A DNA stretch of 64,000 bases, from positions 86,461-150,460 of the forward strand of contig JACPXH010000007.1 of assembly GCA_016196625.1 (NCBI GenBank), given 5' to 3'. The stretch comes from Candidatus Parcubacteria bacterium (lineage in GTDB: Bacteria > Patescibacteriota > Minisyncoccia > JACPXH01). Positions within the stretch are counted from its first letter, which is position 1; each line of letters opens with the position of its first letter. The position numbers and the translations under genes were made by a program. Below the pieces are notes generated by a model. That model searched no databases. It saw nothing but the letters and a program-made list of their open reading frames with translations, and was not told the origin of the DNA. Shown here one piece after another: positions 1-64,000 of the stretch.

Positions 1-6283
<6,283 letters not shown>

Positions 6284-6314
6284 CCCGTGGTTCCTTTGGA
6301 GAGGAGGGAGAGTG

Positions 6315-6578
6315 ATGTTGAAGCGTCAAGCCGTTCGGCTTGCTAACAAGCACTGGGAAGTACGTCAGAAGCTGGCAGGGCAGGCTCGACGGAATCTGCT
6401 ACTCAAGCCAGCGACGCTCGAGCGGATTCAGGCGTTAGAGAGAGGCATGCGGCAGTACCTTCTTGAGCGTTTCAAGGCCGAGGAGCGGCTCGGGCCGTAT
6501 GTGGTGCGGATCGTCTCGGCGAACGGGCAAGAAGAGACGCTCGAGATTCTTGAGCCACAGCCGCCGGTCATCCGGTAG
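6315..6578 (+). CDS. hypothetical small protein (87 aa)
   Basis: ATG preceded by GGAGAGGAGGGAG RBS; first of four tandem small ORFs between gyrB and secE. Confidence 0.45.
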   Translation: MLKRQAVRLANKHWEVRQKLAGQARRNLLLKPATLERIQALERGMRQYLLERFKAEERLGPYVVRIVSANGQEETLEILEPQPPVIR

Positions 6579-6607
6579 CGCGCTCAGCGAGGAGGAGGTG
6601 AGGAGCG

Positions 6608-6799
6608 ATGTGGCAGAAGCTTCAGAGGTGGTGGAACAGGCAGTGGTGTGCAAGTCACGGGCATATCTATCCACCCAAGCTGGGGTTGCCGGACAGCGCA
6701 CTCGCTAGGACGCTCAAGGCAGGAGACAGTTGGGCAGATATGTCTAAACCATGCCAGCGTTGTGGGGTCACAGTTGCGTCGGCACCCAAGGCGGTCTGA
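6608..6799 (+). CDS. hypothetical small protein (63 aa)
   Basis: RBS GAGGAGGAGGTGAGG before ATG; overlaps next ORF frame so uncertain. Confidence 0.25.
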   Translation: MWQKLQRWWNRQWCASHGHIYPPKLGLPDSALARTLKAGDSWADMSKPCQRCGVTVASAPKAV

Positions 6800-6858
6800 C
6801 GAGAGCCGCGGAGCCAATGGACTCCGCGGCTCAATACTCAACAGAGGAGGAAATCGCA

Positions 6859-7122
6859 ATGGGTGTTATCAACGGTATCCGGGTTCAGGCGTTCACGGCA
6901 CGCTTCGTCGCCACCACGCCCGCCGGACAGGAGGAGGTTAGAGACGACGTGGTGGCCGCTTTTTTGGAGGCGTTTCTTGCCGGAGACGATACCATTAAGC
7001 GACCCGATTGCGATTTTGAGTTGGGGGAAGTGAAAGAGCAGCGCATCGAGGTCGTCCCGCGGGCTGAACTCCGGAGACTGCGTAGGGCGGCACGGAGGGG
7101 CGAAAAAGTCTCAACCCCCTAG
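6859..7122 (+). CDS. hypothetical small protein (87 aa)
   Basis: ATG at 6859 preceded by AGAGGAGGAAA RBS. Confidence 0.4.
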   Translation: MGVINGIRVQAFTARFVATTPAGQEEVRDDVVAAFLEAFLAGDDTIKRPDCDFELGEVKEQRIEVVPRAELRRLRRAARRGEKVSTP

Positions 7123-7343
7123 GGCCATGACCGCAGCCGTGCGACGGTACCGCCGCACGGCTGGCTAACTGTTTTAGCTATACATATTGCCATTTCCCCA
7201 TCCTCGAGGAAACCGCCATATGTGTGTGCACATTACCTGACTGGATTGACAACTGTATACTATGTAGTGTATTATAGGAGCGCGAACTGGTTTTTGGCTT
7301 CTAAACTGGTCTGTTGAATGCAGACCTAAAGAAGGAGGAACCG

Positions 7344-7607
7344 ATGGACGATGCGGTGAAGCGGGCGTTCGGGATCATGGCTGAGCAGATCTCGATTGCT
7401 CGAGATCTTTCTGAGAGGCGGGCTCTCAAGTTCCGGTCTGATGCCGGCGCGGATATCAGCAAGCACCGGCGCGACCAACATGGCCTCTACTGGGATTACA
7501 CCGGGTACCTCGATCAGGAAAGGAGGGACAAGGCGGAGATCGAGGCACTCCTCGGCCGGTTCGACCGCAACCAGAAGAAGCTCGCCGAGCTTCTCGGTAC
7601 GGTCTAG
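7344..7607 (+). CDS. hypothetical small protein (87 aa)
   Basis: AAGGAGGAACCG-ATG; upstream TTGACA-18-TATTAT promoter-like box in AT-rich spacer 7241-7275. Confidence 0.45.
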   Translation: MDDAVKRAFGIMAEQISIARDLSERRALKFRSDAGADISKHRRDQHGLYWDYTGYLDQERRDKAEIEALLGRFDRNQKKLAELLGTV

Positions 7608-7639
7608 CCGTCGTAGCCCCCGCGCATCATGTTTCTTCT

Positions 7640-7679
7640 GGGCCCTGCGCCAACTCGGTGCGGGGCCCCTTGCTTTTTA
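7640..7679 (+). terminator. stem-loop + T-tract (rho-independent terminator candidate)
   Basis: gggccctgcgcc/aactc/ggtgcggggccc followed by cttgcttttt. Confidence 0.4.
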
Positions 7680-7684
7680 TGGGG

Positions 7685-7713
7685 TTGACAGGCGCGCTGG
7701 CCGTTTATATACT
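7685..7713 (+). promoter_or_regulatory. sigma70-type promoter TTGACA-17-TATACT upstream of secE-nusG-rplK
   Basis: exact -35 hexamer and near-consensus -10 with 17-bp spacer. Confidence 0.45.
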
Positions 7714-7777
7714 GGAGGCACGATTGAGCCCGCGAGGGCTTTTTAAGTTAGCCAGATTGCGTATAATAGCAAGTACC

Positions 7778-7966
7778 ATGTGGCAGCGCATTGTAACCTA
7801 TCTCCAGGAGGCGCGGTCCGAGTTTGCCAAAGTAAACTGGCCCACGCGCCGGCAGACCATCAACTACACGCTCGTCGTGATCGGTTTTTCGCTCGCGATG
7901 GCGGTATTTCTGGGCGCGTTGGATGCGCTTTTTGCGTTCATCGTGCAGCGGATTCTAAATCGGTAA
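7778..7966 (+). CDS. secE: preprotein translocase subunit SecE
   Basis: single TM segment ...TINYTLVVIGFSLAMAVFLGALDALFAFIV; position immediately before nusG; TATAAT 11 nt upstream of ATG and no SD (possibly leaderless). Confidence 0.8.
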   Translation: MWQRIVTYLQEARSEFAKVNWPTRRQTINYTLVVIGFSLAMAVFLGALDALFAFIVQRILNR

Positions 7967-7996
7967 AGTTCGCTTCTCCCTGAACCTTGAAGAATT

Positions 7997-8542
7997 ATGC
8001 CGAAGCAAGCATCAGAACTTGGTCGTAACTGGTACGTGTTACACACGTACTCCGGCTATGAAGATGCCGTCGCGCGCAACTTGAAGCAGCGCATTGAGTC
8101 GTTGGGTATGGAGGGCAAAATATTCAATGTTCTTGTGCCCAAGGAAAAAAAGATTCGCATCAAGAACGGTAAGCGCCGGGTGGTTGAAGAACGGATTTAT
8201 CCCGGTTATGTCTTGGTTGAGATGATTGTAACGGACGATTCGTGGTACGTGGTGCGCAATACCCCGCGGGTTACCGGCTTCGTGGGTTCGGGCACCACGC
8301 CGACAGCCATAGACAAGAAAGAGGTTGAGGAGCTGCAGCGGCGCATGGGCGTAACGGAGCCTAAGTACAAGGTTGACGTTGCGGTCGGCGATCAGGTCAA
8401 AATTACTGACGGTGCTTTCAGGGACTATGAAGGCAAGGTGTCCGAGGTGGACGAAGAAAAAGGGAAGGTGAAAGTATTGGTTTCGATGTTCGGCCGTGAA
8501 ACTCCGGTCGAGTTGGATTTCCTTCAAATAAAAAAGCTTTAG
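7997..8542 (+). CDS. nusG: transcription termination/antitermination factor NusG
   Basis: NGN + KOW domains (WYVLHTYSGYE..., GDQVKITDGAFRDYEGKV). Confidence 0.9.
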   Translation: MPKQASELGRNWYVLHTYSGYEDAVARNLKQRIESLGMEGKIFNVLVPKEKKIRIKNGKRRVVEERIYPGYVLVEMIVTDDSWYVVRNTPRVTGFVGSGTTPTAIDKKEVEELQRRMGVTEPKYKVDVAVGDQVKITDGAFRDYEGKVSEVDEEKGKVKVLVSMFGRETPVELDFLQIKKL

Positions 8543-8545
8543 GCC

Positions 8546-8971
8546 ATGGCAAAAGCGATCAAAGCGCAGGTAAAACTGCAGATTCCGGCTGGCGCAGCGA
8601 CGCCGGCTCCGCCCGTGGGCACTGCCCTCGGGCCGCACGGCATCAACCTGCAAGAGTTCTGCGCCCGCTTTAACGAGGCCACGCGCGACAAGGCCGGCGA
8701 CATTATTCCGACGATCGTCACGATCTACGAAGACCGCTCGTTCTCTCTCGTTTACAAATCGTCGCCTGCAGCTGAACTCCTCAAAAAAGCGGCCGGGGTG
8801 GAGAAGGGTTCGGGCGAGCCCCACAAAAGCAAAGTCGGTAAAGTCACGCAGGCTCAGGTGCGCGAGATTGCGGAAAAGAAAATGGCGGATCTCTCTGCTC
8901 ACGATCCCAGCGCGGCAGCAAAAATCATCGAAGGCACGGCGCGGTCAATGGGGCTGGACGTCATAGAGTGA
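8546..8971 (+). CDS. rplK: 50S ribosomal protein L11
   Basis: [36 protein letters not shown].. Confidence 0.95.
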
Positions 8972-9167
8972 CGTCGTCCGATCTTTGCTGTACCAGCAAA
9001 GATTTAGGGGATTGAGGTTGAGTGAGCCCGCGCTGGCGTGGGCGAAAGAAACCCCGCATGAAGCTTTTCCTTGAGAGTGCTGCGAAGAATGGGAGAGCCG
9101 TAGGCGAGTTCCGAGGGAAAGACGTCCCTCGAGCTTTCGTGCGGGGTGGAGTGAATCTCGTATTTGT

Positions 9168-9205
9168 GAGCAGGCTCCGCGCTTGTACAAGCGCGGAGCC
9201 TGCTC
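9168..9205. repeat. perfect 38-bp palindrome (17-bp arms, gtac centre); bidirectional terminator or protein-binding site
   Basis: gagcaggctccgcgctt-gtac-aagcgcggagcctgctc; a second 9-bp-stem hairpin at 8981-9003. Confidence 0.4.
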
Positions 9206-9275
9206 TTGTGCTTCATGGCGCAAGTCCCTACTATTTGTCTAAACCGTTGTGGGGCGAGGGCCCAAGGAGGGTAAA

Positions 9276-9968
9276 ATGCTCCTTTCCAACACGCCGATTC
9301 TTCGGCACATGGCAGCCGGGAACATCGTCATTGACCCGTTCGATCGAGCACAGCTCAAGAACGTTAGTTATGATGTACGGCTTGGAGAATGGTTTTGGCG
9401 TATAGATCCGGGCGGACCAGGCTCCGCTATCTTTAACCCATTCAACCGTGCTGCTATGACTAAGTTATGGTCCGGCCCTCACCGCGCTGAGCGCGCGGCT
9501 GATATGATCGCGCGTTTGCACAGGGTGCCGGCAAAAGAATGGGACGGCATCCGACCAGACGACCTTGTCATTCTGCTCGCTCCCGGAGAGATGATCCTCG
9601 GGCACACCGAGGAATTCATCGGCGGACGTCAGGTCTGCACCGCTCATGTGCAGGCCCGGTCTTCTGCCGGTCGGAGCTTGCTTACCGTCTGTGAAGATGC
9701 GGGTTGGGGCGACGTGGGGTATATTAACCGCTGGACGCTCGAGATCCGCAATAAGTCGCTCCACTACTGGATTCCGCTGGTGGTGGGCGAGCGGTATGCG
9801 CAGATGGTTTTCTCCCAAGTGGAGGCGCCTCTCCCAGGCACTGCATACGGTCAGACGGGCAAGTATCAGCGCGGCACGACCTTGGAGGAGGTTAAGGCTG
9901 CTTGGCGACCGGAAGATATGCTGCCAAGGATGTACCTCGATCGAGAGGAGAAGGAGGCGAGGTTATGA
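9276..9968 (+). CDS. dCTP deaminase/dUTPase-fold protein (long form)
   Basis: IVIDPF, VSYDVRLG, QARSSAGRSLL, GWGDVGYINRWTLEIRN motifs of the Dcd/Dut beta-clip trimer family. Confidence 0.75.
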   Translation: MLLSNTPILRHMAAGNIVIDPFDRAQLKNVSYDVRLGEWFWRIDPGGPGSAIFNPFNRAAMTKLWSGPHRAERAADMIARLHRVPAKEWDGIRPDDLVILLAPGEMILGHTEEFIGGRQVCTAHVQARSSAGRSLLTVCEDAGWGDVGYINRWTLEIRNKSLHYWIPLVVGERYAQMVFSQVEAPLPGTAYGQTGKYQRGTTLEEVKAAWRPEDMLPRMYLDREEKEARL

Positions 9969-10537
9969 GTCAGGTCGGTCTGCTCTGTGACGCACAGATT
10001 CGGGCGTTGGCGCAAGAAGGGATGATAGAGCCGTTCTCCGAGGCGGTTCGCACAAAGGGAATCATCTCTTACGGGCTCGACTCCTACGGCTACGACTTCC
10101 GACTTGGTGGAGAAGCGTGGGCGTTTAGCGATGTCGGTACCGGCGGCTCGCTGCCCGTTGATCCGAAGCGCTTCGATACGAAACTCTACTTCCCGTTCCG
10201 CCTCGATGATCCGTACGCGGTCCCGCCGCGGGGGTTCGTGCTTGGGCTGTCGGTCGAGCGCTTCAAGATTCCGCGCGGCATCATGGTCATCGGCGCAGGC
10301 AAGACGACGTATGCCCGGAGCGGGGTCATCGTACAGGTAACGCCACTCAACCCGGAGTGGGAAGGCGTGCTCATGCTTTCGATCAGCAATGCCTCGCCCC
10401 ATCCCGTGCTGATCTATCCGCGCGAAGGGATCGCGAAGCTCCTGTTCTTTCGGGCCGAAGCGACCTGCGAGTCTTCCTACGTGGAGCTCGGCGGCAAGTA
10501 CCAGGGCCAGGAGGGCATCGTTGGTCCTCGGGTGTGA
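9965..10537 (+). CDS. dcd: dCTP deaminase-like protein (Dcd or same-fold dUTPase), overlapping upstream gene by 4 bp
   Basis: ISYGLDSYGYDFRLG, GKTTYARSGV, NPEWEGVLMLSISN, KYQGQEG aligned by eye to E. coli Dcd. Confidence 0.75.
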   Translation: MSQVGLLCDAQIRALAQEGMIEPFSEAVRTKGIISYGLDSYGYDFRLGGEAWAFSDVGTGGSLPVDPKRFDTKLYFPFRLDDPYAVPPRGFVLGLSVERFKIPRGIMVIGAGKTTYARSGVIVQVTPLNPEWEGVLMLSISNASPHPVLIYPREGIAKLLFFRAEATCESSYVELGGKYQGQEGIVGPRV

Positions 10538-10688
10538 TTGAATCGAGGCGGGGACGCAGAGCGTTCCCGCCTCTTCCATTTCGTGATAGCGCGTGGTATT
10601 GAAATGGAGGACGTGTTTCTTGACAGCGATGGTTGCCTGAAGTGGCATCCAGTAGGATGCCCGCAGCTCACCCGAAGGGAGGAACGAG

Positions 10689-12323
10689 ATGGCGAATTTT
10701 ACGAACGAAGAGGTACGGCTCCTGAGCGAGTTCGTGTCGGATCCACGCGGGAACGTCTTCGCCGTATTTCCGCACAAGATGCCCGGGATGATCGGGGCGG
10801 CGTATGCCCGTTACAGCCGTGCCCGTGGCGGACTTCGAGAAACGTTGCTTAAAGAGTTCATCAGGGCCGGCGTGCTCGATGCGCGCCACGCCGATGAGCT
10901 CATCCAGCGTATTCTCATCGTTTACGGCGATGACTCGGTCCAGGAACTGGAGTCAGCGTGGCTCTCGCTTGAGGGGATCTCGAATCTCGCGACAAAGGTG
11001 GTTGAGGATCGGCGGTTGGGCGGCTACATCGAACAGTCGTCGCGGTACGTGTTCTACGATCAGCGCGATGAGCAGGGACGCTTCCGATACCTCCGTGAGC
11101 CGACCATCATGGCGTCCCCGTATGGCGCGCGTTACGAAGCGGTGATGGATGCGGTCTTCGGCACGTATTGTTGGCTCATCGAGCCGATGCAGGAGTACTT
11201 CCGGCGGCGCAAGCCCCTTGAGGCAGCCGAGTACGAAATTCGTGCCGATCGCGGCAAGATGCGCTACGCCGACTGCCGCGATGATCAAGAGCGCAATGAC
11301 TTCAAGACGACCTGGCGGTTCGACATCCGCGCGAAGGCCTGCGATACGATTCGGATTCTCTTGCCCGCTTCCACGCTCACGAACGTGGGCATGCACGCGA
11401 ACGGGCGTACCTTCGAACACATGCTTCGGCATCTGTACTCGAGCGATCTTCTCGAGATGCAGCAGCTCGCGGTGCAAGCCCACGCGGCACTCAACACGGT
11501 GATTCCGCGTTATGTAGAGCGGGCTCGGCGGAGCGAGTACCTCGTCGAGACGCGTCGCGCCATGCAGGTGCTCGCGGACGCATTACTCGACCGCGTCACA
11601 CCGGAGCCAGCTGCCGCAGTTACGGTTACCGAGGGGTCGTACGAGTGGACGCGGCAGCTGGCGGCGATGCTGTATCCGTACAGCGAACATTCGCTCGAGC
11701 AGCTCACACAGTTCACGCGGTGGGACATCTCGCCCGAACAGCAGTGGCGTATCTATGATACGTACATCGGGAACCGCCGCACGCGGCGGGATCGGCCGGG
11801 TCGGGCGCTCGAGTTCGGATATCCTTGGTTCGTTGATCTAGTGATTGATTTCGGGATTTACCGAGATCTACACCGCCATCGGATGTTGACACAGCAGCGT
11901 CAACGCATCACGACGCGCCTGGGCTTCTGCGAAATCCCCGAGGCAATCGTGGAAGCGGGGTTCCGGAGCGATGTCGAGGCGTGTGCCGAGCAGTCTGCCG
12001 AGCTCTACGAGGCGGTTCGCGTCGATCTCGGATCCGAGGTGGCGCAGTACTGTGCGCTTTTCGGACACAACATCCGGTGCTGCTTCGCGTTCAATGACCG
12101 TGAGGCGCAACACCTCCTTGAATTGCGCACCGGACCGCAGGGGCACCAAGGCTACCGCAGGATCTGTCAAGAGATCTATCGGCAGATGCGGGTGGTGGAT
12201 CCTGTCGGCCCGCTGCGCGTTGAACGGTTCATGAAGTTCGTGGACCTCAACGATTACGACTGGCCGCGCGCTGATTCCGAAGCGCGCCAGCGGGCAAAGG
12301 AGGCGAAACTCGGAAGTGAATAA
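10689..12323 (+). CDS. thyX: FAD-dependent thymidylate synthase ThyX-like, long (544 aa) form
   Basis: N-terminal ...GNVFAVFPHKMPGMIGAAYARYSRA (cf. ThyX ...AARVSF), central DLHRHRM (RHR motif), C-terminal LRTGPQGHQGYRRICQEIY (cf. LRADSHAQWEIQQYA); context next to dcd genes. Confidence 0.6.
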   Translation: MANFTNEEVRLLSEFVSDPRGNVFAVFPHKMPGMIGAAYARYSRARGGLRETLLKEFIRAGVLDARHADELIQRILIVYGDDSVQELESAWLSLEGISNLATKVVEDRRLGGYIEQSSRYVFYDQRDEQGRFRYLREPTIMASPYGARYEAVMDAVFGTYCWLIEPMQEYFRRRKPLEAAEYEIRADRGKMRYADCRDDQERNDFKTTWRFDIRAKACDTIRILLPASTLTNVGMHANGRTFEHMLRHLYSSDLLEMQQLAVQAHAALNTVIPRYVERARRSEYLVETRRAMQVLADALLDRVTPEPAAAVTVTEGSYEWTRQLAAMLYPYSEHSLEQLTQFTRWDISPEQQWRIYDTYIGNRRTRRDRPGRALEFGYPWFVDLVIDFGIYRDLHRHRMLTQQRQRITTRLGFCEIPEAIVEAGFRSDVEACAEQSAELYEAVRVDLGSEVAQYCALFGHNIRCCFAFNDREAQHLLELRTGPQGHQGYRRICQEIYRQMRVVDPVGPLRVERFMKFVDLNDYDWPRADSEARQRAKEAKLGSE

Positions 12324-12347
12324 CCCCACTGTTCATTAGCGATATAC

Positions 12348-12400
12348 GCCCCGCGCGCAGCCCGAGTTTCGAGGGATTGCGCGCGGGGCGTTTTCTTTTC
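12348..12400 (+). terminator. rho-independent terminator after thyX
   Basis: cgccccgcgcgc...gcgcgcggggcg + ttttctttt. Confidence 0.7.
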
Positions 12401-12465
12401 TATGCTGGGGATGATCGGACGTTCGAGGGGATGTGGGTGTGTCGTCATACAGCGGAGGGTGGCGT

Positions 12466-12735
12466 ATGGAGCGGATGGCGAAGTTAGCGGCGCCGCGGAA
12501 GGGCCGGCTTGAAGCGGGCAAACCGAGCGTAATCATTCGCGTACTCGATCTGGTGCAGCTCCATCAGGCGGAGCAAGGCGGGCATTGCATTGAATACCGC
12601 CGGTTGCGCTTTCTTGCTCGGCAACACGATCCCCAGCTTCTCGAGCGAGGACGGATCGGATGGGGGCTGTGGTTTTTGGTGCGTCAAGGGCATCTGCGTC
12701 GCGTCAAGCACCAGCTGTATCAAATCATTGAGTAG
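12466..12735 (+). CDS. hypothetical arginine-rich small protein (89 aa)
   Basis: GGAGGG RBS; followed by cccggg..cccggg hairpin + T7 tract at 12728-12765; overlapped by an equally long antisense ORF so uncertain. Confidence 0.25.
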   Translation: MERMAKLAAPRKGRLEAGKPSVIIRVLDLVQLHQAEQGGHCIEYRRLRFLARQHDPQLLERGRIGWGLWFLVRQGHLRRVKHQLYQIIE

Positions 12736-12809
12736 CGCTCCCGGGTCAGCAATGGCCCGGGCATCTTTTTTCTTGCGCAAGAGCGTGGTATCGTTCAGTC
12801 GGATACGCT

Positions 12810-14480
12810 ATGGCGAACTATCAGCCCATCATTGGCCTTGAGATTCACGTGCATCTTCGTACCCGTACGAAGATGTTCTGCGGGTCGTTGAATGATCCGG
12901 ATGAAAAACACCCGAACATTAATGTCTGCCCCATCTGTTTGGGTCATCCGGGAACGCTCCCCGTGCCGAATAAGCAGGCGATTGAATACGTGATCAAAAC
13001 GGGGTTGGCGCTTGGCTCGCAGATTGCCGAGATTTCAAAGTTTGATCGCAAGAACTACTTTTATCCGGATTTACCGAAGGGGTATCAGATATCCCAATAT
13101 GATATGCCGTTTTGTGTTGGCGGGGAGATTACTCTTGAGAAATCCGAAACAAATCCCAATTTCCAAAACGCAAATACTGGAAAATCACAAATCACAAATC
13201 ACAAATCACAAACAAATTCCAATCTCCAAAATCCCAAAACGATACGGATCCGGCGGATCCATCTGGAAGAGGATGCTGGCAAGATTATTCATCTTGTGGG
13301 GCCGGCAAAGCTATCCGGAGATTTATCCCCGCAGGAGATGATTGAAGCTATGCAAAAGACCGAAACAGTCAAAAAGGTTTCGCTGATTGATTTCAACCGT
13401 GCTGGCGTGCCGCTCATGGAGCTGGTAACCGAACCGGATTTGAGCTCCGGCGAGGAGGCGCGAAGATTCTGCGAAGAGTTGCAGCTTATTTTGCGCTACC
13501 TTGGCGTGGCGACAGCAGACATGGAGAAAGGCGAGATGCGCTGCGAGGTTAATTTGTCCTTGCGGCCAGGCTTCGACGGTGAGCTCAGCCGAACCGCTCA
13601 GGGCGAACGCACGAGTCTCGGCACCAAAGTGGAAGTGAAGAACCTCAACTCGTTCCGCGCCGTGGAACGGGCGATTAACTACGAGATTGTGCGTCAGGAT
13701 AAGCTTCTGGAGCGTGGCGAGAAGGTTGTGCAAGAGACGCGCGGGTGGGACGAGGGCAAGGGCGTAACCGTAAGTCAGCGCACGAAAGAAGAAGCAGAAG
13801 ACTATCGCTACTTTTCCGAACCCGACATTCCCCCACTGCGCCTCGACAAATCGAAAGGAGGCGCGTTCGATCTCGCGGAGATGCGCCGGCATCTGCCCGA
13901 ACTGCCGCAGGCCAAACGCGAACGCTTCAGTCGGGAGTATGGACTGCCGGTTAGGGACGTGGACGTGCTCGTGCGAAACCGGGCACTCGGCGACTTCTTC
14001 GAGCGGGCGGCGAGTGAACTGGGCGCGTGGAAAGAAGCGAAAGGACAGCCGGGCGTATCGCCGATTAAGCTTGCCGCGAACTATCTCATTACTGATCTTG
14101 TCAGGACGTTGCGGGAGGAGGGGGTTGAGCCCGAGGCGATGCGGTTAACCCCTGAGAATTTTGCGGAGTTCACAACGTTCGTGCATGGCGGGGTAATTTC
14201 ATCGTCCGCGGCTAAGCTTGTGCTTGCGCGTATGGTTAAGACCGGCGAGGACCCCACGGCGATTGTGGGCGCCGAGGGGTTGGAGCAGGTGAGCGACGCG
14301 GATGCGCTGCGCGAGGTGGTGCGCCAAGTGGTCGCGGCCAATCCGAAGCCGGTCGCGGATTACGCCGCAGGTAAGCGCGAGGCCTTGCAAGCGCTTGTGG
14401 GTTTGGTAATGAAAGAAACAAAAGGTCGCGCAAATCCGGCCGTCGCCGCGCGGCTCATTGAAGAGCTGCTCGCCGCATGA
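12810..14480 (+). CDS. gatB: Asp-tRNA(Asn)/Glu-tRNA(Gln) amidotransferase subunit B with low-complexity in-frame insertion
   Basis: MANYQPIIGLEIHVHL...CPICLGHPGTLPV...IRIRRIHLEEDAGK; insertion KSETNPNFQNANTGKSQITNHKSQTNSNLQNPKT. Confidence 0.95.
   Translation: MANYQPIIGLEIHVHLRTRTKMFCGSLNDPDEKHPNINVCPICLGHPGTLPVPNKQAIEYVIKTGLALGSQIAEISKFDRKNYFYPDLPKGYQISQYDMPFCVGGEITLEKSETNPNFQNANTGKSQITNHKSQTNSNLQNPKTIRIRRIHLEEDAGKIIHLVGPAKLSGDLSPQEMIEAMQKTETVKKVSLIDFNRAGVPLMELVTEPDLSSGEEARRFCEELQLILRYLGVATADMEKGEMRCEVNLSLRPGFDGELSRTAQGERTSLGTKVEVKNLNSFRAVERAINYEIVRQDKLLERGEKVVQETRGWDEGKGVTVSQRTKEEAEDYRYFSEPDIPPLRLDKSKGGAFDLAEMRRHLPELPQAKRERFSREYGLPVRDVDVLVRNRALGDFFERAASELGAWKEAKGQPGVSPIKLAANYLITDLVRTLREEGVEPEAMRLTPENFAEFTTFVHGGVISSSAAKLVLARMVKTGEDPTAIVGAEGLEQVSDADALREVVRQVVAANPKPVADYAAGKREALQALVGLVMKETKGRANPAVAARLIEELLAA
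13170..13245 (+). repeat. AT-rich tandem repeat (aaatcaca x4 and related units) lying in-frame inside gatB
   Basis: aaatcacaaatcacaaatcacaaacaaattccaatctccaaaatcccaaaac. Confidence 0.6.
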
Positions 14481-14526
14481 GATTTAGCTGGTTCTTCCGG
14501 CAGGGGCGGTTGCCCCAGGAGGGCGC

Positions 14527-14646
14527 ATGGTGCGAGGAAAAGTCGTGTTCGGCGTGATCGGAGCGGCGTTGTTCATTGGTATGCTCGGTTGCCTCATCTA
14601 CCTCATTCGTTTGGGAATAACGGATGGGTTTGGGGCGTTTTGGTGA
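14527..14646 (+). CDS. possible 39-aa hydrophobic peptide
   Basis: CCAGGAGGGCGC-ATG; MVRGKVVFGVIGAALFIGMLGCLIYLIRLGITDGFGAFW; followed by hairpin 14649-14673. Confidence 0.2.
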   Translation: MVRGKVVFGVIGAALFIGMLGCLIYLIRLGITDGFGAFW

Positions 14647-14648
14647 GG

Positions 14649-14673
14649 AGCCCGGCCGCAAAGCGGCCGGGCT
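14649..14673. terminator. bidirectional hairpin between small ORF and miaA
   Basis: agcccggccgc-aaa-gcggccgggct. Confidence 0.4.
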
Positions 14674-14677
14674 GAAC

Positions 14678-15604
14678 TTATCCAAGGAAGTCGGCAACGA
14701 GCGCGCGCGCTTCGTCGAAGTGCTGCACCCACCGGATGCGCTTGTCTCGTCTGAACCACGTCATCTGCCGACGGGCGTATTGGCGGGTGTGGGTTTTGAT
14801 TAGGCGGATGGCTTTTTCGAGCGTGATCGCTCCATCGAGGTGCTGAATAATTTCGGTATAGCCGATACCGGAGAGCGCCGGCAGCGTGCGTCGGTACTTT
14901 TCGAGGAGCGATTCGACTTCGTTGACGAATCCCTCCTCGATCATCTCGTCTACTCGTCGCTCAATCGTTTCGCACAGTTCTTCCTTGGGTTTCGTGATAC
15001 CGATCTGGAGGGTTTCGTACCGAGCCGAGCCCCTTGCCTTCAGCGCGGCGAACGACCGATTTGCTCCGAGTGCAACTTCGATTGCCCGGATGAGCCGGCG
15101 AGGGTTCGCGGGGTCAACGGCATCCGCGCTCACGGGGTCGAGATCGCGGAGTATCTTCGCAAGTTCGTCCGTTGGTTTTCCCGCAAGCCGCGCGCGCAGT
15201 TGCTGGTTCGGTTCGACCGCGGGGATTACAAGATTATCTACGACCGCGTAAATATACAGGCCCGTTCCGCCAACAAGAAATGGCGCTTTCCCGCGTCGGA
15301 TCGTTTCGTCAATCGCTACCCATGCCCGCTGTTGGTATTGGGCGAGCGTAAATTCTTCATTGAGATCCACGCAGTCAACGAGGTGGTAAGGGATACCTGA
15401 AACAGTGTAGGTATCGCCCTGCCATGCGCCGCGTGGCTTTGATGTTCCAATCGTGAGCTCGCGATAGATCTGTCGTGAATCAGCCGAGATGATTTCAGCG
15501 TTAAACTCGCGCGCAAGCTCAAGCGCCCAAGCGGTTTTGCCGGAGGCGGTCGGGCCGACAATGGCGATGAGTTTGGGGGACCTTGACTTTCCCATTGAGA
15601 ACAT
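14678..15604 (-). CDS. miaA: tRNA dimethylallyltransferase
   Basis: P-loop IAIVGPTASGKT, DSRQIYRELTIGTSKP. Confidence 0.9.
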   Translation of the reverse strand: MFSMGKSRSPKLIAIVGPTASGKTAWALELAREFNAEIISADSRQIYRELTIGTSKPRGAWQGDTYTVSGIPYHLVDCVDLNEEFTLAQYQQRAWVAIDETIRRGKAPFLVGGTGLYIYAVVDNLVIPAVEPNQQLRARLAGKPTDELAKILRDLDPVSADAVDPANPRRLIRAIEVALGANRSFAALKARGSARYETLQIGITKPKEELCETIERRVDEMIEEGFVNEVESLLEKYRRTLPALSGIGYTEIIQHLDGAITLEKAIRLIKTHTRQYARRQMTWFRRDKRIRWVQHFDEARALVADFLG

Positions 15605-15669
15605 TTAATGTGTTGGCTACATTTCCGCAGTTCGCTATTATTCGCAGCAAGGCTTGGGGAGGGGTGGCA

Positions 15670-16080
15670 ATGACGATTGCGGTGAAGCAGGATCAAGCCG
15701 ATCTGGCGTGCAATGTAACCGCTGAACACTTCCTGGATTTCTCCGCATGTAACGGTTTGCGCGAGAAAATCCGGTCCGCGTTTCGAGGCGGTGAGGCGAA
15801 CCAGCTGACTACCGTTTCGTTTATCGCGACGGTGGGGAACCAACAGGAGCGGCTCTCGCTGGGGTTCCATGAGTTCGGGCGTCGCTTGTTCATTTATCTG
15901 TGGCTCGGCCCGAACTACCGGAAGAATCAGGTTCTCTGGACGAAGGCCATGCAGTGGGAGGCGCATCTCCGGCCGCTGCTCGCGCAGAGCGCCGTGGCCG
16001 AGATACGCTTAATGGACCCTGCCTTCTGGTTGGTGCGGCATGGGGTGGGAGTCCAGCACATTACCGTTGACTGCGCATGA
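15670..16080 (+). CDS. hypothetical protein (136 aa)
   Basis: GGGGAGGGGTGGCA-ATG; protein-like composition whereas overlapping antisense ORF is S/P/R-rich junk. Confidence 0.3.
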   Translation: MTIAVKQDQADLACNVTAEHFLDFSACNGLREKIRSAFRGGEANQLTTVSFIATVGNQQERLSLGFHEFGRRLFIYLWLGPNYRKNQVLWTKAMQWEAHLRPLLAQSAVAEIRLMDPAFWLVRHGVGVQHITVDCA

Positions 16081-16168
16081 AGTCTTGCTGCGAATGCCGT
16101 CCGGCCCCCCACCGGACGGTTTCTATTTTATCGCCGGGGTAAGCTCGGAAAACCTGCGCAGATTTCTT

Positions 16169-18043
16169 TTACTTCGTGCGAGCGGTTGTTTTCGCAATCG
16201 TTTCGGTCAATTCTTTGATAACCACCGCAAGTTTCTTTGCGCCCCGGTCTCCTTTTTCGCGGTCGCGTACGGCCACGGCTTTGGCCCGCACTTCTTTGTC
16301 GCCCACGATAAGCATGTAGGGAATTTTCGTGAGTTCGGCATTCCTGATTTTTTTACCCACGGTTTCATTTTGATCCTGGAGTTCGACACGGATCTTTACG
16401 TCTCGCAATGCTCCCAAAACTTTTTTGGCGTAGGCGGCGTGTTTATCCGCGATGGGAATAATAGACACCTGCACCGGCGCAAGCCACAGGGGAAATGCGC
16501 CTGCGTAGTGCTCGATGAGGAACGCAATGAAGCGTTCGTGCGAGCCCAGGGGCGCGCGGTGGATGACAAAAACCGGCTTGTCCTTGCCGTCCTGGTCGCG
16601 GTAGGTGAGGCCGAAGCGTTCGGCCGCGAGGAAGTCGAGCTGGTTGGTGGAGGCCGACTCTTCCCGGCCGATGACGCTCCTTATCTGGAAGTCTACTTTC
16701 GGGCCGTAGAAAGCCGCCTCGCCCTCGGCTTCAACGAATTTCAACCCGGAGCGTTTCAGCGCGCGCCGGATGATCGCGACTGATTTTTTCCAACCCTCGG
16801 GCATGCCGGCATATTTCATTTTGTCTCTCGAAGGAAGCGACAAGCGCATGTAGAAATCTTTGAGGCCGAAGATTTTTTTGTACCAGAATTCGTGCAGTTT
16901 CATCACCCGCAGAAATTCTTCTTCGGCCTGGTCCTCGCGGCAGTAGATGTGGGCATCGTTTTGGGTGAATCCCCGCGTGCGCAACAGTCCCGCGAGCGTG
17001 CCGGACAGTTCGTAGCGATACACCGTGCCGTATTCGGCGTAGCGGATGGGGAGGTCCCGGTAGCTGTGGGGTCGGCTGCGGTAGATCAGGTGCGTGTGCG
17101 GGCAGTTCATGGCTTTCAAGTAGTAGTTGCCGTCATCAAGCGCCATGGGCGGGTACATGCTGCCCAAGTAGTACGGGATGTGCCCAGACATCTTGTACAG
17201 GTCTTCTTTCGCGATGTGGGGGGTACTTACGCGTTCGTAGCCCCAAGCTGATTCAATTTCTTTGGCGTACTGTTCAATGGTATCGCGCAGCACCGTGCCC
17301 TTGGGCAGCCATAGTGGCAGTCCCGGCCCCACTTCAGGAGCAAAGGTAAACAGACCAAATTTTTCGCCCAACACGCGGTGGTCGCGCTTCTTTGCTTCGG
17401 CCTCTTGCCACAGGTAGTGGTCAAGCTCCTTTTTATCGGTGAAAGCCACGCCGTAGATTCGCTGCAGCTGCGGGTTTTTCTCCGAGCCCCGCCCCGCTAA
17501 GCGGGGCACGGAGGGGCGCTCAGCGCCCCGCCAATACGCGCCGGCAATCTGGGTAAGTTTGAACGCATTCGGGTTGAGTTCTTTGGTCGAGGCAACGTGC
17601 GGTCCGCGGCAGAGGTCGCGGAACTTGCCGGTAACGTAGAAGCTTACGGCTTTTGGGGTCTTGGCAGCGCTCGCATTTTGGTCGCGCCGTAATTCGCTGA
17701 TTTCGCCTTCGTTCGTGGTGCCATACTTTTGAAGATCGGCGAGGAGTTCAGCTTTGTAGGGTTGCTCGTGTTCATTGGCCCAAGCGATCGCTTCAGCGAG
17801 CTTCACGTCACGCTTCTTGAACGTAAGGTTCTGGCTGATGAGTTTACCCATTGCAGCTTCGAACTTGGGCAGATCTTCCGGGGTAAGCGGCCGGGGCAGA
17901 CCAAAATCATAGTAGAAACCGTTTTCAATCACCGGCCCGACGCCGAGTTTTGCCTTCGGGAACATTTCCAACACCGCCATCGCGAGGAGATGGCTGAAGG
18001 AATGGCGAATGCGTTTGAGTTTCTCGGTTGGTCGGATAGCCAT
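16169..18043 (-). CDS. thrS: threonyl-tRNA synthetase (no N-terminal TGS domain)
   Basis: HSFSHLLAMAV (HxxxH), class II motifs, anticodon-binding C-terminus. Confidence 0.95.
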   Translation of the reverse strand: MAIRPTEKLKRIRHSFSHLLAMAVLEMFPKAKLGVGPVIENGFYYDFGLPRPLTPEDLPKFEAAMGKLISQNLTFKKRDVKLAEAIAWANEHEQPYKAELLADLQKYGTTNEGEISELRRDQNASAAKTPKAVSFYVTGKFRDLCRGPHVASTKELNPNAFKLTQIAGAYWRGAERPSVPRLAGRGSEKNPQLQRIYGVAFTDKKELDHYLWQEAEAKKRDHRVLGEKFGLFTFAPEVGPGLPLWLPKGTVLRDTIEQYAKEIESAWGYERVSTPHIAKEDLYKMSGHIPYYLGSMYPPMALDDGNYYLKAMNCPHTHLIYRSRPHSYRDLPIRYAEYGTVYRYELSGTLAGLLRTRGFTQNDAHIYCREDQAEEEFLRVMKLHEFWYKKIFGLKDFYMRLSLPSRDKMKYAGMPEGWKKSVAIIRRALKRSGLKFVEAEGEAAFYGPKVDFQIRSVIGREESASTNQLDFLAAERFGLTYRDQDGKDKPVFVIHRAPLGSHERFIAFLIEHYAGAFPLWLAPVQVSIIPIADKHAAYAKKVLGALRDVKIRVELQDQNETVGKKIRNAELTKIPYMLIVGDKEVRAKAVAVRDREKGDRGAKKLAVVIKELTETIAKTTARTK

Positions 18044-18097
18044 ACTACCCCATGCATCAATTTTCGAATTCTGAATGTTGAACCGAATTCGAATGTT

Positions 18098-19522
18098 TCA
18101 AAATTCTGGACTTACCCCTTGAAGGTATAGATGAGTGTTGTATCCCCCCGCTGATTTTTGATATACCAGATAGTCAGCATCTATATCCCAATCCATGATT
18201 TTGTTTTGGGTAAGGATGATTGCTTCTTTACCTGTCGCCAGATCAACTCGAGCAATGCTGTTGGCACCGGGTTCATAGTCGCTATCAGAGAAGGCATTGC
18301 CGGTGCCAAATGAGAAGTAAAATCGGTTGTTATCCAGTCTTCCCCGAACCCAAACGCGATTGGTAGGGTCGCGCATTTCTTTTGTGAACACAGTTTTCCG
18401 TGGTTCCATCTGATCAACTTTTACTGTGAGGGTAGTTGTGGGATCGGATGCCGAGGGGCCGATCTTATAGGCGTATGCCACATAATTATTTTGGCAATCG
18501 ATGAGGGTGTCGCCGGCGATGGAGTCACGTTGCTGAGTCGTGAGCCCGTAACGCTTGATGCCGCCGCTAATCTCATAGCAGACATTGCTTCCTCCGACCA
18601 TAACGTTGAATGGGGTTGATGCGCCGCCAAACGGCACGTTTTCGTTTAGGCTGCTCAGGTCAACTTCTCGTTTCGTCGCAAGATCATATAGAAATAGGTT
18701 TCCTTTTTTGACACCGTAGATGTTTGGATTAGAACCGTGGCTAGCCACGAGATAATTGCTGGATTTTCCATAGATAGCGCTTACTCCTTCGCTGATGAGC
18801 TCTGCTTTTCCAGAGGAGGGATTGTAAGTGTAGAGTTTGGCATCCTGCGTCCAGTATACTCCTCCGTCAAACACACCGGCGCTTTCAGCGGAGCCATCGC
18901 GGGCATCTTCAAGATGAGTTAGCTGGGTGGCGGTGCCTTGGGAGGTGGTTGGGGCGAATTCGAAGAGAAATACATCCCAGATATTCTTTGGATATGTGGG
19001 GGGCTCCTTTGTGTGTTCAATCCATACTATTTTGTTTTTTTCTATCCGTAGGGTGTTTTTTGCCGATAGTCTGCTGTTGAAAATGACGGCCTGCGAGAAA
19101 TCGTACCTTTTTGTTCCTTGTTCGATCGGATTTTTGCGTTCTATTGTTGCTTGTTGAAAGAATGGCGGTACGACTATCGCTATGAATTGCAGTACCGAGA
19201 ATACTATTACCGTGAGTAGAAAAGAGAAGATGTATTTTCGTCCTGATTGATCAAGGCGGCGGAAGAGAAACAGCACTACGAAACTGGCAATCGGAATTTC
19301 GAGGAGCAAAAAGTAAAAATACAGAATGGGTATGCTTGTTGAGAAGATATAGATGGGATTAACCAACAAAACGAGAGCTCCCCCTCTCTTAAAAAGCAAT
19401 GAACCAAGTAGTCCATATAAAGATCCGCTTAAGAGCGCATTCAGGACGCCTGCGATGATCAACAAAAAGTAGAAAAGCATATTATGTAGAAGGGCTAAAG
19501 TTTTCGGTTTCGTAACCGCCAA
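18098..19522 (-). CDS. membrane-anchored protein with predicted beta-propeller-like periplasmic domain; low-GC gene
   Basis: 4 N-terminal hydrophobic helices; repeated (D/N)YLV(Y/A) strands; DNA visibly AT-richer than neighbours. Confidence 0.6.
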   Translation of the reverse strand: MAVTKPKTLALLHNMLFYFLLIIAGVLNALLSGSLYGLLGSLLFKRGGALVLLVNPIYIFSTSIPILYFYFLLLEIPIASFVVLFLFRRLDQSGRKYIFSFLLTVIVFSVLQFIAIVVPPFFQQATIERKNPIEQGTKRYDFSQAVIFNSRLSAKNTLRIEKNKIVWIEHTKEPPTYPKNIWDVFLFEFAPTTSQGTATQLTHLEDARDGSAESAGVFDGGVYWTQDAKLYTYNPSSGKAELISEGVSAIYGKSSNYLVASHGSNPNIYGVKKGNLFLYDLATKREVDLSSLNENVPFGGASTPFNVMVGGSNVCYEISGGIKRYGLTTQQRDSIAGDTLIDCQNNYVAYAYKIGPSASDPTTTLTVKVDQMEPRKTVFTKEMRDPTNRVWVRGRLDNNRFYFSFGTGNAFSDSDYEPGANSIARVDLATGKEAIILTQNKIMDWDIDADYLVYQKSAGGYNTHLYLQGVSPEF

Positions 19523-19575
19523 CTAAAAACCGATGACCGAAACTTATAACTTATAACTGACAATTGATAACCGGG

Positions 19576-22500
19576 TCAGTTTTCTCCAACCACCACCGCT
19601 TCATCGGCGAGGAGCTTTAAATTCCCATCTTTATCTGACAGTCGCCCCTTCGCCAAAATGATGTTTTCTTCGTGCCAGACGTTCGGTGTCCTTTCTAAAA
19701 CCGATGGGAAGACGAGCACCTCGATTTGCTGGGTGAGATCTTGCACGCCCACGAAGAGCATGGGTGAGCCGCTCTTCGTGATCTTCTTGGCGATGTTAGA
19801 TACAATACCGCCGATTTTGACTGTTTGTCCAATGCGTAACCTGGTCAATTGATTGATGGGCGTTGTCACTTTTGACAGTCGGGCCGAATAATCGGTCAGC
19901 GGGTGTTCGGTCACGTACATGCCCAAGAGTTCCCGTTCCCACGCGAGGCGCTCTTTTTTAGCAGCGGGCGGCGCGTCAACGAGGCGGACTTTGGTCAAAG
20001 CGACATCGGGGGCATTCGCAAACAGGCTCGTTTGACCATTGGCCAGGCTACTTCGTTGGCTGCGGGCAAAGTTTTGGATGGTTTCGAGATTCGCGAGCAA
20101 TTGGTTGCGCTCGCCGAGTGAATCCATAGCCCCGGACTTGATCAGCGATTCGAGTGATTTGCGGTTGAGATCTCGTTGCGCGGTGCGCTCGACAAAATCA
20201 GTGATATCGCGATATCCGCCCTGCGCGGTGCGCTCGGCGATGATCGCTTCCACCACGTTCACGCCGACATTTTTGATGGCCGTGAGGCCAAATCTAACCG
20301 CCCCGCCCACCACCGAGAAGTGCACGCTTGATTCATTCACATCCGGCGGCAGTACCGCGAGCCCCATGTCACGCGCTTCTTGCACCAGGAACGCGGTGCG
20401 GTCAATGTCGCCTTCTTCCGAGGTCATGAGCGCGGCGATGAACTCTGACGGATAGTGCGCTTTGAGGTACGCTGTCCAGTAGCCAATAAGGGCGTAGCAG
20501 GCGGCGTGGGAACGGTTGAAGCCGTAGCGGGCAAAGGGTTCAAAATAGTCAAAGATTTGCTCGGCCAGTTTTTTGTCGATGGCGTTGGCGACGCAGCCTT
20601 CCACAAAACGTTTCCGTTCGTTGAGTAGCAGCTCTTTAATCTTTTTGCCGATGGCTTTACGCAGTGTGTCGGCTTGGCCGGGCGTGTAGCCGGCGAGGGC
20701 CTTGGCAATTTCCATGATCTGTTCTTGGTAGATGGCAATGCCGTAAGTGTTTTTCAAAATGGGCTCGAGCTTGGGGTGCCAATAGGAGATTTTTTTACGG
20801 CCATGCTTGCGGTCGATGAACTCCGGGATAAATTCCATGGGTCCGGGTCGGAAGAGTGAAACCATGGCGATAATGTCTTCGAGTTCGGTGGGTTTCAGAT
20901 CTTTGAGGTGGCGTTTCATGCCGTTGCTGTTGTGAACGACGAAGCTATTCGCAACGAAATTGTTGGCTGGAGCCCGCATCGCGATATCGTACGTTTGTGC
21001 TCTGCCCGCTGGCTTAATCTCCTTGACGGTCGTCCACATGAAGCCTCGAGGTATGGCCGGACATTCCCACCGAATCAGTTGTTTGTACTGGAGGGCGAGT
21101 TCAGCAAACTTTGTTGCGCTTATGAGAACGAAATTGTGTTGGGGGTACTGGGAGGTAAAGAGGCATATCTTCTCTTGGTCCAGCTCGTGCAGCCAGCCCT
21201 TGATTTCGTAGAATGTATTGTCGTGCGGAGTATAAAAGTCGGGCGTGTACGACATGAGCGTGCCGTCCGCGCGACGCAGCTCGAAGGTCTTCGGCTCGTA
21301 TTCGTACGCAGCGCGGTGGAGTTTTAGGATCCGTGCAAAGTCGGCCTCCCAGTTCGAGCGAACATAGTGGCCGAGATCTGGTCGGTATCCTCCTTTGCGG
21401 TGCGGTGCTCGCTGCCCATACATTGGATTGCCGGTTCCGCGGAACCTCTCGAAGGATTGACGTCGTAGCGCCTCCGCCCGCTCCTTTACGTGGAGCATCT
21501 CGTGCGTCCTCCCGGTCAACGCGCGGGAAATTTTTCTGCCGGTCTCACGGAGGGTGTCGTTGGTCTTTTTCGTCAGTCTGGTGTTCCACGGTTGCCCGCC
21601 ATTCGCAAAAAATATTTTCTGGGCCACGGAAATTCTTTGCCGTGAAAACGTCTTCGCGGGGTTCCGATAGACGCACGCTGAACAGCGGTAGCAGTAGGTA
21701 CTCTTTCCGTGTTTCTGTCCATTGATTTGGACGCCGCACCGTTGACAGGTATTCCAGATATCGTATTTCGCCCGCGTCTTCACCAATACATTGTCCCCCG
21801 GTTCAATGTCTGCGAGTTTTTTCCATCCATCGCTCGTGAGAAACATGTGTTCTGTGGTCGCTTTGATGTACCGGCGATCTTCGGTAATGAGTGCTGATAC
21901 GTTCTTCTCTCCGCGTGTGGCAACGGCAAGGATATCGTTATTGTGCACCGTCCCGGTGTCGAGGTAGACGGAACGCAAACTCTTCCTGTTAGATTTTTGG
22001 TACAGTTGTTCGATCGTCAGGTTCGAGACGGTAGTTTCTCCTGATATGCATTCGAACTGGAACACTCCGGTGGTCCGTCCTTCTTGAAAAAGCCGGTACG
22101 TCGCAGGATCGTCGAGGGGGATATCCTCGATGGTGAGATGTGCCTGCGGCTCGATGGCGTTCAATACGTGTTCGATGAGCGTAAGGTTTTTGAGCCCGAG
22201 GAAGTCAATTTTGAGCAGGCCCAAATCTTCGATCGAATGCATCTCATATTGCGTCACGATTGTAAGGTCGTCCTGACTGGCCCGCTGCAGGGGCACGTAC
22301 TCGGGGAGGGCGTCTTTGGTAATGACCACGCCACAGGCGTGGGTGGATGCATGGCGGGCAACGCCCTCAAGTTTGCGCGCGGCGTCTAAGAGGTGTTTGG
22401 CGTCTTCATCGTTTTCGTAGAGTTCCTTTAACTCCGGGACGACCGCGAGCGCTTGCTCGAGCTTCAACTGGAAGGGAACGAGCTTGGCGATTTGGTCGCA

Positions 22501-23859
22501 GAAACTGTAGGGCATACCGAGGGCGCGACCAGTATCCCTGACGGCAGCTCGGGCGGCCATGGTGCCGAACGTGATGATCTGCGCCACGTGGTCGCGGCCA
22601 TAGCGTTCCGCCACGTACTGCAGCACTTCGTTGCGACGATGGTCGGCAAAATCAAGGTCAATGTCGGGCATGGAAATGCGGTCGGGGTTGAGGAAGCGCT
22701 CGAAGAGCAAGCCGTACTTGAGCGGATCGATATCGGTGATGTTGAGCAGGTATGAAACGATGCTGCCGGCGGCTGACCCACGTCCCGGGCCCACCACAAT
22801 GCCCCGCGCTTTGGCCCAGTTCACGAAGTCTTGGACAATGAGGAAATACGAACCGAAGGCGGTTTTGGTGATTACCGCTAGCTCGTATTCAAGACGTTTT
22901 AATACCGCAGCGCTCACCCCACCATCGCCGTAGCGCTTGGGCAAACCGCGGTAGCACAGTTCTTTGAGAAAGGAATCCGCGCTGTAACCCGTCGGCACTT
23001 CAAAGTGGGGCAGGATGGGCGTGCCCAATTTGAGTTTCCAATCGCACTGTTCGGCAATTTTGACGGTGTTCGCGAGCGCTTCCGGCACATCCGCGAACGC
23101 TTGCGCAATTAGCTGCGGGTCTTTAAGCGAGAAGTCGTCGCCTTTGATGGTGAGGCGTTCTTCGTCATCAATCCGGGTGCCCGTTTGCACGGCCATCAAA
23201 ATGTCCTGGGCGTCGGCGTCTTCGGGCCGCACATAGTGGGTGTCATTGGTGACGACGAGGGGCAAATCAAGTTTTTTTGAAAATTGCTTTAAGGCTTCGT
23301 TCACTTTGGTCTGTTCGGGAATGTTGGGGTGGTGCTGGAGTTCGAGATAGAAATGCTCTTGGCCAAAAATGTTTACGTATTCATGGCAGAGCGTCTCGGC
23401 CCGTTCGAGGTTGCCGGCGAGAATGGCGCGGGGAATCTCCCCGGACAAACATGACGAAAACCCGATGAGTCCCTCGCTGAAGGCGGCGAGTGTGGCTTTG
23501 TCCACACGGGGTTTGTAGTAAAAGCCTTCGAGATGGGCGCGGGTTACGAGCCTGACGAGATTGCGGTAGCCGGTTTCGTTTTTGGCGATGACAAGCAGGT
23601 GGTAGCGGTTTTCTTTGATTCCGGCCGACCGGTCAGCCATCGCGCCGTCAGTGAGGTACAGTTCGCAGCCGATAAGTGGTTTGATGTCGCGCTTCTTCGC
23701 CTTTTGGTAGAATTCGACGGCACCATAGAGCACGCCGTGGTCGGTCAGGGCGAGCGCATCCATGCCGAGTTCTTTGGCTCGGTCGAGGAGTTCGTCAATC
23801 TTGCCCAGTCCATCGAGCAAGCTGTAATGAGAATGTACGTGTAGATGTACAAACTTCAT
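19576..23859 (-). CDS. dnaE: DNA polymerase III alpha subunit interrupted by one intein
   Basis: PHP domain MKFVHLHVHSHYSLLDG; GVFQFE|[intein]|SNGMKRHLKDLKPTELEDIIAMVSLFRPGP. Confidence 0.95.
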   Translation of the reverse strand: MKFVHLHVHSHYSLLDGLGKIDELLDRAKELGMDALALTDHGVLYGAVEFYQKAKKRDIKPLIGCELYLTDGAMADRSAGIKENRYHLLVIAKNETGYRNLVRLVTRAHLEGFYYKPRVDKATLAAFSEGLIGFSSCLSGEIPRAILAGNLERAETLCHEYVNIFGQEHFYLELQHHPNIPEQTKVNEALKQFSKKLDLPLVVTNDTHYVRPEDADAQDILMAVQTGTRIDDEERLTIKGDDFSLKDPQLIAQAFADVPEALANTVKIAEQCDWKLKLGTPILPHFEVPTGYSADSFLKELCYRGLPKRYGDGGVSAAVLKRLEYELAVITKTAFGSYFLIVQDFVNWAKARGIVVGPGRGSAAGSIVSYLLNITDIDPLKYGLLFERFLNPDRISMPDIDLDFADHRRNEVLQYVAERYGRDHVAQIITFGTMAARAAVRDTGRALGMPYSFCDQIAKLVPFQLKLEQALAVVPELKELYENDEDAKHLLDAARKLEGVARHASTHACGVVITKDALPEYVPLQRASQDDLTIVTQYEMHSIEDLGLLKIDFLGLKNLTLIEHVLNAIEPQAHLTIEDIPLDDPATYRLFQEGRTTGVFQFECISGETTVSNLTIEQLYQKSNRKSLRSVYLDTGTVHNNDILAVATRGEKNVSALITEDRRYIKATTEHMFLTSDGWKKLADIEPGDNVLVKTRAKYDIWNTCQRCGVQINGQKHGKSTYCYRCSACVYRNPAKTFSRQRISVAQKIFFANGGQPWNTRLTKKTNDTLRETGRKISRALTGRTHEMLHVKERAEALRRQSFERFRGTGNPMYGQRAPHRKGGYRPDLGHYVRSNWEADFARILKLHRAAYEYEPKTFELRRADGTLMSYTPDFYTPHDNTFYEIKGWLHELDQEKICLFTSQYPQHNFVLISATKFAELALQYKQLIRWECPAIPRGFMWTTVKEIKPAGRAQTYDIAMRAPANNFVANSFVVHNSNGMKRHLKDLKPTELEDIIAMVSLFRPGPMEFIPEFIDRKHGRKKISYWHPKLEPILKNTYGIAIYQEQIMEIAKALAGYTPGQADTLRKAIGKKIKELLLNERKRFVEGCVANAIDKKLAEQIFDYFEPFARYGFNRSHAACYALIGYWTAYLKAHYPSEFIAALMTSEEGDIDRTAFLVQEARDMGLAVLPPDVNESSVHFSVVGGAVRFGLTAIKNVGVNVVEAIIAERTAQGGYRDITDFVERTAQRDLNRKSLESLIKSGAMDSLGERNQLLANLETIQNFARSQRSSLANGQTSLFANAPDVALTKVRLVDAPPAAKKERLAWERELLGMYVTEHPLTDYSARLSKVTTPINQLTRLRIGQTVKIGGIVSNIAKKITKSGSPMLFVGVQDLTQQIEVLVFPSVLERTPNVWHEENIILAKGRLSDKDGNLKLLADEAVVVGEN
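20929..22050 (-). mobile_element. dnaE intein (374 aa) with non-LAGLIDADG nuclease-like insert (Cys4 zinc ribbon + PD-(D/E)xK-like TPDFY...EIKGW)
   Basis: starts CISGETTV after GVFQFE; ends VVHN|S; CQRCG...CYRCSAC; no LAGLIDADG motifs. Confidence 0.8.
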
Positions 23860-24299
23860 GGTTTTTTTGAGAGGACGCTTGCTCCGTTAAACCCCGAAGG
23901 GATTTGTTCGGGGTGTAGGTGAACGAATTTCGTAGCCATGTGTTTTGTTCGTGTTTTCCATTGAGGCCGGTCGCCGCCACTCCCTTAGCGATCGTTCGCT
24001 CGTCCAGCGACTCGCAATCAAGGAATGCTCCGGGGCGGCGCACTCGGCCTCGCGTCCCTCGATACGACTCGGGACAAGCTCGGTCGGCGCCGCCCGTTCG
24101 GAGCCAAGCAGTTGGCTCCTCACCCTCACCACCTGCCGAGCACTCACGCGGACGCGGTGAGTGCTCGGACCGTGCCAGGTGATTGCGGATGTCGCTTCGG
24201 GAGCGACGGCGACCGGCCTGAAGGCATATTTTCCTTCCATGCCGTTGCCGTGCGTACGTCCCTAGTTCCAATCAAAAGTTCTCCACCTATAATAAGGGG

Positions 24300-24926
24300 A
24301 TGGGGAGGATGAAACAAACTGTGCACAAACCGATGGACCTGCAGTATTTTCGCCGCGGCGTCAAACTCGTGGCTGGGCTTGATGAAGTGGGTAGGGGGGC
24401 GCTCGCCGGGCCCGTTGTGGCGTGCGCGGCGGTGTTTGACCAGCAAGGGATTCGGCAGCTTCACAGGCTCGGCGTGCGCGATTCGAAGCGCCTCGCGCCT
24501 CGAAGGCGCGAGGCGCTTTGCCCGCAGATCAAACAAGCGGCGCTGGCCGTAGCGTTCGGGTCATGTTCAGCCAGCATAATTGATCGAATCAACCCCCACC
24601 GCGCTACGCTCCTGGCATTGGGCCGGGCATTCCAAAATTTGAAAATGGCGCCCCACCACTGCTTGGTTGACGGCCCGCACGCGCCCAGGACTTCGGTGCC
24701 GACGACCCCGTTGGTTAAGGGTGATGATCGGTTCCTGGCGATTGCGGCGGCTTCAATTTTGGCGAAGGTCAGGCGCGACCGGCTCATGACCAGACGGCAC
24801 CGCAAGTTTCCGGCCTACAACTTCCCGCAGCACAAAGGGTATGGTACCAAGATGCACCAATCAGCAATCAGGAAGCACGGCCCGTCGGCAATGCATCGGT
24901 TGACGTTTGTGTGGCGTATCGGCTAA
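24300..24926 (+). CDS. rnhB: ribonuclease HII
   Basis: GLDEVGRGALAGPVV, DSKRL, IAAASILAKVRRD, GYG. Confidence 0.9.
   Translation: MGRMKQTVHKPMDLQYFRRGVKLVAGLDEVGRGALAGPVVACAAVFDQQGIRQLHRLGVRDSKRLAPRRREALCPQIKQAALAVAFGSCSASIIDRINPHRATLLALGRAFQNLKMAPHHCLVDGPHAPRTSVPTTPLVKGDDRFLAIAAASILAKVRRDRLMTRRHRKFPAYNFPQHKGYGTKMHQSAIRKHGPSAMHRLTFVWRIG
24875..24912 (+). repeat. 38-bp direct repeat copy A (3' end of rnhB)
   Basis: gcacggcccgtcggcaatgcatcggttgacgtttgtgt; 37/38 identical to 25643-25680. Confidence 0.8.
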
Positions 24927-24987
24927 GACGCGAGGAAAGAAATAGGGACAACGCGTTGACTGAAGCGATTCGGTTGATTTAGGATAT

Positions 24988-25233
24988 GTGCGCATGACTT
25001 ATCTCGGCCGCATCGAAATTAACCCAGGGAAACTGTTGGGCAAGCCGGTTATTAAAGGCACCAGAATTCCGGTGGCTTTGATTTTAAATTTGTTCGCTCG
25101 GGGATATACGATCGATAGGATTTTGGAAGCGTACCCCAATCTGAGGAGGGCAGACGTTCTGGCCGCCCTACGCTATTCCGAAGCGCGACTGAAACGCGAA
25201 TCCGTGGCGCCGCTTGCCGCATCGAGCCGATGA
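24988..25233 (+). CDS. DUF433-family antitoxin-like protein
   Basis: GKPVIKGTRIPVALILNLFARGYTIDRILEAYPNLRRADVLAAL. Confidence 0.7.
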   Translation: MRMTYLGRIEINPGKLLGKPVIKGTRIPVALILNLFARGYTIDRILEAYPNLRRADVLAALRYSEARLKRESVAPLAASSR

Positions 25234-25598
25234 AGCAGACCCGGCTTCTTTTGGACGCCAATATTTCCCCAGAGACCGCAATGTTCTTGCGGTCTCTTGG
25301 TTTTGACGTTGAGAGCTTGATCGAAGAAGGTTTGGGCGGTTTAGATGACGTTGCGGTAGTGGAGCGGGCCCGCAAAACACGTCGAGTGCTCATCACCTTT
25401 GATCTCGATTTCGGCGAACTCTACTACTTCTCTGCGCGTCGAGCGTTCTCCATCATCATTCTTCGACTAGACGATCAGCGCGTTGAAAATGTGAATGTCG
25501 CACTGCAGAAGTTTTTCGTGAAGTACCGCAGGTTGTTTGGCGGCAAAAAGAAGCGCTTAGCTGTCGTGAGTGATTCTGATCTTCGGATTGTGGAGTGA
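25230..25598 (+). CDS. DUF5615 / PIN-like toxin partner of DUF433
   Basis: LLLDANISPETAMFLRSLGFDV...RVLITFDLDF; 4-bp overlap with upstream gene. Confidence 0.7.
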   Translation: MKQTRLLLDANISPETAMFLRSLGFDVESLIEEGLGGLDDVAVVERARKTRRVLITFDLDFGELYYFSARRAFSIIILRLDDQRVENVNVALQKFFVKYRRLFGGKKKRLAVVSDSDLRIVE

Positions 25599-25642
25599 GT
25601 ATGACTATTGGCGCTTCACGCCCACCGAGCCGCACTTACTCA

Positions 25643-25680
25643 GCACGGCCCGTCGTCAATGCATCGGTTGACGTTTGTGT
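25643..25680 (+). repeat. 38-bp direct repeat copy B (downstream of TA pair)
   Basis: gcacggcccgtcgtcaatgcatcggttgacgtttgtgt. Confidence 0.8.
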
Positions 25681-25775
25681 AGAAAGCGAAGTGGGCGAAA
25701 GAAGAGTGAATCCCCAGGCGGGCTTGCCCGCCTGGGGGTCTTCTTGCAGTTTTCTGCGCCGGTTTGCCATCGGCG

Positions 25776-26273
25776 CTACCCTACCTCGTCAAACTCGATT
25801 CGAAGCGGCCACGCTTGGGTGACCGTTCGGGTGCGTCCCGTGGTACCAACTCGCGATGTTGTCTCGGTGAGCTTGCTGACCAAGGTGAGTTTCCAGGTAG
25901 CGTCGCCACCGGTGCCGAAGACAATCCCTTTGTCACGCAGAGCCCGCGCAGCTTCTCTGATAGCCGCGAGCGCGGGTTCAGTCGTCTTGCTCCGCGCACC
26001 GATCCCGAGTTGCACGGTGTAGTCGAACCACCTTAGTCCTTCAGCGTCCATTTTTCCTTCCGGCCCAGCCCTGAAGTGCTGGAGGTTTTCACGCACGAGC
26101 GGAGGCAAATGCGGTTCGTCTATGGGGTGGACGACGTCCTGCCAGAAAGAGGGAAGTTGCAGGTAGCAGGGATCGATGATCGCCAGCGTGCCCGAGTCTA
26201 CGCTTACCTCACCGATGTCCATCCGTTCTTCCCAGGAGCGGGAGTCAACGACGGTCGGTCGCCTCTTACCCAT
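25776..26273 (-). CDS. hypothetical protein (165 aa)
   Basis: GGAGGAAACCCG-ATG start; terminator hairpin ccccaggcgggc/gcccgcctgggg at 25706-25733. Confidence 0.5.
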   Translation of the reverse strand: MGKRRPTVVDSRSWEERMDIGEVSVDSGTLAIIDPCYLQLPSFWQDVVHPIDEPHLPPLVRENLQHFRAGPEGKMDAEGLRWFDYTVQLGIGARSKTTEPALAAIREAARALRDKGIVFGTGGDATWKLTLVSKLTETTSRVGTTGRTRTVTQAWPLRIEFDEVG

Positions 26274-26491
26274 CGGGTTTCCTCCATATGACGGGTTGGG
26301 TTGGCTTGTTTCAAGGGTACTTGGACCTATTTCGTCCGATTGAATAACTGTACTAGATTACCCTATATTAGTCAAGTTTATCCATCTAAAGCTTAAGGGG
26401 TGGATGCATCCGATCGGTGCTGTTGCGGATAAAGGTTTTTTCTGCTATCGTTACTTTTGAACTTTGAGTTTTGCCTTTTGAGTTTTCTGTC

Positions 26492-26740
26492 ATGGGAACC
26501 CCCACCCAAAAACACACCAAATCCCGTCGCGACAAGCGGCGGTTCCAATTGCGCCTTTCGCATCAGCAGCTCTCGACCTGTCCCAAGTGCGGCCGGCCGA
26601 GGCTTGGGCACACGGCATGTTTATACTGTGGCACGTACAAGGGTCGGGAGGTGGTGGACGTTTTGAAACGGCTGTCGAAGAAAGAGAAAAAGGCCCGGGC
26701 AAAGGAGCTGGCGGCGAAAGAACCGGCAGCTGCGAAATAA
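26492..26740 (+). CDS. rpmF: 50S ribosomal protein L32
   Basis: MGTPTQKHTKSRRDKRR...CPKCG...CLYCGTYKG. Confidence 0.85.
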   Translation: MGTPTQKHTKSRRDKRRFQLRLSHQQLSTCPKCGRPRLGHTACLYCGTYKGREVVDVLKRLSKKEKKARAKELAAKEPAAAK

Positions 26741-26925
26741 CAAATGCCAAAGCTCAAATGTCAAATCAAGTTCAAAATGACGCCGCGCGTCATCCTGAGC
26801 GCAGCGAAGGATCTTGAGATCCTTCGGTCGTCCGCCGACTGGCGGACTCCCCCAGGATGACAATCGAGTTGTCACTTTGAGTTTTGGGTTTGATTTAAAA
26901 TTTGGATTTTGACATTTGACATTCC
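26741..26925. repeat. palindromic AT-rich repeat, family A copy (MITE-like), rpmF-nusB spacer
   Basis: caaatgccaaagctcaaatgtcaaatcaag...gtcactttgagttttgggtttgattt...gacatttgacattcc with nested GC hairpins in centre. Confidence 0.7.
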
Positions 26926-26929
26926 CGTT

Positions 26930-27421
26930 ATGGCTTCCCGTCACCTCTCGCGATCAATCGCCATGCAGTCCCTCTATGAGTGGGATTTTGCCGGCATGGA
27001 CGATGCGAAGCTTGAAGAGGTCGTAAATCGCAATATTCAGGAGTTTGCGCCGGGGCTTGATGATGCAAGCTTCATTTGGGAGTTGGTCAAAAATACGCTT
27101 CAGCGTCGGGCCACCATTGATAAAATCATCGAGAAGACCGCACCCGAATGGCCCATTGACCAAATTACCATGGTGGATCGTAACATCCTTCGTCTTGGCA
27201 TCTACGAACTGCTCTACGGCAATCGGGCCGAGGTGCCGCCGAAGGTGGCGATAAACGAGGCCATTGAGATCGCCAAAACTTTCGGCGGCGAATCTTCCGG
27301 CAAGTTTGTGAATGGAGTCCTCGGCACCATCTATCGCGAGATCGGAGAGCCGGATAAAGATGCGCCGAGGCGCGGAGAAAAGAAGGTAGCCTCTCGCGCC
27401 GAAGAGAAAACCCCGCAATAA
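26930..27421 (+). CDS. nusB: transcription antitermination protein NusB
   Basis: [14 protein letters not shown]...[23 protein letters not shown]...[22 protein letters not shown]; start chosen after the repeat. Confidence 0.85.
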
Positions 27422-27424
27422 GTA

Positions 27425-27585
27425 CCACATAATACTCAACCCTAATCCGAAGCTCGAAATCCGAAACAATATCCAAATTTCAAAACCCAATACTCAAACC
27501 GCGATTTGAATCATTGGAGCTTGTGATTTGGGATTTATTCGAAATTCGGTATTTGAGTTTCTGGTTTGAGAGCTGGGTCGGTTAA
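27425..27585. repeat. divergent AT-rich partially palindromic repeat (related to family A), nusB-rnc spacer
   Basis: ccgaaacaatatccaaatttcaaaacccaatactcaaacc...ggtatttgagtttctggtttgagag. Confidence 0.4.
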
Positions 27586-27590
27586 TCCTC

Positions 27591-28280
27591 GTGGCTTTTC
27601 TCGAGAAGTTGGAACCAAAACTTGGCGTCGCTTTTCAGAATCAAGACCTGCTTCAGCAGGCCTTTGTGCATCGTTCGTACCTGAACGAAAATCCGGGTTT
27701 CCGTCTCGACCAGAACGAAAGGCTGGAATTTTTGGGTGACGCAGTTTTGGAGCTTGTCGTAACCGAAGCGCTCTACGCCCAATTTCCGGAAAAACCGGAG
27801 GGGGAACTCACCAACCTGCGGGCGGCGTTGGTCAACGCCAATATGCTGGCTGAAGTGGCGCGCGGTCTTGATTTCAACGACCACTTGCTTCTGTCGCGCG
27901 GCGAGGCCAAGGACGAGGGTCGCGCTCGACAGTACATCCTGGCGAATGCCTTTGAAGCGGTAATGGGCGCCTTATATCTTGATCAAGGGTACGAGGCGGC
28001 GCGCGGTTTCGTGGAGCGCGTGCTACTCACGCACTTGGCGCACATCGTGGAAAAGCAGCTCTACAAAGATCCCAAGAGCCGTTTCCAAGAGGCCGCACAG
28101 GAGAAGGCCGGCATTACCCCGACGTACGAAGTCTTAGAGGAATGGGGTCCGGATCATGCCAAGCATTTCGTGGTGGGCGTGTTTATCGGCCGGGAGCTGG
28201 TTGCGAAAGGCGATGGGCCGTCGAAACAGGCAGGCGAAGAAGCGGCGGCGAGGGCGGGGCTGGAAGTGAAGGGGTGGTAG
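27591..28280 (+). CDS. rnc: ribonuclease III (GTG start)
   Basis: ERLEFLGDAVLELVV signature, C-terminal dsRBD. Confidence 0.9.
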   Translation: MAFLEKLEPKLGVAFQNQDLLQQAFVHRSYLNENPGFRLDQNERLEFLGDAVLELVVTEALYAQFPEKPEGELTNLRAALVNANMLAEVARGLDFNDHLLLSRGEAKDEGRARQYILANAFEAVMGALYLDQGYEAARGFVERVLLTHLAHIVEKQLYKDPKSRFQEAAQEKAGITPTYEVLEEWGPDHAKHFVVGVFIGRELVAKGDGPSKQAGEEAAARAGLEVKGW

Positions 28281-28282
28281 GC

Positions 28283-28410
28283 CGCTTCGCGGAAGTCCAA
28301 ATACCAAAGCTCAAATGACAAATCAAATCCAAAGCCCAAAGCCGTTTTTGACATTTGGATTTTGAGCTTGATTTGAACTTTGGATTTTGTCATTTGGGTT
28401 TTTGGGCAGA
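28283..28410. repeat. palindromic repeat family A copy, rnc-rpsP spacer
   Basis: gccgcttcgcggaagtccaaataccaaagctcaaatgacaaatcaaatccaaag...ctttggattttgtcatttgggtttttgg. Confidence 0.7.
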
Positions 28411-28455
28411 GATTTGATTTCTTCCAAGAGTTTCTGTACCATCGACACAGTTGCT

Positions 28456-28821
28456 ATGTTAACGATTCGTCTCCAGCGTGTTGGACGCAAGAACACCCCT
28501 CTTTTCCGGGTGGTGGCTACGGATTCCAAAAACCCGCCCAAGGGCAAGTTTTTAGAGGTGGTGGGTTCGTATAATCCGAAGACCAAGGCAATAAATTTAA
28601 AGTCTGACCGAGTTACTCATTATTTGGCTCATGGCGCAACCTGTTCAGATACGGTTTGGAATTTGTTTGTGCGCGAGGGCGTGGTACCGGGATTGAAGCG
28701 GCCGTTCAAATCCAGCCGTCCACAGTCTGCGGTTGCAGCGGATGCGCCCGCGCCGGTGACGGTTGGTGTCGGAGCCGAGCCCGAAGCGGCTGAAGCGGAC
28801 GGCTCAACCGGGCAGGGGTAA
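28456..28821 (+). CDS. rpsP: 30S ribosomal protein S16 with A/P-rich C-terminal tail
   Basis: MLTIRLQRVGRKNTPLFRVVATDSKNPPKGKFLEVVGSYNPKTK. Confidence 0.9.
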   Translation: MLTIRLQRVGRKNTPLFRVVATDSKNPPKGKFLEVVGSYNPKTKAINLKSDRVTHYLAHGATCSDTVWNLFVREGVVPGLKRPFKSSRPQSAVAADAPAPVTVGVGAEPEAAEADGSTGQG

Positions 28822-28969
28822 GTTTCAAGAGGGGTTGATTTTGGGGCGAGGAGGTGCTACTCTTTTTTCATACCAGTGAAGCCTGTTCTGTCCGGGCCTG
28901 ATCGGGCAAGAAAGACAACGATCAGAAAGGTCGGCTGGGACGGTAGAATGATTTGAGCAGTTTTTCAGT

Positions 28970-29353
28970 ATGGCAAAAGCATCAGAGCCGGATCTCGCGT
29001 TTGTTGAGTACGTGGTTAAGGCCGTCGTTGACAACCCGGACGCGGTTGAGGTGAACCGGAAAGTTGACGAGATGGGCGTGCTCATCACGCTTAAGGTCCA
29101 TCGTGACGATATGGGTCAGCTGATTGGCCGGCAGGGTTCAACCGCTCGGTCTCTCCGGACGCTCTTGCGAATTGTGGGCGCGAAGCACAACGCGCGCGTC
29201 AATCTCAAGATCGAGGAGCCCGAAGGCGGTCGCATGGTGCGTGAACCGAGTGCTTCCATGGGTCGCGGCGAGGGTCGCAGCGAGGAAGGCGTAAGCCGCG
29301 GCAACGAGGCCACGCGCAACTTCGACGAGGCGGTGGACGATTTGAGGCTGTAA
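28970..29353 (+). CDS. KH-domain RNA-binding protein (UPF0109/YlqC-like) with C-terminal extension
   Basis: FVEYVVKAVVDNPDAVEV...VLITLKVHRDDMGQLIGRQGSTARSLRTLL. Confidence 0.75.
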   Translation: MAKASEPDLAFVEYVVKAVVDNPDAVEVNRKVDEMGVLITLKVHRDDMGQLIGRQGSTARSLRTLLRIVGAKHNARVNLKIEEPEGGRMVREPSASMGRGEGRSEEGVSRGNEATRNFDEAVDDLRL

Positions 29354-29626
29354 AAGGAAAGCTTCCTCCTGCGCGTCCCTCATATTCTTCGAGCGAGCTC
29401 GCCAGCTGGCGGGCGAGTCGAGAAGCGTTCTGATTGGACGGACGGTTCTCGACCCTAGTCCGATCCGCGGACGGTTTTAGGACAAGCTCGAAGAATAACA
29501 GGGTTGAATTTCTGCTGACGTAAAACGAAAAACCGCGTCACACCCCTCGACTGCGCCTCGCCTAGCGGGGTTACGCTCGGGGCAAACGGTGTGGCGCGGT
29601 TCGCGTTCCGGCTGGCAGCGATTTCA

Positions 29627-29652
29627 ATTCTAATGTATTAATACATTAGAAT
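29627..29652. promoter_or_regulatory. perfect 26-bp AT-rich palindrome in 550-bp non-coding spacer upstream of trmD
   Basis: attctaatgtattaatacattagaat. Confidence 0.4.
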
Positions 29653-29900
29653 GTTTGGGGGTTGCGGTAAAAAGTTTTTCGACATCATCACAATTTTCTT
29701 CCGATTTTGTTCGCGAGCAACGCGAGCGATTACAAAATCGAGGACCCCGCGTTTATTTTGCCATTCAGTGTGGTTGCGGCGTGCGTGGCCGAATAGGCCC
29801 GTCCCTCTGTGGGCGAAGCGCGCCGCTGTGTTAGCAAGGCGAGGATTGGTAGTGGCTGACGCGGTAAATATAGTGCAAAATAAGCGCGCGGGCCGAACTT

Positions 29901-30632
29901 ATGAGATTCGACATCATTACAATATTCCCAAAAGCTTTCGATTCGTACTTGAGCGAATCAATCATCAAGCGCGCCCGAGAAAAGAAGCTCGTGGATATTC
30001 GGATTCACAACCTCCGCGATTTTACCACAGACAAACATCAAAAAGTTGACGGTCGGCCTTATGGCGGCGGGCCGGGGATGGTGTTTATGGTGGAGCCAAT
30101 CTATCGGGCACTCAAAGCGTTGAAAGCCGCGCCGCCGCGCACGACCAAGAGTAAACGCGAGACGCGCGTGGTCATGTTGGCGCCCGAAGGCAAGCAGCTC
30201 ACTCAGCGCGAGGCAGAACGGTTGAGTAAGTATAAACGGATCGTGCTCATCTGCGGCCGCTACGAGGGGTTTGATTCACGGGTGGATACGCTCGTGGATG
30301 AGAAAATCTCCATTGGTCCTTATGTGCTTGCCGGCGGAGAATTGCCCGCGATGGTGCTGTTAGAAACCGTGGCGCGCAACATCCCGGGCGTGGTGGGGCA
30401 TCCTGAAGCGCTCAAAGAAGAGACGTTTTCAAAGAACCTTGAATACGTTGAGTACCCGCAGTACACGCGGCCGGAAGTGTTTAGGCTGGGGTCGAAGAAG
30501 CTGCGGGTTCCGAAGGTGCTCAAGTCCGGAGACCACGCCGCCATCAGGGCGTGGCGTTCGAAGTGGACGCGGAGGTCTTGCCCCGTGACCACAACGAGGA
30601 ATGGCCGCCTCGGCGGCAGATGGATGAGGTAG
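29901..30632 (+). CDS. trmD: tRNA (guanine37-N1)-methyltransferase; annotated 3' end reads into an inserted element
   Basis: MRFDIITIFPKAF, GGGPGMV, SIGPYVLAGGELPA; last ~18 codons lie inside the 30581-30713 element; putative ancestral stop TGA overlaps TTGACA. Confidence 0.85.
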   Translation: MRFDIITIFPKAFDSYLSESIIKRAREKKLVDIRIHNLRDFTTDKHQKVDGRPYGGGPGMVFMVEPIYRALKALKAAPPRTTKSKRETRVVMLAPEGKQLTQREAERLSKYKRIVLICGRYEGFDSRVDTLVDEKISIGPYVLAGGELPAMVLLETVARNIPGVVGHPEALKEETFSKNLEYVEYPQYTRPEVFRLGSKKLRVPKVLKSGDHAAIRAWRSKWTRRSCPVTTTRNGRLGGRWMR

Positions 30633-30713
30633 TTCGGTGCCTCATCTCTAGTGTTCTGGGAATACGCCTTCGGGAACAGCCGAGCGTTCAAGTTTCCTCG
30701 TTGTGGTACGGGG
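30581..30713 (+). mobile_element. 133-bp MITE-like/structured element copy 1: ~20-bp terminal inverted repeats, flanked by (t)cttg direct repeat, abutting -35 of rRNA promoter
   Basis: left ccccgtgaccacaacgaggaa, right ttcctcgttgtggtacgggg; internal hairpins gccgcctcggcggc and gatgagg-tagttcggtg-cctcatc; second copy at 53491-53622. Confidence 0.55.
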
Positions 30714-30714
30714 C

Positions 30715-30742
30715 TTGACACGTTTGCTGCGGCGACTACAAT
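30715..30742 (+). promoter_or_regulatory. sigma70 promoter TTGACA-16-TACAAT for 16S rRNA
   Basis: consensus -35 directly 3' of the inserted element; ~330-nt leader to 16S. Confidence 0.5.
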
Positions 30743-31748
30743 AGAGCGTGGAGATCGCCTATGTAGATTATCTCGGACAACCTTGGCCTCAGAGCGTATC
30801 GACGTTCGGGCACCGTACGACCGCGAAGGCGTCTAGCCGAGATCCACAAGTAAATAGTTCGGTGAATCTCGAAGATGGACTTCTTCGCGGTTGTATTTTC
30901 CGAGACGCTGACTGACGCGGACAATTGAGATTGCTTCGCTGTGCTCGCAATGACGAATGCAGCCGGTGTCCCTTGAAAATTGAATAGGTAAGGTAAGTAA
31001 AAATCCAGTTATTCCTTGTTGTCCCGATCTATGGGTGTTCGGCAGCGCGCTTGGCGCGATGGCCGGACATCTTTTGAGAGTTTGATCCTAGCTCAGGATG
31101 AACGCTGGCGGCGTGGATAAGCAATGCAAGTCGTGCGAGGCCTTTTCTGAAGGAGTTGCGATTACATCAAGACGACAGATGAAATGGTCGAGCGGCGAAC
31201 GGCTTAGTAACACGTAGGAATCTGCCCCGGAGTCGGGCATAACTCGTCGAAAGGCGGGCTAATACCCGATGGTATCAGCATTGCAATTTTGATCTTTAGA
31301 ACCTTCTAGTGTCGACAAGCGCCTAGATGCTGGAAGTTGCGGCGAAGGGAAGGGAGCGCAGACTCCCTTGGTGGCGCGCACAAGTACCCCTTGACCGGTT
31401 AACCCGGGGGCCCTTCGCCTACTAATTTCTAGAGTTCAAAATTGCGATGCTGATTAAAGATGCAAATCACTCCGGGAGGAGCCTGCGGGCTATCAGCTTG
31501 TTGGCGGGGTAACGGCCCACCAAGGCTATGACGGCTAGGGGGTGTGAGAGCATGGCCCCCAAGATGGGTACTGAGACACGGACCTGACACCTACGGGTGG
31601 CTGCAGGCGAGAATATTCGGCAATGGGCGAAAGCCTGACCGAGCGACGCCGCGTGAAGGATGAAGCCCTGCGGGGTGTAAACTTCTTTTGACCGGGAGGA
31701 AGCCGCAAGGCTGACTGTACCGGTAGAATAAGGGGCTGCTAACCTCGT

Positions 31749-32101
31749 GCCAGCCCCGCACCAAACATTTGGTGGCGGGGCGACCAATGTTAGCAATACA
31801 AAACGAATCTGGTATTACCGAAAGCGCGACCTGGAGTCGCAAGGCTCCTTGAATAACTCGGCTCATATGCTGGGAACTCTGTGAGTGGCTGCAATCGTTC
31901 AACGATGCTCCAGAGCAATCAGCAGGGAAGTCGCCCCGCCCTTGGCGAGGTTGACCCCTCAGAGACTGATCCCTATCGGCGAAGTGCCGAGACGGGTGAG
32001 AACGGATGCGTGTGTATCTGTTCAGACGCCGAGCTCCGCCAATTGGCGGATGGTGGGATAGTCCATGTTCCGAAGCCAAATCCAAATGTTTTGGTAACGG
32101 G
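31749..32101 (+). mobile_element. 16S group I intron 1 (353 nt, ORF-less) near E. coli position ~516
   Basis: splits gtgccagcagc(a)gcggtaatac; contains ggctcatatgctggg and tcagagactgatc (R-like) blocks; ends with G. Confidence 0.65.
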
Positions 32102-32373
32102 GCCAGCAGCAGCGGTAATACGAGGGCCCCGAGCGTTATCCGGAATCACTGGGCGTAAAGAGTCTGTAGGGGGTCTGGTTAGTCGGGTGTGAAATTTCCG
32201 CGCTCAACGCGGAGCCCGCATCCGAAACGGCCAGACTCGAGGACGTGAGAGGCGAGTGGAATGCACGGTGTAGGGGTGAAATCCGTTGATATCGTGCAGA
32301 ACACCGAAGGCGAAGGCAGCTCGCTGGCGCGTTCCTGACCCTGAGAGACGAAAGCGTGGGGAGTGAATGGGAT

Positions 32374-33349
32374 CGGATTTGGTCCCCTCGTGCGGCGACG
32401 CACGAGCGCAAATCTGGCTATATGCTGGAACATCCGAGTATCTCACCGTACTGCGTTCAGGGCAGTAACAATCTGTGAGTGCGGATTATCAGCAGGAAAC
32501 CGTGGTAAAATGATACTATGGGATCCTCAGAGACTATACGCCGGATACCTCAAATGAATAAGGAACTCGCCATTCTGTTAGGACTTCTCTACACAGATGG
32601 TTGTGTTTCCCCAAAAGGACAAAGTTGGAGAATTTATTTCGCCGTAAAATCGCAAGTGTTAGTCAACCTTTTTCGGGATTGCATGGTAGATGTTTTCGCC
32701 CTCGAGTCTAATCGAGTGCGGATTGGCGTTACGCAAGATGGTTTAACGAGAGCCATCGTGAACTCGAAAGAGGTGGGCAACTGGTTGGTAGGCAGGTTTG
32801 GCACATTCCGAACGTTAAAGTTCGCGAATGGCCGATTGCCTCCAGCAAGACTGCCGGTGTCGCTGTTGAAAAGCACGCGACATGTAGCAGATTTCTTGCG
32901 AATTGCGTTTAGCTGTGATGGAGGCGTGAGTTTCTATTCTGCAAAACGCGACGGCAGAAATGGCGGCACCCGATGGTTAATTCGAACAGTCTTTCTCGCT
33001 TGCACACATCCGCAGTTGCGGAGAGATTATCTGAAGTTACTTTCTCAACTTGGCATCCGAGTACGAGAAGTCGCCAAAGATGGCAAGCTGAAGATGGAAA
33101 CAGAACGAGATATTCGTCTGTTTCAAGAGCGGATCGGTTTTACCGCCGGTGTTCGAGTAACGGGCAATTCCAAATTCTGGAATGGCTACGAAAAAAATGA
33201 AGTCTTGCGACTTCTGATCGCGTCGTATGGCCGGCCATCAAAGATCTACCAACTGCCTAAATTTAATGAGGTAATGATATAGTCCGAACTTCATGGCGAC
33301 ATGAAGAGACAAGTAAGACTGGGTAAATCTTGTCCGTTGTAACAACAAG
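32374..33349 (+). mobile_element. 16S group I intron 2 (976 nt) encoding LAGLIDADG endonuclease, at ~E. coli 788/789
   Basis: exon1 ends ...gggaU; exon2 tagatacccc; ggctatatgctggaacatccg, tcagagactatacgcc (R element); terminal G. Confidence 0.7.
32518..33282 (+). CDS. LAGLIDADG homing endonuclease (double-motif) inside 16S intron 2
   Basis: LAILLGLLYTDGCVS and FLRIAFSCDGGVS. Confidence 0.8.
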   Translation: MGSSETIRRIPQMNKELAILLGLLYTDGCVSPKGQSWRIYFAVKSQVLVNLFRDCMVDVFALESNRVRIGVTQDGLTRAIVNSKEVGNWLVGRFGTFRTLKFANGRLPPARLPVSLLKSTRHVADFLRIAFSCDGGVSFYSAKRDGRNGGTRWLIRTVFLACTHPQLRRDYLKLLSQLGIRVREVAKDGKLKMETERDIRLFQERIGFTAGVRVTGNSKFWNGYEKNEVLRLLIASYGRPSKIYQLPKFNEVMI

Positions 33350-33450
33350 TAGATACCCCAGTAATCCACGCCCTAAACGATGAGGACTTGTTGTGTAGAG
33401 TATCGACCCTCTACGTGGCGAAGCTAACGCGTTAAGTCCTCCGCCTGGGA

Positions 33451-33482
<32 letters not shown>

Positions 33483-33493
33483 AGACGGGAGTT

Positions 33494-33528
<35 letters not shown>

Positions 33529-33624
33529 GTAAGCGAGGAACCTTACCAGGGCTTGACATGTTCGAGTAAGGCCGCCGAAAGGTGGTCCCTCCCACAAGGA
33601 CCCGAACACAGGTGCTGCATGGCT

Positions 33625-34429
33625 ACATCCGGATACGGATGGATGGCCGGTCCGGTGGCAACATCGGATAACAATAACCAGCCCAAAACGGTGGAGCCCT
33701 CCTGGTTTTCGGAGTAAAATGGAAGCCAGTGGGTAATACCGTGGGAAGCAAGTTTATATTCAAGACAGCCGAAGACTACTACGCACTGGGTCTTTGGCTG
33801 GCGGATGGGTACTGGCGTTCAAGCTCAGTCGGCTTAACTTCGGTTGACTCTCGATTGATAGAGCGGTTTGTTCGGTTTTTACGGCGGGCGGCTCCGAGCC
33901 ATCCGCTGAAGTACCGAACGTATCACCCACTCGATGGTCGAGGGAAACGTAGACGTGTGGCGACACAAGTGTACGTAAACAGTCGGGCGTTGACCCGAAT
34001 GTTCACTGCCACGAAAACCGGAGTATTGTTCGTCCCATCGCGAAACGTTCCTGCGTATTTGGCAGGGCGGATAGATGGTGATGGGCACGTAGACGCCAAA
34101 CATCGATCGGGCATTCGGATCGCGTATGGGAACGCGTTCGATGCTCGGAGGGATCGTCGGTTGTTCGGCGCAGCCAATGTGAGCTTGTACCGGTATTCAG
34201 CTGCGAGGACGATGGTCCTTTACTTGAGGAAGCATTATCGAGAGCGCATCGAACCCGCGGTTCGAAAATTCTCGATGAAACTTGCCCCGTAGAGACTGAA
34301 TTCCGAATCAAAGCGGAATGAGAATTGTCGATCTTCGACGATTCAGACGGTTGGCATCCAGCCCCAGTTTTTCAAACTGGAGCTGGATGAAGGTATAGTC
34401 CATGCTCGTGGAAACACGGGAATATCATG
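33625..34429 (+). mobile_element. 16S group I intron 3 (805 nt) encoding LAGLIDADG endonuclease, after GCATGGCU (~E. coli 1057)
   Basis: exon junction gcatggct|gtcgtcagc; gaaggtatagtccatgc (S element); ORF begins inside conserved ataccgtgggaag block. Confidence 0.7.
33729..34292 (+). CDS. LAGLIDADG homing endonuclease inside 16S intron 3
   Basis: YALGLWLADGYW and YLAGRIDGDGHVD. Confidence 0.8.
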   Translation: MGNTVGSKFIFKTAEDYYALGLWLADGYWRSSSVGLTSVDSRLIERFVRFLRRAAPSHPLKYRTYHPLDGRGKRRRVATQVYVNSRALTRMFTATKTGVLFVPSRNVPAYLAGRIDGDGHVDAKHRSGIRIAYGNAFDARRDRRLFGAANVSLYRYSAARTMVLYLRKHYRERIEPAVRKFSMKLAP

Positions 34430-34528
34430 GTCGTCAGCTTGTGGCGTGAGTTGCTCCGTTCAGTCGGGTAACAAGCGCAACCCCTATGTGCTGTTACAGG
34501 TGTCAGCGCAAACTGCCTGCTTCAAGCA

Positions 34529-34564
<36 letters not shown>

Positions 34565-35144
34565 CTTTGATGCCCTGGGCGACACACGTGCTACAATGGC
34601 CGGTACAATGGGACGCCAACCCGTAAGGGGGAGCAAATCCCACCAAAACCGGTCTCAGTCCGGATTGAGGTCTGCAACCCGACCTCATGAAGCTGGAATC
34701 GCTAGTAATCGCGGATCAGCCACGCCGCGGTGAATACGTTCCCGAACTTTGTACTCACCGCCCGTCAGGCCAGTGAAGGCGGTAATGCCGGAAATCTGGG
34801 TTTGTCCCGGATGAAGGCAGGATCGCTGACAAGGGCTAAGTCGTAACAAGGCATCGGTAGCGGAAGCTGTCGATGGATCATCTCCTTTCTAGGGAGTTCT
34901 TACCTTCTACGGTTAAGAACCGCTAGTAAGGTCAAGTGGTCGGTGCTGCGTTTGCTGCCACAAGCACGAATGCGGCGGGAGTTGGCCGATGTCCTCAACC
35001 ATCGGCTGCTCGGCCCCGAAGCGTCATTCGGGCGGTCGGGACAACGAGGAAAAACTGGAATAGCAAACCGCGCGCCCTCTTGAGGGGGCGCGCGGTTGTG
35101 TTTTATGATGCGAGGGCGCTTGGATTGCGGCGTGCAGCTAAAGC

Positions 35145-35216
35145 GGGCGCGTAGTTCATTGGTAGAACGCCTTTCTGATAAAAAGGAGGTAGTAGGTTCG
35201 ATTCCTACCGCGCCCA
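35145..35216 (+). tRNA. tRNA-Ile (anticodon GAT), no encoded CCA
   Basis: gggcgcg acceptor / cgcgccc; anticodon loop ctGATaa; T-loop gtagg-ttcgatt-cctac. Confidence 0.9.
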
Positions 35217-35257
35217 CAGCAGATCTATTGCTGCATATTCGGACAGGAAAGTCGCTT

Positions 35258-36226
35258 ATGATAAAAGAGAAGATTAATAAGCCCAACATCCGAGATACTA
35301 AGCCGGGATACTCGGAGGGATATTATGATATTTTTGAACATTTGGAGGATTATGCTGCTAAGATTTTTGCCGCTGCAGACATTCATCCGCAAGAGACGAA
35401 AGTAATGGAGGGTGAAACTGGAGTTATCCTTAACGTATTTGATGGGCAACAGCGAGCCATCGTCAAGATTAATCCTTTCCATGGCGATCTCCTGACCAGC
35501 GACTACTTTTATAACAAGCTCGAGGGGTCTGGTGTCCCAGTTCCAAGCGTCTTATTTTTTGACGATTCAAGGCAAGTGATACCCTACGACTTCCAAGTTT
35601 TAGAGTATTTAGAGGGTGTAGATATACGGAGCATTCCGGCAAAACTTCACAGACAGGCGGGCACGCTCGTTGGCGAAGCGCTGCAGAAAATTCATAGCAT
35701 CAACGTTGAAGGATTCGGCTGGCCTTTATCAGGAGGCGGATGGGGCGCCACATCATGGCTGGATGCATTGCGAAAGAATTACTTTGATAGTTCTTTGGCA
35801 AAGAAACACGAAGTTTTTTCTACTGAAGAGATACGGCAGATAGAACGGATCACCTTCTTTAATGAAAAGCTCAATAGTATTGCACCTCATTTAATACATT
35901 CTGACGTAGGTCATGGGAATAGCTTATACAGGCTTGAAGACAATCAGTTGTTCCTCGTAGGATTCATAGATCCAGGCGGCATTATTGGGGGCGATCCGAT
36001 GTTTGATGTGCCGCTGAGCGTTGACGCTGAAGATGATTTTGAGAAAGGGATAGGGGAGGTATACACAGGGCGGAGATCTCTTTCTCCGGAAGAAGAGTAT
36101 CGTCTCAACCACCTCAACTTAGCCAGACGCTTTTGGTCAACATGCTGGCATTATGCGACCGGGAGAGACCATAAGCCGGTCAAAGACAAAACCGTTGTAC
36201 TACTCAAGAATCTGACCACGAGGTAG
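35258..36226 (+). CDS. aminoglycoside/choline-kinase-like phosphotransferase (APH family), low-GC gene directly 3' of tRNA-Ile
   Basis: Brenner motif LIHSDVGHGN, FIDPGG...GDPMFD; ORF-track N-terminal extension overlaps the tRNA and is rejected. Confidence 0.7.
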   Translation: MIKEKINKPNIRDTKPGYSEGYYDIFEHLEDYAAKIFAAADIHPQETKVMEGETGVILNVFDGQQRAIVKINPFHGDLLTSDYFYNKLEGSGVPVPSVLFFDDSRQVIPYDFQVLEYLEGVDIRSIPAKLHRQAGTLVGEALQKIHSINVEGFGWPLSGGGWGATSWLDALRKNYFDSSLAKKHEVFSTEEIRQIERITFFNEKLNSIAPHLIHSDVGHGNSLYRLEDNQLFLVGFIDPGGIIGGDPMFDVPLSVDAEDDFEKGIGEVYTGRRSLSPEEEYRLNHLNLARRFWSTCWHYATGRDHKPVKDKTVVLLKNLTTR

Positions 36227-36927
36227 TGGGTTTGATTCATATCGTGTCCACACCCATGAATAAATCCTGGCTCATTGCAATCGGAATCGTCGCGGCAATC
36301 GGCGTTGCTGTTTTCTTCGTCTCGATGCGGCGCGCGCCAGAACCGCCGGCGCCACCGTCGGGGCAACCGACGAATTCGCAGCCGTCTAACCAAACTCCCG
36401 CACCCGTGGACGCCGAAAGCGAAAAACCGCCGCGCGCATTCCCCGGCGTTCTTCCCGCCGAAGAAGTAGAAAACAAAATCGCGGTCATCAAAACGCCCAA
36501 GGGCGAAATTCGTTTTGAGCTTCTCGCTGCAGAGGCGCCTAAGACGACAAGCAACTTTGTGTATCTTGCAAAACAGGGCTACTTCAACGGCCTGAATTTC
36601 CATCGCGTGGAGTCGTGGGTGATTCAAGGCGGGGATCCGAACTGTGGTTCGACAGGCTCACCACCTTCGGCAGCTGGGCCGTGCGGCACCGGTGGGCCGG
36701 GTTATCGGTTTGAAGATGAGCCGGTGCGCTTGGAATACAAAACCGGCATCGTCGCCATGGCCAACGCCGGGTCCAACACTAACGGCTCGCAGTTTTTCAT
36801 CTTGAAACAGGACACGTCGCTCCCGCCCAACTACACTATTTTTGGGCGTGTGACGGCCGGGCAAGACGTAGTGGTAAAGATCGCTGCGGGAGACACGATG
36901 GAGAAAGTCGAGATTCTGTCGAAGTAA
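36226..36927 (+). CDS. membrane-anchored cyclophilin-type peptidyl-prolyl isomerase (start may be 36256)
   Basis: TM + Pro-rich linker, then FHRVESWVIQGGDP...IVAMANAGSNTNGSQFFI. Confidence 0.8.
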   Translation: MGLIHIVSTPMNKSWLIAIGIVAAIGVAVFFVSMRRAPEPPAPPSGQPTNSQPSNQTPAPVDAESEKPPRAFPGVLPAEEVENKIAVIKTPKGEIRFELLAAEAPKTTSNFVYLAKQGYFNGLNFHRVESWVIQGGDPNCGSTGSPPSAAGPCGTGGPGYRFEDEPVRLEYKTGIVAMANAGSNTNGSQFFILKQDTSLPPNYTIFGRVTAGQDVVVKIAAGDTMEKVEILSK

Positions 36928-36943
36928 TCCTGTATCATCAGGT

Positions 36944-37495
36944 ATGCGCCGACCCACGAAAATTCTGCTGACAACCCAGATGATCGCGGTGGGTGCCGCG
37001 GGGATGCTAGTGCCGATTTATGCGATCTACGTGGAAAAGATTGGCGGAGACATTCTCGCTGCGGCAGGCGCGTGGACGGTGTTTTCAATCGTGAGTGGGG
37101 CGCTCATGATGTTATTCGGTCGGCTCACCGATCGGGTGCGGGAACCAGAGTATTTCATCGTTGCCGGGTTCTTTGCGGCCGCGGTTGGTTACGTGGGGTA
37201 TCTCTTCGTGCAGAGCCCCACGCATCTGTTCATCGTGCAGATGGTGCTTGGCGTGTCGGTCGCGCTTATGACGCCCGCGCATGACGCGCTCTACACCGAG
37301 CACCTCGACGGCGGGCGGTTTGCGTCGGAGTGGGGGTTTTGGGAAGGCATGTGGAACATTACCGAGGCTGCGGCCGCGTTGGCTGGTGGGCTTGTGGTCG
37401 TATGGTTTGGGTTCAAAGCGCTGTTTATGATTATGGCGCTCTTGGCGTTTTCGACTGGTGTCTACGTGTGTGTCTTGCCGCGCCGGGTGCTGTGA
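36944..37495 (+). CDS. MFS-transporter C-terminal-half-like membrane protein (possible gene fragment)
   Basis: 6 predicted TM segments; only 183 aa. Confidence 0.45.
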   Translation: MRRPTKILLTTQMIAVGAAGMLVPIYAIYVEKIGGDILAAAGAWTVFSIVSGALMMLFGRLTDRVREPEYFIVAGFFAAAVGYVGYLFVQSPTHLFIVQMVLGVSVALMTPAHDALYTEHLDGGRFASEWGFWEGMWNITEAAAALAGGLVVVWFGFKALFMIMALLAFSTGVYVCVLPRRVL

Positions 37496-37585
37496 CCGAT
37501 TTGGCGCGTCAAGAAAAGAGAACGCCCGTCCCTCGATACACTAGGGACGGGCGTTGAATCTTGCGGAAGAAGGAACAGCGGGCGG

Positions 37586-38182
37586 CTAGACAGCGGCGAG
37601 AGATAGCGCCTTGAGCGCCGTTGGGACGATGATCCGGTGGCTCGGCACCAGATCATCCGGCAGGAGATCGGCCGGGTAAAAGGCACCGTTGGCCGGCGTG
37701 CCCTCGATGCGCGCAAGGTGAATGAGACAGCAGAACACTCCGCGCGTCGGTTCGGGGATGAGGCGGACGTCCACGAGCTGCGGCCAGCCGATGAATTTGG
37801 CCGGTGCAAGCTCCTTCGTCTCGAGCCGCCTGAACGCGGCCTCGAGATCCTCGCGCGCGATCCGCGCCTGAATGTCGTCGCCCAGTGGGATAGCGTCGGG
37901 CGCCTGGATGACGGTCCCGGGCGAGTGCAGCAATCCCGGAAATGCTTCGCTCGGCTCTTCCTCCTTCGTGGGCCGGCGCATGAGCAGCACTTGCAGGTCG
38001 CCGTGCGCCGGGCCGAAGCGATAGATCACAGTCTCGACCGCCGCTTTCGGCAGGAGCAGCGAGAGCGCCTCGAAGGCGTCCGGCTGCCACGGTTGGGTTA
38101 CGCCTAACCGCTTGAGCCAGTGCGTGCAGGTATCCCAGTCATCCTTGGTCGCGAGCGGCAGAACCCGTACCTGTTCGGTCAT
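37586..38182 (-). CDS. hypothetical protein, paralog A
   Basis: shares TQPW..FEAL...RRxT....HSPGT(V/I) pattern with adjacent ORF. Confidence 0.5.
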   Translation of the reverse strand: MTEQVRVLPLATKDDWDTCTHWLKRLGVTQPWQPDAFEALSLLLPKAAVETVIYRFGPAHGDLQVLLMRRPTKEEEPSEAFPGLLHSPGTVIQAPDAIPLGDDIQARIAREDLEAAFRRLETKELAPAKFIGWPQLVDVRLIPEPTRGVFCCLIHLARIEGTPANGAFYPADLLPDDLVPSHRIIVPTALKALSLAAV

Positions 38183-38212
38183 CCCATCCCCCCTTGCGTG
38201 GGCGTTGCTTGC

Positions 38213-38770
38213 TTACCGGCCAGCGAATCGATTCAGGCGGGGTAGTCCCGTGAGCGCGATTTCAATCAGCGAACGGTGGTGATCCATGAGTGGTTCTGGC
38301 AACGGTTTGTCGACCGGAAAAAATTGTCCGTGGTTCGGCATACCGATAACGTAGGCTATGTGGATCAGGCGTAGCTCGGTGCCGCGTCGGATCCGGTTCA
38401 GCTCAAGTTGTGTAAAGATCGGTTTGCTGATAGTGGCTGGCGCGAGTTCACGTTCCATCAACCGTTTTAGCGCATCGGTGAGCGTCTTGTCGGTGGCCCG
38501 CAATATTGTGCCGGGTGAGTGCCACTCGTTGGGCCAGTAGATGTCATTCGTCGCTCGGCGGGCCAAGAATACGCACCAGCCCTCGGGACGGTACTGGAAG
38601 CACACCACTTCGTAGGCCGCGCATACTACGCACCGTGCCAGAGCCTCGAACAGCTCGAGCGTCCAAGGCTGGGTGTGCTCCAATTTGCCGCACAGGCGAA
38701 TAAAGGTTCCGACTTCACGACGGGTCAGTTGGCCTTCTCGTAATAGCTGCGTCCCCATTGCCCTTGCCAT
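38213..38770 (-). CDS. hypothetical protein, paralog B
   Basis: tandem paralog of 37586-38182. Confidence 0.5.
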   Translation of the reverse strand: MARAMGTQLLREGQLTRREVGTFIRLCGKLEHTQPWTLELFEALARCVVCAAYEVVCFQYRPEGWCVFLARRATNDIYWPNEWHSPGTILRATDKTLTDALKRLMERELAPATISKPIFTQLELNRIRRGTELRLIHIAYVIGMPNHGQFFPVDKPLPEPLMDHHRSLIEIALTGLPRLNRFAGR

Positions 38771-38963
38771 CCGTTCCCTCCCTCCGTATGGGTGGCTGTT
38801 TGTCGCGCTGCCAACGCTGGTCTATTTTATATACCGGATCTATTGGATGAAGTCAACTGGTTGGTGTTATGTCGTCGGCGGCTCCGCCCGGGCCGCTGAT
38901 TCCTTTTTGTGCTTGGTGGATGTTCTTTTCAATCCGTACGCGCTGTGGTATACATAAAGCGGC

Positions 38964-39878
38964 ATGAAGTATCTCATCACCGGCGGCCCGAGGGGTTGGA
39001 TTGCCCAAAAGTTCGCGGCGTTTTTGAGTTCGCCGGGCGGCGAAGCCGAGCTGTCGGCCGTTAACATTGCGGACGCGACGGCAATCGAGGCCGAGCTCGA
39101 CCGGGCGAAGCCAGAGGTCCTCATCAATACTGCCGGCAAAACCGGCGGACCAACTGTGAGTCCCTCGGGCCAACCCGGGCGCAACATTGATTGGTGCGAA
39201 GACCACAAAGTTGAGACGCTCACCTCGAACGTGGTTGGGCCGGTGGAACTCGTGAAAGCCTGCAAGGCACGGAACATCAAGCTCGTGCACCTTTCAAGCG
39301 GCTGCATCTTTCAGGGTCGGGGGCACCTCGCGAGTGGTTTCCGTGAGGACGACGCGGTCGCCCCGCCGAGTTTTTACTCATGGACCAAATACTGGGCCGA
39401 TCAGTATTTGATGCAAGCCTGGCCAGAAGGCACGCTCATTTTGCGGCTGCGCATGCCCACGGACGCCGAACCCGGGCCGCGCAACCTCATCACCAAGCTT
39501 GCGGGTTATCCCAAGATCATTGACGTGGAGAATTCACTCACCGTGATCCCCGATCTTTTGGCGGCAACGAAGCAGCTGATTGCGCAGGGTGCGGTGGGGA
39601 TTTACCACGTGACCAATCCGGGGTCGGTCACGCATCGCGAGATTATGGGGCTCTATCAGAAGTTGGTTGATCCCGGGCACACCTTCGAGTTCATTTCAGA
39701 GGCAGAGCTCTACAGCCTTGGGCTTGCGAGTACCGGCAGATCCAACTGCATTTTAAACGTGGACAAACTTTTACGCGCGGGCGTGCAGATGCCGCCCATC
39801 AAGGAACGGATCCGTGAAGTAATGGCCGAGTATGCGGCGAATCTCAAACGCAGTCAGAGCGTTCCGGCTCAAGCGTAG
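38964..39878 (+). CDS. NAD(P)-dependent epimerase/reductase of extended SDR family (dTDP-4-dehydrorhamnose reductase-like)
   Basis: MKYLITGGPRGWIAQ Rossmann start; SSGCIF...YSWTKYWAD catalytic Y..K. Confidence 0.75.
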   Translation: MKYLITGGPRGWIAQKFAAFLSSPGGEAELSAVNIADATAIEAELDRAKPEVLINTAGKTGGPTVSPSGQPGRNIDWCEDHKVETLTSNVVGPVELVKACKARNIKLVHLSSGCIFQGRGHLASGFREDDAVAPPSFYSWTKYWADQYLMQAWPEGTLILRLRMPTDAEPGPRNLITKLAGYPKIIDVENSLTVIPDLLAATKQLIAQGAVGIYHVTNPGSVTHREIMGLYQKLVDPGHTFEFISEAELYSLGLASTGRSNCILNVDKLLRAGVQMPPIKERIREVMAEYAANLKRSQSVPAQA

Positions 39879-39971
39879 CCACGGTTCTGTGGTTTTGTGC
39901 ACGAAAGCGCCACCTTGCTCAAGGTGGTACTTCTGTTTTTGGCGTGAGCGTGGTATAACCTTGATTTAAGG

Positions 39972-40018
39972 GCTATAGCTTAGTGGCAGAGCACCCGCTT
40001 TGTTCACCCCGTACCAAA
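39972..40018 (+). pseudogene. truncated tRNA-Ala-like 5' half
   Basis: gggctatagcttagtggcagagcacccgctttg resembles first 33 nt of downstream tRNA-Ala; no T-arm/acceptor 3' strand. Confidence 0.45.
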
Positions 40019-40022
40019 ACTT

Positions 40023-40094
40023 GGGCCAGTAGTTTAGTGGTAGAACACCGCTTTTGCACAGCGGAGATCGCGGGTTCGATTCCCGCCTGGTCCA
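40023..40094 (+). tRNA. tRNA-Ala (anticodon TGC)
   Basis: gggccag/ctggtcc acceptor, anticodon loop ttTGCac, T-loop gcggg-ttcgatt-cccgc. Confidence 0.9.
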
Positions 40095-40137
40095 CAATTC
40101 AAAAAAGCATCACAGATATCCCTAATCTTATATATTC

Positions 40138-40914
40138 ATGGACACTCTCGATGACAAAGTAAATAAATCCGCGCTTGAAGCCCAAGTGAAAGATATGTAC
40201 CGGCAAGTGGCCCAGAATCCAAGGGGTGAGTACCATTTTGAAATGGGGCGAGATTTGGCCGAGAAGCTCGGCTATCCATCCGCAGACCTCGATGCCATCC
40301 CCGCAGAGGCGGTCGAATCATTTGCCGGTGTGGGCTACCACTTCGATCTGGCGGCGCTCAAGCCGGGCGAGCACGCGCTGGACGTAGGCAGCGGTTCAGG
40401 CACCGATGTCTTCTTTGCCGCACGCAAGGTTGGGCCAGCGGGGCACGTGGTGGGAGTGGACATGACGGACGAGCAGCTCGCAAAAGCCGAAGGGTTGCGT
40501 CAGCGTTATGGGTTTGAAAACGTATCGTTCGTGAAGGGCTATATTGAGCAGATTCCGGTGCCGGACGGCGGGTTTGACGTGGCTGTTTCCAATGGCGTCA
40601 TTAATCTTTCGGCCGAAAAGGTAAGGGTTGTGCAGGAGGTGAGTCGGGCGCTGAAAGTCGGCGGACGGCTGGCCATCTCTGACATTATGGCCTCGCACAA
40701 CTTGAGCGAGCGAATCAAGGCGAACGCGGAGCTGTGGGCGGCGTGCATTGGGGGCGCGGTTACTGAGCAAGAGCTCCGCCAATACCTTGAGCATGCTCAC
40801 TTGCAGTTGGTGGAGTTTCGCGAGAACCCGCAGTATAAGTTTTTGACTCATCCCGATGTCATGGAGAAATACGGCATCAAGAGCGTCTCGCTCTTGGCGA
40901 TCAAGACGGCATGA
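40138..40914 (+). CDS. class I SAM-dependent methyltransferase (ArsM/UbiE-like)
   Basis: LDVGSGSGTDV motif I, VSNGVINL. Confidence 0.75.
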   Translation: MDTLDDKVNKSALEAQVKDMYRQVAQNPRGEYHFEMGRDLAEKLGYPSADLDAIPAEAVESFAGVGYHFDLAALKPGEHALDVGSGSGTDVFFAARKVGPAGHVVGVDMTDEQLAKAEGLRQRYGFENVSFVKGYIEQIPVPDGGFDVAVSNGVINLSAEKVRVVQEVSRALKVGGRLAISDIMASHNLSERIKANAELWAACIGGAVTEQELRQYLEHAHLQLVEFRENPQYKFLTHPDVMEKYGIKSVSLLAIKTA

Positions 40915-41441
40915 TCAAAACGCCGTATGATCGAGTGATTGAGAAGTTCCTTGATCGCGAGGTTCAACCGGCGAGCCGTATCATTGACGTGGGATGCGGT
41001 ACTGGCTGGACGGCGCTCTTCTTGGCGCGCCGAAAGCCGGGTTCCCAAATCGTGGGCATTGATATTGACACGCTTACCGTCCACCGAGCGAATGCGCTAT
41101 TCCGTCGGGCGAGGCGCGAGAAGTTGGTGCAGTGCCATCGTTGCGGCGTTGAGCAGCTTCGCGTACGCTTCGGCACGCAGATGTTTGACTGCGCCATCAC
41201 GAGCCATACGCTGCACCATTTCGAGCGACCCGCAGCCGCTCTGCGGCAGATTCGGGCCGTGCTCAAGCGCGGGGGTCGTTTGCTGCTGGTCGAACTTTCG
41301 CCCCGCTACGGTGAAGCGCTCGACGATTGCCCCCGCTACTCGCTTGTCAAAATCAAGGAGTTCGTGCGGCGGGCTGGTTTTCGACGGGTAGGCGGAGCGG
41401 AGCGCGCGCCGGGTGTTGTGTTGGTTCGGGCGAGCCGATAG
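40911..41441 (+). CDS. class I SAM-dependent methyltransferase
   Basis: IIDVGCGTGWTA, GGRLLLVEL; 4-bp overlap with upstream MTase. Confidence 0.7.
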   Translation: MIKTPYDRVIEKFLDREVQPASRIIDVGCGTGWTALFLARRKPGSQIVGIDIDTLTVHRANALFRRARREKLVQCHRCGVEQLRVRFGTQMFDCAITSHTLHHFERPAAALRQIRAVLKRGGRLLLVELSPRYGEALDDCPRYSLVKIKEFVRRAGFRRVGGAERAPGVVLVRASR

Positions 41442-41704
41442 CCCAAGCTGTGGATAACGTTCGCGCAGCAAGCGATTGAGTGTGATAGAATTTGACTAGC
41501 CAGACTTTTCAATGGTTGATGGCCCGGCGCGGTTTTCTGCTCCAACGCATGCGGCAGCGCCGGAGAGCTACCCACCATTTAACAACTTAACCGTGATTGT
41601 CTTTCCTGCGCTGACTGGTCGATGTCAGCGTGTACGCATGGCTCCGCCATGCGGCAGGGGGAAGCAGAAGGCGGGGCTTTCCGCCCCGCTAAAAGGAATT
41701 TCCT

Positions 41705-42403
41705 ATGTATTCAGACATTGTTACGCTGCCCAATTGGGCCACCACCGTTGTTGATTCGCTCACGAGCCTATGGGCGCAGTTCATCGGTTTTCTGCCGGTG
41801 TTCTTGTCGGCTGTAATCGTATTCCTCATCGGTTGGCTTGTGGCAGCGGTTTTGGGCAAAGTTGTGCATCAGGTGGTCAAGGGTTTGCGCATTGACCAGT
41901 TGTTCGAGCAGATGGGCTTGGATAAGGCGCTCGCGCGAGGAGGGCTCAACTTGGATACGGGCCGGTTTGTGGGCGAGGTGGTGAAGTGGTTTGTCGTCGT
42001 GGCGTTCCTGCTGGCGGCCTCTGACATCCTTCAGCTGCGCGATTTCAACGACTTCTTGAAGAGCGTGTTGGGGTACATTCCGAACATCGTAGTGGCAGTG
42101 CTCATCCTGTTGGCCGGAGCATTGCTGGCCAACTTTCTTGAGCGCACGGTGGAAGCGAGCGTGGCGGCAGCCGAGCTCAAAAGCGGCAAGTTTCTTGGTG
42201 TGGTTACGCGCTGGTCGGTATGGATTTTTGCGATCTTAGCAGCCCTCGTGCAGCTCAACGTCGCGCGCCAATTGCTCACGACACTGTTTACCGGCGTCAT
42301 CGGGGCCCTCGCACTGGCCGCGGGCTTGGCCTTTGGTTTGGGCGGCAAGGATTTCGCCTCTGATTGGCTTGAGAAAATAAAGAAAGATGTAACAGAGCGG
42401 TAG
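41705..42403 (+). CDS. membrane protein with duplicated conserved-TM-helix repeat (mechanosensitive-channel-like)
   Basis: two internal repeats each TM + VVKxxxVVAFLLAA / LAALVQLNVA. Confidence 0.6.
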   Translation: MYSDIVTLPNWATTVVDSLTSLWAQFIGFLPVFLSAVIVFLIGWLVAAVLGKVVHQVVKGLRIDQLFEQMGLDKALARGGLNLDTGRFVGEVVKWFVVVAFLLAASDILQLRDFNDFLKSVLGYIPNIVVAVLILLAGALLANFLERTVEASVAAAELKSGKFLGVVTRWSVWIFAILAALVQLNVARQLLTTLFTGVIGALALAAGLAFGLGGKDFASDWLEKIKKDVTER

Positions 42404-42485
42404 CAGTCGGCAAGGGATATCGGGTTGTCGGCCGGCGGGGCGAGCGCCTCGCCGGCTTTGCTTTTTTCATGTGCAAAACAGGGTA

Positions 42486-42513
42486 TTGACACGTATTTTT
42501 TGAAGCTTATAAT
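42486..42513 (+). promoter_or_regulatory. consensus sigma70 promoter TTGACA-16-TATAAT, ~410 nt upstream of 23S
   Basis: exact -35 and -10 hexamers; preceded by terminator hairpin + T-tract of upstream gene. Confidence 0.5.
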
Positions 42514-42812
42514 GGGAACTGCCTTATGGCACGAACCCAAACCATACTCGATACCAGAAGCGGATAGACCTCGCGCGATTTATGATGTGTGCGCGAAGCC
42601 GCTTCTCCAGAGCGGTTTTCGTTTTCTTTATAGAGCGGGTGAGGAGTTTGGGGCGGAGCGCTCAGGGTTTTATTCCGAGCGCTGCGCTCCGGACTCAAGG
42701 GTTCGGGAGACCTTTGACAACCGAATACAGGCAGACAACATTGCAAAAAGACCCGCTTATCTGTTTTAGCGAAACAGAGGCGGGCATAAACAAAATACCT
42801 CTTATACGCTTC

Positions 42813-42914
42813 TCGATGCTTCGCATCGGGAATGTCTAATGACTAATGCCGAATGTCGAATTCGTTTTCGTCATTCGTCATTCGAAATTCGGCATTTCCG
42901 CTGCGGAGCAGCGG
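42813..42914. repeat. palindromic repeat family A (gtctaatg subfamily) abutting 23S 5' end
   Basis: cgatgcttcgcatcgg-gaatgtctaatgactaatgccgaatgtcgaattcg...cgaaattcggcatttcc-gctgcggagcagcgg. Confidence 0.65.
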
Positions 42915-43186
42915 GTGTGCGTTGCGAGGTAAACGGGATCGTAAAATAAAGCGTATGGTGGATGCCTTGACACCAAACGGCGATGAAGGACGTGGCGTGG
43001 CTGCGATAAGCTGCGGGGAGCTGCCGAGCAAGCTTTGATCCGCAGATGTCCGAATGGGGAAACCCAGCATGGCAAACCCATGTTACCCGCCTAAGTTTTT
43101 GGGCCTATTGAGAAGGGTCTAAAAACTTAGGCGGGAGCGCACCCGGGGAAGTGAAACATCTCAGTACCCGGAGGAACAGAAAACAA

Positions 43187-43285
43187 TGCTAGCTTTCTAG
43201 CTTTTAGCTTCCTAGCTTTTTAGGCGCGAGTGAACTGTCGTTCGTTCCTAGGAAGCTAAGAAGCTAATCAGCTAAGAAGCTAGCC
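43187..43285. repeat. agct-rich palindromic expansion inside 23S (family B)
   Basis: tgctagctttctagcttttagcttcctagc...gctaagaagctaatcagctaagaagctagc; related copy at 52316-52385. Confidence 0.6.
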
Positions 43286-43330
43286 CATTCCCTTAGTAGC
43301 GGCGAGCGAACCGGGAAAAGCCCAAACCAG

Positions 43331-43420
43331 CCCGAAGCTTCGCTTCGGGAATGTCTAATGTCGAATCCGTTTCGTCATTCGTTAATTAGGAATTAGTCAT
43401 TTCCGCAGCGGAGCTGCGGG
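43331..43420. repeat. family A palindromic insertion in 23S
   Basis: gaagcttcgcttcgggaatgtctaatgtcgaatccgtttcgtcattcg...tcatttccgcagcggagctgcgg. Confidence 0.65.
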
Positions 43421-43694
43421 TTGGGGTTGTAAGAGTATATCGCTTCTTTTCTTTCATCGTATCCCCCGCCTCCATTCGGATGGCGGATTAGGGGTACGGA
43501 GAAAGTTGAGAAAAGAAGAACACCTTGGAGCCGCGTTAGCCGAACACCCCTGGAACGGGTGGCCAGAGAGCATAATAGCTGCGTAGGCGAAAACGTTGGC
43601 TCGCTTCTCGATATAAATCTTGAGTACTGCCCCGCCCGGCTGCGGGGTAGGAAGCAGGGGCGACTACGCCCCAAGGCTAAATACGTTTGGTGAT

Positions 43695-43731
<37 letters not shown>

Positions 43732-43789
43732 CAGCCCGGTGAGGGCGGTGAAATAGTACCTGAAACCATACGCTGACAAGGAGTCAACG

Positions 43790-43889
43790 CCGGTGCTTCG
43801 CACCGGGAATGTCAAATGTCAAAGCTCAAATGTCAAAAGCGATTTGGCATTTGGATTTAGTCATTTGGATTTCCGATGCGGAGCATCGG
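43790..43889. repeat. family A palindromic insertion in 23S
   Basis: ccggtgcttcgcaccgggaatgtcaaatgtcaaagctcaaatgtcaaa...catttggatttccgatgcggagcatcgg. Confidence 0.7.
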
Positions 43890-44450
43890 TTATGGCGTGC
43901 CTATTGAAGAATGAGCCAACGACTTTATCTCGTCCGCAAGTTTAACCCCGTTAACGGGGGGAGGCACAGGGAAACCGAGTCCGAATAGGGCGTGGCGATC
44001 CTTTCGTACTATGCTCATCTTTCGATGAGCAGGGTGCGAATTGATCGCTAGCGGGCGGGTTAAGACCCGAAGCCAGGCGAGCTACCCATGGCCAGGGTGA
44101 ACTTCGGTGATAAACCGGAGGGAGGCCCGAACCCATTGGCCGTGCAATACCATGGGATGAGCTGTGGGTAGAAGTGAAAAGCTAATCGAGCCTGGGAATA
44201 GCTGGTTTTCTCCGAAATAGTTTTAGGACTAGCCTCGAGCGTTCACGATCGGAGGTAGAGCACTGGATGGATACGGCTGCCGATGAGGTACTGCATCCAA
44301 TCAAACTCCGAATGCCGATCGTTCAAGAGCTCGGGAGTCAGACGATGGGGGCGAAGCTCCGTCGTCGAGAGGGAAACAGCCCGTGATCGTCACGTAAGGT
44401 CCCTAAATCTCCACTCAGTGCAAGTAAGGAAGTGTCCCGCCTTAGACAGA

Positions 44451-44494
<44 letters not shown>

Positions 44495-44577
44495 CAGCTC
44501 ACTGTTCTATGGCAACTACGGCGGGGCGCGCCGAAAATGTATCGGGGCTTAAGTGGAGTACCGAACGTACGGATCAG

Positions 44578-44727
44578 CCGATGCTTCGCATCGGGAATGT
44601 CAAATGCCAAAGCTCAAATGTCAAGTCAAATCCAAAGTTCAAATGCCAAAGTCGTTTGGTTTTTGGATTTTGATCATTGATTTGTCATTTGGATTTTGAA
44701 ATTTGGATTTCCGGTGCGGAGCACCGG
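44578..44727. repeat. family A palindromic insertion in 23S (longest copy)
   Basis: ccgatgcttcgcatcgggaatgtcaaatgccaaagctcaaatgtcaagtcaaatccaaag...tttggatttccggtgcggagcaccgg. Confidence 0.7.
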
Positions 44728-45271
44728 TTGGTGGTAGGAGAACGTTCCCTGTGCAGTGAAGCCGCATCCGCGAGGAGCGGTGGAGCGCAGGGAAGTGCAA
44801 ATGTTGGCATGAGTAACCGCAAGTCCGGTGAGAGTCCGGACCACCGCAAGTCTAAGGTTTCCTTGGCAATGGCAATCATCCAAGGGTGAGGCGGGCCTAA
44901 GGCGATGGCGAAAGCCGGAGCTGATGGACAGCCGGTTAATATTCCGGCCCCGCCCGAACGACCAACGGGGCGACGGCGCAGCGTAGATCGAGCGTGTTAT
45001 TGGATTTGCGTCCCCGAGCCAGCGCGCCTTTCAGGCAAATCCGGAAGGCTGCCTTTGATGGCGAGCGCACGCACAGGGGTAAGGTTGACCGCAAGGTCGG
45101 CCAATTCGATCGAAACAGCGTCCCAGAAAACCCCCTAGGATTAATCGTTCGGGCGTCCGTACCGCAAAACCGACACAGGTAGACGAGGCGAGTAGCCTCA
45201 GGTGAACGGGTGAGTCCTCGTTAAGGAACTCGGCAAAACAGCGGTCGTAAGTTCGCGATAAGACCTCCCTG

Positions 45272-45359
45272 CCCGATGCTTCGCATCGGGAATGTCAAAT
45301 TTCAAAGCTCAAATGTCAAAAACGATTTGGCATTTGGATTTCCGCTGCGGAGCAGCGGG
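45272..45359. repeat. family A palindromic insertion in 23S
   Basis: cccgatgcttcgcatcgggaatgtcaaatttcaaagctcaaatgtcaaaaacgatttggcatttggatttccgctgcggagcagcgg. Confidence 0.7.
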
Positions 45360-45559
45360 CGGGGCGCAGCGAAAGACCCCTAGCGACTGTTTATCAAAAA
45401 CACAGGTTCCTGCTAACTCGTAAGAGGATGTATAGGAGCTGACGCCTGACCAGTGCTGGAACGTTAACGGTTGCGGTGCTTGTTGCTCTTAGGAGCAGTG
45501 AGTGCCAAGGCCCGAAGCGCCAGTGAACGTCCGCCCTAACTATAAGGGTGTTAAAGTAG

Positions 45560-45875
45560 TGGAATTTCACGTCGCGGTGCCGCAAGGCAACGTAGCGGCT
45601 TTGCTGCTTTAACTGAAAATCTGGCTATATGCGGGAAAGTCTTGAAAGCCGTGAGTGCGACACAGTAGTTCCTGTAGCCATCTGGTATGGAACAAACTGG
45701 GAGCAAAAATCTCACGGATGAGACAATCCGCAGGAAAGATCCGAAAGGAAATCCTCAGACACTAATACGCCAGACCGACCACATGAATTCTGATGTGGCT
45801 GGAAGATAGAGTGCGATCTTCATGGCGACATGAAGTTGCTATGCGGGTGATCGCATAGCGCATAACAGTCATAAG
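45560..45875 (+). mobile_element. 23S group I intron 1 (~316 nt, ORF-less) in GGUAG|CGAAAUUCC region (~E. coli 1910); boundaries +/- few nt
   Basis: exon resumes cgaaattccttggcaggtaag; ggctatatgcggg, tcagacactaatacgcc, ggaagatagagtgcg blocks. Confidence 0.55.
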
Positions 45876-45908
45876 CGAAATTCCTTGGCAGGTAAGAAAG
45901 ATGCCTGC

Positions 45909-46172
45909 TCCGGCGGAAACGTCGGAGAAAAACCCGGCTTATAACGGTGAAGCCCGACGCGGTTGCAGTTGACAAGAGACTGCGTGAACCGCGGGGTGAT
46001 ACCGTGGGAAGCCGCCCGCCGAAGTGCGGGTTGGCCCCGTAACGACTTGTTCCGAGAGGAACAGAGCCATCGCGAGATATGTGGATGGCTAACACGCCGG
46101 CCCCTCCTTCGGGAGGGTGAAGATATAGTCTATGCCACCAGGAATGGTGGGCCACATGAAGTTCTGTCCCGC
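45909..46172 (+). mobile_element. 23S group I intron 2 (~264 nt, ORF-less) splitting CCUGC|ACGAAUGGCGUAA; boundaries approximate
   Basis: shared blocks ggcttataacggtgaagc, ataccgtgggaag, ccccgtaacgact, gaagatatagtctatgcc. Confidence 0.5.
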
Positions 46173-46472
46173 ATGAAAGGCGTAACGACTGGGGGACTGT
46201 CTCAACGAGGAGCCCGGTGAAAATGCAATGCCGGTGAAGACGCCGGCTGCCTGCAACTAGACGAAAAGACCCCGGGAGCTTTACTATAGCTTGGCATTGG
46301 CCATGTGTTGGGCATGCGTAGCATAGATGGGAGGCGTTGAAGGCTGGATTTCGGTTCAGCTGGAGCCGACAGTGAAATACCATTCTTGTTCGATGCTTGG
46401 TCTAACCGGATCCGCAAAACGGATTTGGGACCGTGCCTGGTGGGTAGTTTGAGTGGGGCGCTCTCCTCAAAG

Positions 46473-47449
46473 CCGGTTGATCTCCTTCGGTCAATCGGCG
46501 GGGGACATCTCGAAACCCGAGATGAAACATTCGGCTATATGCTGGAACATCCGTGGTACTCGCGGGTAGTGAAATTTCACTGAAAATCTCGCGGGTGGCA
46601 CCCATAGGTCGGCGGACAACCAGCAGGCAACCCGCACTCGAAATATCGAGCGCGGGGAGTCCTCAACGACTATACGCCGAACCGAGCACGCATAAGTGCT
46701 CGGATGATATAGTCTGATCTTCTGGGCAACCAGAAGCATTGCTGCTCGCATCGTTCACGGTGCGGCAGCGAGACCCAAGATATGCATTCCAACAGGATTG
46801 AGAAGTACAAGCAGAAGCTGAAACTCACGAAACGCCAGAGGCAGATAGTGGTGGGAGCGGTTCTCGGCGACGGGCATCTGGAGACACAAGATGCCGGGAG
46901 AACCTATCGGCTGAAAATCGAACATTCTGTCGGACAGCGCGCTTATGTTGATTGGTTGTACGATCAGTTGAAACCGCTGGTAGGTACTTTACCCAAGGCG
47001 CGTGTCAGGACGAGAACGTTTCCCAGTGGATATGTTAGTACGGGAGTCAGTTACGGTTTTGCGACGTACTCCCTCGGAGCCCTGCGCTTCTATGCGCAGC
47101 AGTTCTATCGAGGGGGAGAGAAGATCGTTCCTCGATTGATCGGGAAATTGTTGACGCCGACATCCATTGCCATCTGGTACTTGGATGACGGCTCGGTCAA
47201 ATCGAATCGACACCGAACCTTCGTCATCCATACGTATGGATACGCACGGCGCGATCTGCAGCGTTTGCAAAGCGCGCTTGAGCAGTTCGGTATCAGGACC
47301 ACCTTACACACGCAAGTGCGGCTGTCCGGCCGATATCTGCGGTTGTATGTGGTGTCGGAATCGGCGGCGACATTCAGGGCGCTTGTCGAACCGATCATTA
47401 GAGCAATTCCGCAAATGCATTACAAGTTGGGGAACAAATTGCCTAAAAG
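46473..47449 (+). mobile_element. 23S group I intron 3 (~977 nt) with LAGLIDADG endonuclease, splitting CUCAAAG|GUAACGGAGGAGC
   Basis: cggctatatgctggaacatccg; ctcaacgactatacgcc; gatgatatagtctgatc; ORF stop codon overlaps exon 2 start. Confidence 0.6.
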
Positions 47450-47453
47450 GTAA
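46782..47453 (+). CDS. LAGLIDADG homing endonuclease (double motif) in 23S intron 3
   Basis: VVGAVLGDGHL and IAIWYLDDGSV. Confidence 0.8.
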   Translation: MHSNRIEKYKQKLKLTKRQRQIVVGAVLGDGHLETQDAGRTYRLKIEHSVGQRAYVDWLYDQLKPLVGTLPKARVRTRTFPSGYVSTGVSYGFATYSLGALRFYAQQFYRGGEKIVPRLIGKLLTPTSIAIWYLDDGSVKSNRHRTFVIHTYGYARRDLQRLQSALEQFGIRTTLHTQVRLSGRYLRLYVVSESAATFRALVEPIIRAIPQMHYKLGNKLPKR

Positions 47454-47629
47454 CGGAGGAGCTTATAAGGTCGGCTAGCTCCGGATGGACATCGGAGCGG
47501 TCCTGTAAAGGGATAAGCCGGCTTTACTGCAAGGCCAACGCGCCGCGCAGTCGCGAAAGCGGAACTTAGTGATCCGATCGTACATTGTAGAATGGCGAAA
47601 GCTCAACGGATAAAAGTTACCCCGGGGAT

Positions 47630-47949
47630 AGACCCTAAAAGGGTTGTTGTCTAATCCCACAGCAATGTGGGAAGCGTACGGCTTATAACGGTGAACCAGA
47701 GGCGGTCTTTCCTCGCTGCTTGCGAGGTTTTCGACCTCTTAGGAATACCGTGGGAAGCTGCCCGCCTCAATTTTGCGAAACAAAAGTTGGGCGGGTTAGC
47801 CCCGTAACGACTGATCTGAAAGGAGAGGTCCGATGCACTATCGTGCTCGGACAACACGCCGTCTCCTATCATTGAAAGACCACGCCATGGTCTGCGAAGA
47901 CCTAAAGCGGGTGATAGGATGAAGATATAGTCTAATCCGTAAAGGATTG
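47630..47949 (+). mobile_element. 23S group I intron 4 (320 nt, ORF-less) at peptidyl-transferase centre GGGGAU|AACAGGCUG (U2449/A2450 E. coli numbering)
   Basis: exon1 ...cccggggat; exon2 aacaggctggtagtgcccaagag; terminal G; gggtgataggatgaagatatagtctaatcc. Confidence 0.7.
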
Positions 47950-48001
47950 AACAGGCTGGTAGTGCCCAAGAGCCCCTATCGACGGCACTGTTCGGCACCT
48001 T

Positions 48002-48460
48002 AAGACATTGGGGTGCTACGACAGCAATGTCGTATCTTCGTTCAATGAGCGAAGACGAAAAATCTGGCTTATAACGGTGGACTCCATATGGTATACTGAA
48101 CATATGGACAATACCGTGGGAAGTTGATTCGAAGCTCTATGAAAGAATATATTCCGCTGATATTTGCGTGGATATTTCTTGCCATGGTTCTTGCGTTCGC
48201 TGTTTACATCATAGCGAACTTTAGAACGTAGTAAGCTGCATGAAGGGTTCGAATTTAACCCCGTAGAGACTTGCCGTTTTGAACGGCAGATAGCTGCATG
48301 CATATAGCTATAATACGCCAGCCCCCTCCTCCGCTCGCACAAGCGAGCTACGGAAGAGCATAGCCTCATGCGAAGAGGCCTTGCCCGCCGAAGCTCGAGC
48401 AATGCGAGAGCGAAGGTGGGGTGAAGATATAGTCCACGCTGTTAGTAATAACAGAGAACG
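48002..48460 (+). mobile_element. 23S group I intron 5 (~459 nt, ORF-less with AT-rich filler) after GGCACCU (~E. coli 2500); 3' boundary +/-2
   Basis: exon2 (ta)cgatgtcggctcgccacatcctgg; ggggtgaagatatagtccacgc. Confidence 0.55.
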
Positions 48461-48500
48461 TACGATGTCGGCTCGCCACATCCTGGAGGTGAAGCAGCTT

Positions 48501-48532
<32 letters not shown>

Positions 48533-48555
48533 CACGCGAGCTGGGTTCAGACCGT

Positions 48556-48830
48556 AACTACATAATGTAGTGGCGGCTCTGTCAAGTAATTGACAGATGC
48601 ACAAACTGACTCATATCGGTGAAGTCCTCGCATTGCACATTGACCTGTCGCACGCGAGGATAATACCGAGGGAAGCGCACTCTGCATGCTTTGCGGCAGA
48701 GTGTCGCCCCGTAGAGACTTAGCCCATGAAGGCTAGAGTCGCTCTGAATGAGCGGCTAAAACGTCAGTCAACCGCGCGAATGCGCGGTTGGTGGTATAGT
48801 CCATGCATCGAGTAATCGGTGATTAACATG
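48556..48830 (+). mobile_element. 23S group I intron 6 (275 nt, ORF-less) splitting AGACCGU|CGCGAGACAGG (E. coli ~2590-2596, I-CreI/I-CeuI region)
   Basis: reconstituted exon agaccgtcgcgagacaggtcgg matches AGAACGUCGUGAGACAGUUCGG; terminal G. Confidence 0.65.
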
Positions 48831-48893
48831 CGCGAGACAGGTCGGACTCCTATCTGTTGCAGGCGTTGATGATTGAGGAGAGTCGTCCCTAGT

Positions 48894-49670
48894 AAACAAA
48901 AATTGCTACTTCGCGGAGTAATCCGCGATGACAATTCGGCTAATAACGGTGGAATCTCAACTTCTTGTCTCTGGTTGTGGACACACGAGTGGCCTCGGTC
49001 CGCTATTCGTGAGATAATTACTTGAGGACCAGAACAAGCATTGAGACAATACCGTGGGAAGTCGATCAAACATAGATCTTGCTTATATCGCTGGTTTTTT
49101 GGACGGCGATGGCAGCTTGATGCTCCAAGTAAAGAAACGGAAAGATGGAAGATTGCGGCGACGGTTTATGTGCACGATCTGTTTTTACCAAGACAGTCGC
49201 CATGAGCAGCCGCTCCGCTGGATTCGAAAAACTCTTGGCATCGGCTACGTATCGCGTCGGAATGACGGCATGAGCGAACTTCGTATTAACGGTTTCGCGC
49301 AGGTTCGAGATATCCTGACTGCGCTCAAGCCGTTCATACGATTCAAGAAGATTCAGGCGCGGGCGATGCTCAAAGCCGTAAATCTCTTGAGCGCTAAATC
49401 AAGTGTCCATTTGACGCGCGTTGAACTGCTGGAGATTGTTGAATGCATCTTGGCAATTCAGCGTAGCAACTATGCAAGTAAGGCGAAGAAAACTCAAGAT
49501 AGGCTGATCAAAATGTTTGATTTGACCCCGTAACGACTGGATTCTATCGGTCAAAAACCAATAGAGGAAGATGGTGCCACGTGTGCGCCATAACACGCCG
49601 ACCCCTCCTTTGCCAAAGGCTTCGGAGGGTGAAGATATAGTCTACGCTCCGAGTGATCGGAGACTACGTG
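48894..49670 (+). mobile_element. 23S group I intron 7 (777 nt) with single-motif LAGLIDADG endonuclease, inserted inside the sarcin-ricin loop (CCUAGU|ACGAGAGGACC; between U2656 and A2657 E. coli numbering)
   Basis: exon1 ...gtccctagt (ends U); intron ...ggagactacgtg (ends G); exon2 acgagaggaccggg; inter-intron exon 48831-48893 is exactly 63 nt as in E. coli. Confidence 0.7.
49054..49533 (+). CDS. LAGLIDADG homing endonuclease (single motif, I-CreI-like homodimer type), GTG start inside conserved ataccgtgggaag block
   Basis: LAYIAGFLDGDGS. Confidence 0.8.
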   Translation: MGSRSNIDLAYIAGFLDGDGSLMLQVKKRKDGRLRRRFMCTICFYQDSRHEQPLRWIRKTLGIGYVSRRNDGMSELRINGFAQVRDILTALKPFIRFKKIQARAMLKAVNLLSAKSSVHLTRVELLEIVECILAIQRSNYASKAKKTQDRLIKMFDLTP

Positions 49671-49750
49671 ACGAGAGGACCGGGACGAACGAACCTCTGG
49701 TGTACCAGCTGTCCCGCCCGGGGCATCGCTGGGTAGCTATGTTCGGCTGT

Positions 49751-49782
<32 letters not shown>

Positions 49783-49950
49783 AACTCCAAGATAAATCAT
49801 CGTATGAGGCCCCAGAGAGATTATCTGGTTGATAGGCGCCAGGTGTACGCACCGTAAGGTGTTCAGCCGAGGCGTACTAATCGGCCCAAGATCCCGTTTA
49901 CCTCGCAGCTCACAGGCAGCTGCCCAATGTTGCCAATCGAATATCGAAAA

Positions 49951-50064
49951 GCGTCTGGTGATTCGAGCGCGGTTGCCCCACTCCTTCCCATTCCGAACAG
50001 GATAGTGAAAGACCGCAGCGGCGATGATACTCCTTATGGGGGAAAGTAGCCCATTGCCAGGCGC
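49951..50064 (+). rRNA. rrf: 5S rRNA
   Basis: gcgtctggtg...ccattccgaacaggatagtgaaa...gatgatact...gggaaagtag...cattgccaggcgc. Confidence 0.8.
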
Positions 50065-50070
50065 ATATCA

Positions 50071-50105
50071 TAACCCGCGCGGCGTCTGCCGCGCGGGTTA
50101 TGATT
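50071..50105 (+). terminator. perfect 13-bp-stem hairpin ending the 23S-5S unit
   Basis: taacccgcgcggc-gtct-gccgcgcgggtta. Confidence 0.55.
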
Positions 50106-50208
50106 CTCCATTGCAAGATCTAACGGTCCTTGACTCTCTATACGATGTATGATACTAGGGGCACTGGAGGGTTTCGTGAGTCGGTAGTAGCACGAGGAGG
50201 GGCATAAA

Positions 50209-51139
50209 ATGAGATCTCGGTGGAGAACTCGTACAGCAGCACTTTTCATCTACTTCATCGTCCTCCTCCGCGTTGCCAAGAAGAGTGGTCGAGGAATGTG
50301 GGGGAAATCTCTCCGCTTCGTGGTTGCTCTCTTTCTTCAGAGTGCGGTAGGTTTCATTTCCCTCGGTCGCCGATTCGAGATCCTCGCGTATCTGTACGCC
50401 TGGTTTCGGCAGATCGATGATGTTCTCGATGGCGATGCTTCTCTTCCTGTTGGCGAAACGCATACCTCCTACTGCGGGCAAAAGCAGCAGCTGGTGGAAG
50501 CGCTGAGAGAAAGGGGGTTCGATTCGGTAGCAATGCTGTCCGAAGACGTCCTGATTAGGTACGCCGTAAACGAGGCGCGGCGGTTTGGGGTCGATCTTGT
50601 GCCGGAAATCATCGCGCTGTGGGGTCTTGTGCGGTGGGATAGTGAACGGCGACGCAATGCCTCCATCGCCTTACGCGAAGAGCTCTATCAGTTCGCCACG
50701 ACACAAGACGAGTGTGTTCTCATGTTTTTTTGTCAAAGTCTTCGATGGGAATCGGCAGCGCTTCTCCGAGCTTGTTGCTACCCTCGACGGTGCCTTGACG
50801 CGGATTGACTGGATTCGAGATTTCCCCGCAGACGTACAACACGGCGCCTTCAACATCCCGGGCGAGGCGTTACGAGAGTTCGGTATCGAGGCGTATCGTT
50901 TGCGGCGTTGTGTCAGGTGGGAGGAGCTTCGGGCAGTACCGGGATTCTTGGATTGGTGCCGTGGAGAAATCGTCTCGCTGCTTTCTCGTTGGGAGATGGC
51001 TCGAGTGGCGTTCGGTTCAGACTTCGGGGATGTTTTTCCCTCGCACCGTGTCGCACGTCTGCTCTGGCGGTCACTCGTGGGGGAATTCGATCAGTCTTTC
51101 CGGCGATTTGCGGTGATGCTCGAAGTACGAAACCGATAA
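50209..51139 (+). pseudogene. squalene/phytoene synthase family gene split across two frames (frameshift near 50740-50760; real or assembly error)
   Basis: frame 1: YLYAWFRQIDDVLDGD (Asp-rich motif 1); frame 2: ALTRIDWIRDFPADVQHGAFNIPGE (motif 2). Confidence 0.5.
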
Positions 51140-51174
51140 CGTTCCGGGTCCCGGAGCGGTGGGGAGGATGAATC

Positions 51175-51378
51175 GTGCCGCCGAACCTTGGAATGTGTCT
51201 TGCCGCAGCTGATAGGCGACGGGAGAGGGCTCTTAAGGAGCTGGAGAAAGCGACCCTCTCTCCTGAGGAGCACGAGCGGAGAAGAAGGAGGATCCGCCGG
51301 AATTATATGATCGAGGTGGTGCTGCTGTTGGCGGTCATACCACTCAGCTTCCTCATCGCCTATATCCTCGTCGGATAG
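51175..51378 (+). CDS. possible small membrane protein (67 aa)
   Basis: basic coiled segment then TM helix; weak support. Confidence 0.25.
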   Translation: MPPNLGMCLAAADRRRERALKELEKATLSPEEHERRRRRIRRNYMIEVVLLLAVIPLSFLIAYILVG

Positions 51379-51481
51379 GTAAAGTAGGCCCCCCGGTTCA
51401 TTCAGCGGCTCGCGCTTCGCGCTAGCCGCTGACCTTTTTCGGCTGGTTTTTGGCGGCGAGCTGTGATAATCTGGCAATGTC

Positions 51482-52312
51482 ATGGAGCGCCGCTTGTTCA
51501 AGCGACTCGTCATCGGAGGCGTCTACCTCCTTGTTTTTGCGCTGATCGGTTGGGGCGCGTATGCGGCGTGGTTTAAGCCCGCAGCCACCTGTTTTGACAA
51601 AATCAAGAATCAGCGTGAGGAGGACGTTGACTGCGGCGGGCCGTGCGACTCATGCGGCAAGCGCACGGTCAAACCCCTAGAAATACTCACCAAGCAAAGC
51701 TTGCTTGTCCGGCCCGGCGCCTATGATCTGGCCGTGCGGTTGCGCAACCCCAACCAACTGTACGGCGCGGAAAGTTTCCGTTATACGGTGCGCTGGCGTA
51801 ACGGCGCCGGGGCCCTGACGGCGGAACGAGTCGGCACGAGCTACATCCTGCCGCACGGTACGCGCTCGGTGCTTATTCAAAATGTGCCGCTGACCGAGCC
51901 GGCAGCGGCCATAGAGGTTGCCATCAGTGATTACAACTGGGTGCGGCTCAAAGACTACCAGGATGAACCCCGCTTTTTGATACGCGCGCCGAGTTTTACC
52001 AAAGTGGCTCCGGGTGAACTTGGCTTTGCGTTCGCCTCTGCCGTTGTGGTCAACAAATCCGGGTTTGACTTTCAGGCGGTTGATGTGAATATACTCGTGC
52101 TGGATGCGCGCGGCCAAGTGCTCGCGGTGAGCCGCACGGTGCAGAACGCTTTTCGGAATGACGCTGAGCGTTCGTTTCGGGTGAGCTGGCCGGAGCCTTT
52201 TGCCGGCGAACCTGAGCGGATCGAAGTTGAGGCGCTCACGAATGTTTTTGATGAGACAAACTACCTCGAGACATTCCGGCCGATTGAGCGGTTCCAGCAG
52301 TTCGGAGCATAA
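51482..52312 (+). CDS. hypothetical exported/membrane-anchored protein
   Basis: N-terminal TM, Cys cluster DCGGPCDSCG, then ~200-aa domain. Confidence 0.55.
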   Translation: MERRLFKRLVIGGVYLLVFALIGWGAYAAWFKPAATCFDKIKNQREEDVDCGGPCDSCGKRTVKPLEILTKQSLLVRPGAYDLAVRLRNPNQLYGAESFRYTVRWRNGAGALTAERVGTSYILPHGTRSVLIQNVPLTEPAAAIEVAISDYNWVRLKDYQDEPRFLIRAPSFTKVAPGELGFAFASAVVVNKSGFDFQAVDVNILVLDARGQVLAVSRTVQNAFRNDAERSFRVSWPEPFAGEPERIEVEALTNVFDETNYLETFRPIERFQQFGA

Positions 52313-52315
52313 GGC

Positions 52316-52385
52316 GTTAGCTTTCAGCTTTTAGCTTTTAGGGCCTAGAAGCTAACAGCTAACAGCTAACAGCTAACAGCTCGTG
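52316..52385. repeat. family B agct palindromic repeat incl. (agctaac)x4 tandem
   Basis: ttagctttcagcttttagcttttagggcctagaagctaacagctaacagctaacagctaacagct. Confidence 0.65.
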
Positions 52386-53498
52386 TTTGGTTTTCTCCGG
52401 ATATTCAAGTTATGGGACTGGTGGCTTGTGGGAGTGGTTTTGGGGTTGGTTGCGCTCGGCCTTGTTGCTCTTGCTTCCATTACCTTGAGCGCTGGTCAGA
52501 CAGGGTTGCTGTGGCGGCAGATGCTGTGGGTGGGGGTGGGAGCTGTGTTTATGGTTGTGGCCAGCTTCGTTGACTACCGCGCGTTCTTCACGTCCTCGCG
52601 GGTCGTGCTTGTCTGGTACGGGCTGGTCCTTGCGTTGCTGGGGTTCCTGCTCTTTTTTGGGCCAACGATTCGCGGCACCACTAGTTGGCTTAAATTTGGG
52701 GGCATTCTCTCTTTCGAGCCGGTCGAGGCGGCCAAACTTGTTACCATATTGCTTTTGGCCAAGTACTTTTCGGCTCGGCACTTGGAGCTTAAACGCGTCC
52801 GGCACGTGGTTATCTCGGCGGTCTACATTGTGCTGCTGGCGGGGCTCGTTTTCTTACAGCCCGACATTGGTTCGGTCTTTGTGCTCATAGCAATTTGGTT
52901 TGGGATGATATTGATTGCGGGACTAAGTCTGCGTCAGGCAGCCGCTACCCTCTTGGTTGGCGCGGTGCTCGTTGCCTTCGCGTGGGGATTTGTGCTGCAC
53001 GACTATCAGCGGGCGCGACTCGTGAGCTTCGTGCGTCCGGCTGCCGACCCCCAAGGCATCGGCTACCAAGCGCGCCAAGCCATTATTGCCGTGGGTGCCG
53101 GAGGAGTGTTCGGTCAAGGCGTGGGGCATGGCACCCAGACGGGGTACGGACTCTTGCCCGAAGCGACTTCTGATTTTATCTTCGCTGCGTTCGCCGAGGA
53201 ATGGGGTTTGGTGGGCGTTACCATCATGCTGGCTTTGTTCGGTTTGGTCTTTTGGCGGGTATTCAGGGCGGCCGAAGAAGCCCCCAATAACTTTGCGCGA
53301 CTATACGGCTCCGGGCTTCTCGTCATGCTCATGGTGCAGGTGGGAGTGAACATTGGAATGAATTTGGGGCTGCTGCCCATCACTGGTCTTCCGCTGCCTT
53401 TTGTCAGTTACGGCGGTTCAAGCCTGGTGGTGTTGTTTGCGGCACTGGGCATTCTGCAGGGGATTCGTGTCCGGGGGGCGGAGGGTCTTGCCCCGTGA
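52383..53498 (+). CDS. ftsW: SEDS-family peptidoglycan glycosyltransferase FtsW/RodA; stop codon lies inside element copy 2
   Basis: 10 TM; GGILSFEPVEAAK, GIGYQARQAIIAVGAGGVFGQGVGHGTQ, SDFIFAAFAEEWG. Confidence 0.85.
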   Translation: MFGFLRIFKLWDWWLVGVVLGLVALGLVALASITLSAGQTGLLWRQMLWVGVGAVFMVVASFVDYRAFFTSSRVVLVWYGLVLALLGFLLFFGPTIRGTTSWLKFGGILSFEPVEAAKLVTILLLAKYFSARHLELKRVRHVVISAVYIVLLAGLVFLQPDIGSVFVLIAIWFGMILIAGLSLRQAAATLLVGAVLVAFAWGFVLHDYQRARLVSFVRPAADPQGIGYQARQAIIAVGAGGVFGQGVGHGTQTGYGLLPEATSDFIFAAFAEEWGLVGVTIMLALFGLVFWRVFRAAEEAPNNFARLYGSGLLVMLMVQVGVNIGMNLGLLPITGLPLPFVSYGGSSLVVLFAALGILQGIRVRGAEGLAP

Positions 53499-53622
53499 CC
53501 ACAACGAGGAATAGTCGCCTTAGGCGGCAGGCTGACGAGGTAGTTCGGTGCATCGTCCCCTATGTGATGAGGCACGTCTTCGGGGGCAAATGAACTTTGT
53601 GGTTCCTCGTTGTGGTACGGGG
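53491..53622 (+). mobile_element. MITE-like/structured element copy 2, flanked by perfect tcttg direct repeat, abutting -35 of rpoBC promoter
   Basis: same terminal inverted repeats as 30581-30713; interior diverged with compensatory changes. Confidence 0.55.
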
Positions 53623-53624
53623 TC

Positions 53625-53652
53625 TTGACAGATTTTTCTGGCAGAATAGGAT
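53625..53652 (+). promoter_or_regulatory. promoter TTGACA-16-TAGGAT upstream of rpoB
   Basis: -35 partly formed by the tcttg flank of the element. Confidence 0.4.
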
Positions 53653-53973
53653 AGAGGTAGTCGGGCACTAGGTGCCCGAGAAGGCCAAGTGTATCAGCGA
53701 GGCTTACCACTTGTTTGGCGAAAGACGATACCAATACCTTGGCTGCCATTTTATAAAGGTAAAAACTGAAAAAGCCTAAAGGGCCTGTTTTCAGGTTGCC
53801 TTAGTTTTTGTTCTCCTTCGCCGAATACCCCGCCAGCTTGGCCTACTCCTCGTAGTAGCTACGGCTACGCTCGTGTTCCGTAGCGAAGCTACTTCGCAGA
53901 GTAGCAAAGGCTGGACCGCGGGGAGCACCGATGAGTTTCATGCTGCGGATAGCCTCAAGATACGCTGCGGTAG

Positions 53974-56900
53974 CTTTCGCAATCGTCTAACCCCACCACT
54001 ACGTACGCGAGGACCAAAACCTTTTCGCGCCACACGCGCGAGTTCCTGCCCATTCCCAACCTCATCGAGGTTCAGTTAGATTCGTACCGATGGTTCTTGG
54101 CCGAAGGATTGCGTGAACTCTTCGACGAAATTTCGCCCATCAAGGATCACGCCGCCAAAGACTTGGAACTGGCGTTAGTTGATCACTACCTTGATGAACC
54201 CAAATATGACGAAGCCAAAGCTCGGGAACGCGGCGTGTCGTACGAAGCTCCGCTGCGGGCCAAGGCGCGTCTCACCAACAAGCGTACGGGCGAGATCAAA
54301 GAGCAAGAAGTATTTTTGGGAGATTTTCCTCTTATGACCGGACGGGGGACCTTCATCATCAACGGCGTTGAGCGCGTGGTCGTCTCCCAGCTCATCCGTT
54401 CTCCGGGCGTGTTCTTTACCGTTAACTACTGGCGGAGCCGTAAGCTTTTTGGCGCCAAAATTATTCCCAATCGCGGGGCGTGGCTGGAGTTCGAAACCGA
54501 TTTCGACGGCGTCATCTCGGTCAAAATTGATCGCAAGCGCAAAGCGCCAGTCAGCGCTCTGCTGCGTGCTTTCGGGCTCGAGCGAAACGAAGATATTCTC
54601 GCGAAGTTTGCCGCTGTGGACACCGGTGCGCTGTGGGACATTCGGTATGTGGAAACAACGTTGGCGAAAGACACTTCACGTGATCAGGGCGAAGGGTTGA
54701 TCGAAATGTACAAGCGCATTCGGCCGGGGGACCTCGCCACGGTTGATAACGCTAGACAGCTAATTACCTCGATGTTCAGTTTCGAGCGGTATGATCTTGC
54801 GAAGGTTGGACGTTACAAGATGAACCAGCGGCTGGGCCGGAGAGTTCCGCTTGAGGCCGGAGAACGTGTGCTCACCATTGATGACATCGTTGACATTCTG
54901 CGGGAGATTATCCGGCTAAACAATAACCCCCTCGCTGAACAGGACGATATTGATCATTTGGGTAACCGCCGGGTGCGAGTCTTTGGCGAATTGCTGCAAA
55001 ACCGGCTGCGAGTGGGGCTTACCCGTATGGAACGCATAGTGAAAGACCGGATGTCGACCCTCGACATCTATACGCTCACCCCGGCGCAGCTTGTCAATGC
55101 GCGGCCCTTGATGGCCGCCATCAAGGAGTTTTTCACATCGGGGCAGCTTGCACAGTTCATGAACCAGATCAATCCGCTCTCCGAGCTCGAGCATAAGCGC
55201 AGGCTTTCGGCTCTAGGGCCCGGAGGGCTCACTAGAGAGCGGGCTGGGTTCGAAGTCCGAGACGTCCACCCTTCTCACTACGGACGTATTTGCCCCATTC
55301 AGACGCCGGAAGGACCGAATATTGGTTTGGTGGGACAACTTTCCACCTACGCTCAGATTAACTCATTCGGTTTTATTGAAACGCCTTACGCGAAGGTCGC
55401 AGGCGGTCGGGTAACCGCTGAGGTCGCTTACCTCGACGCCTGGGAAGAGCGCAACTTCATCATTGCTCATGCCGGGGTTGAACTCGATAAAGACGGGCGG
55501 ATTGTTCCGGATCGGGTGGAAGCGCGCATCAAGGGCGAGCCGGGCATTGCGCTTCGTTCGGAGGTGCAATTCATCGGCGTTTCGCCCCAGCAGATTATCA
55601 GTGTCGCCACCGCTCTTATTCCTTTCCTTGGGCATGATGACGCAAACCGGGCGCTCATGGGTTCTAACATGCAGCGCCAAGCCGTCTCATGCGTGCGTCC
55701 CCAGTCACCCCTCGTGAGCACCGGCATGGAAGAGCGAGCGGCCCAGGATTCCGGGCAGGTGATGTTAGCTGAAGAAGATGGCGAGGTGGTGGCGGTTGAC
55801 GCTTCATGCGTGGTGGTCCGCTCGAGTAAAGCCGGCGTCAAAGCCAACGCCGAGCGTGTTTATACGCTTCAGACATTCCTGCGCTCGAACGACTTTACCG
55901 CCATCACCCAAAAGCCGGTCGTGGGAAAAGGCGAGCGCGTGCGCCGGGGGGATGTTTTGACCGACGGCGCGAGCACGCAGAACGGAGTTCTAGCGTTGGG
56001 GCAGAACGTGCTGGTGGCGTTTCTGTCATGGGGCGGAGCGAACTTTGAAGACGCGATCATTCTTTCGGAGCGACTCGTCAGAGATGACCGGTACACCTCA
56101 ATTCACATCGAGGATTACTCTATAGATGTGCGCGAGACCAAGCTTGGGCCGGAGGTAACCACGCGCGACATTCCGAACGTCGGCGAGGACAGACTTAAAG
56201 ATCTTGACGAAGACGGCATTGTGCGCATTGGGGCGGAGGTGAACGAATCCGACATTCTAGTGGGCAAAATTTCTCCGAAAGGAGAAGCGGACTTGAGTCC
56301 AGAAGAGCGTCTTTTGCGCGCCATCTTCGGTGAGAAGGCGCGGGACGTGAAAGATTCGTCTTTGCGCTTGGCGCATGGCAAGAAGGGGCGGGTGGTGGGG
56401 ATCCGTGTCTTTTCGCGCGATCAAGGCGACCGGCTGCCGTCCGGGGTTATCAAAACGATTCAGGTAGAAGTCGCGCAACTCCGGCCGGTCTCGGCCGGGG
56501 ACAAGCTTGCGGGTCGGCACGGCAACAAAGGCGTCATCTCGAAAATCCTGCCGGTTGAAGACATGCCGTATCTTGAAGACGGTACACCCGTTGATATCAT
56601 TTTGAACCCTTTGGGCGTTGCGAGCCGCATGAACATCGGACAGATTTTGGAAACACACCTCGGCTGGGCTGCGGACCGGCTGGGATACCGGGCGATCACG
56701 CCTTCTCTGGCGGGCGCAACCGAAGCAGATATCAAGGCCGAACTTGAGAAAGCCGGCTTGCCCGAAGACGGTCAGATGGTGCTGCATGACGGCCGAACCG
56801 GCGAGGCCTTCGGCCAGAGGGTAACCGTCGGGCAGATTTATATGATGAAGCTCATCCACCTGGTGGAAGACAAGATTCATATGCGCTCCATCGGCCCGTA

Positions 56901-57222
56901 TTCGCTGATCACTCAGCAGCCGCTGGGCGGCAAGGCCCAATTTGGCGGCCAGCGTTTCGGCGAGATGGAGGTGTGGGCGCTGGAGGGGTACGGTGCTGCG
57001 CACACTCTCCAGGAGATGATCACGATCAAGTCTGACGACGTGCTTGGCCGTTCAGCCGCGTACGATGCCATCATCCGAGGTGAAAGAATAAAGAGCCCCA
57101 ACATTCCCGCTTCATTCCACGTGCTCACCTCCGAACTTAAGTCCTTGGGGCTGTCCGTTGAACTTATGGGGCAGTCTGTCGAATCCCCGCCCCCAGACGA
57201 ACACACCGAGGTAACGTCCTAA
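53974..57222 (+). CDS. rpoB: DNA-directed RNA polymerase subunit beta; no canonical start codon in-frame upstream of conserved N-terminus
   Basis: ...[36 protein letters not shown]... open from 53974 (after TAG at 53971) with no ATG/GTG/TTG until TTG at 54097. Confidence 0.9.
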
Positions 57223-57234
57223 CCCCCTCGCTTC

Positions 57235-60200
57235 ATGGATACTGATCTTGGCATTACTCGGCTTACTGACTTTTTCGCTATTCGGTTGCGCCTAGCTTCA
57301 CCCGAGGAGATTTTGGCGTGGTCGCATGGCGAGGTCACGAAGCCCGAGACGATCAACTACCGGACCCAGAAGTACGAGAAGGACGGACTTTTTGACGAGC
57401 GCATTTTCGGTCCGGCCAAAGACTGGGAATGTTACTGCGGTAAGTATCGACGCATCCGCTATAAAGGCGTGGTCTGCGACAAGTGCGGCGTTGAGGTTAC
57501 GAGGGCCATTGTCCGGCGCGAACGGATGGGGCATATCAAACTGGCTACGCCGGTTTCGCACGTCTGGTTTCTGCGTGGGGTGCCGAGCCGCATCGGATTA
57601 ATCCTTGATCTTACGCTCCCCGATCTCGAAAAGGTCATCTACTTTGCCGGCTACATCGTAACGCGCGTGGACGAGGCCGCTCGCGCACAGGCGCTCGAAG
57701 AAGTTGAGCGCGAGTTCAAGATGCGCTCGAAAGCCGAGACCGAGCCGGCCCGGAAAGAAGCCTTGAAGAAGGCCAGAGAGAAAGCCCGAGAAGATTTAAA
57801 GACTTTCGCCAAGTTTCAGATTTTGACCGAGCTCGACTATCAATCGATGTCGCTCAAGTATGGCGAGATTTTTGAGGCAGCCACCGGGGCTGAAGCAATT
57901 CGTCGGCTGCTCGAAGAGGTCAACTTGCACGAATTGATAAAGCAGCTTGAAGTCGAGGTCGGCTCCACCTCGCAAGTCCAGCGCAAGAAGGCCTTGAAGC
58001 GCCTCAAGGTTATTCGCGGCATGATCCGCGCTGGCGTCCGTCCCGAGTGGATGTTTATAACAATGCTGCCGGTGATGCCCCCAGATCTGCGGCCCATGGT
58101 GCAGCTTGATGGTGGCCGGTTTGCGACCTCAGACTTAAACGATCTTTACCGGCGGGTCATCAACCGCAACAACCGTTTGAAGCGCCTCATTGAACTCAAG
58201 GCGCCCGAAGTAATCCAGCGCAATGAAAAGCGCATGCTCCAGGAGGCGGTTGACGCTCTCATAGATAATTCGGCCCGGCGCGGACAGGGACCAGTTGCCG
58301 CCACCATCGGTCAGAAGCGCCCGCTCCGATCTCTCGCTGACATGCTCCGTGGCAAGCAAGGGCGCTTCCGACAAAATCTGCTCGGTAAACGCGTGGACTA
58401 TTCGGGCCGCTCGGTGATTGTGGTTGGGCCAGAGCTCAAACTCCACGAGTGCGGCCTGCCCAAGAAGATGGCCCTTGAACTCTTCAAGCCTTTCGTGATC
58501 CGGGAGTTGGTAAGGCGTGAGATCGTTCACAACATCCGGGGTGCTGGACGCATGCTGGAAGATGCGCCCGATGTGGTCTGGGCCATCCTGGAAGAGGTGA
58601 TCGAGAACCGTTATGTTCTCTTGAACCGAGCCCCGACATTGCACCGTTTGGGCATTCAAGCTTTCAAACCAGTCCTCATCGAGGGGCTTGCGATTCGAGT
58701 TCACCCCATGGTCTGTACGGCCTTTAACGCCGATTTTGACGGCGATCAGATGGCCGTGCACGTGCCTTTGACCGACGAGGCCCAGCGCGAGGCGCGAGAA
58801 CTCATGCTTTCAAGCTGCAACCTCTTGAAGCCGGCGACGGGAGAAGCCATCACCGTGCCCACGCAAGATATCGTGTTGGGGTGTTATTGGCTTACTAAAA
58901 TAAAAGAAGGCGCGAGCGGGGAGGGCGCGATTTTTGCGAGTCCGGAGGAGGCGATTATGGCCCACGACGTCGGTGCCGTAGACATCAAAGCGAAAATCAA
59001 AGTTCGGCTTCCCGACACGTGGCTGGCCGCAGGAGAAAAGAGCTTTTCTGCGCTAGAAAAACCGGCCAGGAAAGGCAAGGGTGCGCTACCACCGCCCAGT
59101 TACACCACCGTGGAGACCTCGGTGGGCCGCATTCTTTTCAATGAAGTCCTGCCGCCCTTCTTTCCGTTTGTGAACCGTGAGATGTCGAAAAAGGCGCTGG
59201 GGACTCTCGTGGGCGAAATCATTGAGCACTACGGAGCCGAGAAGGCTGAAACCATCTTGGATAACGTCAAGAAACTTGGTTTTGCCTACGCCACCCGATC
59301 CGGCATATCTTGGGGCATGGACGACTTGATAGTGCCGCCCATGAAAGCGGAGCTCGTCAAGTCTGCCCAAGAGGAGGTGAGCACCATCGCGAAACAGTAC
59401 GACAAGGGTTTGCTTACCGATGATGAGCGCCGGTCTCTGTCGCTTGAGGTTTGGCATCGGCTCAAGACCCAGATTGCCAAGCTCGTGCCGCAGTCCATTG
59501 ATCATCACGGTTCGGTCTTCTCGATCATTGACTCGGGCGCTCGTGGTTCGTGGGCTCAACCCGTGCAGATGATGGGCATGAAAGGCATTGTTGCCAACCC
59601 CGCGGGCCAAGAAATTGAAGTGCCGATACTCGCTTCCTTCAAGGAAGGGTTTAACGTGCTTGAGTATTTCATCTCGACCCACGGTGCGCGCAAGGGCTCG
59701 GCCGACACTGCTTTGCGAACGGCGACCGCAGGCTACCTTACCCGACGGCTCGTGGACGTCGCCCAGGACGTCGTGATTCGCGAGGTTGACTGCGGGGATC
59801 GAGATGGAATTGAGCTTGTCCGCGCCGACTCGGACGAGCTTGGCCAAACATTCTCTTCGCGCGTGTTCGGTCGGGTGGTCCTTGCAGAGACTAAAGACCC
59901 AGTTAGCGCTGAGCTGTTGGTTAAGGCCGGTGACTTGGTGAACCGCACGGCCGCCAAGCGCATTGAGCATGCTCAGGTCAAGACAGTTCGGGTGCGCTCG
60001 GCCATTACCTGCCGCGCCAAGCACGGCTTGTGCCAGCTGTGCTACGGGTATGATCTCGGGCACAACGATTTAGTTAGGACCGGCGAAGCAGTGGGGATTG
60101 TGGCCGCTCAGGCCATTGGCGAACCCGGAACGCAACTGACCATGCGGACGTTTCATATTGGTGGTGCAGCGGGGTTGGGCGACATTACGCAGGGCTTGCC

Positions 60201-60948
60201 TCGGGTGGAAGAAATTTTTGAGGTGCGTCCGCCCCGCGGCAAGGCGGTGATTTCTGAATTTGCAGGCACGGTGGAAGAAATTATCGAGAAAGGCAACCAA
60301 AGGCTGGTTACGGTCCGCGGCGACCAGGGCAGCCAGGCTTACACGCTTCCGCCGCGTACTCCGGCTTGGGTGGCGGCGGGAGATTTGGTGGGGGCCGGGA
60401 CGCAATTGTGCGAAGGACACGTGGATCTTAAGGATTTGATGCGGGTTACCGGCCCTGCGGCCGTGCAGCGCTACATCGTTAGAGAGGTTCAGCGCATCTA
60501 CACCACCGAGGGCGCGGCGATCAACGACAAGCACATCGAAATCATCGTGCGCCAAATGTTCTCGCGCGTACGCGTGGCGGATGCAGGGGAGACCAACTTG
60601 ACGTCGGGTGAGGTGGTGGAGAAGTTGCGGCTCGATTTGGAGAACGAGGAAGTTGAAGCGAAGGGTCAACAGCCAGCGACGGCGAGTCCGGTACTGTTGG
60701 GTATCACGAAAGTCTCTCTCACCACCGACAGTTTCCTCTCCGCGGCGTCATTTCAGGAAACGGCGCGAGTGCTCATATCGGCGGCCATCGAGGGCCGCGA
60801 GGACAAGCTCCGGGGTCTCAAGGAGAACGTGATCATTGGTCGGCTTATTCCCGCTGGCACTGGTTTTCGGGCTACTCGCGGTACGCTTGCGACTGCTGCC
60901 GGTTCGCCGAAACCAGCCGAATCGCGCAAGGTCAAGGTTGCGGCATAG
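57235..60948 (+). CDS. rpoC: DNA-directed RNA polymerase subunit beta'
   Basis: Zn-finger [37 protein letters not shown]. Confidence 0.95.
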
Positions 60949-61023
60949 GCCTCGTTCTTCGCCCGGCGCTTGCTTGTGGTAAGAACCAACGCGCACATAA
61001 TTATCTAAGCCGTAGCACCGGGT

Positions 61024-63135
61024 ATGGCTAAAAACGGCAAAAACGGCAGAGAGCAGATGCGTTTGGATCTACATCCGGAAACACGCCGTTCCATCTGGGC
61101 CATCAGCGCCGGAGTGGTGGCCATCGTCGTTGTGTTAAGCTACGCGGGTTTTGCTGGCAGGGTTGGCTCGCTTGTGGCGGACGGTTTCTTTGCGTTGTTC
61201 GGCCGGGGGTATGTGCTGGTGCCGGTGGCTCTTACTGGCGTGTCGTTGGCCCTTTTCCGTTCGAAGCGCCTAGCCATCGGCCGAGCCCTCTGGTTGGGGG
61301 GTGGCCTTACGGTGTTTGGTCTTTTTGGTTTGTTCGGTTTGGTTGGTCGGGTCTGGGGCGGGCTTTTTGGTAGTTGGATTGCTGGGCCGGTCGCAGCGCT
61401 GCTCGGTACCATAGCGAGCGCGGTTGTTTTTTTAGCATTAGCCGTCATTGGGGCTTTAATGGTTTTAAATAAGCCGCTGCTTAGCATCCGCCGCGCTCTG
61501 GAGATCAATTCTCCGCAGGGGGGGGATGCGCAAACGCAGCCGAGCATGATGCGCCGGCTTTTCCCAGCCCCCAGCTTTACCGTCCGCGAAATTGGTCGAG
61601 ATACTGCGACGCCAAAACCCGCGGCTGCCGCTGAAGCTGTGCTAACCCCGGCGCCGACAGAGATCGATCTGAAAGAAGGCAGGGTCATGGCGGCACCTGT
61701 GCTCAAGAACTATACGCTGCCACCGTTGGACCTTCTGGAGCTCGAGTCTGGGCGGCCCAGCGCCGGCGACATCAAAGCGAACGCCACCATCATCAAAAGG
61801 ACACTTGAGAACTTCGGCATCGAGGTGGAAATGGGCGAAGTCAATGTTGGCCCCACGGTTACGCAGTACACTTTAAAACCGGCTCAGGGGATTAAGCTTT
61901 CGCGTATCTCTGCCCTCCAGAACGATTTAGCACTCGCTTTAGCCGCGCATCCCCTGCGGTTGGAGGCGCCCATTCCGGGGCGTTCCCTCGTGGGCCTCGA
62001 GATCCCCAATCGCTTGGTGTCCATAGTTCGACTTCGCAATCTCATTGAGAATCCAGCTTTTCCGGAAGGGGCAAGCCCGCTTAAGTTTGCTTTGGGGCGG
62101 GACGTTTCTGGGATACCGGTCTATGACGTCCTCTCACGCATGCCGCATCTGCTCATCGCGGGCTCCACCGGCTCTGGCAAATCGGTCTGTATTCACGCGA
62201 TTTTAACAAGCTTTCTCTTCCGGAGCCCGCCGCATCTGCTCCGGTTCATTCTGGTAGATCCCAAGCGCGTGGAGTTAAATCAGTATAAAGGGATTCCGCA
62301 CCTGTTGACTCCAGTCATCACCGAGCCCAAGAAAGCGATCGGGGCTTTGCGCTGGGCAATCTCGGAAATGGAGCGGCGCTACGGGTTGCTTGAAGACGCG
62401 GGCGCGCGCGACGTCCGCAGCTACAACCTGAAAGCGGTGGGCCGTAAGGAAGGCGAGGCCGATCTCCTGCCGTATCTGGTTATCGTGATCGACGAGCTGG
62501 CTGATATCATGGCCGCCTACGGCCGGGAGCTCGAGGGCGCTATTGTGCGCTTGGCGCAGATGGCTCGTGCGGTGGGGATTCACCTCATTATTGCGACACA
62601 GCGCCCGTCAATTGACGTCATCACCGGCCTCATCAAAGCAAACATCACTTCTCGGATTGCATTCCAAGTGGCTTCGCAGGTTGACTCGCGGACCATTCTC
62701 GATATGGCTGGCGCTGAGAAACTTTTGGGCAACGGAGACATGCTTTTTATGTCGGGCGACGCGTCGAAGCCCCGGCGCATTCAAGGCGCGTTCATCTCCG
62801 AAAAAGAAGTGCACCGTGTGGTTGATTATGTCTATAAGGCCTCCGAGAAAATTGCCGAGCTGCCCACACCAGAGGCTAAAGAGGTATTTGCTCCACGGTC
62901 GTCGGCAGGCGGCGGAGTGTTCGGCGGTGAGGGAGGAGACGTGGATGACACGCTCTATGAGGAGGCCAAAGAGCTCGTGGTGCAGGCCGGGAAAGCTTCG
63001 GCCTCGCTCCTGCAAAGACGGCTCCGGGTGGGCTATGCCCGGGCTGCGCGACTCTTGGACATCATGGAAGAGCGGGGCGTGGTGGGTCCGGCTGACGGGG
63101 CCAAACCCCGTGAGGTGATGGTGCGTAAGGTGTGA
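61024..63135 (+). CDS. ftsK: DNA translocase FtsK/SpoIIIE
   Basis: 4-5 N-terminal TM, Walker A GSTGSGKS, VIVIDELADIM, C-terminal gamma winged-helix. Confidence 0.9.
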   Translation: MAKNGKNGREQMRLDLHPETRRSIWAISAGVVAIVVVLSYAGFAGRVGSLVADGFFALFGRGYVLVPVALTGVSLALFRSKRLAIGRALWLGGGLTVFGLFGLFGLVGRVWGGLFGSWIAGPVAALLGTIASAVVFLALAVIGALMVLNKPLLSIRRALEINSPQGGDAQTQPSMMRRLFPAPSFTVREIGRDTATPKPAAAAEAVLTPAPTEIDLKEGRVMAAPVLKNYTLPPLDLLELESGRPSAGDIKANATIIKRTLENFGIEVEMGEVNVGPTVTQYTLKPAQGIKLSRISALQNDLALALAAHPLRLEAPIPGRSLVGLEIPNRLVSIVRLRNLIENPAFPEGASPLKFALGRDVSGIPVYDVLSRMPHLLIAGSTGSGKSVCIHAILTSFLFRSPPHLLRFILVDPKRVELNQYKGIPHLLTPVITEPKKAIGALRWAISEMERRYGLLEDAGARDVRSYNLKAVGRKEGEADLLPYLVIVIDELADIMAAYGRELEGAIVRLAQMARAVGIHLIIATQRPSIDVITGLIKANITSRIAFQVASQVDSRTILDMAGAEKLLGNGDMLFMSGDASKPRRIQGAFISEKEVHRVVDYVYKASEKIAELPTPEAKEVFAPRSSAGGGVFGGEGGDVDDTLYEEAKELVVQAGKASASLLQRRLRVGYARAARLLDIMEERGVVGPADGAKPREVMVRKV

Positions 63136-63151
63136 GGCGCCACCTGCGTGG

Positions 63152-63260
63152 CGCCGAACCAGCGGTGCCGGCCGAGCTTGTCCCGAGTGGCATCGAGGGA
63201 CGCGAGGCCGCGTGCACTGCTGCGGGAGTTCCTTTGCCTGCGTGGCGCCGAACCAGCGCC
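63152..63260 (+). repeat. two copies of 21-bp direct repeat ctgcgtggcgccgaaccagcg 85 bp apart, first embedded in hairpin ggcgccac-ctgc-gtggcgcc
   Basis: copies at 63152-63172 and 63240-63260. Confidence 0.6.
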
Positions 63261-63982
63261 GTAGAGAGCTTATCGTTGGTCGGTATGCGAGTATGAAAGC
63301 TGCCTCCGATGGAAAATTTGGAGGGAAATTAAGAGGCGCTCCGCAAATAGGAGCGCTTCTTCAAGCTCAACGCAAGGCGCGAGGGTTGGAGCTGCGTGAG
63401 GCGGCGAAGCTGGGTCGGCTTCCGGTCGGCCACCTTGAGGCGCTCGAGAGCGGCACCGAAGCGGGTCTGCCCGCGCCGGTTTACGTTGAAGGCATGCTCC
63501 GGCGGTATGCCCGCGTGGTGGATCTTGATCCCCAGAAACTGGTGGACGCTTTTGGGGAGGAGCGCAGGCGGGTGGGAGAGCTTGCCGGAGAGACGGACCT
63601 AGATGTGTTGCCCACCTTGCCGAGGCAGTTTCGGCTCGTGCTCACGCCGCGGGTAATCACTTTTGTCGCGGCCGTGGCGTTGGCTGTAGCCCTCGGCGGA
63701 TATCTATGGTATCAGGTGAGCGGCCTGATTGAAGGTCCGAAACTGATATTGGAGAGTCCGGCAGCCGATATTGCTACCGCCGAACAGACGCTCCACTTCA
63801 CTGGCGAGACCGAGGCGGATGCTCGCTTGACGGTGAATGCGCGCGAGGTTTATGTTGATGACGCTGGCCGATTTGGACTCAACCTTGATTTCAATCCGGG
63901 CTTGCAGACTATTGAATTTAAGGCCACGAATCGTTTCGGTCGGTCAACCACCATCATCAGGCGTATTTTCAAGCGACCCTAA
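63212..63982 (+). CDS. RodZ-like protein: XRE-type HTH, one TM, C-terminal beta domain (start may be 63293)
   Basis: IGALLQAQRKARGLELREAAKLGRLPVGHLEALESG; TM VITFVAAVALAVALGGYLWY. Confidence 0.55.
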   Translation: MHCCGSSFACVAPNQRRRELIVGRYASMKAASDGKFGGKLRGAPQIGALLQAQRKARGLELREAAKLGRLPVGHLEALESGTEAGLPAPVYVEGMLRRYARVVDLDPQKLVDAFGEERRRVGELAGETDLDVLPTLPRQFRLVLTPRVITFVAAVALAVALGGYLWYQVSGLIEGPKLILESPAADIATAEQTLHFTGETEADARLTVNAREVYVDDAGRFGLNLDFNPGLQTIEFKATNRFGRSTTIIRRIFKRP

Positions 63983-64000
63983 TATCTCATGGCGAAAATA

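Follow-up and report, generated by a model that had tools for sequence, protein, structure and literature searches.

The closest described relatives of the intron reported here belong to 23IS14, a frequent insertion site at 23S position 2657 in Patescibacteria (CPR), where the insertions are group-I-like and predominantly encode LAGLIDADG_1 proteins (Tsurumaki, Sato, Saito & Kanai, 2024, J Bacteriol 206:e00074-24; PMC11270868). According to the same survey, CPR bacteria usually carry a single rRNA copy, with up to 16 insertions per gene; only 45% of the CPR 23S insertions were classed as group I with the Rfam model RF00028; and, in its account of the work of Brown et al., CPR insertions are removed from transcripts (PMC11270868). 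The enzyme I-ShaI, from an insertion at another site (23IS7) in Ca. Shapirobacteria, cleaves its insertion-site DNA and dimerises (PMC11270868), and our literature search found no other biochemically tested CPR LAGLIDADG enzyme. Outside bacteria, the single-motif LAGLIDADG enzymes I-CreI, I-MsoI and I-CvuI, which are of the homodimer type and about 160 aa long, are encoded by group I introns at L2593 of green-algal chloroplast 23S rRNA genes. In phage T4 td and other subgroup IA introns, presumably as in the intron described below, the ORF occupies the P6 loop, two extra hairpins separate P7 from the 3' strand of P3, and P10 is short or absent; td differs in residing in a protein-coding gene and encoding a GIY-YIG enzyme, rather than in an rRNA gene with a LAGLIDADG protein.

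The window (the 64,000-nt stretch of DNA analysed here) contains, at 48894-49670, what is very probably a mobile intron of group I whose core is IA-like, inserted at E. coli U2656/A2657 inside the sarcin-ricin loop (SRL) of a CPR 23S rRNA gene and belonging to a large family that uses the same site across CPR lineages. It shares with 23IS14 the gene, the E. coli coordinate (the insertion precedes A2657), the group-I-like type, the single-domain LAGLIDADG_1 protein and the CPR hosts, and, like 23IS14, it co-occurs with introns at 1931, 1952 and 2593 (PMC11270868). The window intron is thus a well-formed member of a known CPR intron family, the site of which was already catalogued in 2024 (PMC11270868), and, group I introns with LAGLIDADG genes being the rule in CPR 23S rRNA genes, it carries little weight as a discovery. 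The first-pass annotation of this DNA, which knew of no described rRNA intron at this position, was mistaken on that point; its list of catalogued large-subunit (LSU) rRNA sites predates the survey. The published 23IS14 is, however, a catalogue entry without secondary structure, splice-site definition, enzyme test or mention of the SRL; for the family at the SRL site, the present analysis adds defined splice sites, a full secondary structure backed by covariation, and the predicted fold of the protein. Beyond that survey, our literature search yielded no further report of an intron at position 2656/2657 or U2656/L2656, nothing relevant linking a group I intron with the SRL of 23S rRNA, and no description of the site as lying inside the SRL or of the activity of its enzyme, and the main text of Nawrocki et al. 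(2018), on archaeal group I introns, does not mention position 2656/2657.

Insertion site and exon joining

Alignment of the window to E. coli rrlH places the start of AGTACGAGAGGACC at rrlH position 2654 and a 777-nt insertion between U2656 and A2657, 3 nt ahead of A2660. The two junctions read ...GTCCCTAGT(48893) / aaacaa...ctacgtg(49670) / ACGAGAGGACC, and excision of 48894-49670 regenerates AGUACGAGAGGACC. The parts of the locus are as follows:

48831-48893, plus strand: 63-nt 23S exon equivalent to E. coli 2594-2656, ending with the 5' half of the SRL (...CCCUAGU), as delimited by BLAST and global alignment to E. coli rrlH and by the Rfam LSU alignment
48894-49670, plus strand: 777-nt group I intron at L2656, of the CPR '23IS14' family, supported by the LSU model, the identical junction in at least 97 introns and covariation
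49671-49888, plus strand: 3' exon, from ACGAGAGGACC (equivalent to E. coli 2657 and beyond) up to the 3' end of the 23S gene
49954-50062: 5S rRNA gene, downstream of the 23S gene

The 16S and 23S genes lie 8 kb apart, with protein genes in between.

In the alignment to the Rfam bacterial LSU model, the window has CCCUAGUA, 787 residues and GGGACG where the consensus has ccccUAGUA, 10 residues and ggggcg, so that 777 extra bases fall in the H95 loop, flanked by posterior probabilities of 0.9-1.0. The junction is ambiguous by a single base, an A that could be assigned to either side, and the rules of group I introns settle it: the 5' exon ends in a U paired with G in P1, and the last base of the intron is a G that follows a 2-bp P9.0 with covariation. 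Global alignment to E. coli revealed seven intron-sized insertions in the 23S gene, after E. coli positions 1931, ~1951, 2262, 2449, 2500, 2593 and 2656; since this alignment is unreliable inside the last intron, the boundaries of the latter were taken from the window sequence, the Rfam LSU alignment and the rrlH match. Accordingly, the placement proposed in the first-pass annotation is correct to the base, including the distance to A2660, the restoration of the SRL upon exon joining, the 63-nt length of the preceding exon and the numbering of its neighbours as introns 6 and 7, and the covariance-model alignment, which could have moved the boundaries, left them where they were.

The accumulation of seven introns in one gene, along with the separation of the 16S and 23S genes, might suggest that this rRNA copy is defunct, a pseudogene colonised by selfish elements, or that it is a chimera of the assembly, in which case the arrangement would be functionally meaningless. 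We consider this extremely improbable, given that the exons fit the bacterial LSU model over their entire length with high posterior probabilities, that the identical intron-exon junction was recovered independently in about a hundred assemblies among the matches listed, and that a single rRNA copy is usual in CPR, with up to 16 insertions per gene on record (PMC11270868).

A family of introns at the same junction

In a scan of species-representative genomes, both junctions were recovered for at least 97 introns, counting the window intron and a few duplicate loci; all of them lie at the identical U2656/A2657 junction, and almost all come from Patescibacteria. The core CTAGT/ACGAGAGGACCG is identical in all of the at least 97 hosts recovered and in E. 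coli, and identical junctions are also present in five look-up loci, which represent three distinct places (L002/L003, L004 and L005/L006). Among the at least 97 introns, 12 are devoid of an ORF (279-370 nt), ~15-20 are of intermediate length with a decayed ORF, and ~65 carry an intact, motif-bearing ORF. The occurrence of ORF-containing, ORF-decayed and ORF-less versions at one site in many lineages is the pattern expected from a homing cycle.

Five pattern matches carried non-CPR labels (L036, L083, L024, L047 and L069). Two of these, labelled Hyphomonas (L036) and Bacillota (L083), showed no 23S similarity in a BLAST comparison with the 3' third of E. coli 23S and were taken as chance matches. 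The other three carry true introns, yet both the introns and the surrounding rRNA look like those of CPR loci, and the respective contigs are probably mis-binned or mis-labelled CPR. Thus, among the matches listed, there is no solid case outside CPR.

Ribozyme structure and covariation

The window intron is a genuine group I intron, with the U·G pair in P1, the terminal G, the P3/P7 pseudoknot, P4-P6, the J8/7-P7 consensus, P8, P9.0 and P9 all in place:

48890-48908, plus strand: P1, in which exon UAGU and intron AA (48890-48895) pair with the internal guide UUGCUA (48903-48908); the U48893·G48905 wobble is the 5' splice site
48911-48928, plus strand: P2, a 7-bp hairpin with a GUAA (GNRA) tetraloop and compensatory changes in 6 of 7 pairs
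48936-48940, plus strand: 5' strand of P3 (UCGGC), pairing with 49597-49601 (GCCGA) in a pseudoknot with P7; 3 of 5 pairs compensatory, 100% of cells paired
48946-49055, plus strand: P4-P5, comprising P4 (48946-51/49050-55), P5 (48955-60/49041-46) and a long P5 extension (48961-49040)
49056-49529, plus strand: P6, with the stem 49056-49070/49516-49529 and the endonuclease ORF in its loop
49533-49538, plus strand: 5' strand of P7 (A, a bulged C and GACU), pairing with 49639-49643 (AGUCU)
49542-49591, plus strand: hairpins P7.1 (49542-49566) and P7.2 (49571-49591) between P7 and the 3' strand of P3; MFE -16.2 kcal/mol, z = -2.6
49597-49601, plus strand: 3' strand of P3 (GCCGA), supported by the pair counts in 13 sequences
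49603-49629, plus strand: P8 hairpin (CCCUCC...GGAGGG) with two conserved basal pairs; MFE -15.3 kcal/mol, z = -2.5
49630-49643, plus strand: J8/7 and the 3' strand of P7, UGAAGAUAUAGUCU, aligned to the Rfam group I consensus UgAAGAUAUAGUCua at a posterior probability close to 1 and invariant in relatives
49644-49670, plus strand: P9.0 (49644-45/49668-69), the P9 hairpin (49647-49662, GUGA loop) and the terminal G49670

The pairings were scored in 13 natural sequences, namely, the 12 ORF-less relatives and the window. The complete structure of 52 pairs, pseudoknot included, is paired in 99.3% of cells, compared with 34.5-43.8% in slid controls; 23 pairs changed on both sides, and the observed covariation was reached by 0 of 500 shuffles. 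Across 95 distinct family members, 92% of cells are paired, compared with 35-46% in slid controls. All six P1 pairs are standard in 13 of 13 sequences, and the U·G is invariant both in these 13 and in 95 of 95 family members; the P7 pairing GACU/AGUC with its bulged nucleotide is likewise invariant and 100% paired in 13 of 13; and P4 is 100% paired and nearly invariant. Being invariant, P1, P4 and P7 provide covariation evidence neither way. The signal resides elsewhere: P5 covaries; nine P6 pairs are 100% paired, four of them with compensatory changes; and such changes affect both P9.0 pairs, which appear as AU/GU/GC and CG/UA/AU across the 95 sequences, as well as five of six P9 pairs. The terminal G is present in 95 of 95 family members.

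The folding energy of the P5 extension is -28.1 kcal/mol (z = -2.7), the ORF-less relatives have a simple hairpin as P6, and the upper part of P8 is too variable in length among relatives for pair scoring. Within P7, the sequence of which we take to be identical to the Tetrahymena P7 core, G49535-C49642 is presumably the guanosine-binding pair. Where the window has P7.1 and P7.2, relatives have a spacer of 45-105 nt. Hairpins in this position were reportedly named by Michel and Westhof in 1990 as a hallmark of subgroup IA, and by this criterion the arrangement in the window would be typical of that subgroup. No P10 pairing of the guide region with the 3' exon is visible for the window intron. 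RNAalifold, which cannot display a pseudoknot such as that of P3 with P7, paired the 3' strand of P7 with the 3' exon; this pairing was rejected as spurious, and the structure was corrected by hand and then pair-tested.

Alignment to the Rfam group I model gave a divided outcome, with the J8/7-P7 segment fitting the consensus but the RF00028 score of the whole intron amounting to 18.7 bits (E 0.03-0.11), below the gathering threshold of 50 bits. The core is split by the 480-nt ORF in P6, and the 5' half of the intron is mis-aligned into the ORF. The low score could be taken to favour a different reading, namely, that the 777 nt are an intervening sequence cut out by an RNase III-type activity without ligation, leaving a fragmented 23S rRNA, or an expansion segment retained in the mature molecule; intervening sequences do exist in bacterial 23S rRNA and are thought to be present in CPR at 23IS2 and 23IS4 (PMC11270868). 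Such a reading is hardly credible in the face of a full group I architecture with compensatory changes, in which the U·G at the 5' splice site, the terminal G and the covarying P9.0 define exactly those exon ends that restore the universal loop. Moreover, either a break or a 777-nt insert at U2656/A2657 would destroy the bulged-G/GAGA motif. This motif of the SRL is required for EF-Tu and EF-G.

Splicing of the window intron, as a group I intron, can thus be envisaged as follows. The intron would be transcribed within pre-23S rRNA, and exon UAGU and intron AA would pair with the guide UUGCUA to form P1, placing the U·G wobble at the cleavage site, while the P3/P7 pseudoknot, the P4-P6 domain and J8/7 would build the active site. 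Free guanosine, bound at G49535-C49642 of P7, would attack after U2656; G49670, positioned by the 2-bp P9.0, would subsequently take the place of the guanosine, and the 3' OH of the exon would attack before A2657, so that exon ligation restores the AGUACGAGAGGACC loop. Only the spliced rRNA should yield active ribosomes, because an interrupted SRL cannot work with the elongation-factor GTPases. As the factor-binding loop is disabled for as long as the intron stays in, splicing at the SRL might even serve these slow-growing symbionts as a checkpoint on, or throttle of, ribosome activity, although we regard this as highly speculative and very unlikely.

The LAGLIDADG protein

The ORF in the P6 loop is the following:

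49054-49533, plus strand: ORF with a GTG start, encoding a predicted LAGLIDADG homing endonuclease of 159 aa with a single motif, from the I-CreI/I-MsoI family

The GUG start lies inside the 3' strand of P4 and the UAA stop in J6/7, so that the start and stop codons are borrowed from ribozyme core sequences, which accounts for the invariant first and last residues of the protein. Pfam LAGLIDADG_1 matches residues 12-89 in a single stretch with 38.6 bits (cut-off 23.1), and sequence matches in the PDB include I-CreI, I-MsoI and I-CvuI, with 24-33% identity and E-values of ~1e-12 to 1e-31. The AlphaFold model (pLDDT 85.3) displays the α-β-β-α-β-β-α order (H3-19, E20-28, E36-46, H48-61, E65-68, E74-79, H81-94), and its best Foldseek matches are the same three enzymes, with TM 0.78-0.82. 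Residues D19, Q46 and K98 of the window protein align with D20, Q47 and K98 of I-CreI, namely, the catalytic acidic residue at the end of the motif and the Gln and Lys lining the active site, and are invariant in 35 homologues; a His takes the place of I-CreI R51. A search at E<=1e-3 retrieved 3321 homologues, of which the best 120 are 64-74% identical to the window protein and nearly all 159 aa long; within these best 120 of 3321, every homologue with a named source comes from a CPR lineage. The best match is 74% identical, there being no exact copy of the window protein in the collection searched. The ORF and its single LAGLIDADG motif had been recognised in the first-pass annotation, and its view of the locus, in which a group I intron inside the SRL encodes a LAGLIDADG endonuclease with a single motif, is borne out alike by the structure comparison among relatives, the alignment of the exons, and the family and predicted fold of the protein.

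Like the introns encoding I-CreI, I-MsoI and I-CvuI, the window intron occupies a universally conserved domain V/VI site of LSU rRNA, and the proteins correspond in type and size, in fold (TM ~0.8) and in the retained equivalents of D20, Q47 and K98. The window intron differs from them in its bacterial (CPR) host, in its site, 2656 rather than 2593, from which a different DNA target is expected, and in the location of its ORF, which lies in the P6 loop and has its start and stop codons within the core. I-ShaI and the window enzyme are both single-domain LAGLIDADG_1 proteins of CPR 23S group-I-like insertions, but the 23IS7 site lies outside the SRL, and I-ShaI belongs to another protein clade, being reportedly 42% identical to I-CeuI. 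By analogy, the cleavage and dimerisation of I-ShaI lend support to the mechanism put forward here.

Homing and the likely target

The protein encoded in the P6 loop, being of I-CreI type, would be expected to form dimers that cleave 23S DNA lacking the intron, either at the insertion point or close to it, and repair of the cut would copy the intron in (homing). Self-splicing of the window intron and the activity and specificity of its endonuclease are thus predictions, and it is a reasonable inference from the related enzymes that the window enzyme recognises SRL DNA. Homodimeric LAGLIDADG enzymes are expected to prefer pseudo-palindromic sites. A palindromy scan of the spliced target found weak maxima, with 5-6 of 11 half-site pairs at centres 2655/6-2657/8 and 5 of 11 at 2660/1; a GTCC...GGAC palindrome centred on A2657 proved too weak to claim in the same scan.

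Some LAGLIDADG proteins of fungal mitochondria are splicing helpers (maturases). It is conceivable, although unlikely, that in the window, too, the ribozyme splices while the element is no longer mobile, its ORF encoding an inactive endonuclease or being kept mainly as a maturase. The weak palindromy of the target would fit such a state, as would the loss or degradation of the ORF in roughly 1/4-1/3 of the at least 97 family members and the fact that the activity reported in the CPR survey is that of the 23IS7 enzyme, with none reported for the enzyme of the 2657 site (PMC11270868). By contrast, the window ORF is full length, 159 aa like its homologues, the equivalents of I-CreI D20, Q47 and K98 are present and invariant, and the predicted fold is complete. 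A maturase role in particular is difficult to reconcile with the 12 ORF-less relatives that keep an intact core, which indicates that splicing in the 23IS14-type family is independent of the protein.

For the mobile intron favoured here, a stronger version, namely, that the 159-aa protein is an active endonuclease of uncharacterised specificity that targets SRL-encoding DNA and could cut intron-less 23S rDNA far outside CPR, possibly including organellar or eukaryotic LSU genes, appears to us evenly balanced between true and false. If true, it would account for the spread of the intron across CPR phyla, and the enzyme would be a naturally occurring nuclease whose site cells are unable to mutate. 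The SRL is among the most conserved and functionally critical RNA motifs; an insertion there fits the clustering of rRNA introns at functional centres, and the predicted enzyme would target a practically immutable sequence.

Genomic context of the host

Judging from its sequence, the host is a member of CPR/Patescibacteria. Its rpoB and rpoC products are short (1041 and 1237 aa, respectively), and the nearest named relatives of both the intron and the protein among the matches listed are all CPR. The gene order 23S-5S-p276-RodA is common to the window and the CPR loci, with RodA identities of 44-50%.

[quoted passage not shown]

RNA genes and intron-sized 23S insertions (E. coli numbering)
31075-34886, 16S rRNA gene
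35145, tRNA-Ile
40023, tRNA-Ala
42949-49888, 23S rRNA gene
45558-45873, insertion after 1931
about 45896-46167, insertion after ~1951
46468-47441, insertion after 2262, with a LAGLIDADG_2 ORF (46782-47453)
47630-47949, insertion after 2449
48001-48462, insertion after 2500
48556-48830, insertion after 2593
48894-49670, insertion after 2656
49954-50062, 5S rRNA gene

The first base of AGTACGAGAGGACC in E. coli rrlH is position 2654. In the window, GAGTCGTCCCTAGT ends at 48893 and the intron starts with aaacaaaaattgctac; it ends with ggagactacgtg at 49670, where the exon resumes as ACGAGAGGACCGGG. The Rfam bacterial LSU covariance model agrees with the boundaries claimed in the first-pass annotation: it aligns CCCUAGUA*[787]*GGGACG with the consensus ccccUAGUA*[10]*ggggcg at high posterior probabilities, so that 777 extra bases fall in the loop of helix 95. 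Numbering, junctions and alignment thus place the insertion between U2656 and A2657, as originally proposed. The exon claimed to lie between introns 6 and 7 (48831-48893) is indeed 63 nt long, equals E. coli 2594-2656 and follows the 275-nt insertion at 2593.

The first-pass annotation knew of no described rRNA intron at this position, but Tsurumaki et al. (2024; PMC11270868) list one: their survey of 348 CPR (Patescibacteria) 23S genes recognised 14 hot spots of insertion. There, LAGLIDADG_1 predominates at 1917, 1931, 1952, 2593, 2604 and 2657 (23IS6-8 and 12-14), and the group I introns of 23IS9-11, 13 and 14 are described as unreported in other bacteria. Sharing both position 2657 and LAGLIDADG_1 with 23IS14, the window element is a member of that class. 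The word 'sarcin' is absent from PMC11270868, and our literature search found no remark placing the 2657 site in the sarcin-ricin loop. Hence, the observation is confirmed and its structural interpretation supported, whereas its novelty is not; what it adds is a defined structure with splice sites for the 2656-site intron family, an ORF whose two ends overlap the ribozyme core, and a putative endonuclease whose target would be essentially immutable.

A covarying group I ribozyme core

The general Rfam group I model (RF00028) gives the intron 18.7 bits, where the gathering score is 50, which is unconvincing on its own; the 5′ half of the alignment is forced into the ORF, and J8/7-P7 (UGAAGAUAUAGUCUA) and the P9 hairpin match the consensus near-perfectly. 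Because of this weak score, relatives were gathered for a comparative structure.

Structural elements of the intron
48890-95 with 48903-08, P1, U·G at the splice site
48911-28, P2, GUAA loop
48936-40 with 49597-601, P3
48946-51 with 49050-55, P4
48955-49046, P5 with a long extension
49056-70 with 49516-29, P6, closing the ORF loop
49533-38 with 49639-43, P7, bulged C
49542-66 and 49571-91, two hairpins between P7 and P3′
49603-29, P8
49644-45 with 49668-69, P9.0
49647-62, P9, GUGA loop
49670, terminal G

When 12 natural ORF-less introns are aligned with the ORF-trimmed intron of the window, the 52 pairs of this structure, pseudoknot included, are standard in 99.3% of cells, as against 34.5-43.8% when the 3′ partners are slid by 1-3 columns. 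Two-sided changes occur in 23 pairs, and none of 500 shuffles matched the observed covariation. A larger set of 95 distinct family members gave 92% of cells paired (35-46% slid). Compensatory changes are located in P2, P3, P5, P6, P9.0 and P9, whereas P1, P4 and P7 are invariant and, consequently, uninformative. The covarying P9.0 before the terminal G, together with the invariant U·G of P1, settles a one-base boundary ambiguity as U2656|A2657. The peripheral hairpins, folded locally, are stabler than shuffles (z ~ -2.5 to -2.7), and no P10 pairing is apparent in the structure. The two P7-P3′ hairpins are reminiscent of subgroup IA, as is the location of the ORF in P6. Although the general model is weak, the covarying structure supports 48894-49670 as a genuine group I intron with a complete ribozyme core. 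This complete and covarying core, together with the function of the sarcin-ricin loop, makes it very unlikely that the segment is excised in the manner of RNase III without ligation or stays in the rRNA as an expansion.

Relatives at the same junction

The ORF (49054-49533; GTG start) encodes a LAGLIDADG_1 protein of 159 aa. At E<=1e-3 the protein matches 3321 homologues. Identity is 64-74% in the best 120, nearly all of which have a length of 159 aa; the source-named members among these 120 all belong to CPR lineages. Five look-up loci, representing three distinct places (L002/L003, L004 and L005/L006), display the same junctions, CYTAGT|aa...g|ACGAGAGGACC, around a homologous gene. Scanning one genome per species with the pattern GATATAGTC-N18-48-ACGAGAGGAC yielded at least 120 matches, and those listed are almost all labelled as Patescibacteria. 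Counting the listed matches, the look-up loci and the window, at least 97 introns have both junctions; at least about 65 of the 97 contain an intact, motif-bearing ORF (~155-165 aa), at least roughly 15-20 have broken ORFs and an intermediate length, and at least 12 are ORF-less (279-370 nt). Both the full-length LSU match of the 23S gene and the fact that the junction recurs independently contradict a reading of this gene as a pseudogene or chimera.

Five of the listed matches bear non-CPR labels. L024, L047 and L069 (labelled Elusimicrobiota, Methylomirabilota and Gammaproteobacteria) carry real introns, have CPR-like rRNA and intron sequences, and are probably mis-binned or mis-labelled contigs. 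L036 and L083 (Hyphomonas, Bacillota) are without detectable 23S similarity and look like chance pattern matches. There is, accordingly, no established case beyond CPR among the listed matches. The host itself is by several signs a CPR bacterium: rpoB and rpoC are short, CPR loci have the gene order 23S-5S-p276-RodA as well, and the nearest named relatives among the matches listed are all CPR. Its G+C content (~56%) is, however, high.

The endonuclease and a putative homing cycle

A PDB sequence search with the ORF protein retrieved I-CreI, I-MsoI and I-CvuI, with alignments that span almost the whole length (E ~1e-12 to 1e-31). The structure predicted with 35 homologues as input (pLDDT 85.3) has an α-β-β-α-β-β-α order, and its closest structures are the same three enzymes (TM 0.78-0.82, 24-33% identity). 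In the search alignment, D19, Q46 and K98 correspond to D20, Q47 and K98 of I-CreI, and all three are invariant among homologues. By sequence and predicted fold, the protein is a homodimer-type enzyme. G2, S3, T158 and P159 are invariant too. The ORF ends overlap the conserved ribozyme core: the start, GUG GGA AGU (49054-49062), constitutes the P4 3′ strand and the beginning of P6, and the end, ACC CCG UAA (49525-49533), the P6 3′ strand and J6/7. Both sequences are also kept by ORF-less introns, and the invariance of these residues probably reflects an RNA constraint.

Standard two-step guanosine-initiated splicing most likely restores the sarcin-ricin loop, and the endonuclease would cut 23S DNA that lacks the intron, close to the insertion site, with repair then copying the intron in. 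The mix of intact, decayed and absent ORFs that about a hundred species show at this single site is the footprint expected of such a homing cycle. For CPR insertions in general, removal from transcripts is reported (Brown et al., cited in PMC11270868); I-ShaI, a CPR enzyme of site 23IS7, is reported both to cleave and to dimerise (PMC11270868). Our literature search found no enzyme assay of a 2657-site endonuclease. A two-fold symmetry scan of the spliced target gave weak maxima around 2655-2658 and at 2660/1, which do not place the cleavage site. The sole rival with real weight is that the protein is inactive or mainly assists splicing. Inactivity is at odds with the intact catalytic residues, and an obligatory maturase role with the ORF-less relatives, which are otherwise intact.

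Other insertions and neighbouring genes

The J6/7-P7 motif CCCGTAACGACT is identical in the introns at ~1951, 2449 and 2656 (46036-46047, 47801-47812 and 49527-49538; three matches, where 0.19 would be expected). If one mismatch is allowed, the J8/7 motif AAGATATAGTC occurs seven times versus 0.32 expected (33274, 34390, 46120, 46704, 47922, 48424 and 49632), twice in 16S introns. A core of one type is thus found in several introns of this genome, perhaps as a result of spread from site to site. Four further 23S insertions of 60-140 nt lie near E. coli 227, 300, 534 and 1185.

The 16S gene (31075-34886, ~3.8 kb) scores best with the archaeal rather than the bacterial Rfam SSU model and contains group I introns with LAGLIDADG_3-type ORFs (32518-33282 and 33729-34292). 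The 16S-23S spacing of 8 kb (34887-42948) is unusual for an rRNA locus: tRNA-Ile is followed by genes of ordinary appearance over ~5 kb (an APH-like kinase, cyclophilin, an MFS fragment and an RmlD-like epimerase), and tRNA-Ala by two SAM-dependent methyltransferases and an MscS-like protein, up to the 23S start.

The GyrB reading frame (23-6283, - strand; 2086 aa) matches intein-splicing and Hint domains at several points and also carries a LAGLIDADG_3 domain, and the 1427-aa DnaE ORF (19576-23859, - strand) has an intein inside; the host genome carries a heavy load of selfish elements in essential genes. A ThyX-like ORF (10689-12323) of 544 aa, about twice the usual length, matches the Thy1 domain in two stretches; an inserted or duplicated segment, or an ORF called too long, may account for this.
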